A DNA stretch of 64,000 nt from an uncultured Fibrobacter sp. GTDB lineage: Bacteria > Fibrobacterota > Fibrobacteria > Fibrobacterales > Fibrobacteraceae. Shown here piece by piece: positions 1-64,000 of this stretch (within the stretch, counting starts at the first letter, position 1; each line of letters begins with the position of its first letter). The stretch spans positions 1,093 through 65,092 of the forward strand of contig NZ_CAMVDO010000018.1 of NCBI RefSeq assembly GCF_947166265.1, written 5' to 3'. Below the pieces are notes generated by a model, which searched no databases, was not told the origin of the DNA, and saw nothing but the letters and a program-made list of their open reading frames with translations. The position numbers and the translations under genes were made by a program.

Positions 1-42
1 TTCAGCCCCGACTCAGCCTGCTCCGCAAATTGGCGAGCTTTT

Positions 43-72
43 CTAACCACTAACCACTAACCACTAACCACT
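43..72. repeat. Heptamer tandem repeat (CTAACCA)x4
   Basis: ctaacca repeated 4 times plus ct, upstream of the GH2 start. Confidence 0.95.
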
Positions 73-113
73 TTTTCTATCTTTTCACCCAAAATTTCAT
101 AAAGGACACTCGA

Positions 114-2966
114 ATGAGCAAAATTATGAGCCTCGATGGCGACTGGCAGATGAAGTGGGACACTGAAGATGCCGGTATTTCTACTCGTTGGTACGCCACA
201 AATCCCCAAGACACAGAAACGGTCCAGGTTCCCCATATTTGGGAAAGGGCCTTCGACAAGCTCCTGATGTCGCAGGATTGCGCCTTCTATTTTAAGCGTT
301 TCACCGTCGAAGACGAAAAACAGGTCGCCAAGCGCATTTTCCTGCGTTTTGAGCGAATCGCCTCCCATGCAACCGTCTGGCTCAACGGAAAGCTCCTGGG
401 CACCCACTTCGGTGCCTACACGCCCTTTATCATTGAACCGCAAAAGGCCTTAAAGCTCGGCGAAGAAAACATCCTTTGCGTCCGCGTCGCCAACATGGGC
501 GCCGCCAATGGCCGCATCGACTTCGGCCGCGAAAGCGCCGACGGCGCCGACGACCGCTACGCCCACCCCGGTGAACTTCCGGTCGGTCTTCCGTGGAACC
601 AGTACCCGTTCGGCGGCATTTTCGGACACGTCGACCTGATTCTCGGCACCGCAGCCTTTATCTCCGACGTCAAGCTCGAACCCGATGCCGACACCCAGCG
701 TGTCGCCTGCGAAATCAGTTTCAACAACCCACGCAACTACCAGACCAGACTCCGCGTTCTCATGAGGAACCCCGACGGAGACGTCTACGAACATTTCGTG
801 GACAACATCAAGCTCGACAAGGAAAACATGACGCAGCGCTTTGTGTTCGAAGTCAAGGAACAGCAGCGCCACAAGTTCCAGTGGAGCCTGGAACACCCGA
901 ACCTTTACGCCATCGAGTTCCAGCTCGAAATCAAGGCCGGTAAGGAAAAGGACGGCAAGGAAATCAAGCGCCCCGAATACGCTTTCCCCGTGGTCCGCAC
1001 CTTCGGTTTCCGCAAGTTCGACTGCCTCAAGGGCGACTACTACCTGAACGACCAGATCCTGAAAATCCAGGGCATCACCTACAACCAGCAGTGGAGCGAA
1101 GGTGGCCTCTGGACCATCAACAATCCCAAGCTCGAAAAAGACCTGCTCGCCGTCAAGAAGGCTGGTTTCAACGCCATCCGCAGCTGCGGCGCCCCGCTTC
1201 CCGAAGCAGCCCTCGATATTTGCGACAAGCTCGGCTTGATTGTATTCCAAGAATTTCCGATCCATACCATGAGGTCTACCCCGAAGGGTCTTGAAATCGT
1301 GAAAAAGCTGATCAACGACATCGTCGAAGAACAGCACCACCACCCCTGTATCGGCATCTGGGTCATGGGCGCCGAAAACGGAACGCTCCTGTTGCAGAAC
1401 GGTAACAAGCTCCTGAACGCCATCAGCCCCGTCGACATGACGCGTCCGGTCATCAGCAACCTGAACAGCATCTACCTCGACAACGAAGGCAACTTCCGCA
1501 AGGATACCGGCAAGCTTCTGCCGGTTTCGATCGACAAGATTTCGACATACGCCACGCTCCGCATGAACCCGCGTATGACGCCGAACGCAGCCTATAGCCA
1601 CTACCTCGCCCACAGCTTCGACCGCGATGCCGAAGAACCGCTGTCCGTACCCGATACGGGTCTTGGCGACAGCCACTTCCAGGACGAAGAAGAAAACGTG
1701 GCAAACGACATCAACAACAAGATGCTCGTGACGCTGAAAAACCACACGCTGTTGCCCGCGACCGCAACCAACATCACAGGTCCGCGCAGCGCCAAGGTTC
1801 AAAAGAACATCAAGACCTACATCAAGCAGATCGAGACCTTCGTCGAAAGCGACATGTCCGTCTGGAAAGATTACAAGAGCTTTATCGCCGATGCAAACCG
1901 CATCGCCCTCAAGAGCAAGCTCGACCAGATTACCGCCCTTCAGAGCAATCCGCAAATCGCGGGTTTCTTCCTGGACCAGTGGGCCGACTACAACACCGAG
2001 TTCTGCGGGCTTTGCGACGAAAACCGCGTCAGCAAGGGTTTTGACGAATTCATCCAGGAAATCACGACCCCGAGCCGTGCCCTTATCAGCGAACTGGAAC
2101 ACGTAGTCGCCCCGCAGAGCGAAATCAGCTTCCAGCTCACGCTCCTGAACAACAGCCGCTACGAAGATGTCGCCGTCGAGGTACGCATCATCGACGAAAA
2201 GGGCAAGGAAATTTCTTGCGACACCGTGACCCCCGAAGAACAGGCCGGTAAGACAAGCCTTACGCAGATGGGCATCTACACCACGATGGCTCCCCGCAAC
2301 GAAGGCAAGTACCAGCTCAAGGTGACGCTCAAGAACGACGGCAAGGAAATCCACTCTTCTGTCGAAGACCTGATCGTAATCGCCCAGGCCGACGTGAAGG
2401 CCGCCATGAAGAAGGTCTGCTCTCTGGACGACAGCGAAGAATCGAGCGACGCCCTCGCCGCTCTTTCGGGACCGGAACAGGTCATCTTTACCGCAAACCT
2501 CAGCTCCTGGCCCGACGAAATTCTGGACAAGCTCGTGGACGTAGTGAAGAATGGCGGAAAGACCTTGCTTCTCTCCGACCTCACCCAGGACGATATCGAC
2601 TACCTGAACCAGAGCCACCAATTCGACTGCAACATCGAATCGCACTGGAGCACGGGTGCAAACGAACTCAGCCTGCACTACCTGCCCAAGGGTTCTGCGC
2701 TCGCCTCCGTCTTTGGAGAGGCGGCCGTCCTCGACCACAATGCCGCAGCCGTCATGCCGAGCATTTCCTTGAACGAACTGCCGGGTGCAACCGTATTTGC
2801 ACGCTCCGTCACCCTGAAGGACGGAGACGTCAAGGTCGGTTCCGACTTGCAGCTCTACCCGTTCGGTAACGGAAAGATCATGTTCAACCAGTTCAACGTC
2901 TTCGAAGGCCTCGAAACGAACGCCCTCGCCGACAAGCTGTTTGCAACGATCGTCGGATTGCTCTAA
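114..2966 (+). CDS. Glycoside hydrolase family 2-like protein (beta-galactosidase/glucuronidase fold)
   Basis: 950 aa; GH2 N-terminal motifs (LRFERIASHATVWLNGKLLGTHFGAYTPF), RTFGFRKF, YYLNDQILKIQG, GFNAIRSCGAP, CDKLGLIVFQE; host-like codon usage. Confidence 0.85.
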   Translation: MSKIMSLDGDWQMKWDTEDAGISTRWYATNPQDTETVQVPHIWERAFDKLLMSQDCAFYFKRFTVEDEKQVAKRIFLRFERIASHATVWLNGKLLGTHFGAYTPFIIEPQKALKLGEENILCVRVANMGAANGRIDFGRESADGADDRYAHPGELPVGLPWNQYPFGGIFGHVDLILGTAAFISDVKLEPDADTQRVACEISFNNPRNYQTRLRVLMRNPDGDVYEHFVDNIKLDKENMTQRFVFEVKEQQRHKFQWSLEHPNLYAIEFQLEIKAGKEKDGKEIKRPEYAFPVVRTFGFRKFDCLKGDYYLNDQILKIQGITYNQQWSEGGLWTINNPKLEKDLLAVKKAGFNAIRSCGAPLPEAALDICDKLGLIVFQEFPIHTMRSTPKGLEIVKKLINDIVEEQHHHPCIGIWVMGAENGTLLLQNGNKLLNAISPVDMTRPVISNLNSIYLDNEGNFRKDTGKLLPVSIDKISTYATLRMNPRMTPNAAYSHYLAHSFDRDAEEPLSVPDTGLGDSHFQDEEENVANDINNKMLVTLKNHTLLPATATNITGPRSAKVQKNIKTYIKQIETFVESDMSVWKDYKSFIADANRIALKSKLDQITALQSNPQIAGFFLDQWADYNTEFCGLCDENRVSKGFDEFIQEITTPSRALISELEHVVAPQSEISFQLTLLNNSRYEDVAVEVRIIDEKGKEISCDTVTPEEQAGKTSLTQMGIYTTMAPRNEGKYQLKVTLKNDGKEIHSSVEDLIVIAQADVKAAMKKVCSLDDSEESSDALAALSGPEQVIFTANLSSWPDEILDKLVDVVKNGGKTLLLSDLTQDDIDYLNQSHQFDCNIESHWSTGANELSLHYLPKGSALASVFGEAAVLDHNAAAVMPSISLNELPGATVFARSVTLKDGDVKVGSDLQLYPFGNGKIMFNQFNVFEGLETNALADKLFATIVGLL

Positions 2967-2994
2967 TCGAGCCGAAAACGAAACGAATATCATC

Positions 2995-3018
2995 AAGCGC
3001 GGGCAACCGCGCTTTTTT
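2995..3018 (+). terminator. Rho-independent terminator
   Basis: AAGCGCGG-gcaa-CCGCGCTT followed by T run, just after the GH2 stop. Confidence 0.85.
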
Positions 3019-3106
3019 ATATAAAATAATATTCAAATAGGCTGACCTTTTTTCAAATAATATTTGTATATTAGTAACACAGGAGAAGAACCATAAGGAG
3101 AATTGT

Positions 3107-3613
3107 ATGGAACAAATCGTCAAGAAAGTTGAAGAACTGGGGCTTACGCTCCCCCAATGCCCGACACCGCTCGCGGCATACGTCCCTGCCACCCGCTGTG
3201 GCGATGTCATTTTCGTCTCGGGACAGCTCCCGTCTGTCAATGGGGATTTTTCGGCTTTTTGCGGTACGGTTCCTAACGAAGTTTCTGTAGAAAAGGCGGC
3301 CGAAGGGGCTGCCATCTGCCTCATGAACAACGTCGCGGCAGCTCTTACCCAGCTGCAAGATGACGAAACGCTCCGACTCGTACAGATGCAGGGCTTTGTG
3401 CAGTCTGCCGAAGGCTTCCACGAACAGCCTGCCGTTTTAAACGGAGCAAGCGAACTTGCCGTCAAGATTTTCGGCGAAAACGGAAAGCACGCCCGAACCG
3501 CAGTAGGCGTTTCGAACTTGCCGAAAAATGTCGCCATCGAAATCAGCTGCACCTTCCAGGTCATCAAGGCCGAAGCCAAGTTCACCGGCCGCTACGGCTG
3601 GATCGAAGGATAG
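3107..3613 (+). CDS. RidA/YjgF/UK114 family protein
   Basis: LGLTLP..P.PLAAYVPA, FVSGQLP, HARTAVGVSNLP..VAIEI motifs; AAGGAG RBS. Confidence 0.9.
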   Translation: MEQIVKKVEELGLTLPQCPTPLAAYVPATRCGDVIFVSGQLPSVNGDFSAFCGTVPNEVSVEKAAEGAAICLMNNVAAALTQLQDDETLRLVQMQGFVQSAEGFHEQPAVLNGASELAVKIFGENGKHARTAVGVSNLPKNVAIEISCTFQVIKAEAKFTGRYGWIEG

Positions 3614-3616
3614 CGA

Positions 3617-5827
3617 CTACTTCACGACAATCGAACGTGAAGATTTTCCCACTTTAACGATATAGGTTCCCGTGCTTGCAACGGGAATCTTTTGATTTTG
3701 GCTGGAAATCCTGCCACGGGCGATCGATTTTCCCAGCAGGCTAAACACCGCATACGGAGTTCCGACGCGAGCCCCCGAAACAAGGAGGTTCATCCCTTCT
3801 GCGTTCAAGCCAAACGAAGCAACAGATTTATTCTTACGCACCGGGATAATTGGCAAACGCTCCTGATTTTCCTTGAGAATCCCTTCCATATCGGCAATAA
3901 TCGGATACGGATACAACTTGCTTAAAGTCCACACCTTCGAATTCGTATTTGTCGAATCGACATAGTTCAATTCCTTTACGAAATCTTTCGACTGCATTTG
4001 AGATGTTGTGCGGGCTTTTTTTTCATACCAAATCCATTCTGGCTGAGTTTTCGTTCCATAGAAAACGTTCCAATCATAGAAGGTGTTATAGAAATTTATA
4101 TTAGAAGGGCCTCTACCCGTAGTTACATATGAAAGCGGATGACCCAAATTCGTAGAGTCCGCACTGACGATTCTAAACGCTCTCCCCGCATTGTAGGAAT
4201 TGTGGATATCCTCATAAGACTCGCCCAAAATTCCACCTACACTTTTTTCAAGGGAATCATACGAAACGACATCTGCAAAATTAGCCAAATCATTCAAGTA
4301 TTGCGGATCACGCAAGCATTTTCCTTCTCTCATCATACACGAACCATCCAGAGCCGCGGCAACGCCCCCTATATAAGAGCAATGTTTAGCCGTCACAGCA
4401 CCAAAATTCATAACCTGCGAAGCATCAGCCTTATCAAGCAGACCAACTGCACCGCCAACATGAGTCCCTCCTTCGACATCAACCGTTCCAAAATTGACAG
4501 AACGTTCTATTTTATCATAAATCGCTGCAACAAGACCACCAATCACTGAAGGTGGTGTTACTGAGACATAATCAGTACGCCAAACCTCATCATACGAGAC
4601 ATGGACTTTTCCAAAATTTACAACATTCTTCACTGAACCTCCCGTCCCACACACACCTCCAATGTCATGACGTCCCCCCGAGACCTGTTTTTTTATTCGA
4701 AATTCGACATTTCCTTCGTTTACTAGATTTTCTGAATTTCCGCAATGAGCAGAACATCCACCAACAGAGCCATCATCATCCGCATAATTCGCCAAAACAG
4801 TAATATTTCCTCGATTCAGAGCTTTGGAAAATTTTTTAATATCATCACTCGCATAATCTACAATAGAACTAGATATTCCGCCCACATCAAAATCTTCTAA
4901 TGAGTCAGCGTTTATAAAGATATTACCCTCATTATAGATTTCAGGCAAGATATCTATTTCTGACAAAGTATCCGAAGCAAAGACAACGAAGCCAACACCA
5001 GAAGCGATTACTTCACGAATATTCTTAACATCAATGTTTATATTTCCATAATTCGAAAGTTTATACAAATGGGAATTCAGTATACAAAAATCCCTCAAGC
5101 CATTATAAGAATTCTCCCTGCATACCCCTCCAACAGTTATTGAATAAGCCGAATCCGCTTTAACCGTGATATCGGCATAATTAACAGCTTCATGAACAAG
5201 AGAACTGTCTATTCCCAACGTTTCAAAGCTACTGGTTCCTCTTATCCAAAGCCTTTCTATAAAAGGACTTTCCACAATAATGGGGGTTCTATTTTCCAAG
5301 ACTCCATCTATAAAGCTTCCCGCTTCAACCCTGACATTAACGGTATCCCCAGAAACCTTGATAACGCCCTCCGTAATTACATTACCCTCCGACGAGTCTC
5401 TTATCATAACCGGGGATACGGCTGAGAAATAACGGCTCTTTACATTCATTTCAAAATTTTTGAAACTTATATCTTTGGCGCTACCATACGAACAAACTAA
5501 CAAATTATCATCTTCCGTATATGCGCCATAGACAGTATAGCCGTTAAAATCAAGATTAGCGTAAGCGGTCTCAATCGCTTTCAAAGGGTGTTCCCTATTT
5601 ACCGTTTTCTTGTCCTTGCCAAATACAATGTCTGCAACAAGTTTAACGCAGTGAAACGATGAATGTGGCCCCACATGAGGACCGACCCACACAAGTTCTT
5701 CGGGCGAACCAATCTGATAGCAGCCCCCCTCTAGCTTGGGTTCCAGCGTATCGCCAGTCCACTCCGCCATGGCAAGCGAAGCGTTCATCAGAATGAACAT
5801 CAAGAACAATAAGATATGTCGTTTCAT
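3617..5827 (-). CDS. Secreted GLUG-repeat-like surface protein with Fibrobacter/T9SS-like C-terminal sorting domain
   Basis: Signal peptide; N-terminal WTG...YQIGSPEELVW; repeated N.G.V...VGG(L/I)(V/A)G units; C-terminal YAVFSLLGK...GTYIVKVG; AT-rich. Confidence 0.65.
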   Translation of the reverse strand: MKRHILLFLMFILMNASLAMAEWTGDTLEPKLEGGCYQIGSPEELVWVGPHVGPHSSFHCVKLVADIVFGKDKKTVNREHPLKAIETAYANLDFNGYTVYGAYTEDDNLLVCSYGSAKDISFKNFEMNVKSRYFSAVSPVMIRDSSEGNVITEGVIKVSGDTVNVRVEAGSFIDGVLENRTPIIVESPFIERLWIRGTSSFETLGIDSSLVHEAVNYADITVKADSAYSITVGGVCRENSYNGLRDFCILNSHLYKLSNYGNINIDVKNIREVIASGVGFVVFASDTLSEIDILPEIYNEGNIFINADSLEDFDVGGISSSIVDYASDDIKKFSKALNRGNITVLANYADDDGSVGGCSAHCGNSENLVNEGNVEFRIKKQVSGGRHDIGGVCGTGGSVKNVVNFGKVHVSYDEVWRTDYVSVTPPSVIGGLVAAIYDKIERSVNFGTVDVEGGTHVGGAVGLLDKADASQVMNFGAVTAKHCSYIGGVAAALDGSCMMREGKCLRDPQYLNDLANFADVVSYDSLEKSVGGILGESYEDIHNSYNAGRAFRIVSADSTNLGHPLSYVTTGRGPSNINFYNTFYDWNVFYGTKTQPEWIWYEKKARTTSQMQSKDFVKELNYVDSTNTNSKVWTLSKLYPYPIIADMEGILKENQERLPIIPVRKNKSVASFGLNAEGMNLLVSGARVGTPYAVFSLLGKSIARGRISSQNQKIPVASTGTYIVKVGKSSRSIVVK
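3664..3694 (+). terminator. Putative terminator for the RidA gene, inside the convergent CDS
   Basis: AGGTTCCCGT-gcttgca-ACGGGAATCT-TTTT, 50 bp after the RidA stop. Confidence 0.5.
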
Positions 5828-5874
5828 ATCAGAACTCCTATTCCCAACAAAACTTTTATTATAAATTTAAAAAA

Positions 5875-6378
5875 TTACAGACAAACCGTCTTCAGCCATT
5901 CGCGCATCGCGTAAACATCGACATTCGCCTGCAAGGACTTGTGGGCGATTCTTGCACCCGGCATTGTCGCCATCTTTTTCGGGTCCAGATGCATGCCCAC
6001 GCGACCGAGGTCTAGGCGGTCGGCGTCGTAGCAGGTGTTGATGGTCGGATCATCGGTCTGATGTTCCTTGGTGTGGTAAAAGCAGGCGTGATACAGTTGG
6101 TCGAACTGTTCCTGCGTAATATCGAGGAGTCCCTTTTCGAAACATTCCTTGGCAAAAGCCGCGCTGCGCTCGCCATGTTCACCATCGTAGCCGTCATCTT
6201 CGCGCTTGCAATCGTGAAAGAGAGCGAACAGTCGCACAACTGTCACGTCGGCACCCGTAATGGGCGCGAGGAGCAAGCCGTTGAATTCCACCTGCCGCCA
6301 ATGAGCAAGCCCATGAATCGTCGAATCCACGATTCGGTTGCTATAGACAAACTCTTGTAAAGCGGCAAAGTCGATCAT
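5875..6378 (-). CDS. HD-domain phosphohydrolase family protein
   Basis: HGLAHW...LFALFHDC...H...CYDADRLDLGRVG motifs. Confidence 0.8.
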   Translation of the reverse strand: MIDFAALQEFVYSNRIVDSTIHGLAHWRQVEFNGLLLAPITGADVTVVRLFALFHDCKREDDGYDGEHGERSAAFAKECFEKGLLDITQEQFDQLYHACFYHTKEHQTDDPTINTCYDADRLDLGRVGMHLDPKKMATMPGARIAHKSLQANVDVYAMREWLKTVCL

Positions 6379-6380
6379 AG

Positions 6381-6534
6381 AGGTATGAGCAATGAGGTAT
6401 GAGCGCGGTCACCTACGGTGACCTTCGAGGCTTCTTGTAATAAGATATAAAAAACATTTCATGGCAAACATCTCATAGCTCAAAGCGACGACCCGCCGCG
6501 ACCTCACTGCTCAGAGGTGCGGAGCACCGACCTA
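6381..6534. repeat. Intergenic REP-like cluster (ATGAGGT/ATGAGC units, GGTCACC-tac-GGTGACC hairpin, CTCARAG..CGACCT units)
   Basis: Short hairpins and repeated units also seen at 50953-51019 and 60557-60600; the last unit overlaps the mutS TAG. Confidence 0.6.
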
Positions 6535-9144
6535 TTTTCCGTAGTGTTCCTTCAGGTCCATCAGGCATTGGAGCGCCTGAATCGGAGTCATTTCTTCGGG
6601 TTTCAGGCGACGGATTTCTTCCTTCAGGAGCTGCGTAGATTCGTCAGGAGGAGCGAACAGGTCGACCTGCGGCTTTTCCATAAGCTTCTTGTGGGTGGCA
6701 CCATCGCTCGGGTCAATCTTCTGTTTTTCGAGGCGCAAAAGAATCTTGCGGGCGCGGCGCAGCACGTTGTTCGGGAGGCCCGCCATTTCGGCCACGTGAA
6801 TACCGTAGCTGGAATCGCAAGCACCTTCGAGAATCTTGTGCAAGAAGATGAGCTTATCGCCCTTTTCTTGAACGCCCACCTGGAAGTTTCCGGCGTGTTC
6901 AAGGCTTTCCACAAGGCCCGTGAGCTCGTGGTAGTGCGTTGCAAACAGCGTGATGGCGGCACGGGCGGGTTCATCGTGCAGCGTTTCTACAATCGCCCAC
7001 GCAATCGAGAGGCCATCAAAGGTGCTGGTTCCGCGACCGATTTCGTCGAGGAGCACCAGGCTGTGGGACGTCGCATTGCGCAAGATGTTCGCCGTTTCGA
7101 TCATTTCGACCATGAACGTCGAAAGGCCGCGGCTCAGGCGGTCGCTGGCACCCACGCGGGTAAAGATGCGGTCCACCACGCCGATGCGGGCACTTTCCGC
7201 CGGTACAAAGCAGCCGATTTGCGCCATAAGCACAATGAGTCCCGTCTGGCGCAGGTAAGTCGATTTACCGGCCATGTTCGGGCCCGTAATGAGCATCAAG
7301 CGAGTCGCTTCGGGCGAAAGGTTCACATCGTTCGGGATAAAGTCCAGGTCCGAATTGACCGCGACAATCACCGGATGGAAACCACCCTTGATTTCGATAC
7401 CCGAGCCTTCGAAGACTTCGGGGCAAACGTAATTGTACTTGCGGGCGGCGCGGGCAAAGCTGTAAAGCGTATCCACGTGCGCAATCGCATTCGCGATTTC
7501 TTGCAGTTCGGCGCGCCAGCTGTTCACGCGTTCGCGGAGTTCGCAGAAAATCTTGTATTCCAGCGCGTGAATGTTGACTTCGGCGTTGCTGATGATGGAT
7601 TCGCATTCCTTCATCTCGGGCGTAATGTAGCGTTCGCCGTTCACCGTCGTCTGCTTGCGGATGTATTCGTCGGGAATCGGAGCGGTCGCCTTCGCCATCT
7701 GCGCCTTGGTAATTTCGATATAGTAACCGAAAACGCGGTTGTAGCCAACCTTAAGGCTCGGAATTCCCAAGCGTTCACGTTCACGAACTTCCAAAGAGGC
7801 TATCCATTCGCGGCGTTCCTTGATGTCTTCGTTCATGGCATCGAGTTCCGCGTTAGCGCCCGCGCGAATCATGCCGCCCTCACGAACGGTCAGCGGCAAG
7901 TCGTCGTTAAATTGCGAAAGGAGCTCTTCGCCACGGCCACGGGCGGCAATGAGGGCCGCTCGCATCGGTTCAAAAATCGGCGAATTCAAACCTTCTAGTA
8001 CATCAGCCACCTTGGACGCCTGCGAAAGCGAACGGCCCATGCCCGCCAAGTCGCGGGCATTCGCGCGGCCAGAACCCACACGGCCCATCAGGCGTTCCAT
8101 ATCGAGAATCGAAGTCAGCGATTCCTTCAGTTCGTCAAGCGCGACCGGATTATTCACCAGTTCCTCGACTGCGTCTTCACGTTCCTTGATGCGTTCCACC
8201 GAAATCAGCGGGTGGCTCACCCACTCCTTCAGATTGCGCCCGCCCATCGCGGTCACCGTAAAGTCGAGCACATAGCAAAGCGTACTGCTGATATCGTCAG
8301 CATTCAACGGACGCACCAGTTCCAGGTTACGCAGCGTACTCGGATCAAGCGTCATGTAATCGTCAAGATTCAGAATCTCGAGCGTCGTAAAATGCGAAAG
8401 TTCGGACTTCTTCTGGTCCATCAGGTACTGGAGAAGCGCTCCCGTCACCTGGGTTTCGACCACTCGCCCATCGAGACCGAGACCGTCCAAAGCCTCGACC
8501 TTAAAGTGCGTAAACAGCACATCCTTCGCGGAATCTTCGCCGAACAGGAATGCCGGAAGTTCCGTCACCAGAATGTTTTCGGAACGAATCAAGTCCATCA
8601 CGCCGCTAGGAATTACGGTTCCTTCGGGCACCACGACTTCTTTCGGCATGCGGCGGCAGAATTCACATTCAAAAGCCTGCACCGAGCTCTTGCAGGCAGC
8701 CAGATAGCCGGTCGTCACGTCGGCAATCGCAAACGAGACCGAGTCCTTTTCGGGAATGAACGCGCAAAGGTAATTCGCCTCTTTCGCATTCAGGTTCGAC
8801 TCGTCCATTGCGGTGCCGGCACTGATGATTTCTACAATGTCGCGCTTGACGATACCCTTTGCAAGTTTCGGGTCTTCTACCTGTTCGCAAATGGCGATGC
8901 GGTAACCCGCCGCCACCATCTTGGGCACGTAGCGGTCCGCGGCATGGTGCGGGAACCCGCACAAAGGGGTCGCACCCGAGGCGCCGTTGTTGCGGCTCGT
9001 GAGCGTGAGTCCTAAAATCTTCGAGGCAACCACAGCATCGTCTTCGAAAAGTTCGAAGAAGTCGCCCATTCTAAAAAACAAGATGCAGCCGGGATTCTGT
9101 TTCTTAATCTCGTAATACTGCTGCATTAACGGGGTTACAGCCAT
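6532..9144 (-). CDS. mutS: DNA mismatch repair protein MutS
   Basis: TPLMQQYYEIK..LFFRMGDFFELF, Walker A ITGPNMAGKSTYLRQ, STFMVEM, DEIGRGTST, FATHYHEL. Confidence 0.98.
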   Translation of the reverse strand: MAVTPLMQQYYEIKKQNPGCILFFRMGDFFELFEDDAVVASKILGLTLTSRNNGASGATPLCGFPHHAADRYVPKMVAAGYRIAICEQVEDPKLAKGIVKRDIVEIISAGTAMDESNLNAKEANYLCAFIPEKDSVSFAIADVTTGYLAACKSSVQAFECEFCRRMPKEVVVPEGTVIPSGVMDLIRSENILVTELPAFLFGEDSAKDVLFTHFKVEALDGLGLDGRVVETQVTGALLQYLMDQKKSELSHFTTLEILNLDDYMTLDPSTLRNLELVRPLNADDISSTLCYVLDFTVTAMGGRNLKEWVSHPLISVERIKEREDAVEELVNNPVALDELKESLTSILDMERLMGRVGSGRANARDLAGMGRSLSQASKVADVLEGLNSPIFEPMRAALIAARGRGEELLSQFNDDLPLTVREGGMIRAGANAELDAMNEDIKERREWIASLEVRERERLGIPSLKVGYNRVFGYYIEITKAQMAKATAPIPDEYIRKQTTVNGERYITPEMKECESIISNAEVNIHALEYKIFCELRERVNSWRAELQEIANAIAHVDTLYSFARAARKYNYVCPEVFEGSGIEIKGGFHPVIVAVNSDLDFIPNDVNLSPEATRLMLITGPNMAGKSTYLRQTGLIVLMAQIGCFVPAESARIGVVDRIFTRVGASDRLSRGLSTFMVEMIETANILRNATSHSLVLLDEIGRGTSTFDGLSIAWAIVETLHDEPARAAITLFATHYHELTGLVESLEHAGNFQVGVQEKGDKLIFLHKILEGACDSSYGIHVAEMAGLPNNVLRRARKILLRLEKQKIDPSDGATHKKLMEKPQVDLFAPPDESTQLLKEEIRRLKPEEMTPIQALQCLMDLKEHYGK

Positions 9145-9851
9145 TAGGCATCTCCCATCGACAATTCAACCTGGTCCGGATTTTCTTCGGGCTGCACCGG
9201 TTCTTCGGGGCTAACCGATTCGGGTTTCGCATACTGCGGCACCAAGGCGCCCGCTTCCAAAAGTTCACTGAACTCGCGGAGTCTCGGCAAGTCTTCGGGA
9301 ATGCGGTTGATGCCGAAATACTTCATGAATTCCTGCGTCGTCACGTAGGTATAGGGGTTTCCGACCGTATCGGCACGGGAACCGAGAGCAATGAAGCCCT
9401 TGTCGAGCAAGTTACGAATCGGGCCATCCACCGACGACACGCCACGCACCTGTTCAATCGCCGCCTTGGTAATCGGCTGCTGGTAAGCGATGACCGCCAA
9501 GGTTTCAAGCGCAGCCTGGCTGAGCCTGCGGGCATTTGCCTCGGGGAACAGCTTGCGCACCCACGGGTAGTACTTGGCGCGGGTCCTAAAGCGGTAACCG
9601 CCCGCCTGTTCCACAATTTCGAACGGGGAATTAATCTTGTTCAGCGAATCGTTCGCCGCAATCAAAGCATCGGACACCAAGCGCGCATCCAAAAAGTCGC
9701 CCAGAATTTCACGCAGTTTCTTGAGCGTCACAATATCAGGAGACGCAAACACGAGCGCCTGGATAATGCGGGCCAAATCCTCTTGGCTCTCGACTTTCGG
9801 GAGTTCCGCCGATTCTTCGGCCAAATCGTCCAAATTCTGATTTTCTTCCAT
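9144..9851 (-). CDS. scpB: SMC-Scp complex subunit ScpB
   Basis: ALVFAS, AGGYRFRT, LSQAALETLAVIAYQQPITKAAIEQVRGV, Y.TTQEFMKYFG; TAATG coupling to mutS. Confidence 0.95.
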   Translation of the reverse strand: MEENQNLDDLAEESAELPKVESQEDLARIIQALVFASPDIVTLKKLREILGDFLDARLVSDALIAANDSLNKINSPFEIVEQAGGYRFRTRAKYYPWVRKLFPEANARRLSQAALETLAVIAYQQPITKAAIEQVRGVSSVDGPIRNLLDKGFIALGSRADTVGNPYTYVTTQEFMKYFGINRIPEDLPRLREFSELLEAGALVPQYAKPESVSPEEPVQPEENPDQVELSMGDA

Positions 9852-9936
9852 ACACCCGCAAAATAAAAAATTTCACAGAGGCAAGTAAAGCGCCCACCAA
9901 GGATTTCACTCTTTTAGGCGAGTCCGGGTCAAAATT

Positions 9937-12114
9937 CTATTCATCCTGAACACATCTAATTCCATAAGCGGCAAAATTTCTGCTTGTAGCAGTCGGGAAT
10001 TCGTACAGGAATCGGCTTGCGTTATAATTAAAATTCAAATACCCCGCTTTATATTTCGAGTCCGATGCATAAGCTAGGTACGCAACTCCATTTATATAGT
10101 AATCTTGCGATAGATACCCCGAAGGAAGAATCGAAAAACCATAGAAATTCAATCCATTTTCATCTGCTTTCCAACCATTTTCAGAACGTAACATAAGCCC
10201 ATTAGGACAAAATATAGCCTGCTGAGGGATTTCATCTTTTATATACGAAAAGAGCTGATTCCATTCAGTATAGTTCGGGATATGCCAACCGGAGGGACAT
10301 AAACGGACACTACTATCCATAATAGTCTCGTATGCATAAAGGCGACCATACTTTGCACAGCTATCAGGTTCATTTTGAAGACAAAAACTCAATGAATCTT
10401 TTTCTTCATTTGATTCTAGATAAGCGTAATCTAAATTTTCGGCCATCCAATTTTGGTCACCGATTTTGGTCGTATTATACTTCTTTCCGTCCCTAGCATC
10501 AATCAATGTTCCATATTCATAATCAGAATGCAAATTTTTTATACAGCGAACAGGAATCTGCGTTGCATAGTCAACAAATCCCTCATACTCAGAATCGGCA
10601 TCTTCTAACTCAAATATATACTGTGCATCTCTGCTGCCTAAAATATCCCTAGCCCAGAACCAACCCGAAGTTCCGTTTCCATTTAACTCGCCACTACGAA
10701 ATGTTCCTGAAATATATCCAGAAGGAGTTCCCGAAAATCCAAAGACATCCCTACCCGGTTCAATATCAGGATGGTAATTCCATCCGTCTGTTGATTTTAG
10801 CGCAGATGCAATCGAGATATTTTCCCTATTGCGATCCACATAGGCTACCAGCGAATCCCATTCGCTCATATAGGGCAGATGCCATCCCTGGGGGCACACA
10901 GCACGGGCTTGATTCGCTGTATAATATTTTCCTCCGTACGAAGTACTGGATGCATTCAAAGTGTCGTAATCAAGATTTTCAGCCATCCATTCACGAGGTC
11001 CAATCTTAACGGTTTTATATTCTTTTCCGTCTCGTTCATCCTTCAAAGTTCCATACGAACCTTCATACCCCTTTATAACAATTGTATCGGCGGGATTCTT
11101 TTCAGAAACATCCTTAATACAACGGACTGAATAACTCTCATCAACGAACCACGATTGAATGCCACTCCACATATCAACATCTGACAAGCGGTATGTATCA
11201 CACTGTTGAACCCAATGATCTCGTTTCGGATGGAGAGATGATGTCCAAAGCCGAGTTTCATCACCATTATCTTTGTATGCAGACTCTTTATAAAAACCTG
11301 CAGGTAATGCCGAAAAGCCAAACCGGTCTAATTGAGATTCTTCCCATTCGTATTGAGATTTCAGACCATTATGTCCCCCCGCGTTTTCGCTTAAAATTTC
11401 GTATTCACCCGACGAAGGTAAATGCCAACCGGCAGGACATGCTCCTTTTGCATTTTCATAAATATATAGGGCACCATATTTTTCGCAATTCGTTTCCAAC
11501 TTATCATAGCAGTGAGATTTCACAACCGAATCGCTAAAATTCATATTTTGCGCCATCCAGGTCTGAGTTCGTTCCCCGACACCAATGACAATTGTTTTGT
11601 AGACTTTTCCATCCCTTTCATCCAAAAATTCGCCATATTTGCCAGATTTTAACAAATCCTGATTAAGGAATTCCGTTGTGACACATTTGTATTTTGAACA
11701 GTCGTAAGTCCCCGAAGAAACGATTTTTACATCAACGGTATCGTGATTTGAGGCTGCCCCGCCGGTAGCGCTACTCGACAAACCTTCCTTGTCGGCAGTC
11801 TTGGAGTCGCTGGACCCGTCGGGATTCTTGCTGCTTGACGACTTTGTAGAACTCGGCTTTGTCTGGTCGTAGGACTTGAACCACTTTTCGCCGTCGCATT
11901 CGTAGTTCTCTTCGAGTTCGGTCACATAGACCTTCTCGCCGATGACATCCATGCTGCACTCGTATGTTTCGAGTTCCGCCTTGTCAGCCACTTCGGCGGG
12001 GAGTCCCTTTGCGCTCGGCGAAGACGACCCGTCGTCCCCGCAACCGATAAACGCAGAACCGAGCATCCCCGCAAGGGCGCAGACAGTAAACTTTTTAGAG
12101 AATGGATTTTTCAT
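9937..12114 (-). CDS. FISUMP (Fib_succ_major) lipoprotein, three FISUMP domains
   Basis: Start moved to MKNPF; lipobox AFIGC; three DxRDGxxYxTxxIG..WMAxN(L/M)...CPxGWH(L/I)P...(S/G)(V/I)RC units. Confidence 0.9.
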   Translation of the reverse strand: MKNPFSKKFTVCALAGMLGSAFIGCGDDGSSSPSAKGLPAEVADKAELETYECSMDVIGEKVYVTELEENYECDGEKWFKSYDQTKPSSTKSSSSKNPDGSSDSKTADKEGLSSSATGGAASNHDTVDVKIVSSGTYDCSKYKCVTTEFLNQDLLKSGKYGEFLDERDGKVYKTIVIGVGERTQTWMAQNMNFSDSVVKSHCYDKLETNCEKYGALYIYENAKGACPAGWHLPSSGEYEILSENAGGHNGLKSQYEWEESQLDRFGFSALPAGFYKESAYKDNGDETRLWTSSLHPKRDHWVQQCDTYRLSDVDMWSGIQSWFVDESYSVRCIKDVSEKNPADTIVIKGYEGSYGTLKDERDGKEYKTVKIGPREWMAENLDYDTLNASSTSYGGKYYTANQARAVCPQGWHLPYMSEWDSLVAYVDRNRENISIASALKSTDGWNYHPDIEPGRDVFGFSGTPSGYISGTFRSGELNGNGTSGWFWARDILGSRDAQYIFELEDADSEYEGFVDYATQIPVRCIKNLHSDYEYGTLIDARDGKKYNTTKIGDQNWMAENLDYAYLESNEEKDSLSFCLQNEPDSCAKYGRLYAYETIMDSSVRLCPSGWHIPNYTEWNQLFSYIKDEIPQQAIFCPNGLMLRSENGWKADENGLNFYGFSILPSGYLSQDYYINGVAYLAYASDSKYKAGYLNFNYNASRFLYEFPTATSRNFAAYGIRCVQDE

Positions 12115-12230
12115 AGCGAAACCCGTTGTTATCTTTTCCGCCCTAAAAATAACAAAGCACCCCCGTGCATCGCAAGCCTTCAGCGCACGGAAAAACAACT
12201 TTTTTCAAGATTTTCTATCAGAAATTTTCT

Positions 12231-12253
12231 ATATGACTCAACCTGAGACATAT
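12231..12253. promoter_or_regulatory. 23-bp palindrome, copy 1 (ATATGACTCA-ACC-TGAGACATAT)
   Basis: Inverted repeat 117 bp upstream of the ATG at 12114; 5 copies in the window. Confidence 0.75.
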
Positions 12254-12292
12254 AGGAGATTTTTGATAGGATGTCAACGTCGTCAACTATCC

Positions 12293-13717
12293 CTATGGCC
12301 GGTCAACGAACAGTTCGTCTAGGCAGACCGTAACGGGAATGGCCGAAGCGTATGAATTGTCCTTTAGCCCAAAGGTCGTTATAAGCGTCGGCATCACGGT
12401 TCGTCGTTTGGCAACCAGTTCCTTGAACATCCCGACCCTGTTCCTAACCTTCAAATCTTCCCCCTTTTGTAAGGAGTATTCGTGGTCGCAGTATTTGATT
12501 TCGCAAACATTGAACACCCTGTCGGCGCGTTCGATAATCAAATCGACCTGCACCCCGCTCCCATCTTCCTGATGCCGCCAGCAATAATATTCCGTCGCGA
12601 TTTTATCTATTCCAAGAGCAACCTTGACCTGTTCAATGTGTGAATAGCAAACCCGCTCAAAGGCAAGCCCCATCCAGTTATTTACGGGAGGCGTATTCAG
12701 GTGGTGGCTCCAGAAATGGGGGTCGGTCGTCCGGCCGACGAACTGGTTTTGAAACATCACGAAAAAATCCACCAGTTGGTAGATGCCGCCGTTTTTCTTT
12801 ATCTTGTCCCCCCGTGTCCGGTAATAACGCACGAAATCGCATTGAACCAGGTCGTCAAGAATTTTGCTCAAGTGCCCGTTATTCTGAACGCCCAACTCAT
12901 TTGCAATCTCTTCGCGGGTCAGTCCCGATTTCTTTTTGCAAAGGGCGTTTATAATGGAAACATGCCCTTCGGGATTTCTAAAGAGAGAACTGAAAAGGCG
13001 CTTGAATTCGTTCCGCAATTTAGCATCTGGCGAAAAAAACAGCCTATCAATGCCCTGCGCACAACTTTCGCGGGCTTGCAGTAAATCCAGATAGTAAGGG
13101 ATGCCGCCCAACGCCATGTAGATTTGCAAAATGGAAAGCCTGTCCCACAGGATTCCCTTGGCTTTGAGATATTTTTCCGTCTCGGACAAGGTGAACGGAC
13201 GGATGTGGAATTCATGCGTAATGCGATTGTGCAAGCCCCCATGCGAGTCGATAAGGTTCCTTATCATCCATGTCGTGGCGCTGCCGCAGACAATCAGCAA
13301 GACTTCGGGATGGACGGAACACCAGTTGTTCCAAAAATGCCCCAACGCTTTTATGAAGCCAGATTTGTGCGTGTCAAAACAAGGGAGTTCATCGATAAAG
13401 ATAATGCTGCGCTTTCCCTTTTTGAGTTTAAAATTCAAAAGTTCCTGAAGCCTAGAAAACGCATCAAGCCACGTGGATGGCATAGACCCCTGATAGCCGA
13501 TCTCGCGCAAGGCGAGCACAAAAGCGGCCATCTGCTCGTGCAAAGAACCTTCCAGAATTCCTGTCACCTTGAAAGAAAATTCATTGCCGTATTTTTGGTC
13601 TATCAGATACGTCTTGCCGACCCTACGTCGGCCGTACAGGGCGATGAACTCCGGCTTGCCAGACCCGTAGATATCGTTCAGTTCCTTGATTTCCTTGTTT
13701 CTACCAATGATATCCAT
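12293..13717 (-). CDS. AAA/P-loop ATPase with wHTH and C-terminal PD-(D/E)xK-like domain (archaeal-ATPase/DUF234-like)
   Basis: IIGRNKE, Walker A YGRRRVGKT, Walker B IFIDELP, C-terminal QVDLIIER...CEIKY; start may be 13717 or 13732. Confidence 0.85.
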   Translation of the reverse strand: MDIIGRNKEIKELNDIYGSGKPEFIALYGRRRVGKTYLIDQKYGNEFSFKVTGILEGSLHEQMAAFVLALREIGYQGSMPSTWLDAFSRLQELLNFKLKKGKRSIIFIDELPCFDTHKSGFIKALGHFWNNWCSVHPEVLLIVCGSATTWMIRNLIDSHGGLHNRITHEFHIRPFTLSETEKYLKAKGILWDRLSILQIYMALGGIPYYLDLLQARESCAQGIDRLFFSPDAKLRNEFKRLFSSLFRNPEGHVSIINALCKKKSGLTREEIANELGVQNNGHLSKILDDLVQCDFVRYYRTRGDKIKKNGGIYQLVDFFVMFQNQFVGRTTDPHFWSHHLNTPPVNNWMGLAFERVCYSHIEQVKVALGIDKIATEYYCWRHQEDGSGVQVDLIIERADRVFNVCEIKYCDHEYSLQKGEDLKVRNRVGMFKELVAKRRTVMPTLITTFGLKDNSYASAIPVTVCLDELFVDRP

Positions 13718-13739
13718 ACCGTTAAAATACATTATTACC

Positions 13740-13826
13740 GGGCTAAAGTCAACACAAAATCCAACTTTCAGCCCACAAATAGCACATTATCGGGCTAAAG
13801 TTCACAAAAACCAACAAGTTTAGCCC
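13740..13826. promoter_or_regulatory. Two tandem 35-bp imperfect palindromes (GGGCTAAAG...TTYAGCCC), 52-bp period
   Basis: 13740-13774 and 13792-13826, directly upstream of the ATPase. Confidence 0.6.
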
Positions 13827-13832
13827 ACTATT

Positions 13833-14034
13833 GGGCGTTCCCCGGCCCGGTCCCTGAGCCTGCCGAAGGGGGGCCGGGTCGGGTGCTGCTCGCCGAGCCC
13901 GCTCGGCTCATCGAGCCTTGCCGCTCTACAGGGCCCACGGCAAGTCTCGCCACCGCACGGCGGTGCGACGCCCTCCCCTAAAGGGGACCATAGCCACTAA
14001 GCAGTAAAACTGCAAGTGGCTGGAGGCCTAACGC
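13833..14034. repeat. Composite palindromic element, copy A (GGGCGTTCCCC...GGGTCGGG...CCTAACGC)
   Basis: Same ends as the elements at 53212-53347 and 58515-58662; contains a nested CCCTGAGCCTGCCGAAGGG hairpin. Confidence 0.65.
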
Positions 14035-14042
14035 GATTCTAG

Positions 14043-14077
14043 TGTGAAATGTGAAGTGTGGGGTGTGGAATGTGAAA
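14043..14077. repeat. Heptamer repeat TGTGRRR x5
   Basis: tgtgaaa tgtgaag tgtgggg tgtggaa tgtgaaa; 3 related units at 22317-22337. Confidence 0.8.
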
Positions 14078-14096
14078 TTGAAAATCCGCCGGCGGG

Positions 14097-15749
14097 TTAA
14101 TCGGAGTCCTTGATGCAGCGGACGGAGTAGGCGGCACTCGTGTTAAGCCTTTCCATGCCCATTCCATCGGATCCATAATACAAATACTCAGGATGGGTAA
14201 AACTCAAACCGTCAGTTGAACCCGCGGTAGTATGGAAATAAGCAAAATGTCCGGCAGCGGTGAAATTGCCGGAGCTGGTCCTGTAACCAGCAGGAATCCC
14301 TGAAAAACCGAAGGTGTCGGTGCCGATATATTCATTACTATAATATTCCCATCCTATCTGCGACTTGAGAGCCTTGCCTGCCGTTTTTTCGCCCGCTGCA
14401 ATATACAAGATATAGAATTCATCATCATCACCTGCATATCTAGGCAAGTGCCAGCCTGAAGGACAAATGCCCCGCACTTTTTTAGTAGGCACGCCATCAC
14501 CACAATTCACACCATTGCCATTATCACAGAGTGCAACGTAATCTATTGCCGCCGCCCAGGTGTAAAGGCGACCCGCCACGTCGCAGTTCTCGGTTTTATT
14601 GTCGTAGCACCAACTGCGTTCCAACAGACTCGGTGTCTTGACGCTGTCAGCGTAGTTCAGGTTCTCCGCCATCCATATCTGGTCACCTATCTGCACCGTC
14701 CTGTAAACCTTGCCGTCGCGTTCATCGGTCATGGAGCCGTAAGTAATATCCGGATTAAAGTAGGCTTCCTTTGGCACATCCCAGTTCCAACTCATTAGAG
14801 AGACCCAACCATTTGCCGTGCAATAATACTTGTTAGTTTCGGTCACAACGCCATTTGTTCTCGTCCCCACTTCTGCGTTGGTGCACGTTTTGCCATAAGT
14901 ATCCATGTCAATTTCCTTGGCCTTTTCCCACGAACCATTTTTACAGACAACATAGGACGAAGAATCCTTCTTTCCGATAAATCCTTCCCTACTCGCATTG
15001 CATTCTGGCAACGCCTTTACCGTATCTTTTACGCAACTCTTTACTTTGTTGTCGTTCCCGCCGCCGTTCTTGCAGGTGGACTTTGCAGCGTTGAAGGCGT
15101 ATTCCTGACTGATTTCATTGGTCATGTCGCTATAGACTTTCAGCGTGTCGATGTCTTCGACCCCCTTGTAATCGATCGTCTTGACCATAAGCTGCGTGCC
15201 TTCCACGAAATAGATGTATTCCATGTCCCTGTCAAAGCCATCCTTGCGCACAAAGTGCCATGTGCTGATGTCGGTCTTGACCATGGCGTCACAGACTCCC
15301 ACCTCGGTGCAGGTCTCGTTCACGGTGATTTCGGGTTCAAGGATTTCGGTCGGCCGCGAACTGCTGGACTTGGCGGAACTGCTCGACGTAGCCTCGCCCT
15401 TGTCGTCGTCCGAAGAACCTTCCTTGTCGGCAGCCTTGGAGTCGCTGGAGTCGTCGGACTTCTTGCTGCTCGATGACTCTGTCGAACTCGGCTTTGTCTG
15501 GTCGTAGGACTTGAACCACTTTTCGCCGTCGCATTCGTAGTTCTCTTCGAGTTCGGTCACATAGACCTTCTCGCCGATGACATCCATGCTGCACTCGTAT
15601 GTTTCGAGTTCCGCCTTGTCAGCCACTTCGGCGGGGAGTCCCTTTGCGCTCGGCGAAGACGACCCGTCGTCCCCGCAACCGATAAACGCAGAACCGAGCA
15701 TCCCCGCAAGGGCGCAGACAGTAAACTTTTTAGAGAATGGATTTTTCAT
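14097..15749 (-). CDS. FISUMP lipoprotein
   Basis: First 88 codons identical to the gene at 9937-12114; single C-terminal FISUMP domain ending SVRCIKDSD. Confidence 0.9.
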   Translation of the reverse strand: MKNPFSKKFTVCALAGMLGSAFIGCGDDGSSSPSAKGLPAEVADKAELETYECSMDVIGEKVYVTELEENYECDGEKWFKSYDQTKPSSTESSSSKKSDDSSDSKAADKEGSSDDDKGEATSSSSAKSSSSRPTEILEPEITVNETCTEVGVCDAMVKTDISTWHFVRKDGFDRDMEYIYFVEGTQLMVKTIDYKGVEDIDTLKVYSDMTNEISQEYAFNAAKSTCKNGGGNDNKVKSCVKDTVKALPECNASREGFIGKKDSSSYVVCKNGSWEKAKEIDMDTYGKTCTNAEVGTRTNGVVTETNKYYCTANGWVSLMSWNWDVPKEAYFNPDITYGSMTDERDGKVYRTVQIGDQIWMAENLNYADSVKTPSLLERSWCYDNKTENCDVAGRLYTWAAAIDYVALCDNGNGVNCGDGVPTKKVRGICPSGWHLPRYAGDDDEFYILYIAAGEKTAGKALKSQIGWEYYSNEYIGTDTFGFSGIPAGYRTSSGNFTAAGHFAYFHTTAGSTDGLSFTHPEYLYYGSDGMGMERLNTSAAYSVRCIKDSD

Positions 15750-15866
15750 AGCGAAACCCGTTGTTATCTTTTCCGCCCTAAAAATAATAAAGCACCCCCA
15801 TGCATTGCAAGCCTTCAATGCGCAGAAAAACGAACTTTTTATGCCGCGTCGGGCCGAAAAATTTCT

Positions 15867-15889
15867 ATATGTCTCACGCCGCGACATAT
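15867..15889. promoter_or_regulatory. 23-bp palindrome, copy 2 (ATATGTCTCA-CGC-CGCGACATAT)
   Basis: 118 bp upstream of the ATG at 15749, between divergent FISUMP genes. Confidence 0.7.
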
Positions 15890-16007
15890 GGAGAATTTTC
15901 TTGGAGCATGTACGGATTTCTTTAAATACAACGCGCGAATCCGCATAAATAAAAGTATATTTAGAAAATAAATCTTATCGAGGCATTTTAAGAGCCAAGG
16001 AAAAACT

Positions 16008-17600
16008 ATGAGCGCTTTTTTCAGTATTTTGGCTATTCTGTCTGCGGCATTGCTCGCTGCCTGCGGTGGCGACGGCTCAACATCCCCTCAGCCAAGCGAA
16101 ACCGAGACCATCGAGCGTGATTCGAGTTCTTCGCAAAAACATGTTGGTTCATCTTCCAGTAATTTTGAGAATTCTGAAGCGGAAACGGGAAAACGGATTT
16201 CCAGTTCGTCCTACAGAAACGGAACGGCGCAGGAATCATCGAGTTCACGGCTTGTCGATCCCGACGGGCTACTGAATCCGAACATCTCGTACGGAGTGCT
16301 AGTGGATTCCCGTGACAATCAAACCTATAGAACCGTGAAGATTGGTCGCCTAACCTGGATGGCCCAGAACCTGAATTACGTATCTGAGCGCAGCATTCCG
16401 AGTGATTATGGAATAGGGCGACTTTACCAGTGGCCAGAGGCTCTTGGCCTGGACTCGACCCACATATCGGAAAGCTTTGAGTTTGACGCGCTAAAACTGA
16501 TTGCGCACGAAAACCATCGGGGAATTTGTCCCGAAGGATGGCACATCCCGACCGTTATCGAATATGTGCTTCTCGTAAAAGCCGTAGAAGCCGAAGTCGG
16601 CAAGGAACATGTCGGATCGGCGCTCAAGTCAAGTGCCGTGGGTGCATGGCCCGAAGAACCCGACGAAGACAAGCCGACAAACGTCTCGGGCTTTTCGGCG
16701 GCATACGCAGGGTGGGCAAACGAGAATGACAGGTACGTGAAATATGGAGAAGACACGTGGCTGGGCGGCCCGACGACAGAAACGATATTTTGGGCAACCG
16801 TTCCCAATGGCGGTTCTGGCGGATATGGTTTTCATCTTGACAAGACCGGAATGGTCTCTGATCAGATGAGCTCGTATTATAGAAGCGGAAAGGCTTCAGT
16901 CCGTTGCGTACAGGACCGCGACTTTGACGAAGGAAAAAGTGCGGGGCCGCAGCAAGGGAGCGTGTATGACAGTCTGGAGAACACGTTGACGGACCTGCGC
17001 GACAATCGTGTTTACAGGACGACGGTAATCGGTTCGCAGGTATGGATGGCGGAGAACCTGAAGTATGTGACAACGGGCGGTTATGCAGATGACATGGAGC
17101 AGAGCCGTTGCTTTAATGACGATCCACAGTACTGCGAGGACTTTGGAAGGCTTTACCGATGGACGGCAGCCATGGACATTCCCTCCTCTTACGCGGAAAA
17201 GGTTTTCGATGATACGCTGATGCACCAGGGACTTTGCCCGCAAGGGTGGCACGTTCCTAGCAATACCGATTTCGACACGCTGATTGTGAACGCGGGGGGA
17301 TTTAAGACGGCTGCGCTGAATCTCAAGTCGGCGGACTATTGGTTTGAAGGTGGGAAGCCAAGGCCGGGCACCTTGAAATATTCATTTGACGCCCTTCCCA
17401 TCATGACGTATTATGAACGGCAACCATACGCAAGCAAGATAGGGCCTTTGAGCGCCTTTTGGTCTTCCTGGAACGACAACTTGAATGGAGGCAGCCTGGG
17501 CTTTGTCTATGACAAAGACGGCATTGCGGATTTTCGCAGTACCGAAAAATACTGGTTTATTCCGCTCCGTTGCCTGAGGGACGAACGGGTTCCCGAGTAG
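16008..17600 (+). CDS. FISUMP lipoprotein, two FISUMP domains
   Basis: Lipobox LLAAC; Ser-rich linker; two D.RD...Y.T..IG..WMA.NL.Y...CP.GWH.P...RC units. Confidence 0.9.
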   Translation: MSAFFSILAILSAALLAACGGDGSTSPQPSETETIERDSSSSQKHVGSSSSNFENSEAETGKRISSSSYRNGTAQESSSSRLVDPDGLLNPNISYGVLVDSRDNQTYRTVKIGRLTWMAQNLNYVSERSIPSDYGIGRLYQWPEALGLDSTHISESFEFDALKLIAHENHRGICPEGWHIPTVIEYVLLVKAVEAEVGKEHVGSALKSSAVGAWPEEPDEDKPTNVSGFSAAYAGWANENDRYVKYGEDTWLGGPTTETIFWATVPNGGSGGYGFHLDKTGMVSDQMSSYYRSGKASVRCVQDRDFDEGKSAGPQQGSVYDSLENTLTDLRDNRVYRTTVIGSQVWMAENLKYVTTGGYADDMEQSRCFNDDPQYCEDFGRLYRWTAAMDIPSSYAEKVFDDTLMHQGLCPQGWHVPSNTDFDTLIVNAGGFKTAALNLKSADYWFEGGKPRPGTLKYSFDALPIMTYYERQPYASKIGPLSAFWSSWNDNLNGGSLGFVYDKDGIADFRSTEKYWFIPLRCLRDERVPE

Positions 17601-17655
17601 GGGCGAACCGCAACCGTGCCGAAACGCCATGTGCGAAACGCATGGTTAGGCGACA

Positions 17656-17680
17656 ATAAAACCCCGCGCAATGCGCGGGG
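17656..17680 (-). terminator. Rho-independent terminator
   Basis: CCCCGCGC-aat-GCGCGGGG with T run on the minus strand, between convergent genes. Confidence 0.8.
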
Positions 17681-17712
17681 CTGTCTTCATATATAAGGAG
17701 TATTGGTTCCGA

Positions 17713-18339
17713 TTACTTCTTCTGGAGCGGGGTATCCTTCAGGATTTCTTCGACCAGGTTCTTCATGTTTTCTTCCCAGTCGCCCTTGCCCATGGCAAAT
17801 CCGAGGTGGACGCGGGCCTTGAGGGTACCGCTTGCGACGACAGTCTTGCTGTCGGCATTGGCAATGGAGTATTCACCGGTGAACTGGAGGTAGCTCTTGG
17901 TTTCGGCGCTCATGGTGAGCGGGTTCATCTTGGTTTCGGAGAGGCGGGAAACTTCGAGGTTGCTCATGGAGATGATGAGGCCGGAAACACCTTCGTCGAA
18001 CTTCGGAGAAGGAACGAGGTAGTCCTTCTTGCCGAACTTGGCCGGGGTCATGGTGTAGTCGGTCACTTCCTTGGCGGTGAAGTTGGCGGCGATGTCAGCC
18101 TGGCTCTTCAGTTCGCTGCCCATCTGCTGAGTGAACCAACCGGAGAAGTTGCTGGAGTAGTCCGGGAGGTCGTCGGCGACGTCGTCCTGGTTCTTCACGA
18201 CAGGTTCGGTGTAGAAGACGGTTACTGCAGTTGCTGGTTCAGTCCAAGTCGGGTCGATATTCTTGAGACCGGCCTTGCCACCGCAACCGATGAGGGTAAG
18301 GGATGCTGCGCAGAGGAGAAACGCGGCGAGTTTTTTCAT
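17713..18339 (-). CDS. Hypothetical lipoprotein
   Basis: 208 aa, lipobox TLIGC, strong host codon bias, AGGAGG RBS. Confidence 0.8.
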   Translation of the reverse strand: MKKLAAFLLCAASLTLIGCGGKAGLKNIDPTWTEPATAVTVFYTEPVVKNQDDVADDLPDYSSNFSGWFTQQMGSELKSQADIAANFTAKEVTDYTMTPAKFGKKDYLVPSPKFDEGVSGLIISMSNLEVSRLSETKMNPLTMSAETKSYLQFTGEYSIANADSKTVVASGTLKARVHLGFAMGKGDWEENMKNLVEEILKDTPLQKK

Positions 18340-18479
18340 GATGTTGTCCTCCTAAAGGAGAGGTTCTAGAAAACGACATTGTTTTCTTGGCGAAACAAGA
18401 TAGGAAAAATTTGTTCGAAAAAGAGATTTTTTTCCTGAAAAAAAATTTTTTTTCGACCCATTCAGCCGTAGAATTTTCT

Positions 18480-18502
18480 ATATGTCACACGTTGCGACAT
18501 AT
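18480..18502. promoter_or_regulatory. 23-bp palindrome, copy 3 (ATATGTCACA-CGT-TGCGACATAT)
   Basis: Between the divergent lipoprotein and RhuM genes. Confidence 0.7.
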
Positions 18503-18657
18503 GGAGAAAAAAACGTGTTTAAAAGCTTCACCCAGTCCAAAGTTCCTGCTTTCGCTGACTTACCAAAATCGATATCTGTTCTGGGATGTAGTTTGATTGA
18601 CAACAATCCCCTTTTTACATATATTTATAGTGAACAAATGTGTAATTAAGGTGGTTT

Positions 18658-20046
18658 ATGCCGAACGAAAACGAGATTTTGCCGCTACAGTCCGATTTTG
18701 AGCAAATCAAAAGGACCGACGCCGACGGGCGCATTTTCTGGAGCGCGAGGGAACTATCTTCCGCTATGGGCTATAGCACCTACCAGAAATTCTGCCGTAT
18801 TTTGGATAAATCAATGGCGTCGGCACAGGCGAAAGGCCTGAATTTGGCAGACCATTTTAACCGAGTGGTTGAAATGGTCAAGCTCGGATCAGGGGCATTC
18901 CGCGAGGTTGAAAATGTCCATCTTTCACGCGAAGCATGTCTTTTAGTCGCTGAAAATGCCGACCGCAAAAAGCCTCAAGTGCAAATAGCCCTTACATATT
19001 TTTCTCAAGGCGAAAAAGCCCTTCCAACCGTCGCAAGCGCCGATTTTTCAAGCATTCTGCTGTACAAGACGGCCCAAGGGGAATCTCGCATCGAGGTTAT
19101 TTTCAACAGCGACACGTTCTGGATGCCTCAAAAGCGTATGGCGGAATTGTACGGGGTGGAAGTCAACACGATAAACTACCATCTCAAGGAAATTTATGCT
19201 AGCGGAGAGCTCACGGAATCGGCAACTATTCGAAAAATTGGAATAGTTCAAAACGAAGGTGAACGAGAGGTAACCCGCCCGCAAATGCTGTATAATCTCG
19301 ACGCCATTATCGCCGTCGGCTACCGAGTGAACAGTTACCAGGCGACCCAGTTCCGCATCTGGGCGACTACGGTACTGAAAGAAATGATTGTAAAGGGGTT
19401 CGTGCTGGACGACGAGCGCCTCAAGCAGGGGACGCACTTTGGCAAGGACTACTTCGACGACTTGCTAGAACGGATTCGGGAAATCCGCGCGTCAGAACGC
19501 AGGTACTACCAGAAAATCACCGACATCTATGCGGAATGCAGCACCGACTACGACCCCAAAGCCGAAACGACGCAGCAGTTCTTCAAGATTGTCCAAAACA
19601 TGATGCACTGGGCGGTCACGCACCAGACCGCAGCCGAAATCATCTACTCCAGGGCCGATGCAGAAAGTCCGCACATGGGTTTAACTACGTGGAAAAAGGC
19701 GCCCGACGGTCGCGTGCAAAGGTCCGATACGGTTATCGCGAAGAACTATCTTTCCGACAAGGAAGTCTCTGCGCTGAACCGAATTTCGACCGCATTCCTA
19801 GACCTAGCCGAAAGCCAGGCAGAACGCCACATCATCATGAGCATGAACGATTGGCGACAGCAACTTGAGGAATTCCTCGGGCTCTACAAGTACGACATTC
19901 TCCAGAACGCCGGAACCGTATCCGCAGAAGACGCAAAGCAAAAAGCCTTTGCGGAATATGACAAGTTCAAACTTGTTCAGGACCGCGAATTTCTTTCTGA
20001 TTTCGACAAAGTGGTCAAGAAACTTGAAATAGAAAAATCTCGATAA
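18658..20046 (+). CDS. RhuM-family protein with N-terminal DinD/Bro-N-like domain
   Basis: N-terminal FEQIKR..WSARELS..MGYS.YQKF...HFNRVVEMVKLGSGAFRE (DinD-like); C-terminal YNLDAIIAVGYRVNS..ATQFRIWAT..LKE..KGF.LDDERLK (RhuM). Confidence 0.8.
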   Translation: MPNENEILPLQSDFEQIKRTDADGRIFWSARELSSAMGYSTYQKFCRILDKSMASAQAKGLNLADHFNRVVEMVKLGSGAFREVENVHLSREACLLVAENADRKKPQVQIALTYFSQGEKALPTVASADFSSILLYKTAQGESRIEVIFNSDTFWMPQKRMAELYGVEVNTINYHLKEIYASGELTESATIRKIGIVQNEGEREVTRPQMLYNLDAIIAVGYRVNSYQATQFRIWATTVLKEMIVKGFVLDDERLKQGTHFGKDYFDDLLERIREIRASERRYYQKITDIYAECSTDYDPKAETTQQFFKIVQNMMHWAVTHQTAAEIIYSRADAESPHMGLTTWKKAPDGRVQRSDTVIAKNYLSDKEVSALNRISTAFLDLAESQAERHIIMSMNDWRQQLEEFLGLYKYDILQNAGTVSAEDAKQKAFAEYDKFKLVQDREFLSDFDKVVKKLEIEKSR

Positions 20047-20087
20047 CCAATGTTAGGGGGCAGGATTTAGGGGATAGGGGGTAGGGA

Positions 20088-21083
20088 TTACTCAGAGTCC
20101 TTCACACAACGGACGGAGTAGCCCATGTCTTTACTACTGTCATTCAATGTCGCATTATCGTGACGATAGTAGAATAATGACATTTGATATGCCCAGTTAT
20201 CATTTCTGACTGTAGAGCTCCAAAAGTGCGCATACTCGGATTCCTCACCATAATATCCATTATAGAAATAAGTGGAGATATCCCTTTTGCCCGCAGGAAG
20301 CGCTGAAAAAGAATAGGAATCATCCCCATTCCCGTTAAAAGTCCAATCCGTAGTAGACTTGAGCATTCTTCCAGCCTTATTGTCAGAGGTATATTCCGTA
20401 ATGGAGTCATCCACGGCTACAATCAAGTTTTCCCATTCTGACTTGCTGGGTAAATGCCATCCCTTTGGACAGGCTCCACGAACAAAGTCTGCACCAAGAT
20501 CACATTTGTGTCCGTATCCGCATTCTTCCAAGGTCTTTCCGACCGCAGCACTCCACAGGTACAAGCGGCCATATTTATCACAATTTTCGAATTTATCTCT
20601 ATAACAAAAACTGTTCTCTGTCCTATAATTTAAATTCTCCGCCATCCACACTTCCGAATAATTCGTTCCGACAGGGGCAATCGTGGTTGTCTTGTAGTTT
20701 CGACCATCGCGTAGGTCGGTCAATATGTTAGCAGACGCGTCGTAGATACTGCCATCGCTGCTGGAAGATGCTGTTTCGGCCATATCGGAACTTGATGAAG
20801 ATTTTGGCTCCCCACTCGATGAAGAACTTTTTGCACTCTTCGGAGTGACAGAAGAACTTGATTTTTCATTGCCGCTAGATTGAGCATCATTGGATGCCTC
20901 GCGACTGTCGCTGGACCCGTCGGTCACTTCGGCTGGCTCAGTGACCTTGGCACTGCTGCTCAGGGCACTTGTTTCGCCGTCATCACCACCCGCCGATGAA
21001 GAGTCATCGCAAGCGGAAAGGGCGAACCCGAGCACCCCCGCAAGGGCACAGACCGTAAACATTTTCGCGAATGTATTTTTCAT
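20088..21083 (-). CDS. FISUMP lipoprotein
   Basis: MKNTFAK leader, lipobox ALSAC, Ser-rich linker, FISUMP domain ending SVRCVKDSE. Confidence 0.9.
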   Translation of the reverse strand: MKNTFAKMFTVCALAGVLGFALSACDDSSSAGGDDGETSALSSSAKVTEPAEVTDGSSDSREASNDAQSSGNEKSSSSVTPKSAKSSSSSGEPKSSSSSDMAETASSSSDGSIYDASANILTDLRDGRNYKTTTIAPVGTNYSEVWMAENLNYRTENSFCYRDKFENCDKYGRLYLWSAAVGKTLEECGYGHKCDLGADFVRGACPKGWHLPSKSEWENLIVAVDDSITEYTSDNKAGRMLKSTTDWTFNGNGDDSYSFSALPAGKRDISTYFYNGYYGEESEYAHFWSSTVRNDNWAYQMSLFYYRHDNATLNDSSKDMGYSVRCVKDSE

Positions 21084-21101
21084 AGCAAAACCTTTTGGAA
21101 T

Positions 21102-22271
21102 TTATTCAGAATCCTTGACGCAACGGACGGAGTACCCTTCTCTCTTGTTGTTCGCTCCGTAGCCCACGCCGAGGCCTTCGAGAGCCCAGTTGACGCCTTG
21201 GCACATCGCTTCGCCGCTACCGAAATTAGTGGCCGTCCACAAAGAGGCGTTGAAGCCCTCATCGTAGAAATAGCCATTGTGGTATCTGAAACCGGCGGAG
21301 AGCTCAGAGAACCCGTACTTGTCGGTTCCGTTGCCACCACTGTACCATCCGCTGGTGGATTTCAACAACAGGCCGCCAGTGTTGGAACCACCGATGTAGG
21401 TGTGCAGGGTGCTGAACTCCTGTTCCGTCGGTACATGCCAGCCCTCTGGGCAAATGCCACGGTGTGGACTGTTTGGGTTACATCTCGAACCAAGGGAGCC
21501 TTCCGTGAGATTGGAATAGCCGCACGTGGTTCTTGCATTTTCGATGAACTGGGCTGCACTATCCATCACGGCACTCCAAGTGTAAAGTCGACCGTACTTG
21601 TCGCAGTTGGAAACCTTGTTCTCGTAGCACCAGCTGGTGGAATCAGAGGTATTTTCTTTTGATCTGAACTTCACACCAGTGTAAGCATAATTCAAGTTCT
21701 GGGCCATCCATATCTGATCTCCGATTTTAACCGTCTTATAGACTTGTCCATCGCGTTCATCGGTAAACTCGCCATAATTAATGTCCGGATTCAAGTAATC
21801 CCAGGCGGTTTTGCTAGACCCCTCGACATCGCTCGGGGTGACACTCGAAGAACTAGAGTTGCTGGACTTGGTCGATGTTCCTGCCGAAGAAGGATTGCCC
21901 TTGCTGTCGCTGGAGTCGTCGGTCACTTCGGCGGGATCGTTGGACTTGCTATCGCTCGACTTGTCACTCGATGAAGAGAAATCGCAGTCCATCTTCTCAA
22001 TGAGAGTCCCGATGACCCAGCCATTGTTACCATCGCACACAGCCATGTCATGGTATTCCGTCAGGTAGGTGGCGACACACTTCTGACTCTTGCCGCAGTC
22101 GTAGTCCGACAGTTCCATGAAAGTCTCGATGGTGTCAGGAATTCCACCACGAGTGCTGCCGCTACCGCCCTCACCACCCGCCGACGACGACAAATCGTCA
22201 CAAGCGGAAAGGGCGAAGAATGCCGCGAGCACCGCCACCCACAAGAAACCAAGACCCTTGACACACTTCAT
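21102..22271 (-). CDS. FISUMP lipoprotein
   Basis: Start moved to MKCVKG; lipobox ALSAC; GGIPDT..DCGKSQKC module; FISUMP domain. Confidence 0.9.
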   Translation of the reverse strand: MKCVKGLGFLWVAVLAAFFALSACDDLSSSAGGEGGSGSTRGGIPDTIETFMELSDYDCGKSQKCVATYLTEYHDMAVCDGNNGWVIGTLIEKMDCDFSSSSDKSSDSKSNDPAEVTDDSSDSKGNPSSAGTSTKSSNSSSSSVTPSDVEGSSKTAWDYLNPDINYGEFTDERDGQVYKTVKIGDQIWMAQNLNYAYTGVKFRSKENTSDSTSWCYENKVSNCDKYGRLYTWSAVMDSAAQFIENARTTCGYSNLTEGSLGSRCNPNSPHRGICPEGWHVPTEQEFSTLHTYIGGSNTGGLLLKSTSGWYSGGNGTDKYGFSELSAGFRYHNGYFYDEGFNASLWTATNFGSGEAMCQGVNWALEGLGVGYGANNKREGYSVRCVKDSE

Positions 22272-22355
22272 ACCATTATCTCCTGTAAAAATTTTCACCA
22301 CCCACAAACCAAGCAATGTGAAATATGGAATGTGGAATGATTGTTTATCGGCGGG

Positions 22356-23483
22356 TTAGTCAGAGTCCTTAACGCAACGGACAGAAAAGCCCATGTACAT
22401 GTAATTGCCTGCTTCGTCCCAGCCCACAACGTTATTGGGGTACAAGCGCACGCCATACACAGTATCATCGAACATGACAGAACTCCAGAAGCACGCCGTC
22501 TTGCCAACACTCACGAAGGAGCCTCTGCCATAAAGACCTGCCGGCAACGCGGAAAAACCGAAGTCATCATCACCGTTACCGTCGCTAAGCCACCCGCTCC
22601 GGGACTTAAACTTATTCCCTACCGCCGTGGAACCATCGCTCACCGCCGTGAACAGAGTATCCCATTCGCTTTTTTGCGGCAAGTGCCAGCCGCTAGGACA
22701 AATTCCTTTGACAATACCATTCAGGGCAGAACACATACTGCCATAACCACAATCTTGCGGATTGACCGCATCGGTCGCGAGTTTCACCGAGTCGATGGCC
22801 GCCGCCCAAGTATATAGACGGCCGTACTTGGCACAGTTGGCAGGGTCGTTGTCGTAGCACCAGCTAGTAGAATCGGAGATGTAAACATTATTGTAATAGG
22901 AAAAGTTATAGGGAACATCGATGTAGGCATAATTCAGGTTCTGTGCCATCCAAACCTGATCTCCGATTTTAACCGTCTTATAGACTTGTCCATCACGTTC
23001 ATCGGTAAACTCTCCATAATCGATGTCCGGATTCAAGTAATCCCAGGCGGTTTTCATTTCTTCGCTAGACGAAGACACCTCCTTGCCCGCAGAGCTGCTT
23101 GACTTTACGTCATTTCCAGATGTATTCGAATTGCTGGACTTGGTCGATGTTCCTGCCGAAGAAGGATTGCCCTTGCTGTCGCTGGAGTCGTCGGTCACTT
23201 CGGCGGGATCGTTGGACTTGCTATCGCTGGACTTGGCGTCGCTATCCTTATCAGTGACCTTGCCGCTGCTGGAGATTGCTTCGTCCTTATCGTTGGAACG
23301 AGAATCACTGGATTCTTCGCGGCTATCGCCGCTCAGAATGACGTTATTGTCATCGTCACCCGCCGACGAAGAATCGTCACAGGCGGAAAGGGCAAAGATT
23401 GCCGCCAACAAGAAGATGATTAGAGATTGCTTCCCCTGAAACAAGTTCAGGGTCGCAATGACACGCTGGAAAGACTTCTTCAT
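22356..23483 (-). CDS. FISUMP lipoprotein
   Basis: Lipobox ALSAC; Ser/Asp-rich linker; FISUMP domain ending SVRCVKDSD. Confidence 0.9.
   Translation of the reverse strand: MKKSFQRVIATLNLFQGKQSLIIFLLAAIFALSACDDSSSAGDDDNNVILSGDSREESSDSRSNDKDEAISSSGKVTDKDSDAKSSDSKSNDPAEVTDDSSDSKGNPSSAGTSTKSSNSNTSGNDVKSSSSAGKEVSSSSEEMKTAWDYLNPDIDYGEFTDERDGQVYKTVKIGDQVWMAQNLNYAYIDVPYNFSYYNNVYISDSTSWCYDNDPANCAKYGRLYTWAAAIDSVKLATDAVNPQDCGYGSMCSALNGIVKGICPSGWHLPQKSEWDTLFTAVSDGSTAVGNKFKSRSGWLSDGNGDDDFGFSALPAGLYGRGSFVSVGKTACFWSSVMFDDTVYGVRLYPNNVVGWDEAGNYMYMGFSVRCVKDSD
23424..23462. repeat. REP-like element inside signal-peptide coding sequence
   Basis: AGATTGCTTC-CCCTGAAACAAGTTCAGGG-TCGCAATGAC; both 10-bp ends are identical to those of the intergenic element at 60497-60532. 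Confidence 0.75.
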
Positions 23484-23637
23484 AAGAACATCCCCGTCTA
23501 TAGTTTATCTTGTTAAATATAGGTAATGCCCCTGCCAAAGTCCATACCCCCCCCATTGTAAATTTTAAGAAACAAGATAAAGGTTCAGAATAACGCAGAA
23601 AAACAACTTTTTCAAGGTTTTCTATCAGAAATTTTCT

Positions 23638-23660
23638 ATATGACTCAAGTTGAGACATAT
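23638..23660. promoter_or_regulatory. 23-bp palindrome, copy 4 (ATATGACTCA-AGT-TGAGACATAT)
   Basis: Symmetry extends to TCT/AGA on the flanks; between the ATPase stop and the FISUMP start. Confidence 0.75.
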
Positions 23661-23665
23661 AGAGT

Positions 23666-23680
23666 TATAACTTGCCAAAT
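23666..23680. repeat. 15-bp inverted repeat, left arm (TATAACTTGCCAAAT)
   Basis: Exact reverse complement at 25164-25178; the pair encloses the ATPase gene. Confidence 0.75.
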
Positions 23681-23689
23681 GTAGGCATT

Positions 23690-25120
23690 TTATGGTAGAT
23701 TTGGCGAATTATACAAGACGTCCAAAGTAATTGATTTTGGAATCTGCCTGGCGCAGGAATTGGGTTTTAGACCGAGCGATGTCACGAAGGTAAGCATCGG
23801 TGACTTGCGGGTCTTAGAGGATTCCTTGAACAGCTTGACTTTTTCAAGGAGTTCCGTCAAGTAATGCTGCGTGACTTCGTAGGGGCTGGTCGAAAACTTC
23901 ATTTCACAGATGTTGATGACGTTGTCGATGCGGTCGATCAGAAGGTCGAATTGTGCGCCGTCTTTCCCCGTATATATCCAGCTACAAGGGGCACTTTCTA
24001 TTCCAGAGATTCCGAGTGCGTTCAGGATTTGCGGATAATGCTGAAGGCACAGCATTTCGAATGCGTAGCCGCACCAACTGTTGTATTCAGGCTTACCCTG
24101 GATTTGCAGCCATTGGTTGCGGCGACCCTTCGCCCGTTTCGCGAGGAACTTGAAATAGAAAAGCGTGTAGAAATCGACGAGTTGAATCAGTTCGTCTTTG
24201 GTCTTCTTGCCAAAGGGACTATAACGCCTAATGAATCCGCAATTTTCAAGATCGTCCAAGGCCTTGGACACGCCCCCGCTACTTTCGACTGAAAGTTCCT
24301 TGATTAACGTGTTCCTGGTTATCCCCTTTTTCTTTTGAGCAAGAACTTCTACGATGGCAATGTATTTTTCGGAATTGCGGAACAACGCGTGATACAAGTT
24401 GTGAAATTCGTTGCGGAGTTCGCCATCTTCGCCGAACAAAAGTCTGTCCACATTCTGTGCAAGGCTTTCGCCTTTGTCCAGGAGTTTCAAGTAATACGGA
24501 ATCCCCCCAAAAACCATGTAGAACTGTGCGATTTCAAAACGGTCCATGGTGAAATTTTTTGCCTTCAAAAATTCTTCGCATTCGCCAAGGGTGAACGGAG
24601 AAAGTTTTATCTGGTGCGTTACGCGGTTATGCAGACCACCCTTGTTGTTGATGAGCTTGTTCATCATCCACGACGTGGCAGAACCACAGACAATCAACTT
24701 TATGGTCGGGTCATCGGAGGCCCACGAATTCCAGAAATGTTCCAGGGCGCTTACAAAGTCAGACCGTGCGGTATCAAACCACGGCAATTCATCGATGAAA
24801 ATGATTTTCTTGGTTTTATGCAATTTCGATAGTTCGTCGCGCAAGAGATTGAACGCGTCAAACCAATTTTTGACGGTTGCCTTCTTTGAAAAATATTGCG
24901 AAAAGGCATCCGTAAAATTCTGCAATTGCTTTTTGAGATCGGAATTGGCCAACCCCGTCATGTAAAAAGAAAAGTTTTTTTGGAAAAGGCTCTTCACGAG
25001 ATAAGTCTTGCCGACTCGCCTACGACCATAGACAGCGACAAATTCAGCTTCGTCACTATCGATGAACCTGTTCAACAGGGATATTTCGCGTTTTCTGCCA
25101 ACAATCAGTTTTTCGGACAT
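23690..25120 (-). CDS. AAA/P-loop ATPase with wHTH and C-terminal PD-(D/E)xK-like domain, paralog of 12293-13717
   Basis: IVGRKRE, YGRRRVGKT, IFIDELPW, AQFDLLIDR...ICEMKF. Confidence 0.85.
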   Translation of the reverse strand: MSEKLIVGRKREISLLNRFIDSDEAEFVAVYGRRRVGKTYLVKSLFQKNFSFYMTGLANSDLKKQLQNFTDAFSQYFSKKATVKNWFDAFNLLRDELSKLHKTKKIIFIDELPWFDTARSDFVSALEHFWNSWASDDPTIKLIVCGSATSWMMNKLINNKGGLHNRVTHQIKLSPFTLGECEEFLKAKNFTMDRFEIAQFYMVFGGIPYYLKLLDKGESLAQNVDRLLFGEDGELRNEFHNLYHALFRNSEKYIAIVEVLAQKKKGITRNTLIKELSVESSGGVSKALDDLENCGFIRRYSPFGKKTKDELIQLVDFYTLFYFKFLAKRAKGRRNQWLQIQGKPEYNSWCGYAFEMLCLQHYPQILNALGISGIESAPCSWIYTGKDGAQFDLLIDRIDNVINICEMKFSTSPYEVTQHYLTELLEKVKLFKESSKTRKSPMLTFVTSLGLKPNSCARQIPKSITLDVLYNSPNLP

Positions 25121-25163
25121 AGGACCTCCCTATACTTTACCAAATATATATAAAAACACATGG

Positions 25164-25178
25164 ATTTGGCAAGTTATA
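25164..25178. repeat. 15-bp inverted repeat, right arm (ATTTGGCAAGTTATA), overlapping a TTGCCA -35-like hexamer
   Basis: Reverse complement of 23666-23680; partial repeat at 25216-25228. Confidence 0.7.
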
Positions 25179-25279
25179 CGGCATAATTCACCAAAAGTAT
25201 CTTTTTTATGATAGATTTGGCAAGATAACGCAGTTTTTAAGGCAGTATTGCCATTCGGATTTGATAATCCGTCGGCGGG

Positions 25280-26542
25280 TTAGTCTGAGTCCTTGACGCA
25301 ACGGACGGAGAAGCCGTTTTTCTTCCACTCGCCCCACAAAAGGGCGGAATCGTCGTCGTGTTGCAATCTCAAACAGTAGGATTTGTCGCTACCGTACACA
25401 CTAGAAGACCAGAAGAACGTACCAACGCCCTTTGACCTAAAAAATTCTCCGATGTACATAAAGCCTGCAGGGAGGGCTGAGAAACCAGAGGCATTCGTTC
25501 CCGACGTAGAAGTCGAATATTCCTTCCACCCGTCCGCAGTCTTCAACTCTACACTAGCACCAAGGTAACTCCAGTAAGTAGTTAGGTCTTCAACGCCGCT
25601 CGCTATTGGTTCTACCAGTTTCTTCCACTCTTCCTTTGTAGGCAAATGCCAGCCTTTGGGACAAACGCCCTGCGTACCTTCGTTGCCAATGTCGCAATTG
25701 TAGTGATAGCCACAATTGACCTTATTCATTGCAACTTCCCAGGTGTACAGGCGACCGTACCTGGAGCAGTTCGCAGCAAACTCTTCTTCCGTCAAAATTC
25801 TTTTACTGATTTCATCAAGGGCACCGTCACCATAGCAGCCGCTCCATGCATACCTACCCAAGCTGGACACATCGCCCGGATCGTAATTCAAGTTCTGGGC
25901 CATCCATATCTGATCTCCGATTTTAACCGTCTTATAGACTTGTCCATCGCGTTCATCGGTAAACTCGCCATAATTAATGTCCGGATTCAAGTAATCCCAG
26001 GCGGTTTTCATTTCTTCGCTAGACGAAGACACCTCCTTGCCCGCAGAGCTGCTTGACTTTACGTCATTTCCAGATGTATTCGAATTGCTGGACTTGGTCG
26101 ATGTTCCTGCCGAAGAAGGATTGTCCTTGCTGTCGCTGGAGTCGTCGGTCACTTCGGCGGGATCGTTGGACTTGCTGTCGCTGGACTTGTCGGTCACTTC
26201 GGCGGGATCGTTGGACTTGCTATCGCTGGACTTGGCACTCGATGAAGAGAAATCGCAGTCCATCTTCTCGATGAGAGTCCCGATGACCCAGCCGTTGTTA
26301 CCATCACACACAGCCATGTCATGGTATTCCGTCAGATAGGTGGCAACGCACTTCTGACTCTTGCCGCAGTCGTAATCCGACAGTTCCATGAATGTCTCGA
26401 CGGTGTCGGGAATTCCACCACGGTTCCCGCCACTACCATTATCACCCCCCGCTGACGAAGAATCGTCGCAGGCGGAAAGGGCGAAACCGAGCACCCCCGC
26501 AAGGGCGCAGACCGTAAACTTTTTCGCGAATGTGTTTTTCAT
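25280..26542 (-). CDS. FISUMP lipoprotein
   Basis: MKNTFAK leader, GGIPDT module, 15-aa internal duplication, FISUMP domain. Confidence 0.9.
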   Translation of the reverse strand: MKNTFAKKFTVCALAGVLGFALSACDDSSSAGGDNGSGGNRGGIPDTVETFMELSDYDCGKSQKCVATYLTEYHDMAVCDGNNGWVIGTLIEKMDCDFSSSSAKSSDSKSNDPAEVTDKSSDSKSNDPAEVTDDSSDSKDNPSSAGTSTKSSNSNTSGNDVKSSSSAGKEVSSSSEEMKTAWDYLNPDINYGEFTDERDGQVYKTVKIGDQIWMAQNLNYDPGDVSSLGRYAWSGCYGDGALDEISKRILTEEEFAANCSRYGRLYTWEVAMNKVNCGYHYNCDIGNEGTQGVCPKGWHLPTKEEWKKLVEPIASGVEDLTTYWSYLGASVELKTADGWKEYSTSTSGTNASGFSALPAGFMYIGEFFRSKGVGTFFWSSSVYGSDKSYCLRLQHDDDSALLWGEWKKNGFSVRCVKDSD

Positions 26543-26560
26543 GGGGAAACCTTTTGAGAT

Positions 26561-27721
26561 TTAGTCAGAATCCTTGAGACAACGGACGCTCACTGCAATG
26601 ACCTTACTGCGATTAACCATGAGTGCACTCGGACGTCCATAATACATATCCACGCCATATACATAATAGCCATCAATTTCGGAAGAACTCCAAAAGTCTG
26701 TATAATCGCCAGCATTGACAAAACCATCGGTTGGTCTCGAGCCCACAGGCAACGCCGCAAAACCGTATGCGTCCGTACCGTTACGATTATTAGTCCATCC
26801 CGTCTGAGATTTGAGAGCCTTACCCGCATCATCTGTTTCGCCAACTTCATCAATCAAAACATTCCATTCGGTTGTATCAGGCAGATGCCACCCCATCGGA
26901 CATAAGCCCTGAACTTTTGAAGGTAGAGAGCAGGTCTTTTTTCTGCCACAGTCCACTCCATTGCCGCTGTCGTAAAGTGCGATTGAGTCAATCGCCGCGG
27001 CCCAGGTGTAAAGCCGACCGCCATACGCACATTTTTCTTCATTGTATTCATAGCACCAATTACGTTCCAACAAACTAGGCGTTTTAATACTGTCGGCATA
27101 GTTCAAATTCTGTGCCATCCATATCTGCTCGCCAATCTGAGCAGTCTTATAAACCTGACCATCGCGTTCATCGAGAATTTCGCCATACTTACCCGTTTCA
27201 AGGAATTCCTGGTTCAGGTATTCTGTCGTAACACACTTATACTTCGTGCAATCGTATGTTCCAGACGGCATGACCTTTGCTTCGGCGTAACTTTTCGGAA
27301 CCTCGCCTTTACTAAACGAAGACTCGACCTTGCTCGCAGAACTGTTGCTTGACTTTGTGCCATTTCCAGACGAATTGGAGTTGCTTGACTTGGTCGATGT
27401 TCCTGCCGAAGAAGGGCTATCCTTGCTGTCGCTGGAGTTGACACTCGATGAAGAGAAGTCGCAGTCCATCTTCTCGATGAGAGTCCCGATGACCCAGCCG
27501 TTGTTACCATCGCACACAGCCATGTCATGGTATTCCGTCAGGTAGGTGGCAACGCACTTCTGACTCTTGCCGCAGTCATAGTCCGACAGTTCCATGAATG
27601 TCTCGACGGTGTCAGGAATTCCACCACGGTTTCCGCCACTACCATTATCACCACTTGCCGACGACGAGTCATCACAGGCGGAAAGGACGAAGAATGCCAA
27701 CAGTAAAATAAATTTTTTCAT
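26561..27721 (-). CDS. FISUMP lipoprotein
   Basis: Start MKKFI (or MGVF at 27733); lipobox VLSAC; GGIPDT module; YDCTKYKCVTTE module; FISUMP domain. Confidence 0.9.
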   Translation of the reverse strand: MKKFILLLAFFVLSACDDSSSASGDNGSGGNRGGIPDTVETFMELSDYDCGKSQKCVATYLTEYHDMAVCDGNNGWVIGTLIEKMDCDFSSSSVNSSDSKDSPSSAGTSTKSSNSNSSGNGTKSSNSSASKVESSFSKGEVPKSYAEAKVMPSGTYDCTKYKCVTTEYLNQEFLETGKYGEILDERDGQVYKTAQIGEQIWMAQNLNYADSIKTPSLLERNWCYEYNEEKCAYGGRLYTWAAAIDSIALYDSGNGVDCGRKKTCSLPSKVQGLCPMGWHLPDTTEWNVLIDEVGETDDAGKALKSQTGWTNNRNGTDAYGFAALPVGSRPTDGFVNAGDYTDFWSSSEIDGYYVYGVDMYYGRPSALMVNRSKVIAVSVRCLKDSD

Positions 27722-27753
27722 AAAAACACCCATTACAAAATTTTACCCCTTAG

Positions 27754-29580
27754 TCAATCTTTCAAGCAGCGGAGATTATACGAACTCTGTTGCATAGCAA
27801 CCGCATTAGAATATGAATCCATTGTAGAAGTGCCTTTTTTCAAAGCCAAGTCGAATCTCATATTTATACTGATTCCTGCATCATCCCTTGAAGATGTCAG
27901 AAGAACAGCCTCGGCTCCACTATTAACCCCAGTAGTGAAAGAACTGGTTCCACCCGGCAAAAGAGCAAATCCATATTCATCCTTAAAGCCATTGACCTGC
28001 ATTACTTCGATATCCGTCTTGCCGCTCGATTGAAAATAACCCATGACAAACGATCCTTCCGTATCCCATGCTGGCGGTGCAAACAACATGCTTGAATGCG
28101 ACGCATCCACACCGGTCGTTTCAAATAGTTTTTCGAATTCAGCAAGGCTTGGGATATGCCATCCATCTGGACATTTTCCGCGGACAGGTTCGCCTAAATC
28201 TGTAGAATCAACAACCGCACTTAACCAGGAATAGTAGCAACCATACGTACCATTCGATGTACAACCATATTCCAGATTTTTTGCCATCCATGTCTGGTCG
28301 CCTATGGTTGTAATCGGATATTTTTTCCCGTCCCTTGAGTCTGTCAAGATTTCATAGGCATCCATATTTTGCTTTACCCCGTCGGCCATCCATTCCTTTT
28401 CCGTGCATGTATACAACAATACCCAAAACTTACTGACGGATTGTGTTACGGACTCCCCTTCATTATATGAACCACACCCCTTTTTAAGTTCTATTTCAGA
28501 TGAGGAGGCTTCCCTAAATGCTCCGGATTCGCATACATAAAAAGAACTCGTATCGACAGCACCCGCTAAAACACTTCCGTCAGCGTCGCACTTGAGGCCA
28601 TGGGTGTTCTGCTCCAAGGCTGTCGCCTTTCGCCACATTCCATTATCGCAAATAAAGTAGACCCCATCATTTTTACTGTAAGTATTTCGGGCAGCAACAA
28701 TCTTCTTATCGAAGTTGTCAGAACACTCGCCCAGTTTGTACTCTGCGGCAACAAAGGAGTTTATGTAGGATTCAAAGTCTGGGATTTTTTCAACGCCACC
28801 ACTTTCCTGGATATTCTTTCGCACTTGTACGAAATCCAGGTCCACTGCAAAGTCTGCCGCATCCGCACGATTATCCAAATCGTTCCATTCTCCGTCCTTT
28901 TTAAAGTCAAGAGCGAACATCTGTAGGCGATAATCAAAACCAGTTTCCGATTCATTCAGCATAAGGATCGTCATAGCCAGCAGTGCCGCTCCCCCATCGG
29001 TATCGGAGTAAACGTTCAGTTTGTTCAATTCGTCAAAGTTTCCTTCAAAGCCAAAGGTCTTGAAAAGTTCCTGTTCGGCCTGCTTTTTGGCATCATAGAT
29101 AGACGCTCCATAATCCACCAACTCTTCGATACGGCTATAAACCAAGGATGTTGCAACATTGATATTCGCACTGTTTTTTTGCTTTAGGTTTATGACGCCC
29201 TTTAGCGATGATTCCGATGAAGAAATGGAGCCTGTAACGATATTGTAAAATTTACCAGTTACCTTTGCATAACCATAGTTGGTTTCCGAGGAGACTTCCT
29301 TTATGGAATATGCCCCATCATTGTCGGCAACCTCACCGGTGAATTCCTCAAAGACCATAATGAAGGTTGAATCTAACCCTTGAATGACAATGTCGCTTCC
29401 TTTGGCAAAGGGCCCCACTTGTGCATATCCCGAAACATCTCCAGAAAAGGGTTCGTTGGCATCCTTGGCAGATGTTTCGTAGGGAGAACTAGAGGAATCG
29501 CTTCCGCAGGCGGAAAGGGCGACACCGAGCACCCCCGCAAGGGCGCAGACCGTAAACATTTTCGCGAATGTGTTTTTCAT
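27754..29580 (-). CDS. FISUMP lipoprotein with large N-terminal domain (G.AQ.GPF type)
   Basis: MKNTFAK leader, lipobox ALSAC; N-terminal domain homologous to that of 53380-57324; C-terminal FISUMP ending LRCLKD. Confidence 0.85.
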   Translation of the reverse strand: MKNTFAKMFTVCALAGVLGVALSACGSDSSSSPYETSAKDANEPFSGDVSGYAQVGPFAKGSDIVIQGLDSTFIMVFEEFTGEVADNDGAYSIKEVSSETNYGYAKVTGKFYNIVTGSISSSESSLKGVINLKQKNSANINVATSLVYSRIEELVDYGASIYDAKKQAEQELFKTFGFEGNFDELNKLNVYSDTDGGAALLAMTILMLNESETGFDYRLQMFALDFKKDGEWNDLDNRADAADFAVDLDFVQVRKNIQESGGVEKIPDFESYINSFVAAEYKLGECSDNFDKKIVAARNTYSKNDGVYFICDNGMWRKATALEQNTHGLKCDADGSVLAGAVDTSSFYVCESGAFREASSSEIELKKGCGSYNEGESVTQSVSKFWVLLYTCTEKEWMADGVKQNMDAYEILTDSRDGKKYPITTIGDQTWMAKNLEYGCTSNGTYGCYYSWLSAVVDSTDLGEPVRGKCPDGWHIPSLAEFEKLFETTGVDASHSSMLFAPPAWDTEGSFVMGYFQSSGKTDIEVMQVNGFKDEYGFALLPGGTSSFTTGVNSGAEAVLLTSSRDDAGISINMRFDLALKKGTSTMDSYSNAVAMQQSSYNLRCLKD

Positions 29581-29598
29581 AGGGAAATCTTTTGAAAT

Positions 29599-30747
29599 TT
29601 AGTCAGAGTCCTTGACGCAACGGACGGAGAAGCCGTTGTATCCTTCAAATTCGTACAAGTACGCCCTACTATCGCTCCAGTATAGCATCGCGCTGTAAAC
29701 AAGATTGACATTCCACTTGGTAGAACTCCAAAAGCCAGTCTTGGAGCCGACTTTGTCGAAAGTTCCATAGATATTTTGTCCAGCAGGCAACGCTGAAAAT
29801 CCATAGGCATCACTACGGTTGCCATTGGCACCAAACCAGCCATTCTGCGACTTTAGCTTTGTTCCAGCCGTAGATTTTCCGCCAACCGCATTAAACAAAG
29901 CATTCCATTCAGAACTATCAGGCAAATGCCAACCGCTTGGGCAAATACCTTGAACAGGCAAGGTCGGCGAGCATATCGCACCATGTCCACAGCCAGTTTT
30001 TATGGAATCCATAGCCGCACTCCATTTATAGAAACGCCCAGTCACCTCGCAGTTAGCCGTCACATTGTCGTAGCACCGACTTTTGCCAAGAAGACTCGGA
30101 GTCGCTATACTGTCAGCATAGTTCAGATTCTGAGCCATCCAAACCTGTTCGCCAATCTTTACAGTCTTATAGACCTGACCATCGCGTTCATCAATTATCG
30201 AATCATACTGAATTTCAGGATTGAGATAGGCTTCTTTCGGAACACTCCAATCAAAGTTCCCCGAACTCGATGAAGGAATGATGACACTCGATGAGGATTC
30301 TTCCTTGCTCATGGAACTGCTACTTCGCTTTTCACTTGAAGATGATTTCACCGATGAACTAGACTTATCCTTGTTGCTGCTGGATGAGTCATCGGACTTT
30401 ACAGAACTGGAACTCTTAGAGTCGGACGAGTTCCTTGTTTCTTTCGCGGAACTGCTGGAGTTATCGGTCACTTCGGCTGGTTCGACGGACTTGCTGTCGC
30501 TGGACTTGGCGTCGCTATCCTTATCAGTGACCTTGGCACTGCTGGAGATTGCTTCGTCCTTATCGTTGGAACGAGAATCACTGGATTCTTCGCGGCTATC
30601 GCCGCTCAGAATGACGTTATTGTCATCGTCACCCGCCGATGAAGAGTCGTCGCAAGCGGAAAGGGCGAAGAACGCCGCGAATATAAAGACGGTTAAGAGT
30701 CGGCCCTTCGGCAAGCTCAGGGGCCTTGTAGCAATGACATTTTTCAT
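29599..30747 (-). CDS. FISUMP lipoprotein
   Basis: Start MKNVIA (or MDVF at 30759); lipobox ALSAC; long Ser-rich linker; FISUMP domain. Confidence 0.9.
   Translation of the reverse strand: MKNVIATRPLSLPKGRLLTVFIFAAFFALSACDDSSSAGDDDNNVILSGDSREESSDSRSNDKDEAISSSAKVTDKDSDAKSSDSKSVEPAEVTDNSSSSAKETRNSSDSKSSSSVKSDDSSSSNKDKSSSSVKSSSSEKRSSSSMSKEESSSSVIIPSSSSGNFDWSVPKEAYLNPEIQYDSIIDERDGQVYKTVKIGEQVWMAQNLNYADSIATPSLLGKSRCYDNVTANCEVTGRFYKWSAAMDSIKTGCGHGAICSPTLPVQGICPSGWHLPDSSEWNALFNAVGGKSTAGTKLKSQNGWFGANGNRSDAYGFSALPAGQNIYGTFDKVGSKTGFWSSTKWNVNLVYSAMLYWSDSRAYLYEFEGYNGFSVRCVKDSD
30702..30725. repeat. REP-like hairpin inside signal-peptide coding sequence
   Basis: GGCCCTTCGGCAAGCTCAGGGGCC; matches intergenic CCCTGAGCCTGCCGAAGGG (about 13852) and CACTTCGGCAAGCTCAGTG (57721). 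Confidence 0.7.
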
Positions 30748-30864
30748 AAAAACATCCATTATGATAATTTACCTCCTAAAAATAACAAAGCACCCCCGTG
30801 CATCGCAAGCCTTCAATGCGCAGAAAAACGAACTTTTTATGCCGCGTCGGGCCGAAAAATTTCT

Positions 30865-30887
30865 ATATGTCTCACGTTGCGACATAT
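30865..30887. promoter_or_regulatory. 23-bp palindrome, copy 5 (ATATGTCTCA-CGT-TGCGACATAT)
   Basis: 118 bp upstream of the ATG at 30747; divergent to the TIGR02147 gene. Confidence 0.75.
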
Positions 30888-30992
30888 GGAGAATTTTCTT
30901 GAAGAGTACGTGATAAAAAGCACATCTTATCGAAATTTTCCGTTCCGTAAAAATTGCAAATTCCAACCCAATAAGGTAAATTTGAAAAGCCC

Positions 30993-31811
30993 ATGAAACC
31001 GATATCCGACTACAACGACTACCGCCTTTTTATCAGGGATTACTACGAAGAACGCAAGCTGATGACGGGCCTGTCCTGGCGCGGCTTCAACAAGATGGCG
31101 GGATACGCCAACACGAGATTCTTGAAACTTGTCTGCGACGGAAAGTCAAAGCTGAGCAGTGTCGGCGCAAGTCGCCTGGCAAAACTCATGGGGCTCTCCA
31201 AAATCCAGACGTCCTACTTCTTGGCACTTGTCACCTACTGCAATTCCCCCGTAGAAAAGAAAAGGCAGGCCGCCCTTGAACAGATGCACACCCTGGCAAA
31301 GGACGACAGGGTCAGGGTCGTAGGGGGCGACGGCTACGAATACTTCAAGAACTGGTGGAACCCGGTGCTCCGGGAACTTGCCCCCAGGGTCGCCAATGCC
31401 ACGCCGTCAAAAATCGCGAATATGCTCCACGAAAGCGTGACTCCCGAGAACGTGAAGAAATCCCTGAATTTCCTGGTCCAGGCGGGATTTCTGAAGGAGC
31501 GGCGCAACAGGTATGTCCAATCCGACAAGGCAATCCTTGGCTCGTCCGAGAAGATTCCGCGGGCCATCCGCGGCATGCACAGGCAGATGGCAAGGCTTGC
31601 GGAGAAGGCCGTCGAGGCATTTCCCGTAACGGAGCGCAACTTTTCGGGAATGACGGTCGCCGTAAACCGGGCGGCATACGCGCAGATCGTAAGCGAACTG
31701 GATCTCTGCCGCAAGAAGATAGCCGCAATCGTTTCTGCCACGGAGAGTTGTGACCGAATTTACAGGGTGAACCTACAGTTGTTCCCGTTGACAAAAGAGA
31801 TCGAGAAATGA
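30993..31811 (+). CDS. TIGR02147-family (DUF4423) protein, probable DNA-binding
   Basis: 272 aa; MKPISDYNDYRLFIRDYYEERK...FLKLVCDGK..LS (HTH-like), YFKNWWNPVLREL, ERNFSGMT, YRVNLQLFPLT. Confidence 0.85.
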   Translation: MKPISDYNDYRLFIRDYYEERKLMTGLSWRGFNKMAGYANTRFLKLVCDGKSKLSSVGASRLAKLMGLSKIQTSYFLALVTYCNSPVEKKRQAALEQMHTLAKDDRVRVVGGDGYEYFKNWWNPVLRELAPRVANATPSKIANMLHESVTPENVKKSLNFLVQAGFLKERRNRYVQSDKAILGSSEKIPRAIRGMHRQMARLAEKAVEAFPVTERNFSGMTVAVNRAAYAQIVSELDLCRKKIAAIVSATESCDRIYRVNLQLFPLTKEIEK

Positions 31812-33604
31812 AAACCCTTCTGAAACTTTTATTCATCCCCTACCTTGCGCTGCTATTCCTTGCCGCCTGTGGCGATTCGGAAAAGGAAGTCGCCAACGGC
31901 TATACCGAAGAGCAGAACGCTAGCCTAGATAGCGCCGCCTACGCGATGCTGCAGACGTGGGAGCCCAAAGTCGCCCTGAGACTCGCGAAGGTCGAAGACA
32001 AGAATCTAGGACTTTCCTGGTACGATGTAGAGTTTACGACCGATGCAACGCCCTACTACGAGCATGCTGTCGAAACCGTCGATGAAGCCTGCACCGTGAA
32101 CCTGTATGCCGAACAGAACGGCGTCCGCATGAACTTGACTCGCACCTACAAGAAGAACATCTATACGGAATTTTTGAATCGGGATTCGCTGGACGCTGTA
32201 GTGGAGGATCACCTGGACAATTCTTACGGCGACAGCGCCACAGCAAGTTGCCGGGCGGATTCTACGGCCTTCGCAGACTACTGTGCCGAATACGGCGGGG
32301 CCGTGACGGACCTTTTCAAACTGGACCGTTGCAGCGTACTTCACTTGACATGCGTCATGAAGTTCACGCCGAAAGTTGCCGCCGATGAATACTTGCAGGC
32401 TACGGCCAAGAGAATGAAGGATATCTGCATTGCCGAGTTCTACGCCCCGGGAGAAGACGCTGAAGCCGATTCCACGCTCCTTGTGGACAAGCGGGACGGT
32501 CAAGTGTACAGGACGGTAAAAATCGGCGAACAGGTGTGGATGGCGGAGAACCTGAACTACGCCTATCGGGCTTCTTCGGAAACCATGGATTCCCTCAGTT
32601 ACTGCCCGGAAGGAAATCCCGCCAACTGCGAAAAATACGGACGGCTCTACACCTGGGCCGCGGCGGTGGGCTGCACCGACGACCCCTGCGATATAGGCAA
32701 CAATGTCCAAGGGATATGCCCAGACGGCTGGCGTGTACCGAACCTTGACGACTTCGAAACTCTCGAAGAAGAAATGGGCGGGCGCGACGTCGCCGGGAAA
32801 AAGGCGGCGGCAGAAGAGTTCATGGGAACGGACGATTACGGGTTTACGGCACTGTTCCCGGGTTATTCCGTTCTGCCGCCCGAAACGGAAAGGCAGGAAA
32901 AGTATTACGGCTACGGGGCCTTCTTTATCATGGCTTCGACGAACATGGGAATCCCGCAGCATTGGAGACTCCTTTTCGGCGATACCAGCTCGAATGTCGA
33001 ATTGGCTTCGTCATACGCATTCGAATCGCTCCGCTGCATAAAGGGTGCGGCGACGGAAAATTCAGAGGGGGCCGTGGACCCGGCAGATGTTGTCGCCGGG
33101 ACCTTCACGGACGAGCGCGACGGGCGGACTTACGCCATCACGACGATAGGCTCGCAGACATGGCTTGCCGAGAACCTGAAATACAAGGGGGATTTCACGA
33201 GTTACTGCTACGAAAACGACGACGAGAACTGCGAAAAATACGGCAGGATGTATTCTCCCGACGACGCCAAGACGGCCTGCCCGGAGGGTTGGCGGCTGCC
33301 GTCCGCCCAGGACTTTGTAGACCTGGAGGATAACACCGGGAAGGACATGACTGCTCTCAGGACGACCGAAGGCTGGGAAAGCGGAAACGGAAGCGATCTT
33401 TACGGATTCAGCCTTTACCCGGCAGGACGTTACAGCATCATCGGAAACACCCTGAAATTCGTGCAAATGGGAGTGGCGGCCTACCTATGGACGGACACGG
33501 AAAGCGAATTCGGGACGCTCGTTTTTGACGGACTCAATGTCGGTTACCCGGCAACGTCCATGACATCGGACAACTACCTGAATGTCCGCTGCCTAAAGGA
33601 TTGA
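31808..33604 (+). CDS. FISUMP lipoprotein, two FISUMP domains
   Basis: ATGA overlap with the TIGR02147 gene; lipobox FLAAC; two FISUMP units. Confidence 0.9.
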   Translation: MKTLLKLLFIPYLALLFLAACGDSEKEVANGYTEEQNASLDSAAYAMLQTWEPKVALRLAKVEDKNLGLSWYDVEFTTDATPYYEHAVETVDEACTVNLYAEQNGVRMNLTRTYKKNIYTEFLNRDSLDAVVEDHLDNSYGDSATASCRADSTAFADYCAEYGGAVTDLFKLDRCSVLHLTCVMKFTPKVAADEYLQATAKRMKDICIAEFYAPGEDAEADSTLLVDKRDGQVYRTVKIGEQVWMAENLNYAYRASSETMDSLSYCPEGNPANCEKYGRLYTWAAAVGCTDDPCDIGNNVQGICPDGWRVPNLDDFETLEEEMGGRDVAGKKAAAEEFMGTDDYGFTALFPGYSVLPPETERQEKYYGYGAFFIMASTNMGIPQHWRLLFGDTSSNVELASSYAFESLRCIKGAATENSEGAVDPADVVAGTFTDERDGRTYAITTIGSQTWLAENLKYKGDFTSYCYENDDENCEKYGRMYSPDDAKTACPEGWRLPSAQDFVDLEDNTGKDMTALRTTEGWESGNGSDLYGFSLYPAGRYSIIGNTLKFVQMGVAAYLWTDTESEFGTLVFDGLNVGYPATSMTSDNYLNVRCLKD

Positions 33605-33708
33605 CGAAGCGAGGAAATCATAACATAATTATATACAAAAAGGGCTGCCAAAGTCAATAGGGCACCGAGAAAAAACATTTCATGGGATGCGGCACATTCC
33701 TATTCGGA

Positions 33709-34008
33709 TTACATGTCTCCCATCGACAATTCAACCTGGTCCGGATTTTCTTCGGGCTGCACCGGTTCTTCGGGGCTAACCGATTCGGGTTTCGCATACT
33801 GCGGCACCAAGGCGCCCGCTTCCAAAAGTTCACTGAACTCGCGGAGTCTCGGCAAGTCTTCGGGAATGCGGTTGATGCCGAAATACTTCATGAATTCCTG
33901 CGTCGTCACGTAGGTATAGGGGTTACCCACCGTATCGGCACGGCTACCCAGCGCAATAAAGCCCTTGTCAAGCAAGTTACGAATCGGGCCATCCACCGAC
34001 GACACACC
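33709..34008 (-). pseudogene. scpB: 3' fragment of scpB (second allele)
   Basis: 33716-33924 is identical to 9151-9359; 33925-34008 differs from 9360-9443 only at synonymous sites; no 5' part, no RBS. Confidence 0.93.
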
Positions 34009-34047
34009 AGGATTTCAATATAAAACCAACGATACAGGGCAATAAGG

Positions 34048-37000
34048 CTATTTCAGCGTCACAGTCTTGCTTATCCCGTTCACACGGACGATGTAGTTGC
34101 CCGGCGCGCGTAAGGTAATGTTCGTCATTGCATTGGAAAGCAGCTTCTTTGCAACCAAATGGCCGAGGGCATCGAAAATGCGAACAACGCCACCCTGCGT
34201 ATTAGAAAGCGTAAGCGTCATGCCGTTCACCGCAAGGTTGAACATGGGCCGATTAGCGTTCCAAGTGACTGTCGTTTCTTCAGAAGAACTGCTTTCCGCC
34301 TCCGAAGATGAACTTTCCTCTGAAGACGATGACTCCGTCAAACTTGAAGAGCTCATCTTCCCGCCCGCAGAACTCGACGAATTGGACTCAATCCCGGAGC
34401 TACTACTAGATTCAACCGACGAGCTGGACTCATCACTCGAAGAACTCATTTCAGAACTACTCGATTCTTCTTCCATTCCAGGGCAGTGAATTTTACGCTC
34501 CTCAACGAATACATACTCTATGGCAAAACCACCCTTACGCGCACCCCCATTGATATAGAACGAGGCCGGTTGGCTTTCGTCGCAATACTCATAAACATCC
34601 GACTCAAAGGTGCGATCCATCTGGAAATGATATTCATAGAGAACGTCACTCGTTGCAGATTCCTGCATAAAGCCCATATACATGTGTTCTGAACTATTTT
34701 CGTAGACGTAACCGCTTCCAACAATCTTGTACGAATGACCTTTCTGCATATTAATAGGATACTTCGCCTGAACTCTATCCAGCGAATTCTCTCTATAATT
34801 GGACCATAACTGAAGAACAACCTGTTCATCATTGTTTTCAACCAGTTTCGAATTTCCCCTATCTTCGCTATACCTAGGATTCAAAGTCCAGCCCTGCGCA
34901 TGGCAATTCTTAATAAAGTTTCCATGGCCCTCAAGAGCATCGCCAATCCAATCGGCGCCATAATCCACAGAACTACTAGAAGATTCTACAGAAGAAGAAC
35001 TGGAATGCGGATTGAAATACGTCGAAAAATACGAAACATCACCTGACACAGAGGCAATCTTCGGAGTCCACCCCACAAATTCATAATCACTATAGGAAGG
35101 CTTATCCCCTTTGAATACAGGCATACTGCCATAAGCAAGGCTATCATTCTGCAAAACATTTCCCTGATCAAGGAATTTCACGGCGTAATACAAGCTTTCA
35201 TACCTAGCAACCAAAGTTGTCGCAGTAGTAAACATCTTGCTTGCCCCTGCATTTCCCACCAAAGTTTCGCCATCATACCATCCCAGGAACGAACGTCCAG
35301 TCCGTTGCGCATCCGGCAAAGTAAGAGTCACACTAGAGCCGCTTATCGCATAGGCCACTACAATTACCCCATCCACCTCAAACGAAACAGCCGACGGCTC
35401 TGTCCCCCTATTAATATAGAACGCATACAAGCTATCATCCGAACGAATGATAGATTTCGAAAATACAGCCTCTCCCTTGACACCCCAATAACCGAACTGC
35501 AAGTCTTCGTCAGCATCACTTGGATCAGGGTCCTTAGGCATATCGATAATGTGTCCTGCCATGTTCGTATAGCTAGAATCTATCGTATAGGTCTTTACAC
35601 GAATGACTTTCGACGAATCCCGGAATATAAGCCGATAAATTGCGAAATGGGATTCATCAGCAAAGACAGGATAATTTTTGCCACCTTGACTCCAAGAACC
35701 GCTATTTTCTACAGTGCCATCGCAAGTATTCATACGCCATGCGAACTTTTCATTCTGCATTTCCTCGGTGGTCAGAACATGGGAATCGGCTGCATCACTC
35801 AACCCAAGCCTCGAACGGTCCGCATAATCGCACCCCTTTACATGAACCCCGCTCGTCATCACCCCATTAATCACTACGGAGTCCGCTATACTATAATTAC
35901 CACTTGCCTTCGACGAAAGCGGATGAATCGCCGCAATCAAAGTATCATTTAACGCACCAAAATGAATCAATGATCCTTTGTTGATGTTATTCGTAACCGT
36001 TCCCGAATAAGCAATACCCGCAACAAAAGCTTTTGTAATTTCATCATTACCATTCAATTCAACACGTCCTTCATTTATACAGTTATTCACCTTTTTGGAA
36101 TCCGTCACAATCCCCGCAACAACAACTTCTTCGGCACTCACCGGGACCCTGGCATAGACATTTCCATAATTTACGGTTTGCGCAATACTTCCGTTTGAAC
36201 CAGACCCGACAACGCCTGCGACACGGACTTTCGTTTTCAGCGACTTCTTATTGACATAGTTCACGTCTGCATAATTCGCACTACTCACAACAGATGAATT
36301 CGAACCCGTACCGAGAATTCCACCTGCAAAGAAAAAAGCTCCCTTACTTGAATTCCAATCGCCTAACGCTGAATCCACCGCAACGTCAATACGTCCATAA
36401 TTGAAGGCTTTATAAACTGAGTCTTTGCGAGAATGGCCAACCAGCCCACCGATGTACGCCGAATTACGGGCATTGTAGTAAACATTCCCACGGTTCACCA
36501 CATTGAAAAGTTTATTCGAAGACGAACTGCCATAGCCCACTAGGCCCCCCAGTCTATAGGCATCACGGTCGCTAAACTTGTAGAAACCATTGGGATAAAT
36601 ATTTCCCTCGTTCACGGAATTGTATATTTTATAGGTACTCGCCGCCTCGGCAATTAAGCCCCCCACATAGAATCCCTGCAAATCACGCTTATTGACAACA
36701 CCATCTAGAACAACCGACCCATCCGTATAAGCGATAAAGCCCGCATTATGAACATACAAAGCAGAGTCGCTCCCGATTTTTCCTTCGTTTATGCTGGAGG
36801 TGATATTGATTGTTCCCCGAATCTGCTTGCCCACAAAACCGCCACTCAGCCGATACGCCTCGACGTGCCCCCTATTAACACTTCCCGAAATTGTTACCTT
36901 CGACGGCTGAGACACATAAACACCTTCCGTTCCTACATAACCAAGAAATCCACCGGCACACCCTCTCAGTTTTGAACCGTAACGGGTCACATCGCCCTTA

Positions 37001-38058
37001 TTTTCACTATTTTCTATAGTCAGTACGCCCTCGCTTATAGAAACAAAACCCCCTGCAACAAAGCCATTTGCAGAATCGGTATCCACGATACCCGTAGAAT
37101 CAAGCCCCGAATACACATTTCCCTCATTGACAGTATTGCGAATATGTACCGTCGACCCAGCAAGCACGACTGAAATGATACCTCCCGACGAGCCATACTT
37201 CGCCGTTGTCGAAACAGAAGCATGATTGACACTGCTATCAATGACGATATGATCCCCACCCTGAGCATTTGCACTTCCCAGATATTCGGCATTCCCTAAA
37301 ATACCCCCACAATACGCTCCAGTCACCTGTCCAAAGTTTTCCGACCCAACAATGGTACCCCCGTTATCGGCGACACTAGCAATTCCCCCGCCAAAATTCA
37401 AAGCAACCACTTTTCCATAATTTCGGCTATTTCTAATGGTTCCACCGGCATACATAGGAACATACGATCCATTCTCACGCCTACTTCCTATATAGGGTTT
37501 TTCGAACCATCCCGCAATACCACCTACATAGACATCCTTGACGGTTCCGTGAAATTCACAGTTCACAATAGAATCACCATAAAAATATCCGACAATACCG
37601 CCCGTTATACTGTTCGACTTTAACAACCCCTGAATCCAGGCGTTTTCAATAGTCAGGTTCTTGACAACGCCGCCCCTACCGATGATTGCGAAAAATCCGC
37701 TACGGTCATACTTTTTAGGAGGAACGTAAACACCAGAAATTTTATGACCATTGCCATCAAATATTCCCTTATAGCCTACCGTGTCAGAAGAATCATTATA
37801 TGCAATCGGAGTCCATTCGATAGTCTCGCTGCCGACCGAATCTTCCCAAACCACAATATCGTTCGTGAGAATAGCATTATAATCCAAATTTCCCTTGCCC
37901 ACGTTGACAGCGAACCACGCGAGGTTCTCGGGGGTCGCAATTTCGTAGAACTCCTTGCCATCAATTTCGCGAATGGCGGGTTTCTTGACGGAACCGTCCC
38001 AGTTGGCAAAAACCAGTGGGCATACAAATAAAAGGGCTGCAATTAGTTTTTTGAGCAT
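34048..38058 (-). CDS. Large secreted GLUG-repeat-like / InlB-B-repeat-like surface protein with Ser-rich linkers and C-terminal sorting domain
   Basis: Signal peptide; WDG...YEIATPENLAWFA; F.G.FDGNGHKISG; many N.G.V...GG..G units; F.GW repeats; C-terminal VRIFDALGHLV...GNYIVRVNG. Confidence 0.7.
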   Translation of the reverse strand: MLKKLIAALLFVCPLVFANWDGSVKKPAIREIDGKEFYEIATPENLAWFAVNVGKGNLDYNAILTNDIVVWEDSVGSETIEWTPIAYNDSSDTVGYKGIFDGNGHKISGVYVPPKKYDRSGFFAIIGRGGVVKNLTIENAWIQGLLKSNSITGGIVGYFYGDSIVNCEFHGTVKDVYVGGIAGWFEKPYIGSRRENGSYVPMYAGGTIRNSRNYGKVVALNFGGGIASVADNGGTIVGSENFGQVTGAYCGGILGNAEYLGSANAQGGDHIVIDSSVNHASVSTTAKYGSSGGIISVVLAGSTVHIRNTVNEGNVYSGLDSTGIVDTDSANGFVAGGFVSISEGVLTIENSENKGDVTRYGSKLRGCAGGFLGYVGTEGVYVSQPSKVTISGSVNRGHVEAYRLSGGFVGKQIRGTINITSSINEGKIGSDSALYVHNAGFIAYTDGSVVLDGVVNKRDLQGFYVGGLIAEAASTYKIYNSVNEGNIYPNGFYKFSDRDAYRLGGLVGYGSSSSNKLFNVVNRGNVYYNARNSAYIGGLVGHSRKDSVYKAFNYGRIDVAVDSALGDWNSSKGAFFFAGGILGTGSNSSVVSSANYADVNYVNKKSLKTKVRVAGVVGSGSNGSIAQTVNYGNVYARVPVSAEEVVVAGIVTDSKKVNNCINEGRVELNGNDEITKAFVAGIAYSGTVTNNINKGSLIHFGALNDTLIAAIHPLSSKASGNYSIADSVVINGVMTSGVHVKGCDYADRSRLGLSDAADSHVLTTEEMQNEKFAWRMNTCDGTVENSGSWSQGGKNYPVFADESHFAIYRLIFRDSSKVIRVKTYTIDSSYTNMAGHIIDMPKDPDPSDADEDLQFGYWGVKGEAVFSKSIIRSDDSLYAFYINRGTEPSAVSFEVDGVIVVAYAISGSSVTLTLPDAQRTGRSFLGWYDGETLVGNAGASKMFTTATTLVARYESLYYAVKFLDQGNVLQNDSLAYGSMPVFKGDKPSYSDYEFVGWTPKIASVSGDVSYFSTYFNPHSSSSSVESSSSSVDYGADWIGDALEGHGNFIKNCHAQGWTLNPRYSEDRGNSKLVENNDEQVVLQLWSNYRENSLDRVQAKYPINMQKGHSYKIVGSGYVYENSSEHMYMGFMQESATSDVLYEYHFQMDRTFESDVYEYCDESQPASFYINGGARKGGFAIEYVFVEERKIHCPGMEEESSSSEMSSSSDESSSSVESSSSSGIESNSSSSAGGKMSSSSLTESSSSEESSSSEAESSSSEETTVTWNANRPMFNLAVNGMTLTLSNTQGGVVRIFDALGHLVAKKLLSNAMTNITLRAPGNYIVRVNGISKTVTLK

Positions 38059-38197
38059 AGAGTCCTCGTTGTGCTATCGGAGTAAATATAGCTAAAAACA
38101 ACCAAAAAGTAAAGAAAAAAAAAAACAATTACGTATGCAACGTGAGCTAAAGCAAGTTTCAGATTCTTTTATTATCAACGCAAAGCATTATATATGA

Positions 38198-38253
38198 TTT
38201 TCATAAAACAGATTATACGATTTTCATAAATAAAACTATTTGTTTTTCATAAA
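38198..38253 (+). promoter_or_regulatory. Three TTTTCATAAA direct repeats at 23-bp period
   Basis: Copies start at 38198, 38221 and 38244, just upstream of TATATT (38262) and the ATPase. Confidence 0.6.
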
Positions 38254-38287
38254 AATTTAGCTATATTTAAACAAAAAAGGCATAATT

Positions 38288-39436
38288 ATGATTGAAAGGT
38301 CAATTTCCAAGACAATTATAGACATGGCAAAGAATTTTCCCGTAGTAACGCTGACGGGGCCTAGGCAAAGTGGCAAATCCACCTTGCTGAAATCATGCTT
38401 TGCGGACTATAAATACATTTCGCTAGAAGACCCCGATATTCGCCAACTCGCCGAAAACGACCCCCGCGGTTTCCTAAAGGACTGTGGATTAAAATGTATT
38501 ATAGACGAGGCGCAACGCGTTCCGGACTTATTTTCCTATCTACAGACTATCGTGGATTCTCGCGACGAATGCGGACAGTTTATTTTGTCCGGTTCGCACA
38601 ATTTCTTGTTGATGGAACGTATTTCGCAAAGCCTCGCCGGGCGCACAAGCATCCTCAAACTTTTCCCATTTTCCGCCAAAGAATTAAGGGCTGTTGACAA
38701 ACTTCCAAATGATCTTGATAAAATTTTGCTCAAAGGTTGTTACCCTAGACTCTATGACAAGAAAGTTTCGGCAAAGGAATATTTTACATCTTACCTACAA
38801 ACGTATGTAGAAAGAGATGTCCGCTTATTGCGAAACATAACCGACATGGCGGCATTCAAAAGATTTCTCAAACTATGCGCGGCAAACGTCGGATCCATTT
38901 TGAACGTAGCCTCGCTTGCCAAAGATGCGGGAATCTCCGTCATAACAGCAAACGCCTGGATTTCAATTCTTGAAGCAAGTTTTATACTTCTTCGGCTGCC
39001 TCCATACTATAAGAATTTTTCGAAAAGAGTCATCAAATCGCCTAAAATTTATTTCTGCGACACGGGACTACTTTGCAATCTGTTGAACATTTTCAACCAG
39101 GAACAATTGCAAAAAAGTGGATTGCGCGGAGCAATCTTCGAAAATTTCGTGGTTACTGAATACATGAAAAAAGCACTGTTTAAAGGCGAAGAACCGCAGC
39201 TTTATTTTTGGCGCGACACGAACCAGAATGAAGTCGACTTGCTTTGCGAAACCGATGGTGAACTGAGCGCCATCGAAATCAAATCTGGCGAAACAAAGAA
39301 CCAGAAATTCTACGACGGATTGAAAAAATTCGCCGAAGTCGCAGACATTCCGCTATCGAACACAAGAGTTGTCTATGGCGGAGACGATTCTTACCGCGGG
39401 GAAAATCAGAAATTCATCAGCTGGAAAGAAATATAA
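38288..39436 (+). CDS. AAA_14-type ATPase with DUF4143-like C-terminal nuclease-like domain
   Basis: LTGPRQSGKST, IIDEAQRVP, FILSGS, SLAGR, KSPKIYFCDTGL, EVDLL...AIEIKSG. Confidence 0.88.
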   Translation: MIERSISKTIIDMAKNFPVVTLTGPRQSGKSTLLKSCFADYKYISLEDPDIRQLAENDPRGFLKDCGLKCIIDEAQRVPDLFSYLQTIVDSRDECGQFILSGSHNFLLMERISQSLAGRTSILKLFPFSAKELRAVDKLPNDLDKILLKGCYPRLYDKKVSAKEYFTSYLQTYVERDVRLLRNITDMAAFKRFLKLCAANVGSILNVASLAKDAGISVITANAWISILEASFILLRLPPYYKNFSKRVIKSPKIYFCDTGLLCNLLNIFNQEQLQKSGLRGAIFENFVVTEYMKKALFKGEEPQLYFWRDTNQNEVDLLCETDGELSAIEIKSGETKNQKFYDGLKKFAEVADIPLSNTRVVYGGDDSYRGENQKFISWKEI

Positions 39437-39492
39437 AAGCCCCGACAACTAACGCTGCGGGGCAATAGCTTCCACTAAAATTATTTAGCAGA

Positions 39493-40632
39493 CTAGAACA
39501 CGACCAAGTCGTTCTTGTGGATGAGTTCGTCGGCGACATCCTTGCCCAAGAGTTCGTGAACCTGGGCGGTCTTCTTGCGGAGAACAAGCTTAAGCGTTTC
39601 GCTGTCGAACTTTGCAACACCGCGTGCCACAGCTTCGCCGTCCTGACTCAAGACTTCGATCAGGTCGCCCTTGTCAAAGTGCTTCTTAACGGCGCAAACA
39701 CCTACGGGGAGCAGGCTAGAATGCTTTTCGCGCAGAGCCTTCACGCCACCTTCGTCTACCACCACGGCCCCGCGCGGAGTCGTCACGAAGCTGAGCCAGC
39801 GCTGACGGCTATTGAGTTTCTTCTTGGAACCCACAAAAAGCGTACCTTCGGCATTTTCAAAGATTACCTGATGCGGCAACACCTTCATGCCACTTGCGAG
39901 GAAGGCATTGCAACCGCTCTTCGTCACGTTGCGGATGGCTTCGAGCTTGCTGCGCATACCGCCGGTACTCACGGCAGAGCCCGTTTCGCCGGGCTTACCT
40001 GCAAGCGCCAAAACGGCAGGCGTAATTTCCGGCACAAAGCGGAGGAGTCGCGCGTTCGGGTTCTTCTTCGGATTGTCATCGAAGAGGCCGTCTTCGTCCG
40101 TGAAAATCAGGAGCAAGTCAGCATCGAGGAAGAGCGCCACGTCACTCGAAAGCTTGTCGTTGTCGCCCACCTTGATTTCGGCGACGGCGAGAGAGTCGTT
40201 CTCGTTGATAATCGGAACAATCTTACGGGCAAGCATCGCCTTGATGGTGTTCTGCAAATTCTTGTAGCGGTTACGGTCGCGGAAGTCTTCGGCAGACAGA
40301 AGAATCTGACCCACAGAAAGCTGCATCCAGCGGAACATTTCGCGGTAGGCGTACATCAAGTCAATCTGACCCACGGCAGCACAGGCCTGCTTTTCGGCAA
40401 GCACAGTCGGCTTTTCCTTGTAGCCGAGCTGGCTCATGCCGGTACCCACGGCACCACTAGTCACAACCACGACTTCCTTACCCGCTTCCATCAGGCGAGC
40501 GACCGAGTCGGCAAGTTTCTGGATGTAGCGGGTGCGAACGCCGCCCTTTTCGGAGTCGACCAAAATACGTGAGCCAATCTTCACCACAATGCGGCGGGAT
40601 TCATCGAGAATATTCTTTCTTAATTCACTCAT
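39493..40632 (-). CDS. proB: Glutamate 5-kinase
   Basis: RIVVKIGS, VTSGAV, AAVGQ, PIINEND, GDNDKLS, TGGMRSK, C-terminal PUA domain. Confidence 0.97.
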   Translation of the reverse strand: MSELRKNILDESRRIVVKIGSRILVDSEKGGVRTRYIQKLADSVARLMEAGKEVVVVTSGAVGTGMSQLGYKEKPTVLAEKQACAAVGQIDLMYAYREMFRWMQLSVGQILLSAEDFRDRNRYKNLQNTIKAMLARKIVPIINENDSLAVAEIKVGDNDKLSSDVALFLDADLLLIFTDEDGLFDDNPKKNPNARLLRFVPEITPAVLALAGKPGETGSAVSTGGMRSKLEAIRNVTKSGCNAFLASGMKVLPHQVIFENAEGTLFVGSKKKLNSRQRWLSFVTTPRGAVVVDEGGVKALREKHSSLLPVGVCAVKKHFDKGDLIEVLSQDGEAVARGVAKFDSETLKLVLRKKTAQVHELLGKDVADELIHKNDLVVF

Positions 40633-40635
40633 AGA

Positions 40636-43617
40636 TTACCTACAAACAAGCAACCGAATTGCATCGAGGCGGAGTTGCGGGTTCGAAATCACCTTTTTCC
40701 ATTCCTGGGCATTCTTGCGGAGCTGTTGCAGCTGGGCGTTGTTGCCCGCCTTGCCTCGCATGCTGAGCAAATGGTTCATACGCTGGTATTCCTGTTCAGC
40801 TCGTGCTTCCACCGCTGCGGCCGCCACTTCGGCAATTTCTTTCGCCTTGGCAGACACAATGCGGCGAGCAATCGCAAGACCTTCCTTGCCGAAATACTTG
40901 AGCGTCATGTTCACGGCGGCATTGCCCTGCGGAACAGGCACATCCTTGAAGCTCGCGTTTTTCAGTTCCGCAACCTTTTCGGTCAAGTCTTCGCCTGTCG
41001 GGTTCACGAGCACGCTAATGTAGCGCGGGCCAGCGAGGTCCGATACGCCCCATTCCTCAGAAATGGAGAAATCGACCGCAAAATTGTACTGCATCACAAG
41101 GCCGCGCATTCCGGAATTCTGCCAGATGTTGCAAGCCACTGCCCCGTTATCGAGCGAAGTTTCAAAGTCAATCACGCCCTGCGAAAGCGGGTGTTCCAAG
41201 CTCACAAAGTCCACTTCGTCATGCACCATGGCCACGTTGCGGTCAAAGGTCACAGTCAAGCTAGACGTATCGCAGAAGCGGGCATCTTCGTCACCGGCAT
41301 CCGAGCTATCGGCAAAAGATCCAACGGCCTGCTCCACGCGGCCACCGCCACCGGCGCCCGCCATGCCAACGCTTTCGGGCATGCCAGGAATCGAGCCCGA
41401 TTCCACCTGCGTGCCCATGCTAATGATGTAGCAGCCCTTAATCTTACTCTTTTCGATTTCAAGGCCACGGTCCATCAGCGACGAGAACACCAGCGTTTCC
41501 AAATCCTTGTCGGCATCAATCTTCAAGATGGCATCGGTGATTTCTTTAGCCTTCGCCGGGTTGCGGGAATTGAATTCCAGCAGGCGGTCGCGGCCCTTTT
41601 CAATATTCTTGCGCATGGTATCGCAGTCTTTCTTGACCTGCGGAATCACCGTATCCATAAAGTTCTGGAGCAATGCCTGCGGTTCGGCCAAAGCGGCAAT
41701 CAGTTCGTCGGTGTACTTGAGGAAGAGTTCGCCGCCGCTCATCATCGGAGTACCAAAGGCATTCAAGCCGTTGTGGTACCAGCGGAACATGACTTCCTGA
41801 CCGGAGCCCTTTACATACGGCACGTGAATAATGATGTTTTCGGTCTGACCGATACGGTCCAAGCGGCCAATACGCTGTTCCACCAGGGCCGCATCGAGCG
41901 GCAGGTCGAACAGAATCAAATGGTGGGCAAACTGGAAGTTGCGACCTTCGGAACCGATTTCAGAGGCAATCAACAGGTTCGCGCCGTTTTCCTTGCTGAA
42001 GTTCGCGGCGGCCTTGTCGCGGGCCATAATCGTCATGTTCTCGTGGAACATCGAGAACGCGCCCTCGCCCATGTATTCGTTCAAGAGCGATTCAAGAGCC
42101 TGCACCACCTGAATCGATTCGCAAATCAGGAGCACCTTGTCGTTTGCGTGCTCCTTCAAGAAGCCCTTGAGCCACACGTAGCGTTCGTCAAGCGCCCAGG
42201 CGTCGGAATAGCTCGTACAAAGCAGGCCGTTTTCCTGGATGTCGGTGGACATGTCCAAATCGTTTTCGGCAGCCACGTTCACCATGTCGCGGTAATTCTT
42301 ATTCGGTTCCAACGGAATTTCGTCGAGCACACGCTTCGGGAATCCGCCCACGCCCTTACGGGTATTGCGGAACACCACCGATCCCGTACCCACGGCATCC
42401 ACAATGCGGCGAATCCATTCGTCGGCAGGCATGCTCTTTGCGCTTTCCTGTTCAAGCCACGGACGGATAATCGACTTCTTCGGCACGCATTCGTTCAAGT
42501 CGTCCCAGCTCATGGTCTCACCGGGGTCCGTCGGCAGTTTCGAAAGTTCGTTCACCAACTTGCGGTAAGCGTCCTGGTCCTTGATAAAGCTGTTGTAGTC
42601 CGCAAAGCGCACGGGGTCGAGCATCTTGAGGCGGTTGAACTGCGATTCCGGATGGAACTGCAACGGCGTACCCGTCAAAAGCAGCACACCCTTGGAACGC
42701 TGGATGACCGCATTCGCCAGCAGATATTCATGGCTCGTGAATCCATCTTCGCAAACCAGGTGATGCGCTTCGTCGATAATCACCATGTCCCAGGTGGTCT
42801 TGAGCAAGTCTTCGATCAGTGCGGGTTGCTTAATCAGGAAGTCGATCGAGCAGATAATATCGTTTGCCTGGCTGAACGGATTCGGACGTTCGTCGTCATC
42901 CAGAATGATGCTTCGGATAAAGCCTTCGTCCACCAACGTAAACAGGTGGTTGAAGCGGCGTTTCATTTCGACCAGCCACTGATGCTTCAACGTTTCGGGC
43001 ACAATAATCAGGGTTCGAGTCAAGCGACCGCGAGCCTTAAGCGCATGCCAAATCATACCGGCTTCGATCGTTTTACCGAGGCCCACTTCGTCAGACAGCA
43101 TCAGGCGCGGGAGCGTAGAACTATCGCAGGCGCGGCTACACAGGTAATACTGATGCGGAATCATCGAAGTACGCGGGCCAATCATGCCACGCACCGGCGA
43201 CGAAATCCACTTGCAAGAAAGTTCCATGGCCGATTCGCGGCGACCAAACTGCACGCTGTTCGACACGCGGTTTTCCATAAGCGCCTTGAACAGGTCGGCA
43301 GGGCGCGCAATCGAAATCTTTCCGCTCAGTTCGGACTCCTTCATCGAACGTCCCGCACGTCCCGAATAGACAAGCAGTCCGTCCACCTCTTTCACCGATT
43401 CCACGGTAAAGGACAAACCCTTTTCACTTTTGGCAGTATCACCCACCGAAAGCTCGAAACGGTCCACAGGGGCTCCCATGGAACGGTAACAACGGACATC
43501 ACTTACAGCGGGGAAAGAAATCTTAACAATACGGTCTTGCACCTCGGTCACAATGCCTAGTCCGAGTGCAGGTTCCGATTGACTTACATAGCGTTGGCCA
43601 ATCTTGAAATTCATCAT
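40636..43617 (-). CDS. rapA: RNA polymerase-associated SWI2/SNF2 ATPase RapA (HepA)
   Basis: F.IGQRYVSQSEPALGLG N-terminus; LSDEVGLGKTIEAG; DEAHH; LLLTGTP; SEIGSEGRNFQF; EQRIGRLDRIGQ. Confidence 0.92.
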   Translation of the reverse strand: MMNFKIGQRYVSQSEPALGLGIVTEVQDRIVKISFPAVSDVRCYRSMGAPVDRFELSVGDTAKSEKGLSFTVESVKEVDGLLVYSGRAGRSMKESELSGKISIARPADLFKALMENRVSNSVQFGRRESAMELSCKWISSPVRGMIGPRTSMIPHQYYLCSRACDSSTLPRLMLSDEVGLGKTIEAGMIWHALKARGRLTRTLIIVPETLKHQWLVEMKRRFNHLFTLVDEGFIRSIILDDDERPNPFSQANDIICSIDFLIKQPALIEDLLKTTWDMVIIDEAHHLVCEDGFTSHEYLLANAVIQRSKGVLLLTGTPLQFHPESQFNRLKMLDPVRFADYNSFIKDQDAYRKLVNELSKLPTDPGETMSWDDLNECVPKKSIIRPWLEQESAKSMPADEWIRRIVDAVGTGSVVFRNTRKGVGGFPKRVLDEIPLEPNKNYRDMVNVAAENDLDMSTDIQENGLLCTSYSDAWALDERYVWLKGFLKEHANDKVLLICESIQVVQALESLLNEYMGEGAFSMFHENMTIMARDKAAANFSKENGANLLIASEIGSEGRNFQFAHHLILFDLPLDAALVEQRIGRLDRIGQTENIIIHVPYVKGSGQEVMFRWYHNGLNAFGTPMMSGGELFLKYTDELIAALAEPQALLQNFMDTVIPQVKKDCDTMRKNIEKGRDRLLEFNSRNPAKAKEITDAILKIDADKDLETLVFSSLMDRGLEIEKSKIKGCYIISMGTQVESGSIPGMPESVGMAGAGGGGRVEQAVGSFADSSDAGDEDARFCDTSSLTVTFDRNVAMVHDEVDFVSLEHPLSQGVIDFETSLDNGAVACNIWQNSGMRGLVMQYNFAVDFSISEEWGVSDLAGPRYISVLVNPTGEDLTEKVAELKNASFKDVPVPQGNAAVNMTLKYFGKEGLAIARRIVSAKAKEIAEVAAAAVEARAEQEYQRMNHLLSMRGKAGNNAQLQQLRKNAQEWKKVISNPQLRLDAIRLLVCR

Positions 43618-43698
43618 ACCTCCCAAATTTAGTTTTTCTCTCGCCTCTCGTCTGTAGGGCGAAGCCCGTTCTCTCGTCTATTTCTACATTTACCTCGT

Positions 43699-44439
43699 AT
43701 GATTTGGTACTACATAGATGAATCCGTCACAGACGGCGAACGACGCAAGGGTCCTTATAATATCGACGAGATTAGGGATTTTGTCAAGAACGAGACTATA
43801 AAAGACGAAACCTTGGTTTGGCACTCGGGAATGGAAGCCTGGGTCCAGTGGAAGGACACCGAAGAATCCAAGGAAACACTACTTTCCGAGGAAGAACAGA
43901 TCAAGGCCGCGCTAGAAGCGATCATCGCCGAGCACAACAAGGGAAAGCGCTATGCCGGATTCCTTGTCCGGGGTATTGCCTACCTCATCGACAATATTAT
44001 TTTATCCGCAATCGGTGTTTTAATCGTGATGCTGATGAGCAGTTTACAGCTTATCGACCTGAACACCCTCTCCGAAGCCATGAACGCCTATGTCGCAACC
44101 CCGACTTCCGAAGAGGCTCTTTCTAAGGTTTTCGACGTTCCTGGCGTACACCTGTTCCTTATCATTTGGGGAATCCTCCAGGCCATCTACTTTATCACCT
44201 TCACGACAATCAAATACGCCACCCCCGGCAAAATGCTCTTGAAGATCCATGTAGAAACCGCTAATGGCGAAAAAATGAACTGGGTGACTTCGTCGCTCCG
44301 TTATATTGCAAGCATCCTCACGCAGAGCACCCTGATGTTCTACGGACTCGGGTACCTCATCGTGATGATAGACCCCAAGCGTCGCGCCCTGCACGACCAC
44401 ATTGCACGAACCCGCGTCATCTACGACAATAAGAAGTAA
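43699..44439 (+). CDS. RDD-family membrane protein with N-terminal GYF_2/DUF4339-like domain
   Basis: WYY...GPY...TLVWHSGMEAW; YAGFLVRGIAYLID; TPGKMLL; RRALHDHIARTRV. Confidence 0.88.
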   Translation: MIWYYIDESVTDGERRKGPYNIDEIRDFVKNETIKDETLVWHSGMEAWVQWKDTEESKETLLSEEEQIKAALEAIIAEHNKGKRYAGFLVRGIAYLIDNIILSAIGVLIVMLMSSLQLIDLNTLSEAMNAYVATPTSEEALSKVFDVPGVHLFLIIWGILQAIYFITFTTIKYATPGKMLLKIHVETANGEKMNWVTSSLRYIASILTQSTLMFYGLGYLIVMIDPKRRALHDHIARTRVIYDNKK

Positions 44440-44534
44440 CGGGCGGCCTTCTGCAACAAAATCTAGGCATCTATTTTCAGTCAAAAATTTAACATTCCTT
44501 AGCCTTTCGACCAAAAACTTCATATATTGGTAGT

Positions 44535-46091
44535 ATGAAGTTATTTGCAAGAATTTTATCTGTCCTTTTATTGCTAGTGGCGTTCGCAAGTGCCGACACC
44601 ACGACGATTGCCCCAGCAGACACCTCTGCAAGCACAATTGACACCGCCACTAAAACGGTCGAAGGCAAAAAACATGCCGTCTGGATCAAGCTGGAAGGCG
44701 ACGTGGAACCTTCCATGTACGATTTCTGCGCCCGAGCCATCGACGATGCGCTCCAGGAAAATCCGGACTACATCATCTTTGAAATCAACACCTTCGGCGG
44801 TCGCCTCGATGCAGCCTTCGACCTGGTGGACACCATCATGGCCGTCAAGGGGCCAGAAACCATCGCCCTCGTGAAAAAGAAAGCCATCAGCGCGGGTAGC
44901 CTGATCGCTCTCGCCTGCAAGAAACTCTACATGCTCGAAGCGACAACCATCGGCGACTGCGCCCCCATCGTGCAGGGTGGCGATGGCACTCCGCAGATTG
45001 TCGGCGAAAAAATCCAGTCCCCGCTCCGCGCCAAATTCAGGAACCTTGCCCAGCGCAACGGCTACCCGGAGCTGCTGAGTTCCGCCTTCGTGACACCGGA
45101 ACTCGAAATCCTCGAACTCACCGCCACGCTCGACAAAGGCAAGAAATCGCAACGCGACACGGTGCTCATTATCGAAGGTGAAAAGTACGCCGTCCTCGAC
45201 AGCGCCGCCAAGGCCTTCTGGGGCACCCCGAAAATCCTCGTGAAAGAAGGCGAACTGCTGACAATGACCGACAAGGAAGCCGAGGAACTCGGATTTTCCA
45301 AGGGGACCTTCAAGGACCGTGGAGAATTCGAAACGAGGCTTGCCATCGAAAGCCGCAGCGAAGTCGAAACCACCCTCGGCGAAGACATCGCCTCCGCCAT
45401 CGCCGCCATTTCGGGCATTCTCCTGATTCTCGGCTTCGGCGCACTCTACATCGAATTCAAGACGCCGGGATTTGGCCTGTTCGGAATCATCGGCATCATC
45501 CTCATCGGCATCGTATTCCTCGGACAGTTCGCCCCGCAGCTCGACGGCTACATTCCCGCCATCCTGCTCGTGGCAGGCGTAGTGCTGTTCCTTGTCGAAA
45601 TATTTGTAATGCCGGGAACATTCCTGTTCGGCATCGGCGGTATCGTATGCATGATCCTTGCGCTCGCGCTTTCGTTCGAACCCTCGGAAATGCCCGAATA
45701 CGTTCCCGAAACCATCGAGACCACCTTTGACGCCACCCCCTGGCTACTCGGACTCCTTTACATGCTCTGTTGCGCGGGCATCGCACTCGTGTTCCCGATT
45801 GCGGCAAGCAAGTACCTGATTCCGCTTCTGCCCGAAGGCTGGACGCCCATGCTCAAGACCGATTTGGAAACCGCCGCCTCACCCACCGAAGCAGTGCAAG
45901 AAGTCTCCGTCGGCGACACTGGCACCGCAAAGACATTCCTGCGCCCCGTAGGCCAGGCAAGCTTCACGCTGCCCGACGGCTCCACCAAGCTGTTTGACGT
46001 ACAGACGCATGGCGAAATCATAGAAGCCGGCCAGAAAGTCAAGATTGAATCTATTCAAGAAGGCCACATCTGGGTCGGACTAGACGCCTAG
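44535..46091 (+). CDS. nfeD: NfeD-family membrane-bound ClpP-class serine protease (long form)
   Basis: EINTFGG, AISAGSLIA, EFKTPGFGLFG, LFLVEIFVMPG, C-terminal OB domain G.A.T.LRP.G. Confidence 0.88.
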   Translation: MKLFARILSVLLLLVAFASADTTTIAPADTSASTIDTATKTVEGKKHAVWIKLEGDVEPSMYDFCARAIDDALQENPDYIIFEINTFGGRLDAAFDLVDTIMAVKGPETIALVKKKAISAGSLIALACKKLYMLEATTIGDCAPIVQGGDGTPQIVGEKIQSPLRAKFRNLAQRNGYPELLSSAFVTPELEILELTATLDKGKKSQRDTVLIIEGEKYAVLDSAAKAFWGTPKILVKEGELLTMTDKEAEELGFSKGTFKDRGEFETRLAIESRSEVETTLGEDIASAIAAISGILLILGFGALYIEFKTPGFGLFGIIGIILIGIVFLGQFAPQLDGYIPAILLVAGVVLFLVEIFVMPGTFLFGIGGIVCMILALALSFEPSEMPEYVPETIETTFDATPWLLGLLYMLCCAGIALVFPIAASKYLIPLLPEGWTPMLKTDLETAASPTEAVQEVSVGDTGTAKTFLRPVGQASFTLPDGSTKLFDVQTHGEIIEAGQKVKIESIQEGHIWVGLDA

Positions 46092-46093
46092 CA

Positions 46094-47440
46094 CTACTTG
46101 TGCGGAGTCCAGGTCAGGTAATAGCGGGCTGCATCCATCTGTTGCGGCGTAAAGGTCGAATATTCCCAGTCGTTGACTCCTATCGGGAACATCACATAAT
46201 GGCGGTCTGGGCACGAGTCACTATTGTGCCCATAATTCATGCATTCCGGAGTATCTCCGTAATCATCAAAGCCGCCTTCATCCGAAGTATGTTTCATTCC
46301 AAAGAAATGCCCCAATTCATGTAGCGCCGTACTTGCAATCATGTCGGATGAATGTTGAAATTCGCCCTTGAGGGCATGAGTCGCCATGGATATATAGTCG
46401 TTCGAAAAATAAAGTTGATCCTCTTCCAATCCATTATAAATATGTCCAGAAAGCGGAGAAAAACCGCCCACCGATTCCGATCCACCGATTTCATCGATAA
46501 TGTAATAACCCAACACGAAATTGATTTCACCCTCGTGCCCAGGCCAATGCGCGAGCGAATCTAGCAAGCCGTGGCCCCCCGAAGTCCTCTTGAAAATCAC
46601 ATCTTTCGAATCAGGGAATTCTGAACCTATCACAGGGTGATCTTTCGCGTATAAAACATTCACTTTTTTGACGGTTATTCCTCCCGGATTCATAGCACGA
46701 TTCAAGCGAAAGAGAATCTTGTCAGCCAATTCTTCTTCAGACAGGTCATCTTTTGTTCCCCGATACGATCCGGCAACAATCAAATTGACGTTAAAGCTCA
46801 GCGGATAATCTTTTCCATCTGTACTGGCGACAACAATATTCTTTAACGCCCCCTTGTACAGTGAGCCGTTTTCATAATACAGTTGAACCATTTTCAAATC
46901 ATACGAACCGTCATTAACATCTTCAAACAGGTCGGATTCCAAGGGGAAATACAGCCGATTTCCCTTTTCAATCGGCTCAATCACGCGAATCACCTTTTGC
47001 ACTTCCTCAAACGATTCAGAGTTTTCATCATAGAGATAAGATTCTTCAACAAACCCTAACAAATACTTTTGATTATCCGGCTTATCGAAACACACTAGGT
47101 ATCCCTGAGAATTTTCTACCGGACCAAACGAAAAATTTCCATACTGTGGGATACCGGGTTCCCAGGAATTCACCATTACAAGTCTATTGGAATTACGCAC
47201 AAAAGAGAATTTTCCCTCTTCTGGAACGGTATACTTTCCCGAATCGAAATAGCCGCGAAGACTACTCAGACTAGAATTCCATTTTTCAAATTTCCAGTCC
47301 CCGTCTCGATACTCAATTTCATCCGCACGCATCCAGATATCATCGTCTATGGAAGAACCCGATGCGACCTGCGAACAGCCAACAACGAATACAGAAAAAA
47401 AAGCCAATAGTGCAACGAACAAATTCGCTCTATACTTCAT
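46094..47440 (-). CDS. Lipoprotein zinc metallopeptidase (metzincin motif)
   Basis: Lipobox VVGC; HELGHFFGMKH followed by Met-turn YVMFP; AT-rich. Confidence 0.75.
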   Translation of the reverse strand: MKYRANLFVALLAFFSVFVVGCSQVASGSSIDDDIWMRADEIEYRDGDWKFEKWNSSLSSLRGYFDSGKYTVPEEGKFSFVRNSNRLVMVNSWEPGIPQYGNFSFGPVENSQGYLVCFDKPDNQKYLLGFVEESYLYDENSESFEEVQKVIRVIEPIEKGNRLYFPLESDLFEDVNDGSYDLKMVQLYYENGSLYKGALKNIVVASTDGKDYPLSFNVNLIVAGSYRGTKDDLSEEELADKILFRLNRAMNPGGITVKKVNVLYAKDHPVIGSEFPDSKDVIFKRTSGGHGLLDSLAHWPGHEGEINFVLGYYIIDEIGGSESVGGFSPLSGHIYNGLEEDQLYFSNDYISMATHALKGEFQHSSDMIASTALHELGHFFGMKHTSDEGGFDDYGDTPECMNYGHNSDSCPDRHYVMFPIGVNDWEYSTFTPQQMDAARYYLTWTPHK

Positions 47441-47589
47441 GAAATCAAACTCCTTCTCCTTTTCAATATAATCTCATTTTCAAGAGAAAAGAAGAAACCC
47501 CATAAAAAAACGCAAATTTCACCTAGAAACGGCCCTTTCCAGCTAAAAAATGGTATATTGAGCAAAGAAAACTTAATGGAGAAAAACAA

Positions 47590-48561
47590 ATGGACACTCT
47601 TTTGATCACTGGAATCATCGTCGCGGCGATTGCCGTTATCGTTTTGCTCGCCTTTATCGGCAAGTTCTTTAGCCTTTGGCTTCAGGCATTGTTTTCAAAG
47701 GCGAACGTGAGCATTTTCCAGCTCATCGGTATGCGTCTGCGTAAGGTGCCGCCGCAGGTTATCGTGGAAGCGCGAATCCTCAGCTGCAAGGCAGGTCTCC
47801 CGGTCGACACAAACTTGCTCGAAGCCCACTATCTTTCTCGCGGTAACGTACTCCGCGTGATCCAGGCTTTGATCGCCGCCAACAAGGCAAACATCAAGCT
47901 CGACTTCAAGGAAGCAGCCGCCATCGACCTTGCCGGCCGTAACGTGCTCGAAGCCGTGCAGATGTCCGTGAACCCGAAGGTCATCGAAACCCCGAAGGTT
48001 TCCGCCGTGGCTCTCGACGGTATTCAGCTGCATGCCATTACCCGTATCACTGTGCGCGCAAGCATCCAGAAGCTCGTCGGTGGCGCCGGTGAAGAAACGG
48101 TCGTCGCCCGTGTGGGTGAAGGCATCGTGTCTTCCATCGGTTCTGCTCAGAGCCACAAGGAAGTGCTCGAAAACCCGAACATGATTTCCAAGAAGGTGCT
48201 TGCCTCTGGCCTTGACGCCGGTACCGCATTCGAAATTCTTTCTATCGATATCGCAGATGTGGACGTGGGCCAGAACATCGGAGCTATCCTCGAAACCGAC
48301 CGTGCCGAAGCTGATAAGAAGATTGCTCAGGCAAAGGCCGAAGAACGCCGCGCCATGGCATACGCCGCCGAACAGGAAATGAAGGCCAAGGTCATGGAAA
48401 TGAAGGCGAAACTCGTCGAAGCCGAAGCCCAGATTCCGATGGCAATGGCATCTGCCCTTCGCGACGGCAAGCTCGGCGTGATGGACTACTACAACCTGAA
48501 AAATATCGAAGCCGACACACAGATGCGCAAGGAAATCGGCAGCGCACCCGAGGCGAAGTAA
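47590..48561 (+). CDS. floA: Flotillin-like protein FloA (YqfA/UPF0365)
   Basis: [66 protein letters not shown]. Confidence 0.93.
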
Positions 48562-48577
48562 CCGACTGTAGGGCATT

Positions 48578-49393
48578 ATGGAAACCCTCATTTTCATAGC
48601 CATCGCGGTCGTCATCACGATCATCCAGAAGAAGCTGGAAAAGACGAAGGAGCAACAGAACCAGTTGCCCCGCCACCAGGAACAGCATCGCGAAAACGGA
48701 GAATCAGATGATGATACGCAGGAAGCCGAACACCTGCCCCCGCGTTCGTTGCAGGACCTGATTCGTCAATTCGAAAATGCACAGCGTCAGGCTTCACAGG
48801 GCAACATTGAGCCGCCGACACCACCCGTACAAAAGCGTGATCCCAACAAGCCGCTGACACTTCGCGACATTGCCGAAGTCGTCATCGGGGTGGATTTCAT
48901 CAACCTGGAATTTCTGATGGAAGAATTCGACGTTGACGAAAATACGGCCGCCGAAATGCTGATGGACCTGCAAGACCACCGCATCGTCGGTCACGACATG
49001 GGCGAAGGCGACTGCGACGTACTCGTGCACGACCTGGACGAACTCGACAATCTCTTAAGCCACGAGAAACGAGCCAAGCAAGAACGGGAATCCGCAAATC
49101 GCGAGCGACATGACAACGACGCGGAACGCGAACGCATTGAAGCCCGCCGCCAGGAACTGGACCGGCAGCGGGAACTCAACGCACTCGAAGAACGCGCCAA
49201 GACAGCCCGCGAATCTGCCGCAGCGATTTCCAACATGGATGCCGCCGAAGCATCCGCTGCAGGAATTCCGGCACCGCGCCGTGCGCCCCTTGTTTCAGCT
49301 AGGAGCCTAGCCGACGTGCGCAAAGGGTTCATCTGGGCAAAAGTCCTGGACGAACCCCGCTTCAAGCGCCGTTGGAGTGCGCAGTACCGATAA
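48578..49393 (+). CDS. Hypothetical membrane-anchored coiled-coil protein (YqfB-like position after floA)
   Basis: N-terminal TM helix, charged coiled coil, C-terminal GFIWAKVLDEPR. Confidence 0.7.
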   Translation: METLIFIAIAVVITIIQKKLEKTKEQQNQLPRHQEQHRENGESDDDTQEAEHLPPRSLQDLIRQFENAQRQASQGNIEPPTPPVQKRDPNKPLTLRDIAEVVIGVDFINLEFLMEEFDVDENTAAEMLMDLQDHRIVGHDMGEGDCDVLVHDLDELDNLLSHEKRAKQERESANRERHDNDAERERIEARRQELDRQRELNALEERAKTARESAAAISNMDAAEASAAGIPAPRRAPLVSARSLADVRKGFIWAKVLDEPRFKRRWSAQYR

Positions 49394-49415
49394 AATCAAA
49401 TCATCTTCATATACG

Positions 49416-49445
49416 AAAAGGGCCTCTCTAAAGAGGCCCTTTTTA
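49416..49445. terminator. Bidirectional Rho-independent terminator
   Basis: AAAAGGGCCTCT-ctaa-AGAGGCCCTTTTTT between convergent genes. Confidence 0.9.
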
Positions 49446-49489
49446 CGTTGCAAGAGATTTTTTACACCGACGCAAGAAAACTCAAGAGT

Positions 49490-50290
49490 TTAATTCTTAG
49501 AGAATCTCGACAAGAATTGCGACAGGCGTTCATTTCCGGACTGGTTGAACACGAAATCAGGGGTTCCCTGTTCCACGATAACACCGCCATCCATAAAGAT
49601 GACCTTGTCCGCAACATCGCGGGCAAAAGCCATTTCATGCGTCACGATAACCATCGTCATCTTATCTTCGGCAAGTTTCTTGATAATCTTGAGCACTTCG
49701 CCGGTAAGCTCCGGATCCAGCGCAGAGGTCGGCTCGTCAAAGAAAAGAATCTTCGGGTTCATCGCCAAGGCACGAGCAATGGACACACGCTGCTGCTGGC
49801 CACCGCTAAGTTCACAAGGGTACGCCTTTTCCTTCCCTTCGAGTCCCATACGCTTGAGCAAGGAACGCCCCATAGCGCGAGCTTCTTCACGGGAGTCTCC
49901 CAACACACGCACCGGAGCCAGGCAAAGATTCTGAAGCACCGTCAGGTGCGGGAACAAGTTGAAGTTCTGAAACACGAGCCCCGTCGAAAGGCGGATTTCG
50001 CGCAGCACCTTCGCCGACGCATACTTGACGGGAGCACCCTTTTCACCAGGCAACACCATGTCTTTGCCGTCCACCTGCACCAGGCCACCGTCCACCGTTT
50101 CGAGCTGGGTAATACAGCGCAACAAAGTGCTCTTGCCGGAGCCACTCGGGCCAATAATCGAAAGCACCTCACCTGCATTCAAATCAAACGAAATATCCTT
50201 AAGCACATTATAGTCGCCAAAGGATTTCTTGACATGTTCCACTTTCAGGATCGGCGCAGTATCATTCACATTTTCCATTCCACGCCTCAC
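49490..50290 (-). CDS. Polar amino-acid ABC transporter ATP-binding protein (GlnQ family)
   Basis: GPSGSGKST, VFQNFNLFPH, LSGGQQQRV, FDEPTSALDPEL. Confidence 0.95.
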   Translation of the reverse strand: MRRGMENVNDTAPILKVEHVKKSFGDYNVLKDISFDLNAGEVLSIIGPSGSGKSTLLRCITQLETVDGGLVQVDGKDMVLPGEKGAPVKYASAKVLREIRLSTGLVFQNFNLFPHLTVLQNLCLAPVRVLGDSREEARAMGRSLLKRMGLEGKEKAYPCELSGGQQQRVSIARALAMNPKILFFDEPTSALDPELTGEVLKIIKKLAEDKMTMVIVTHEMAFARDVADKVIFMDGGVIVEQGTPDFVFNQSGNERLSQFLSRFSKN

Positions 50291-50946
50291 TTATAGTAGT
50301 TAAGCTTGCGTTCCAGATAAGCAAAAAGAACGCTCAGCAAAAGGTTTGCCACATAGTAGAATACGCCCGCCACGAACAGCGGGTAAATGCTCGCGTAGGC
50401 GGCCTGCTGTTTCTTGGCCAGCGCAAAAAGTTCCGTCACCGCAATCACCTGCGCAAGGGAAGTATCCTTTACCAGGGTGATGACCTCGTTCGCGCTCGCG
50501 GGCACCACACGCTTTACCACCTGCGGGAGGATAATGCGGAAAAACGTCTGCGAACGGGTCATGCCGAGCATGTAAGCAGCTTCGTACTGTCCCTTCGGAA
50601 CAGACTGGATTCCACCGCGGAAAATCTCAGCAAAGTACGCCGCATAGTTTATCGAGAACGCCACAATCACCGCCGGGAAACGGTCAAACGAAAATCCGAT
50701 TCCCGAATATTCGCTCAGGTAGTACGAACCAAAGTAAATCGCCACAATCTGCAACAAGAGCGGCGTTCCGCGCATCACCGAAATATAGAACGACACCGGG
50801 TAACGCACCACGCGCCACTTGCTCATCTTGAGTACCGCTATCAGGAGCCCAAGCGGTATCGAGAAAAGAAGCGTCAGCCCGAATATAGCGAGCGTCGTGC
50901 AAAATCCGCCCCAAAGAATCGGGAGTAAATTGCTCAAATCAGACAT
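50287..50946 (-). CDS. Polar amino-acid ABC transporter permease
   Basis: RGTPLLLQ, AAYFAEIFRGGIQSVPKGQYEAA..LG, KDTSL. Confidence 0.95.
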   Translation of the reverse strand: MSDLSNLLPILWGGFCTTLAIFGLTLLFSIPLGLLIAVLKMSKWRVVRYPVSFYISVMRGTPLLLQIVAIYFGSYYLSEYSGIGFSFDRFPAVIVAFSINYAAYFAEIFRGGIQSVPKGQYEAAYMLGMTRSQTFFRIILPQVVKRVVPASANEVITLVKDTSLAQVIAVTELFALAKKQQAAYASIYPLFVAGVFYYVANLLLSVLFAYLERKLNYYK

Positions 50947-50952
50947 ATTAAC

Positions 50953-51019
50953 TCAGAGGCGCACTGCGCCGACCTCAAACCTCAAAGCTCCCTCCCGTAG
51001 GGAGCGAGCCCCATACCTA
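50953..51019. repeat. REP-like element of the CTCARAG..CGACCT family
   Basis: ctcagaggcgcactgcgccgacctca...ctcccgtagggag...catacCTA; overlaps the TAG of the binding-protein gene. Confidence 0.55.
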
Positions 51020-51826
51020 TTTACCGAACCACTTGGCAAAGATTTCGTCGAACTTACCATCGGCCTTCATTGCAGCCAAAGTCGAGTTCACGGCGTCGCG
51101 CAGAGCCTGATCCTTCTTGCGGAAGCCGATTGCATAGACTTCATCCGACAGGCCTTCTTCAAGCACCACGTAATCCTTGGCATTCGTCACAATCCAGTAC
51201 TTGGCGACAATTTCGTCGAGGAACACGGCATCGACACCGCCCTTGTCCAAATCCATCAGGGCCGTCTGGTTATCGTCAAACGGGACGATATCCTTGGCAG
51301 CCTTACCCGCTTCGGAAGCATCGAGTAATTTCTGGGCGGTAGAGCCATTCTGCACGGCAATCTTCTTGCCCTTGAGCGATTCGAGGTTCGCAAGCGACTT
51401 GTCCTTCACGGTGAAAATCATACGGTTCTTGAGGTACGGGTCGCTCAAGTTCATCGCAGCAGCGCGTGCGCTGTCCACGCTCATACCGTTCCAGATACAG
51501 TCAATCTTGCCGGTATTCAATTCCTGCTCCTTCGCGTCCCAGGAAATCGGCTGCGTCTTAAGCTTTACGCCCAGGCGAGCGCAAACTTCAGTCGCAAGGT
51601 CGATATCGAAACCCACGATATTGTTGTCCTTGTCCCTAAAGCCCATCGGCGGGAAAGAATCGTCGAGGCCGAGCACGAACTCGCCTGCAGCCTTCACCTT
51701 GTTCAGGGATTCATCGGCCTGAACCTTGGCAGGTTCATTCTGAGCCGATTCATTTTTCGCCTCGTTACAGGCAGAAAGAAAAGCGGCACAAGCGACCGCA
51801 GCAAGCATCGTAAAGATTTTCTTCAT
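51017..51826 (-). CDS. Amino-acid ABC transporter substrate-binding lipoprotein
   Basis: Lipobox FLSAC; GLDDSFPPMGF, GFDIDLA, WNGMS, GFRK.D. Confidence 0.95.
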   Translation of the reverse strand: MKKIFTMLAAVACAAFLSACNEAKNESAQNEPAKVQADESLNKVKAAGEFVLGLDDSFPPMGFRDKDNNIVGFDIDLATEVCARLGVKLKTQPISWDAKEQELNTGKIDCIWNGMSVDSARAAAMNLSDPYLKNRMIFTVKDKSLANLESLKGKKIAVQNGSTAQKLLDASEAGKAAKDIVPFDDNQTALMDLDKGGVDAVFLDEIVAKYWIVTNAKDYVVLEEGLSDEVYAIGFRKKDQALRDAVNSTLAAMKADGKFDEIFAKWFGK

Positions 51827-51883
51827 AAGAAGCTCCTTTTTGCAGAGAATATAGAAAGATTTCTACCGCAATCCACTCATCCG

Positions 51884-52639
51884 CTAAAAATAATAGGACG
51901 CTCCAAACTGAATATTCCATAGCCTTGCAGGGGTCGCCATCCTGTACGTCTCTCCTTCCTTAATTTCAACGACGCCCGAATGTTCAATGCGGGTCATGTC
52001 GAATGTAAGTCTAAAGCCAACCCCTATCATGTGCCGGCGGAAAACGGGAAACGTGATACCCGCACCACCCAACACGGAATAACCGAGTTTTTCTTGTTCA
52101 AATTCATGCTCGTCGTCGCCATCCTTATCCGTTATCTCGCCATCGAAATTAAAGACAATCTGAGCGCCCGCTTCTAGATACATATAACGAACAGGTCTCA
52201 GGCGCATCAACAACGGAAACGAGGCGCTGTAAACATACAAATAGTATTCTTCGATATCGTAAGTACCATAACCTTTCCATTCTTGTCGCGAATATACCTG
52301 CTTGTTCAGCCGGTGTTCCACAAAACGCATATCGGCCTCAGCGGCAAGTCCAAAATAATCGTTCAACATATACCAGGCGCAAACACCGAATTCCATTCCG
52401 AAGCCGGTACGTAAAACCGAGTTTTCCCACACTTCATTGCTATAGGAATCGAAAACGCCTTTCACGCGCTTGTTATTCCAGGCATTCGACAGCAAAACGG
52501 ATAACCGGGGCCCCCAATAAAGCGATTTCGAAGAAGCTTCCGCCGGAGACCCTTCGACAGTCTGCGGCGTCGCAAAGGCATGTCCGGCCAAAGCAAACAT
52601 GAGCCCCAAAACAAAGAAATATCTTTTCACACTTTTCAT
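51884..52639 (-). CDS. Outer-membrane beta-barrel (porin-like) protein
   Basis: Signal peptide from MKSVKR; alternating hydrophobic strands; C-terminal IQFGASYYF. Confidence 0.65.
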   Translation of the reverse strand: MKSVKRYFFVLGLMFALAGHAFATPQTVEGSPAEASSKSLYWGPRLSVLLSNAWNNKRVKGVFDSYSNEVWENSVLRTGFGMEFGVCAWYMLNDYFGLAAEADMRFVEHRLNKQVYSRQEWKGYGTYDIEEYYLYVYSASFPLLMRLRPVRYMYLEAGAQIVFNFDGEITDKDGDDEHEFEQEKLGYSVLGGAGITFPVFRRHMIGVGFRLTFDMTRIEHSGVVEIKEGETYRMATPARLWNIQFGASYYF

Positions 52640-52735
52640 CTCGTCTCCTGCAATAAATATAATCATTTTGCGCAACAGGATACCCTTTTCAGTGAATTTA
52701 TACTAATTTTAGATTAAAGGGTCAAGGAATTTTAT

Positions 52736-53212
52736 ATGAGAAATCTGTTCAGGCGCATTACCGTATTCATTTGCTCGTTCTTCTGGAGCAATAACATAAG
52801 GCCATGCAACCCCATTCGTTTTATCCGAAAATACTGGGCTCAGCTGGCTCTTTCATCCATCGCCATACAGGCCATCGCCTGCGCCTACGGTGGTGAAGAC
52901 GGCTACGGCGGACAAATTTATCTGTGCAAGCCTCTATTTACCCTGCAAAAGAAATCCGACAAAAGCTACTCCAACTGTGAACAAGATATCGTCGACCAGC
53001 TGGTGATTGCAAAAGACATCCAAGACAATTTCAACAAGAGCTCCAGCGCCACTATCGAAGCCTGGAACGAGGCCATCGCCAACGCACGCGAAATCGCGGT
53101 AACCTGCGACATGAAGCACCTCAAGGCAGACACCACGCTCACAGGCTACATCTGCCCCGACGGGCGCACCCGCACCGTAGAAGAAGGCGAGCAGTACAAT
53201 TCATACCGCTAA
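52736..53212 (+). CDS. Hypothetical Cys-containing protein, possible lipoprotein
   Basis: 158-aa ORF with host codon usage; AIAC lipobox-like site after a long leader. Confidence 0.55.
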   Translation: MRNLFRRITVFICSFFWSNNIRPCNPIRFIRKYWAQLALSSIAIQAIACAYGGEDGYGGQIYLCKPLFTLQKKSDKSYSNCEQDIVDQLVIAKDIQDNFNKSSSATIEAWNEAIANAREIAVTCDMKHLKADTTLTGYICPDGRTRTVEEGEQYNSYR

Positions 53213-53347
53213 CGCGGCATTTTTCTTTGGGCGTTTCCCACTTCGTGGGTCGGGCTATACTCGCTTCGCTCACGAAGCCTTGCTCCCTAAAAAGTCAAAT
53301 AAAAAAGGCCCGCAAGTCTTCGCCCTACGGGTCACTATCCCTAACGC
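53212..53347. repeat. Composite palindromic element, copy B
   Basis: ACGCGGCATTTTTCTTTGGGCGTTTCCC..GGGTCGGGCTATA...GTCACTATCCCTAACGC. Confidence 0.7.
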
Positions 53348-53379
53348 AATTTTACAGCACCCATTAGGAAAAACCGATT

Positions 53380-56300
53380 CTAGTCCTTTACGCAGCGAAC
53401 AGAAAACCCACGATACTTGCTGTCGCGGGACAAGTCACCGTCGCCGAGATCCATATGGTATGCGTTGAAATTATTATAGTCCGTAGAACTCCAAAAGAAC
53501 GCGAAGTAGCCTCTGTAATCGAAATAGCTACCGTCCTTGTATCCAGCAGGCAAAGCGGAAAAGCCGAATGCATTTTCGTTAGTAGAGGCGTTCGTAGAGG
53601 ACCAACCACTTGTCGATTTGAGCATTCTTCCAGCCACTGATTTTCCTCCTACGGCAGAGAGTAGGCTTTCCCACTCATCTTTATTTGGTAAATGCCAGCC
53701 TTCGGGGCAAATGCCCTGAACCGGACCAGTCAGGCCGCAGTTTTTGCCATTACCGCAATTTAGCGGATTGTCCGCATCAGACGCAAGCTTCACCGAGTCA
53801 ATAGCTGCCGCCCAGGAATAAAGGCGACCATATTTTGTGCAATTATTCCAATCGTTATTATAGCACCAATTTCCTTTTCGCATACTCGGGTAGGTTGTAC
53901 TGTCTGAATAGTTTAGGTTTTCTGCCATCCAGGTTTGTGTCCCTATGGTCACGATTTTGTAGGTCTTGAGGTCCCTTTCATCAATCATTGATCCATATTC
54001 ACCAACAAACTCAATTTTTGCTTTCCACAAGCTATTATTACACAGATATAAAGAATCTTGCGTCGCAGATAGGTGTTTTCTTATTTCACTCCTCGTTGTG
54101 TAGCTGACACATCCTTTATTAAGTGATATTTCTAGAGAATTCGCAATTCTGAATGTATCTGCATCACACACATACTTATTTTCGGCAACAACTTCTCCAT
54201 CTACAATTGCACCATCTTTTGTACAAACTTTACCATAAGTATCAGAAGACAGAGTATCCGCAAGACCCCAATAGTAGTCATACTCCCACTCGCCTTGGTT
54301 ATAATAGCTTTTTCGCTTACATATGTAGCACGTATCACCAGATTTCCCTACCGTTTTATATCTTTTTTGGGTACATGCTCCAAGATCATTTTCAATTCGA
54401 CCTCGACTTGCGCGCCACACGTTATTTTCCCAAACATAATACTTATCAGAATTTACATTTCCTTTTTTCACGTCACCATCTTTTCCGGAGCTCCAGCCGT
54501 AAGTATCATACTCCTGTTCTGTAGATTCTACCCATCCTTTCGCTTTACATGTATAATAAATGGCTCCTGATTTAGCAACCACATTAATTCGACTTTTGAC
54601 ACATGCCCCTATATTATTTTCAATGTCGCTAGCAGATGCTCGCCATTTACCATCAACAGAGACATAATAATTGCCAAGTTCGCCCTTTCTAACTTCGCCA
54701 TCTGCCGAGGCAGACCAACCTAGAGTTTCATAAGCAAGCAAATCAACGCTGTTCCAAATTTTATTCCGGCAAACATAATACTCACTATTAAATGTACCCT
54801 TATCATTCTCCCGACTAGTCACACACACGCCCAAATTATACTCAATTTCATTAGCGCTTGCTCTCCATACTCCGTTTTCATAAACATAATGGTTAGTTGC
54901 AACAACGCTCCCTTCTTTCATTTCGCCTTCGGTTCCGGCTTTCCAACCATAGGTATCATACTCAATGGCAGTCGCTTCAGTCCAACTTCCAGATTTGCAG
55001 ATATAATACACATCGTTCAACTTTTCAACAACCCCTTTGTTTGAAGCGGTGCAATACCCAAGGCCATATTCTTCTGCGGTTATCTGTTTCCAGCTCTTAT
55101 TTTCGCAGATGTAATACTTGCCATTTTGCAAATGCTTTTCGCCGTCTTTCTTCGTCACACATGCGCCAAACTCATATTCCATATCGTCAGCTGCAGCACG
55201 CCATGCGCCATCTACATACACGTAGTGGTTTGTTGCAGTGACGGAGCCTTCTTTCACTTCGCCTTCGGTTCCAGCCTTCCAGCCGTAGGTATCATATTCA
55301 AGAGCAGTAGCAATTCTCCAGTTGTTCGATTTGCAGATGTAATAGGCAGTCACGGGCTTCGCAACTTCACCTTCGCGGCTTTCGACGCAGGCGCCGAGAA
55401 TTTCTTCAACGGCGTTTTTGGCTGCACGCCAGGCACCATTTTCATAGACATAGAACTTATCCTTGTTAACCTTACCCGCGCGAACTTCGCCATCATCACC
55501 CTTGCCGAACCCGTCGGTATCGTATTCAAGCACAGTCGCAGTACGCCAGCTATTGTCTTCGCAGATAAAGTACGTCGTATCAATTTTTGCAATCTCCCCT
55601 GTACGTTTTGAGGTGCAGAGTCCCAAGGCAGTCTCGTTCTTCGCGACAGTCCACTTGCCATCTTCAAACACATAATACGTAGCCGTCACATCGCCTTTCT
55701 TGACATCGCCTTCTTTACCGTCTTTCCACTGGTAGGTATCCTTTTCGATATCCGTTGCCTTCTGCCAGCTGGTTCCCTTACAGATGTAGTGGACATTGTA
55801 GTTCTTGCTCTTTGAGTTCTTGTTTTGCGCAATTACGCCGGACCTTGTCGAAGAGCAGCCGCCCAGTTCGTAGGCATTGTTCCAGTAAATAGTCAGGTAG
55901 TTTTCGTAGGCAGGAATGTCAAGAATGTTCCAACTCTTCACGTTCGCACGGATCGAACCGCCGTCAAAGCCTTCCGCCCAGTCCGCCATGTCCGCTTTCA
56001 TCTGCCCGTTGTTCCATTCTCCGTCCTCAGCCAAATCGCTCTTGAAACTGCCAATCGCATTTTGGATTTCGGTTTCAGTCCTGTCGCCAATGAAAAGCAA
56101 CGAAATCGCCATCAGGGTGGCGTTCTCCCCATAACTTTCGCTGGTAGAAGGCACGAATGTCTTCAAGTCCTCAGAATACTCCACCGAAGTGGCAAAACCG
56201 AGCGCCGTCATAATTTCAAAGTCGGCCTGTTTCTTGGCCGCAAAAACGCTATAGCCATCGTTGACAAGCTTTGCGGCGCGATCATATTCCAAGTGTGTAA

Positions 56301-57324
56301 GCAGATTGATATTCACTTCCGTTCGTTTGCTCAAATCGGTCAGCACACGGAGCGTCATGGAATCCTTGGAATATTCGCCACTGACTTCGTTGCGCCACAG
56401 TCCACGAACTTCAAGCACCGCGTAAGGATAAACAAGATTCACCTTTGGAATCACAAAGTCGCCCTTGTTGCTGGAAATTTCGTCATTGTACACGCGACCA
56501 GAATACACGAGGGAATCGTTGCGCAGAAGGACTTCGCGGAGTTGTAGCGGAGAGTTGAACTTGAACGGTCCCTTCTGTGCCGCACCAAGAATGGAAGCGT
56601 TCTTGACAATGTATCCATCGGCGGTCTCCGGATTCCACTTTTCCGTATCGCAGGCGAAGAAGACGGAGTCTTTCTTGACTAAGACACGTTGTTTTGCATT
56701 GCCTGCATTACACCTTGGCAAATCTTCCTTTGTCTTGACAATTTCGTAACCCAAATAGACGGTATCCTTAATCCAACCATTCGCCTTGCAAGTGTAATAG
56801 GTGGAATCGGCTAACACTAACGCGCGAAGCCCAAAATCAACGGAATCGCATGGGCCCAAAGCATTCTTTGTTTTCACCTCGATGTAAGTTGCCTTCGCAG
56901 AAGAACTGGAATTACAGTCACCGCAAAGCGGGTCATCGACAACGGAGCTGCTTGAGCCTGCGACGGGGTCCACAACATTAGAATCACCCGGCACCTCAAC
57001 GGAGTCTGCCCCAGACGAAATTGCAATGCTAGAACTTGATTCAGGTCGCGTCGTGATGTCAATCCAATCATTGTTCAAGCATAGGTACTCAATGGACTTG
57101 TCCAGTACGAGAACCGTGTCACCTTTGCGGTCAGTGGTACAGGAACCGAGGTCATAGATGGTCGGAACCTCGCGTGGAGGAATTTCAACAGCATTATCAT
57201 CACTACCGTCATCACCACAAGCGAACAGAACCGCACAGCTAGAGATTGCCGCACTTGCTTTCAGCAGGTTCACAATGACACTTTTGCTAGATGCGAATGT
57301 ATTTGCAATTCTATTCCAAACCAT
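53380..57324 (-). CDS. Large FISUMP lipoprotein with G.AQ.GPF domain and six ~75-aa Cys/Trp repeats
   Basis: Start MVWN with GGAGG RBS; lipobox LFAC; repeats EYDTYGW..G..GEV..G.V...YV...G.WRA...LG.C...YYIC...W; C-terminal FISUMP. Confidence 0.88.
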   Translation of the reverse strand: MVWNRIANTFASSKSVIVNLLKASAAISSCAVLFACGDDGSDDNAVEIPPREVPTIYDLGSCTTDRKGDTVLVLDKSIEYLCLNNDWIDITTRPESSSSIAISSGADSVEVPGDSNVVDPVAGSSSSVVDDPLCGDCNSSSSAKATYIEVKTKNALGPCDSVDFGLRALVLADSTYYTCKANGWIKDTVYLGYEIVKTKEDLPRCNAGNAKQRVLVKKDSVFFACDTEKWNPETADGYIVKNASILGAAQKGPFKFNSPLQLREVLLRNDSLVYSGRVYNDEISSNKGDFVIPKVNLVYPYAVLEVRGLWRNEVSGEYSKDSMTLRVLTDLSKRTEVNINLLTHLEYDRAAKLVNDGYSVFAAKKQADFEIMTALGFATSVEYSEDLKTFVPSTSESYGENATLMAISLLFIGDRTETEIQNAIGSFKSDLAEDGEWNNGQMKADMADWAEGFDGGSIRANVKSWNILDIPAYENYLTIYWNNAYELGGCSSTRSGVIAQNKNSKSKNYNVHYICKGTSWQKATDIEKDTYQWKDGKEGDVKKGDVTATYYVFEDGKWTVAKNETALGLCTSKRTGEIAKIDTTYFICEDNSWRTATVLEYDTDGFGKGDDGEVRAGKVNKDKFYVYENGAWRAAKNAVEEILGACVESREGEVAKPVTAYYICKSNNWRIATALEYDTYGWKAGTEGEVKEGSVTATNHYVYVDGAWRAAADDMEYEFGACVTKKDGEKHLQNGKYYICENKSWKQITAEEYGLGYCTASNKGVVEKLNDVYYICKSGSWTEATAIEYDTYGWKAGTEGEMKEGSVVATNHYVYENGVWRASANEIEYNLGVCVTSRENDKGTFNSEYYVCRNKIWNSVDLLAYETLGWSASADGEVRKGELGNYYVSVDGKWRASASDIENNIGACVKSRINVVAKSGAIYYTCKAKGWVESTEQEYDTYGWSSGKDGDVKKGNVNSDKYYVWENNVWRASRGRIENDLGACTQKRYKTVGKSGDTCYICKRKSYYNQGEWEYDYYWGLADTLSSDTYGKVCTKDGAIVDGEVVAENKYVCDADTFRIANSLEISLNKGCVSYTTRSEIRKHLSATQDSLYLCNNSLWKAKIEFVGEYGSMIDERDLKTYKIVTIGTQTWMAENLNYSDSTTYPSMRKGNWCYNNDWNNCTKYGRLYSWAAAIDSVKLASDADNPLNCGNGKNCGLTGPVQGICPEGWHLPNKDEWESLLSAVGGKSVAGRMLKSTSGWSSTNASTNENAFGFSALPAGYKDGSYFDYRGYFAFFWSSTDYNNFNAYHMDLGDGDLSRDSKYRGFSVRCVKD

Positions 57325-57431
57325 GAAAGCCTCCATCGGCAAATACCCTAGGAAAATTTGCACTTAAAAAATAAATTTATAACTCGGAATAAAACGAGCG
57401 TAAGGGAAATATGTTCCTTGTTTTTAACCAC

Positions 57432-57461
57432 AAAGGGACGCATCGCTGCAGTCCACTTTTT
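57432..57461. terminator. Terminator-like hairpin, homologous to 57606-57635
   Basis: GGACGCA-tcgc-TGCAGTCC-ACTTTTT. Confidence 0.45.
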
Positions 57462-57605
57462 GTAATACAGGTTATTTCTTTTCAGAGATTACCTGAAAAT
57501 CCTTATAGATTGCGGAATCCGCTATCCACTTCAACAAAGCCCTACAACCGCGATAAATGAACAAGCCTTTTTCATTCCAGTCTCCTGTTTTGTTAGAAAG
57601 ATAAG

Positions 57606-57635
57606 AAAAAGGGCCGCATCGCTGCGGTCCCTTTT
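57606..57635. terminator. Bidirectional terminator downstream of the displaced sdhB allele
   Basis: AAAAAGGGCCGCA-tcgc-TGCGGTCCCTTTT. Confidence 0.8.
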
Positions 57636-57652
57636 ATAATGCTTTGGTTCCT

Positions 57653-57745
57653 ATCGGGGCTACGCCCCTCCAGGATGACACAGGAAAGGTCGGTGAGCCT
57701 GCCGAACCGACTATTCAGTTCACTTCGGCAAGCTCAGTGAACTTG
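57653..57745. repeat. REP-like cluster
   Basis: CCTATCGGGGCTACGCCCCTCCAGGATGAC; GGTGAGCCTGCCGAACC; GTTCACTTCGGCAAGCTCAGTGAAC. Confidence 0.6.
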
Positions 57746-58506
57746 CTAGTCCTTACCATAAACCTTTTCGGCGTAGGTCACGGTAGCGCCGAGGTATTCG
57801 CGGTTCATCTTGGCGATGTAATCCACGGTGATACCCTTCGGGCATGCGGCCTGGCATTCGTAAAGGTTCGTGCAGTTGCCGAAGCCTTCCTTGTCCATCT
57901 GGGCGACCATGGCGAGCACACGCTTCTTCGCCTCGACCCTATGACGACCGTTCGCGCTAGACGCATAAAAAAAACTCTAATTAGCGCTCACTCTCGCCAA
58001 CACGACTCGTCAATACGAGTCGCTTTTGGCTCACAGCCTGCGGCAAGAAGCTGAGGTGAGACACCTTCGCAGAAACGAAGAGCATCGCGGAAGCGTTCTT
58101 ACAGGCAGCCACGCAAGCACCGCAACCGATACAAGCGGCAGCGTCAAAGGCGCGGTCGGCATCAGCCTTGGGAACCGGGATCACAGATGCTTCAGGAGCG
58201 GCACCGGTGTTCACGGACACGAAACCACCGGCAGCGATGATGCGGTCGAAAGCGGTACGGTCCACGGCGCAGTCACGGATAACCGGGAATGCGGCGGCGC
58301 GCCACGGTTCGATCACGATGGTGTCGCCATCCTTGAACTTCCTTTTTCCCCTTCCTTGCCCTGCTTCATCTGTTCTTCGTTCACAATGTCGAGCATTTCC
58401 AAGAAGGACATGTCCGGAGAAACATCGTTGATCTTGACAGTTTCGAACTGTCCCTTGGTCTTGGCATCCTTCTGACGCCAAATCTTCAAAGTCAAATTCA
58501 GTCCGC
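57746..58506 (-). pseudogene. sdhB: Near-full-length second allele of sdhB/frdB, inactivated
   Basis: Colinear with 60688-61460; lacks ATG; 115 bp (Cys cluster) replaced by 9 bp at 58341-58349; 98-bp insertion at 57939-58036. Confidence 0.95.
57939..58036. mobile_element. 98-bp hairpin-containing insertion (MITE/REP-like) in the sdhB pseudogene
   Basis: Absent from intact sdhB, where TTGC occupies the site; internal hairpin CGACTCGT-caat-ACGAGTCG; ends CTATGA / TCACAG. Confidence 0.55.
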
Positions 58507-58514
58507 CGCCGCTG

Positions 58515-58662
58515 ACGCGGCATTTTCTTTTGTGCGTTCCCCACTGGCATGGGTCGGGCTATATTCTGGGGGCAATCGGCTGCGCTTTCGCTTGCCGCTC
58601 ACCTCCCAGAACCAAGCCTCGCTACGCGAGTCTTGTCCCCAAGGGGTCACTATCCATAACGC
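58515..58662. repeat. Composite palindromic element, copy C
   Basis: ACGCGGCATTTTCTTTTGTGCGTTCCCC..GGGTCGGGCTATA...GTCACTATCCATAACGC; abuts the 5' break of the sdhB pseudogene. Confidence 0.7.
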
Positions 58663-58681
58663 AGATGCAAATGTAACACAG

Positions 58682-59173
58682 CTATTTCAAATTCTCAACG
58701 AACGAATTCAAAAGAGCTTCGCTGATATGTCTTTTGGACAACCGAAGGATTTCGGCGCAAGCCAAGGCTTCCTCTTTATTCAGCAAACCGTTCTCATTGG
58801 CAGCAATCAAGATGCCTATCGTTCCGGTAATACGGAGTTTCATCGTCGTGGCGACGTGCCTTGCACGAACTTCATCCACAATCAAAAGGTCACTCTTGTT
58901 TTCGTCGGAATAAACGATAGCTTCACTTTCGCCAAGATCCAAGCCAGTTACACGCATCAACATGCAAACTGCTTGGCTATTGCCAACAGACACTTTTTTG
59001 AAAAACTCACAGGATTTCACCTGTTCAGCTTCGTCCCAAAATTCCTGATTTGAAGTTAATTCTTCATAAACAGCCTCTGGAAGAAGGACTTCGCCAAACA
59101 ATTTTCCAAGAATGTCAAGACGATTAATTTTAAGGAAAGAAATTATCGGAGTTGCATCAGATACGACAATCAT
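58682..59173 (-). CDS. PIN-domain (DUF3368-like) putative toxin
   Basis: MIVVSDATPII, LPEAVYEEL, LDLGESEAI, LLIVDE..AR, ITGTIGIL. Confidence 0.88.
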   Translation of the reverse strand: MIVVSDATPIISFLKINRLDILGKLFGEVLLPEAVYEELTSNQEFWDEAEQVKSCEFFKKVSVGNSQAVCMLMRVTGLDLGESEAIVYSDENKSDLLIVDEVRARHVATTMKLRITGTIGILIAANENGLLNKEEALACAEILRLSKRHISEALLNSFVENLK

Positions 59174-59175
59174 CC

Positions 59176-59448
59176 TTACCTCTTGGAAAGGAGTTCCATA
59201 ACGTTGGCAGCATCCTGCTCGGCTTCTTCCCAACTCTGATCGATATAGGGAATACCTTCGCTCCCATAAAGTTCAATTAGTTCCCATTTGGAGATACCCA
59301 AAATTTCGGCAGCACGACCATGGGAAATGGTCTCGTTCTTGATAAATGGATACAACAGCAACGCATTGCGGCGGAGTTCGTCGCTCTTGTTATCGCATAC
59401 CATGAGGTCTGCAATATCTTCTGGAATGTCCATTGTTACTGTCGGCAT
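59176..59448 (-). CDS. UPF0175-family putative antitoxin
   Basis: 90 aa; ISHGRAAEILGISKWELIELY..GIPY; 2 bp upstream of the PIN gene. Confidence 0.88.
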   Translation of the reverse strand: MPTVTMDIPEDIADLMVCDNKSDELRRNALLLYPFIKNETISHGRAAEILGISKWELIELYGSEGIPYIDQSWEEAEQDAANVMELLSKR

Positions 59449-59479
59449 GGAAAACCTCCACTACCAATATATATTTTTA

Positions 59480-59644
59480 TCAAGAAAAAGGCAACCCCGC
59501 CAGTTTAAGCAACGCCGTTAGATGCAGTTCCTTGAGAATTTCTTCTGCAGAGTAACGCTTGGCGGACACTACAGTTTGTTGTTCCGCCTCGTGCAACTTG
59601 GCATAAATTTCTTCTTCAGATTGGTGTTGGGCATCTGTTTGCAT
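59480..59644 (-). other. 54-codon ORF resembling the C-terminal half of a Phd/YefM-type antitoxin (probable remnant)
   Basis: Manual translation MQTDAQHQSEEEIYAKLHEAEQQTVVSAKRYSAEEILKELHL... Confidence 0.35.
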
Positions 59645-59680
59645 ACGTTTGCGGCAACTAAAAAATTTTCATAAGGAGTC

Positions 59681-60361
59681 TCATTCTTTTATGCATCTAA
59701 CAGCCTGCCAAAAACTTGTATTGCCAACTTCTGCAATTCGTTCAATACTCAATGATCTCATAAGAATCGAATTTTTCATAGTAGTTGACGAATACACCGC
59801 TCCCATATGAAGACGATCACAATCCGTTATATTTAGACAAAAACCAGATGGAAGAGCAGCAAATCCACAATCATTAGAACCAACGCCCCTATTTTCATTC
59901 CATAGACCATTGATTTTGAGTTGAGATGCGGCCTCTTCTTTATCACTGCTCATATTATTCAAAAGTTTATTAAAATCTTCCTCACTTGGCATACGCCATC
60001 CTTTGGGGCAAATCGCAGGAATTATGTCAACATCAAAAGTTTCATTTTGATTTCCATTTAAACGCAAGGAATACAACCTACCATAAATTTCACAATTTTC
60101 AGGATTGTTGTCATAGCACATGCTATACTCTACATTATAATTCAAATTTTTTGCCATCCAAACCTGGTCTCCAATGGTAGTATACTCATACACCTGACCA
60201 TCACGAGCATCTACAAATGTCCCTCGATTGGGTTCACCGTATAAATTTGTACCGGTATCTGGGCACACTTCGCTAGCACTCCATTTATCATCCGCATCCG
60301 TCGTGCAGGCGATCAACACAAACTGAAAGACAATCACAATTAGTAGTATATTTCTTTTCAC
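59681..60361 (-). CDS. Small FISUMP lipoprotein
   Basis: GTG start, lipobox LIAC, DARDGQVY.YTTIGDQVWMAKNLNY, CPKGWRMP, AVRCIKE; AT-rich. Confidence 0.88.
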   Translation of the reverse strand: MKRNILLIVIVFQFVLIACTTDADDKWSASEVCPDTGTNLYGEPNRGTFVDARDGQVYEYTTIGDQVWMAKNLNYNVEYSMCYDNNPENCEIYGRLYSLRLNGNQNETFDVDIIPAICPKGWRMPSEEDFNKLLNNMSSDKEEAASQLKINGLWNENRGVGSNDCGFAALPSGFCLNITDCDRLHMGAVYSSTTMKNSILMRSLSIERIAEVGNTSFWQAVRCIKE

Positions 60362-60454
60362 TTTATCAACCTTAATTAAAAATTCATTCTCGCAAAATAT
60401 AGTTTTTCATTCATACTTTGATATATCTTCTGAGATTCACCTCCCCCACCATAA

Positions 60455-60488
60455 AAAAAGAGAACTGCCGTTAAGCAGTCCTCTTTTT
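60455..60488. terminator. Terminator downstream of sdhCAB
   Basis: AAAAAGAG-A-ACTGC-cgttaa-GCAGT-C-CTCTTTTT. Confidence 0.7.
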
Positions 60489-60496
60489 AATGCTTT

Positions 60497-60687
60497 AGAT
60501 TGCTTCGTCGCCTTACGGCTCCTCGCAATGACGTGTTAATCGGCGACGCTCACCCCTCAAAGGGAGCGGAGCGACCGACCTCACACCTCATACCTATTAG
60601 TCGTTCGCCAAGTTGCTACGCAACTTGCCGCAAGACTCGCGGCGCCTTGGTCATGAGCAAGCGAGCTTGCTCGCGACGCTCGGCTTG
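60497..60687. repeat. REP-like cluster downstream of sdhB
   Basis: AGATTGCTTC..TCGCAATGAC (60497-60532), CTCAAAG..CGACCTCA..CCTCATACCT, AAGTTGC-tac-GCAACTT, GAGCAAGCGAGCTTGCTC. Confidence 0.7.
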
Positions 60688-61464
60688 CTAGTCCTTGCCA
60701 TAAACCTTTTCGGCGTAGGTCACGGTGGCGCCGAGGTATTCGCGGTTCATCTTGGCGATGTAATCCACGGTGATACCCTTCGGGCATGCGGCCTGGCATT
60801 CGTAAAGGTTCGTGCAGTTGCCGAAGCCTTCCTTGTCCATCTGGGCGACCATGGCCAAGACGCGCTTCTTTGCCTCGACCTTGCCCTGCGGCAAGAAGCT
60901 GAGGTGAGAAACCTTCGCAGAAACGAAGAGCATAGCGGATGCGTTCTTACAGGCGGCCACGCAGGCACCGCAACCAATGCAAGCGGCAGCGTCGAAGGCG
61001 CGGTCGGCATCAGCCTTGGGAACCGGAATCGTGGAAGCTTCAGGAGCGGCACCGGTGTTGACGGAAACGAAACCACCGGCAGCGATGATGCGGTCGAAAG
61101 CGGTACGGTCCACGGCGCAGTCACGGATAACCGGGAATGCGGCGGCGCGCCACGGTTCGATCACGATGGTGTCGCCATCCTTGAACTTGCGCATGTGAAG
61201 CTGGCAAGTGGTGGTCGCATGGTCAGGACCGTGCGGCATACCGTTGATGACGAGAGAGCACATGCCACAGATACCTTCGCGGCAGTCGTGGTCGAAGGCG
61301 AAGCCTTCCTTGCCCTGCTTCATCTGTTCTTCGTTCACGATGTCCAGCATTTCCAGGAAGGACATGTCCGGAGAAACATCGTTGATCTTGACAGTTTCGA
61401 ACTGTCCCTTGGTCTTGGCATCCTTCTGACGCCAAATCTTCAAAGTCAAATTCAGTCCGCTCAT
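60688..61464 (-). CDS. sdhB: Succinate dehydrogenase/fumarate reductase Fe-S subunit
   Basis: [12 protein letters not shown] (2Fe-2S), [24 protein letters not shown]. Confidence 0.96.
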
Positions 61465-63377
61465 TATTTGTAGCTCCTAGTAGCGAGGTGGACGTTATCA
61501 AAGGTAAGAGGTTCCTTGGAAAGTTCCGGTGCGACACCGTCGCCCTTGTATTCCCAGGCACCCACGTAGCAGAAGTTCTCGTCGTCGCGCTTGGCTTCGC
61601 CTTCCGGAGTCTGGCTTTCTTCGCGGAAGTGGCCGCCGCAAGATTCCTTGCGGTGCAGGGCGTCGAGAGTGAGGACTTCGGCGAATTCGAGGAAGTCAGC
61701 CACGCGGCCGGCACGTTCGAGGTTCTGGTTGAAGGAACCTTCGGAGCCGAGCACGTTGACGTTTTCCCAGAATTCGGCACGGAGGGCCGGAATCTTCTCG
61801 AGAGCGGTCTTCAGGCCGGCCTCGTTACGGGCCATGCCCACGTATTCCCACATGATGTTACCGAGTTCACGATGGATATCGTTAACAGTGCGGTGACCCT
61901 TGATGGAGAGGAGCTTGTGGATGCGTTCTTCGGTCTGCTTCTTGCAGTCTTCGAACGCGGCATCGGATTCGGAAACCTTCTCGAGCTTGGTGCCCGCGAA
62001 GTAGCCGCCGATGGTGAACGGAATGACGAAGTAACCGTCGGAGAGGCCCTGCATCAAAGCAGATGCGCCGAGGCGGTTTGCACCGTGGTCGGAGAAGTTG
62101 GCTTCACCGAGAACGAAGCAGCCCGGAATCGTGGACATCAGATCGTAGTCCACCCAGAGGCCGCCCATGGTGTAGTGGATGGCCGGGAAGATACGCATCG
62201 GGACCTTGTACGGGTCTTCGTCGGTAATCTTTTCGTACATCTGGAAGAGGTTGCCGTACTTGGCAGACACACCTGCAACGCCCATGCGCTGGATAGCGTC
62301 GGCGAAGTCGAGGTACACAGCCTGCTTGGTGTTACCCACGCCGAGACCTGCGTCGCAGACCTGCTTGGCGTTACGGGATGCCACGTCACGCGGAACGAGG
62401 TTACCGAAGCTCGGGTACTTTTCTTCGAGGTAGTAGTAACGTTCTTCTTCCGGAATCTGGTCCGGGCTGCGGGTGTCGCCAGCCTTGCGCGGAACCCAGA
62501 TACGGCCGTCGTTACGGAGAGATTCGCTCATCAAGGTGAGCTTGGACTGCAGGTCGCCGTGGCGAGGAATGCAAGTCGGGTGAATCTGCGTGTAGCAGGG
62601 GTTAGCGAACAGAGCGCCGCGCTTGTAGGCACGGAAAGCAGCCGTCACGTTAGAGCCCTGGGCGTTGGTAGAAAGGTAGTAGACGTTACCGTAACCACCG
62701 GTGCAAAGGCACACAGCGTCACCCACGTGGCTTTCAAGTTCGCCAGTGATGAGGTTACGGACGATGATACCGCGAGCCTTGCCGTCGATCACGACGAGGT
62801 CCATCATTTCGCGGCGGGGGAACATCTTCACCTTACCGGCGGCAACCTGGCGCATGAGAGCCTGGTAGGCACCGAGCAAGAGCTGCTGACCCGTCTGACC
62901 GCGAGCGTAGAACGTACGGGAAACCTGCGTACCACCGAAGGAACGGTTGTCGAGGAGGCCACCGTATTCACGACCGAACGGAACGCCCTGAGCGACGCAC
63001 TGGTCGATGATGAGGTTGGAGTTTTCAGCCAAGCGGTGCACGTTGGCTTCGCGAGCGCGGAAGTCACCGCCCTTCACGGTATCGTAGAACAGACGGTAAA
63101 CGGAGTCGCCGTCGTTCTTGTAGTTCTTGGCAGCGTTGATACCACCCTGGGCAGCAATGGAGTGTGCGCGACGGGGGCTATCCTGGATGCAGAAAGACTT
63201 GACGTTGTAACCAAGTTCGGCGAGGGATGCAGCGGCAGAAGCACCGGCAAGGCCAGTACCCACCACGATCACCGTGAACTTACGCTTGTTGGCGGGGTTC
63301 ACGAGCTTGAGTTCGAACTTATGCTTGGTCCACTTTTCTTCGATGGAACCACCGGGGATTTTAGAATCAAGAATCAT
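61464..63377 (-). CDS. sdhA: Succinate dehydrogenase/fumarate reductase flavoprotein subunit
   Basis: [60 protein letters not shown]. Confidence 0.97.
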
Positions 63378-63388
63378 TAGTGGTCTCC

Positions 63389-64000
63389 TTAAATTTCAGC
63401 GTTAAAAGAAACTTCTACTTCGCCAACAGAAGGAATCACGAAGGCGGTCTTGGCGGCAGCCTTTTCCTTCTGCTGCTGTTCGTACTGCGGCTGGAGGCTA
63501 CGAGACTTTTCAATCAGAGCCTGCGTACCCGGCTGGTTGCCGAGGTAGAAAGCGGCAACAGCGGTGATACCGAAGCCGAGGGCAACGATAACGCTGTAAG
63601 CGATACCGGCGATATCGATAATCGGGGTCCACTTCTGGTGAGCGATACCCATGGTCTGGAAAGCAGAAGAAATAGCGTGGAAGAGGTGCATACCGATCAC
63701 GAACATGCTAACCACGTAGAAAGCAGCCCAAGCCGGGTTTGCAAACATCTGGATGGTGGTGAGCCACATGTCGCGGACGATTTCGCCCTTGTCGTTCATG
63801 TAGAGGTAGTGTTCGCCGAACTTGAGCATCATGAGGTGCTGCACGAGGAACACGAGAATAAAGAGACCGGACCAGATCATGGTGAAGGTTGCGAAAGTCT
63901 TCTTACCCTTGCGAGCATTGATTTCGTAATCGATGCCACCGCGAGCCTTCTTGTTTTCAATCTTCAGCGTAACGGCGAGGAAGATATGAATAGCGAAGGC
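63389..64000 (-). CDS. sdhC: Succinate dehydrogenase/fumarate reductase cytochrome b subunit (5' end beyond window)
   Basis: Frame stays open to 64000 ([19 protein letters not shown]...TMIWSG..FLVQHL...[15 protein letters not shown]). Confidence 0.92.

Follow-up and report, generated by a model that had tools for sequence, protein, structure and literature searches.

Duplicated sdhB Copies and a Structured Cargo-End Element Border an Accessory Cassette in Fibrobacter: An Apparent Insertion with Long Target Duplication

Introduction

The usual view is that bacterial accessory genes are acquired via integrases or transposases, or by plain replacement of the sequence between conserved flanks. 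Islands that target dusA or tRNA/tmRNA genes use a tyrosine integrase and an att core that is short and fixed, and the attC sites of integrons contain the core pair 5'-RYYYAAC...GTTRRRY-3'. In type II toxin-antitoxin systems, UPF0175 antitoxins are paired with PIN-like toxins. Insertion with long target duplication of restriction-modification gene complexes was reportedly described by Nobusato et al. in 2000. The same mode of insertion was presented for such complexes by Furuta, Abe & Kobayashi 2010 (PMC2853133), where a related genome lacks the accessory unit and long, variable direct repeats of ~30-420 bp border it. The published inserts contain no integrase or transposase, and tandem amplification of the unit through the repeats is possible (PMC2853133). 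Related processes include homology-facilitated illegitimate recombination, and in Vibrio cholerae T6SS effector-immunity modules are displaced one after another (PMC3240628, PMC5361080).

Here, a cassette bordered by two copies of sdhB was analyzed in a 64,000-nucleotide stretch of DNA from an uncultured Fibrobacter sp. (contig NZ_CAMVDO010000018.1), referred to below as the window. The features of the locus are collected in Table 1. The comparison loci (L numbers) are mostly from metagenome assemblies.

Table 1. Features of the sdhB locus, in window coordinates
Feature	Position	Strand	Details
SBP_bac_3 gene of ABC transporter	51017..51826	(-)	far border of the variable region
Cargo-end element CEE-B	53229..53347	(-)	closes the 1327-aa FISUMP unit; CM R2 55.9 bits, E 9e-9
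1327-aa FISUMP protein gene	53380..57363	(-)	next cargo unit of the island; PF09603 4.6e-37; homologues in L083, L089
Native sdhB 3' flank with intrinsic terminator	57595..57745	(-)	stem 57614-57627
Displaced sdhB copy (P)	57746..58506	(-)	sdhB nt 5 to stop codon; no start codon
Ins-A mini-element inside P	57938..58036	(-)	99 nt, three-way junction; CM R1 122 bits
Cargo-end element CEE-A	58532..58662	(-)	131 nt, multi-hairpin, closing stem GCGUU/AACGC; CM R2 145.5 bits, E 3e-27
Cargo gene 3, DUF3368 protein, putative PIN-like toxin partner	58682..59173	(-)	163 aa; PF11848
Cargo gene 2, UPF0175-family putative antitoxin	59176..59448	(-)	90 aa; PF03683 7.7e-10
54-aa ORF	59480..59644	(-)	no family match
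Cargo gene 1, FISUMP-domain protein	59681..60361	(-)	226 aa; PF09603 3.9e-19; TIGR02145 2e-41
Ins-B type mini-element directly 3' of working sdhB stop	60593..60687	(-)	GCAAGCCGAGCG...CTAATAGG
Intact sdhB/frdB iron-sulfur subunit gene (copy I)	60688..61464	(-)	258 aa; Fer2_3 1.6e-22 and Fer4 domains
sdhA/frdA flavoprotein gene	61464..63377	(-)	637-aa ORF; FAD_binding_2 and Succ_DH_flav_C (homologous loci, window census)

Results

The Two Copies of sdhB

Copies P and I were aligned in three colinear blocks at 57742-57938/60684-60880 (96% identity), 58037-58340/60885-61188 (95%), and 58350-58506/61304-61460 (98%), respectively. The homology extends from sdhB nt 5, with loss of the ATG, to 4 nt beyond the stop codon, and this long direct repeat (sdhB nt 5-777 plus 4 nt, present twice) has an overall identity of 96%. 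In P, the 115 nt at sdhB nt ~161-275 that contain the 2Fe-2S cysteine motif are missing, and a 9-nt filler, GGAAAAAGG, is found instead at 58341-58349. The 99-nt Ins-A element replaces 5 nt (GCAAG, sdhB nt 581-585) for a net gain of 94 nt. A codon-by-codon count over the 215 shared codons provided 25 nucleotide differences in 23 codons, 22 of which are synonymous; the remaining one converts Thr145 to Val through two changed nucleotides. A previous sequence-only reading of this DNA had described a start-less copy colinear with intact sdhB, about 25 substitutions with two in one Thr/Val codon, and inactivation by ATG loss, a deletion, and an insertion, all of which were recovered in the alignment.

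The stop codon of sdhA overlaps the start codon of copy I by 1 nt. The flank behind P is 98.6% and 97% identical to the sdhB 3' flanks of L082 and L086, two strains that lack the insert. The downstream copy is identified as the resident sdhB because it retains this native flank and the terminator, in agreement with the earlier proposal of a displaced resident. The flank behind working copy I is a different sdhB 3'-flank haplotype, matched by L083, L117, and the second copy of L001. The Ins-B type element between the stop codon of copy I and this flank occupies the identical position in L083 and L135, and other members of its family are found in displaced gene copies. A terminator-like hairpin is located downstream of this element at 60464-60479.

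Cargo between the Copies

The FISUMP-domain protein was assigned with a TIGR02145 score of 142.6 bits (cut-off 41.65), as had been anticipated, and its N-terminus is lipoprotein-like (..LIAC). The UPF0175 gene scores 38.8 bits against PF03683 (cut-off 27.9), and remnants of this gene are also found in L001, L081, and L087. Of the toxin-antitoxin module that had been proposed, the antitoxin is above its cut-off; the putative toxin is recognized solely by a DUF3368 (PF11848) score of 21.7 bits, which is under the Pfam cut-off, with an L083 homologue recorded as DUF3368; and the 54-aa ORF that had been called an antitoxin remnant has no Pfam or NCBIfam family. No relative of the putative toxin was found in the PDB, and the AF2 single-sequence model has a pLDDT of 49.8, too low for use. 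The cargo had been described as free of an integrase, and the search found neither an integrase nor a transposase in it; the 25 best families of the 44 window proteins likewise include none. The FISUMP regions of the window are rich in local duplications.

Comparison Strains

The SdhB protein is identical in L001-L003 and L081-L090. An empty site, with sdhB directly before the ABC-transporter gene, is present in L003, L004, L082, L084, L086, and L090, and the SBP_bac_3 gene of these strains begins ~200-600 nt after sdhB. The SdhB of the empty-site strains is identical to that of the window, except in L004 (99% identical). The empty site in strains with an identical SdhB and the native flank on P mark the locus as a case of insertion with long target duplication.

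The junction ...AAAATGCCGCGTCAGCGGCG/GCGGACTG is common to the window, L001, L083, L088, L127, L145, and L167 (at least seven assemblies). The 99-nt insertion is seen in six of the seven (the window, L001, L083, L088, L145, and L167), and L127 ends 82 nt past the junction. The cargo is readable in four of these assemblies and differs among all four: FISUMP plus the toxin-antitoxin pair in the window, the same plus PIN_3/RelB in L083, two membrane ORFs in L001, and HindVP restriction-modification in L088. Restriction-modification genes are found elsewhere in the island of L001, L081, and L087. Since the junction and the insertion are common across assemblies and the cargo differs, the event is old.

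The P copies differ by 34-43 nt from one another and by 26-39 nt from their own I copy, and they form no clade; almost every variant that they carry is a synonymous polymorphism also seen in working alleles. At 23 of its 27 non-consensus sites, the P copy of the window carries polymorphisms of working alleles; 4 nt are private. The synonymous P/I differences are standing polymorphisms of working alleles that were imported by recombination, and an allele tree is therefore not informative. The substitution pattern had been considered non-neutral. This holds for the predominance of synonymous changes (22 of 23 codons), but the low dN/dS of P is due to recombination or gene conversion with working alleles.

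The Cargo-End Element

The cargo of the window ends in CEE-A, which is followed by a 25-nt A-rich tail with a small hairpin (58507-58531) that abuts the pseudo-sdhB. Read along one strand, the CEE has the form 5'-GCGTTAGGG...GGGGAACGC-3', and along the complementary strand 5'-GCGTTCCCC...CCCTAACGC-3'. Its covariation is strong, with compensatory changes in 13 of 35 pairs and a pairing of 97.7%, compared with 37-54% in slid controls (0 of 500 shuffles). No match to the CEE or to Ins-A was found in Rfam (E ≤ 10 in 57900-58700; E ≤ 1 in 50000-64000). The Rfam search of 50000-64000 provided two chance matches, both located away from these elements. The CEE is a structured element without a known family and is new here.

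The CEE was found in 104 metagenome stretches with ~28 downstream contexts, many of which are core genes truncated at the 5' end (sdhA, ileS, thrS, PFOR, V-ATPase, and others). A direct-repeat copy of the adjoining gene lies 1.3-11 kb upstream in at least 15 loci. The context of CEE-B recurs in L105, L112, and L135. The cargo upstream of the CEEs consists mostly of DNA methylases, restriction enzymes, HNH, PIN, and FISUMP proteins. No integrase, relaxase, Rep, or RT is recurrent within 5 kb upstream and 2.5 kb downstream of 83 CEE copies. The junctions are without a common microhomology or target motif, and their position differs within the same target gene (thrS, two positions; ntpI, three). 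Cassettes that are each closed by a CEE stand in series in L083, L150, L160, L174, and the window (two). In L150, a 6438-nt unit (thrS part-HNH-protease cargo-CEE) is repeated in tandem with 99.95% identity.

The mini-insertions of displaced gene copies are structured and 75-102 nt long. Each of the Ins-A copies replaces 5 target nt (GCAAG, GTAAG, TGATG, or AGATG) with no target duplication. A MITE or IS200-IS605-derived origin of Ins-A was rejected on the absence of a target-site duplication and of a Y1 transposase in these loci.

Several known classes were considered for the locus and rejected. The core pair of attC is not present in the CEE, whose polarity is the opposite one. For an integrase-mediated island with att repeats, no recombinase was found and the junction positions vary within a gene. 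For a diversity-generating retroelement, the changes are at third codon positions and of all kinds rather than adenine-specific, and no RT was found.

Other Housekeeping Loci

The arrangement of gene copy, cargo, and second copy was found at 15 or more further metagenome loci (ileS, thrS, PFOR, V-ATPase genes, and others), which bears out the suggestion that the layout is general beyond the window. The scpB island of the window had been assigned the same architecture as sdhB, which does not hold in detail. A duplication is present there; the duplicated fragment is the 3' 294 nt only and precedes the cargo, the working copy is the one downstream, and no CEE is found in the island. The CEE is therefore not required for every such event.

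Discussion

At the 3' end of the sdhCAB operon, a CEE-ended cassette is interpreted as having entered by insertion with long target duplication and as having been swapped later; a probability of roughly 0.55 is assigned to this account as a whole. The cassette lies between the working sdhB and the older resident sdhB, which is without a start codon and has kept its native flank and terminator. The breakpoints of the insertion lie at sdhB nt 5 on the proximal side and at the 3' end of the CEE on the distal side. Many strains with varying cargo have inherited the junction and one mini-insertion, the pseudo-copy evidently exchanges sequence with working alleles, and the long repeats are able to amplify the unit in tandem (L150).

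The duplication may have been formed by one homologous exchange in the sdh operon and one non-homologous join, for which the CEE would set the DNA end; we infer this join solely from the constant position of the CEE. Such an event would be homology-facilitated illegitimate recombination or, equally, the integration of a circle (sdhB part-cargo-CEE) by a single crossover. Later cassette swaps would proceed by homologous recombination in which sdhB, the conserved ends of the CEE, and the pseudo-copy served as arms. The lesions of the pseudo-copy would make most loop-out recombinants lethal, as an intact sdhB would be rebuilt only by crossovers in the last 197 nt. Lethal loop-out and an addictive cargo (toxin-antitoxin or restriction-modification) would together retain the cassette. 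Homology-anchored transfer leaves the first arrival at a new housekeeping gene unexplained. A broader proposal, possible though doubtful, is that the CEE, Ins-A, and Ins-B are cis-acting parts of a new integrase-free system, in which defense, toxin, and surface-protein cargo would be loaded beside essential genes by partial target duplication, the displaced copy broken up, loop-out rendered mostly lethal, and the cargo trapped.

The cassettes might instead be moved by a dedicated CEE-specific system, such as a folded-single-strand recombinase like that of integrons, an HUH nickase or rolling-circle enzyme, or a CEE-primed reverse transcriptase. The CEE would then act as the cis site of this system, with the target duplication arising as a by-product and the mini-elements being non-autonomous relatives. 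Consistent with such a system are the conserved pairing ends (GCGUU/AACGC) around variable covarying hairpins, the invariable placement of the CEE at the junction in ~28 contexts, the CEE-ended cassettes in series, the exchange of cargo exactly at the CEE 5' end, and the A-rich tails behind the CEE. The Ins-A elements also share the 3' end GAACG..ATAGG, and 21 of 22 Ins-A matches lie <1 kb downstream of a CEE. This explanation is nevertheless rather unlikely: no recombinase, relaxase, Rep, or RT recurs around the 83 CEE copies, the Y1 transposase of L092 has no homologue in these loci, the attC signature and a common target motif are absent, and the nearest cargo gene may be on either strand, which speaks against a simple 3'-UTR or RNA model. 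Distinctly unlikely is a tandem duplication within the chromosome, produced by template switching during replication or by unequal exchange, with its right end fixed by the CEE hairpins and followed by turnover of one cargo copy; the duplication itself would then require no horizontal transfer. A duplication confined to the chromosome and ending at the CEE would yield an identical structure, and the window order I-cargo 1-CEE/P-cargo 2-CEE is the one expected for duplication and cassette replacement. The many local duplications in the FISUMP regions of the window and the tandem unit of L150 also point this way, but the latter may result from unequal crossing-over between pre-existing repeats. 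Besides the CEE, cargo 1 and cargo 2 have only short FISUMP-domain matches in common, I and P have different 3'-flank haplotypes, and the spread of cassettes to many different genes would be left unexplained.

The sequence-only reading had held that this genome recently received an sdhB allele together with its cassette, that the resident allele was thereby displaced, and that the toxin-antitoxin pair stabilizes the cassette against loop-out. The nearly synonymous-only divergence of I and P, their different flank haplotypes, and the addictive putative toxin-antitoxin pair would suit such an event. It appears largely refuted by the junction common to seven assemblies, which together with the 99-nt insertion in six of them and the differing cargo indicates an old event; P is moreover a mosaic of population polymorphisms and cassettes without a toxin-antitoxin pair exist, leaving this reading improbable. 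Judging by the predicted gene content, stabilization by toxin-antitoxin pairs cannot be general, as other strains have membrane proteins or restriction-modification instead. The joining of sdhB alleles from two strains in one contig is a conceivable assembly artefact, given that many comparison sequences are metagenome assemblies. It is extremely improbable, as the junction, deletion, and insertion of P are absent from every working allele and the whole architecture is found in at least seven independent assemblies.

Here, duplications of genes that rank among the most conserved in the cell enclose defense and surface-protein cassettes. These are bounded by a structured element with no database match and accompanied by a second family of small structured insertions restricted to displaced gene copies, and the recurrence of the layout points to an integrase-free loading of accessory genes beside essential ones. 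If the CEE directs the event, this would be a new route of gene acquisition in important rumen and gut fiber degraders, would explain the diversification of their FISUMP and defense repertoires, and would provide a mechanism for the 25-year-old, still unexplained insertion with long target duplication. Even on a conservative reading, a dead gene copy can be kept allele-like by gene conversion, so that inferences drawn from dN/dS in duplicated genes call for caution.

Comparison with Known Systems

As in the published long target duplications, the insert is absent from related genomes with colinear flanks (the six empty-site loci), the direct repeats are >30 bp with a single target in the empty genome, and no mobility gene is present, since only FISUMP, UPF0175, and DUF3368 genes lie between the copies. 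Restriction-modification is a frequent cargo at the related Fibrobacter loci. The window insert contains no restriction and modification genes, which L088 has in the homologous position; its cargo is a putative toxin-antitoxin pair and a surface protein. The Fibrobacter loci differ further in that the repeats are a whole gene (772 nt) or >1 kb, the targets are highly conserved housekeeping genes in most identifiable contexts, a conserved structured CEE marks one junction (the scpB island excepted), and specific mini-insertions accumulate in the displaced copy.

Homology-facilitated illegitimate recombination and the T6SS modules of V. cholerae are similar in that one homologous anchor in a conserved gene and one non-homologous join add a module, and in V. 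cholerae older remnants are pushed downstream to form arrays of displaced fragments. The non-homologous end there is not reported to be tied to a specific structured element, nor an essential gene to be duplicated as a whole (PMC3240628, PMC5361080); the mechanism here is one that we infer.

With integrons, and with attC clusters that lack an integrase, the loci share promoter-less, diverse defense and accessory cassettes that stand in series and are exchanged at a structured end site with conserved pairing ends and a variable center. Unlike attC, the CEE has the polarity GTT...AAC and several hairpins rather than one bulged hairpin, and instead of a single attI platform the cassettes have duplicated target genes at many loci as their partners. 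Neither IntI nor Phage_integrase was found in the 5 kb upstream and 2.5 kb downstream of the CEEs, and neither is among the 25 top-ranking families of the window. In gene-restoring islands, as here, the target stays functional via a supplied replacement, and the displaced fragment is left at the other end. The sdhB locus differs from these islands in that it has no integrase and belongs to a set of loci whose breakpoints vary within the same gene (thrS and ntpI).

Structure of the Displaced sdhB Copy

The cargo behind sdhB is an insertion relative to relatives with an empty site (sdhB without cargo before an ABC-transporter gene), and it is accompanied by a long target duplication. The two sdhB copies of the window (Table) were compared by repeat finding, self-BLAST and alignment. 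The intact gene and the displaced copy are colinear and match in three blocks of 197, 304 and 157 nt with 95-98% identity. The homology extends from sdhB nt 5 to 4 nt beyond the stop codon, which bears out the colinearity from codon 2 to just past the stop proposed in the sequence-only reading. Compared codon by codon, the 215 codons in common show 25 nucleotide differences in 23 codons, 22 of them synonymous and one Thr145 to Val; the count made earlier, with its one Thr/Val codon, was exactly the same. The three lesions read from the sequence were all recovered by alignment. The displaced copy is without ATG, 9 nt (GGAAAAAGG) stand in for sdhB nt ~161-275 (the 2Fe-2S cysteine motif), and a 99-nt insertion takes the place of the 5 nt GCAAG.

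Table. Coordinates of the sdhB and scpB features in the window
Feature	Position	Strand	Remark
Intact sdhB	60688-61464	-	
Ins-B member	60593-60687		directly after the stop codon of intact sdhB
Cargo-end element (CEE)	58532-58662	-	131 nt
Displaced sdhB copy	57746-58506	-	
Ins-A member	57938-58036		99 nt, in the displaced copy
Flank of displaced copy	57595-57745		150 nt, includes intrinsic terminator
1327-aa FISUMP gene	53380-57363		internal direct repeats of ~190 nt at 54368-55679, spaced 336-450 nt
Second CEE copy (CEE-B)	53229-53347	-	directly after the 1327-aa FISUMP gene
158-aa and 263-aa gene pair	51884-53212		upstream of the ABC-transporter operon
ABC-transporter gene	51017-51826		follows sdhB in empty-site strains
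scpB	9144-9851		
scpB 3' fragment	33716-34009		294 nt
Island, mostly FISUMP genes	~9920-38167		~28 kb
90-nt segment, five copies	12039-12128, 15674-15763, 21008-21097, 26467-26556, 29505-29594		78-100% identity

The interval between the copies holds a FISUMP gene, a 54-aa ORF, a UPF0175 gene and a DUF3368 gene for a putative toxin. The FISUMP and UPF0175 genes thus stand as first read, but the supposed antitoxin remnant is the 54-aa ORF, for which Pfam and NCBIfam searches gave no family match. An exact-protein look-up with the DUF3368 protein found nothing, and its AF2 model was too poor to confirm a PIN fold.

Origin of the Synonymous Differences

Fifteen working sdhB alleles (the window, L001-L004 and L081-L090) were aligned; identical protein is encoded by all but L004. 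There are 103 polymorphic sites in 777 nt, shared in a patchy mosaic, which indicates very strong purifying selection on sdhB and frequent homologous recombination in this Fibrobacter population. In the allele comparison proposed with the sequence-only reading, the pseudo-copies form no cluster: they are 34-43 nt apart, versus 26-39 nt from the intact copy of their own genome. The nearest allele to the displaced copy of the window is its own intact sdhB. Variants of working alleles are also found at 23 of its 27 non-consensus sites; private changes amount to only 4 nt, in the Thr/Val codon and at two synonymous sites. In the other pseudo-copies the private changes, synonymous and non-synonymous, form a neutral-looking mix.

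Since the variants are mostly found in working alleles and the pseudo-copies form no clade, the low dN/dS has its source in ongoing recombination or gene conversion with working alleles, and not in one allele diverged elsewhere. The low dN/dS described earlier is therefore retained, but the single displaced allele is not. Three identical tracts of >100 bp agree with gene conversion. The 99-nt insertion, which is without a partner for recombination, diverges by 1-3% between strains.

The sdhB-Downstream Site in Other Strains

Loci encoding the same SdhB protein were taken from genomes and metagenomes for comparison. In six of these (L003, L004, L082, L084, L086 and L090) the ABC-transporter gene lies within a few hundred bases after sdhB. 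In other strains the gap is filled by PIN_3/RelB, PemK, UPF0175/DUF3368, DUF4417, M78/HTH pairs, FISUMP genes, or type II and type III restriction-modification systems. The flank of the displaced copy is 97-99% identical to the post-sdhB sequence of the empty-site strains. The intact gene is followed by a 95-nt mini-element and then by another flank type, which also occurs in L083, in L117 and behind the second copy of L001. Because the native flank and terminator follow the displaced copy and the other flank follows the intact one, the broken downstream copy is the resident sdhB in its native setting, with the intact gene and cargo placed upstream of it.

A second sdhB copy with the identical 5' junction (...AAAATGCCGCGTCAGCGGCG joined to GCGGACTG...) was also found in L001, L083, L088, L127, L145 and L167. 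The 99-nt insertion is shared with all of these except L127, whose contig stops 82 nt past the junction. The cargo is legible in four loci; L127, L145 and L167 are short contigs. The window carries FISUMP and the UPF0175/DUF3368 pair, L083 adds to this cargo an sdhB 3' fragment, PIN_3/RelB and two ORFs, L001 carries two membrane-protein ORFs, and L088 carries a HindVP-type restriction-modification system. The window resembles L083 without the segment between its two CEEs. The 115-nt deletion is absent from the second copies of L001 and L088, other copies have other internal deletions, and L088 has an additional 102-nt insertion of the same family as the 99-nt one. The junction is inherited while the cargo turns over; the duplication event is old and common to several strains, and the cargo is not.

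The 187-nt sdhB fragment of L083 was considered as an independent displacement and rejected. It shares private mutations with the L083 pseudo-copy and starts at the end point of the 99-nt insertion, and is thus derived from a pseudo-copy. The displaced copy of L001 (12645-13499) is an open 284-aa frame with a TTG start. Its mini-insertion of 98 nt adds 93 nt net, which keeps the frame, and contains no stop; the open frame is probably due to chance, since the copies of other strains are frameshifted. The 158-aa gene of the window's gene pair, the only member with a DNA match in this comparison, sits downstream of the transporter operon in L084 (13692-14947) and L086. Either the operon or the gene pair has thus moved between strains. 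L005, a record titled Alistipes onderdonkii, contains a Fibrobacter-like sdh operon whose SdhB is 90% identical, probably bin contamination.

The Cargo-End Element

The 175 nt from the toxin gene to the displaced copy contain the CEE, which starts with GCGTTAGGGATAGTGACCCC and ends with TATAGCCCGACCCAC-loop-GTGGGGAACGC. An alignment of 19 diverse copies gave a fold with a closing stem (GCGUU/AACGC) and several hairpins. Compensatory changes occur in 13 of 35 pairs, including 12 of the 16 in a long bulged hairpin. Paired cells amount to 97.7%, compared with 37-54% when the partners are slid, and the observed values were reached in 0 of 500 shuffles. In 640 kb of Fibrobacter loci a covariance model matched at only seven places, each within the island downstream of sdhB; two are in the window. 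Behind CEE-B lie the 158-aa ORF, encoded on the opposite strand, and next the 263-aa ORF, which has a weak, sub-threshold PorT/SprT-like match; this context also occurs in metagenome loci L105, L112 and L135.

Several identities for the element and the duplication around it were rejected. The region has no Rfam match, and neither a viral contig nor a plasmid match was obtained. A guide RNA with scaffold and flanking guide, as in TnpB right-end RNAs, is not supported, given the lack of a common motif beside the junctions and the identity of intact and displaced copies over the first 40 nt at several loci. An integron attC was rejected for its polarity, opposite to that of the attC core, and for the lack of an integron integrase within 5 kb upstream or 2.5 kb downstream of CEEs. 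A diversity-generating retroelement does not fit the third-codon-position changes of all kinds between the sdhB copies, and no reverse transcriptase was found in the same intervals. For an integrase island no recombinase was found there, and junction positions vary within the same gene. An sdhA relic between the CEE and sdhB nt 5 was also rejected, because its 10-nt match belongs to a small hairpin tail that CEE-B has as well.

Mini-Insertions in Displaced Copies

The 99-nt insertion is one member of Ins-A, a family of 75-102 nt with CYGTGAGCC...GGCGAGAG...GAACGGTC..ATAGG and a three-way-junction fold whose stems covary. In the four cases with a legible target it swaps out exactly 5 nt (GCAAG, GTAAG, TGATG, AGATG) and shifts the frame. 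Of 22 covariance-model matches in CEE loci, including two weak ones (E 0.03 and 0.39), 21 fall less than 1 kb downstream of a CEE, in 9.6% of the searched sequence (binomial p ~1e-20, though several loci are homologous). A further 433 kb of Fibrobacter DNA without linkage to a CEE contained no copy, which rejects a common genomic MITE. Another family that disrupts displaced copies is Ins-B (G[CT]AAG[GC]CGAG..hairpin..CCGAGCC). Two Ins-A elements are present in one displaced ntpK copy of L158; relative to it, they appear in L148, L151 and L174 to have recombined into a hybrid element with deletion of the ntpK segment between.

Recurrence at Other Housekeeping Genes

Metagenome contigs were scanned with the exact pattern of the CEE terminal hairpin, which gave 104 stretches, and 80 loci were read. 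About 28 distinct downstream contexts were found, typically a short A-rich tail and then a housekeeping gene beginning mid-gene. These genes include sdhB, sdhA, ileS, thrS (two breakpoints), pyruvate:ferredoxin oxidoreductase, V-ATPase subunits I (three breakpoints) and K, carbamoyl-phosphate synthase, purC, glucokinase and others. The distal breakpoint is fixed at the CEE and the proximal breakpoints are variable; the latter have no common motif, and intact copies show no recoding at these points. Among loci with sufficient sequence, at least 15 carry a direct-repeat copy of the CEE-downstream sequence 1.3-11 kb upstream at 88-99.9% identity, so the gene copy-cargo-gene copy layout holds as a general pattern, as the sequence-only reading had suggested. 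The dominant proteins within 5 kb upstream of CEEs are seven DNA methylases, DpnII, Eco47II, three HNH, PIN, NERD and four FISUMP proteins.

In L117 a cassette 99.7% identical to that of the window precedes a different CEE subtype and downstream context, which places exchange at the conserved CEE 5' end. In L150 a 6438-nt unit (a thrS 3' part with an Ins-B insertion, an HNH endonuclease gene, three genes including an S8 protease, and a CEE) occurs as a tandem duplicate with 99.95% identity, so that long repeats do recombine. Downstream, a third thrS fragment is joined at another, earlier breakpoint, behind a CEE variant with a compensatory hairpin. This 13153-nt contig looked fully periodic, but its unique ends and third thrS copy identify a chromosomal tandem duplication and not a circular intermediate.

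The scpB Locus

The native order is rapA-proB-scpB-mutS, and the FISUMP island of the window lies between the proB side and scpB-mutS. Full scpB and the 3' fragment bracket ~24 kb of FISUMP-rich sequence. The fragment, 97% identical and placed upstream of the cargo, ends 5 nt short of the stop codon; the working gene is the full copy beside mutS. Here also, FISUMP cargo does lie within a housekeeping-gene duplication. The architecture described earlier as the same at both loci is shared in this respect, but the arrangement is mirrored and a covariance-model search found no CEE in the island. In L094 and L100 full scpB stands amid FISUMP genes with no mutS behind.

The 90-nt repeat is apparently the start and signal-peptide region of FISUMP genes. 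Many other repeats of 140-430 nt join the FISUMP genes at 10-31 kb, a pattern that indicates frequent local duplication or gene conversion among the paralogues.

Mechanism

The sdhB layout most likely arose by one homologous exchange in a conserved operon combined with a single non-homologous join, at a DNA end or structure that the CEE defines. Integration of a circle of gene part, cargo and CEE through a single crossover would give an equal product. In later cassette swaps, homology would be supplied by sdhB, the CEE and the pseudo-copy. If the two copies crossed over upstream of the deletion or of the 99-nt insertion, no intact sdhB would remain, and viable cassette loss would be confined to crossovers in the last 197 nt. 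The lesions would therefore favour cargo retention, together with addictive cargo.

Among the rival explanations, a CEE-specific enzyme system as mover of the cassettes would fit the fixed, folded boundary. As the earlier reading held, no integrase was found, and relaxase, Rep and reverse transcriptase were likewise lacking within 5 kb upstream or 2.5 kb downstream of CEEs and among the 25 best families of the 44 window proteins. One DDE transposase was found within 5 kb upstream, and a Y1 (IS200-like) transposase was rejected for want of a homologue in CEE loci. If the CEE is the cis site of a dedicated system, this would amount to a new kind of mobile cassette. A duplication within the chromosome that ends at the CEE would resemble the tandem amplification in L150; the flanks at sdhB are of two types. 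Recent allele displacement, the version of the sequence-only reading, would account for synonymous differences, and is set against copies that exchange sequence. An assembly artefact would have to recur with the identical junction in six further loci.

Comparison with Known Systems

The nearest described phenomenon to the sdhB case is insertion with long target duplication of restriction-modification systems, with variable direct repeats of 30-420 bp and no other mobility genes (PMC2853133). It is biased to competent species, and an invade-amplify-release cycle has been proposed (PMC2853133). Mechanistic parallels are homology-facilitated illegitimate recombination and T6SS effector modules, which are displaced sequentially. 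The features new relative to these systems are the duplication of essential genes at whole-gene scale, a conserved structured element at the boundary, mini-elements restricted to displaced copies, and a dead copy kept allele-like by gene conversion.
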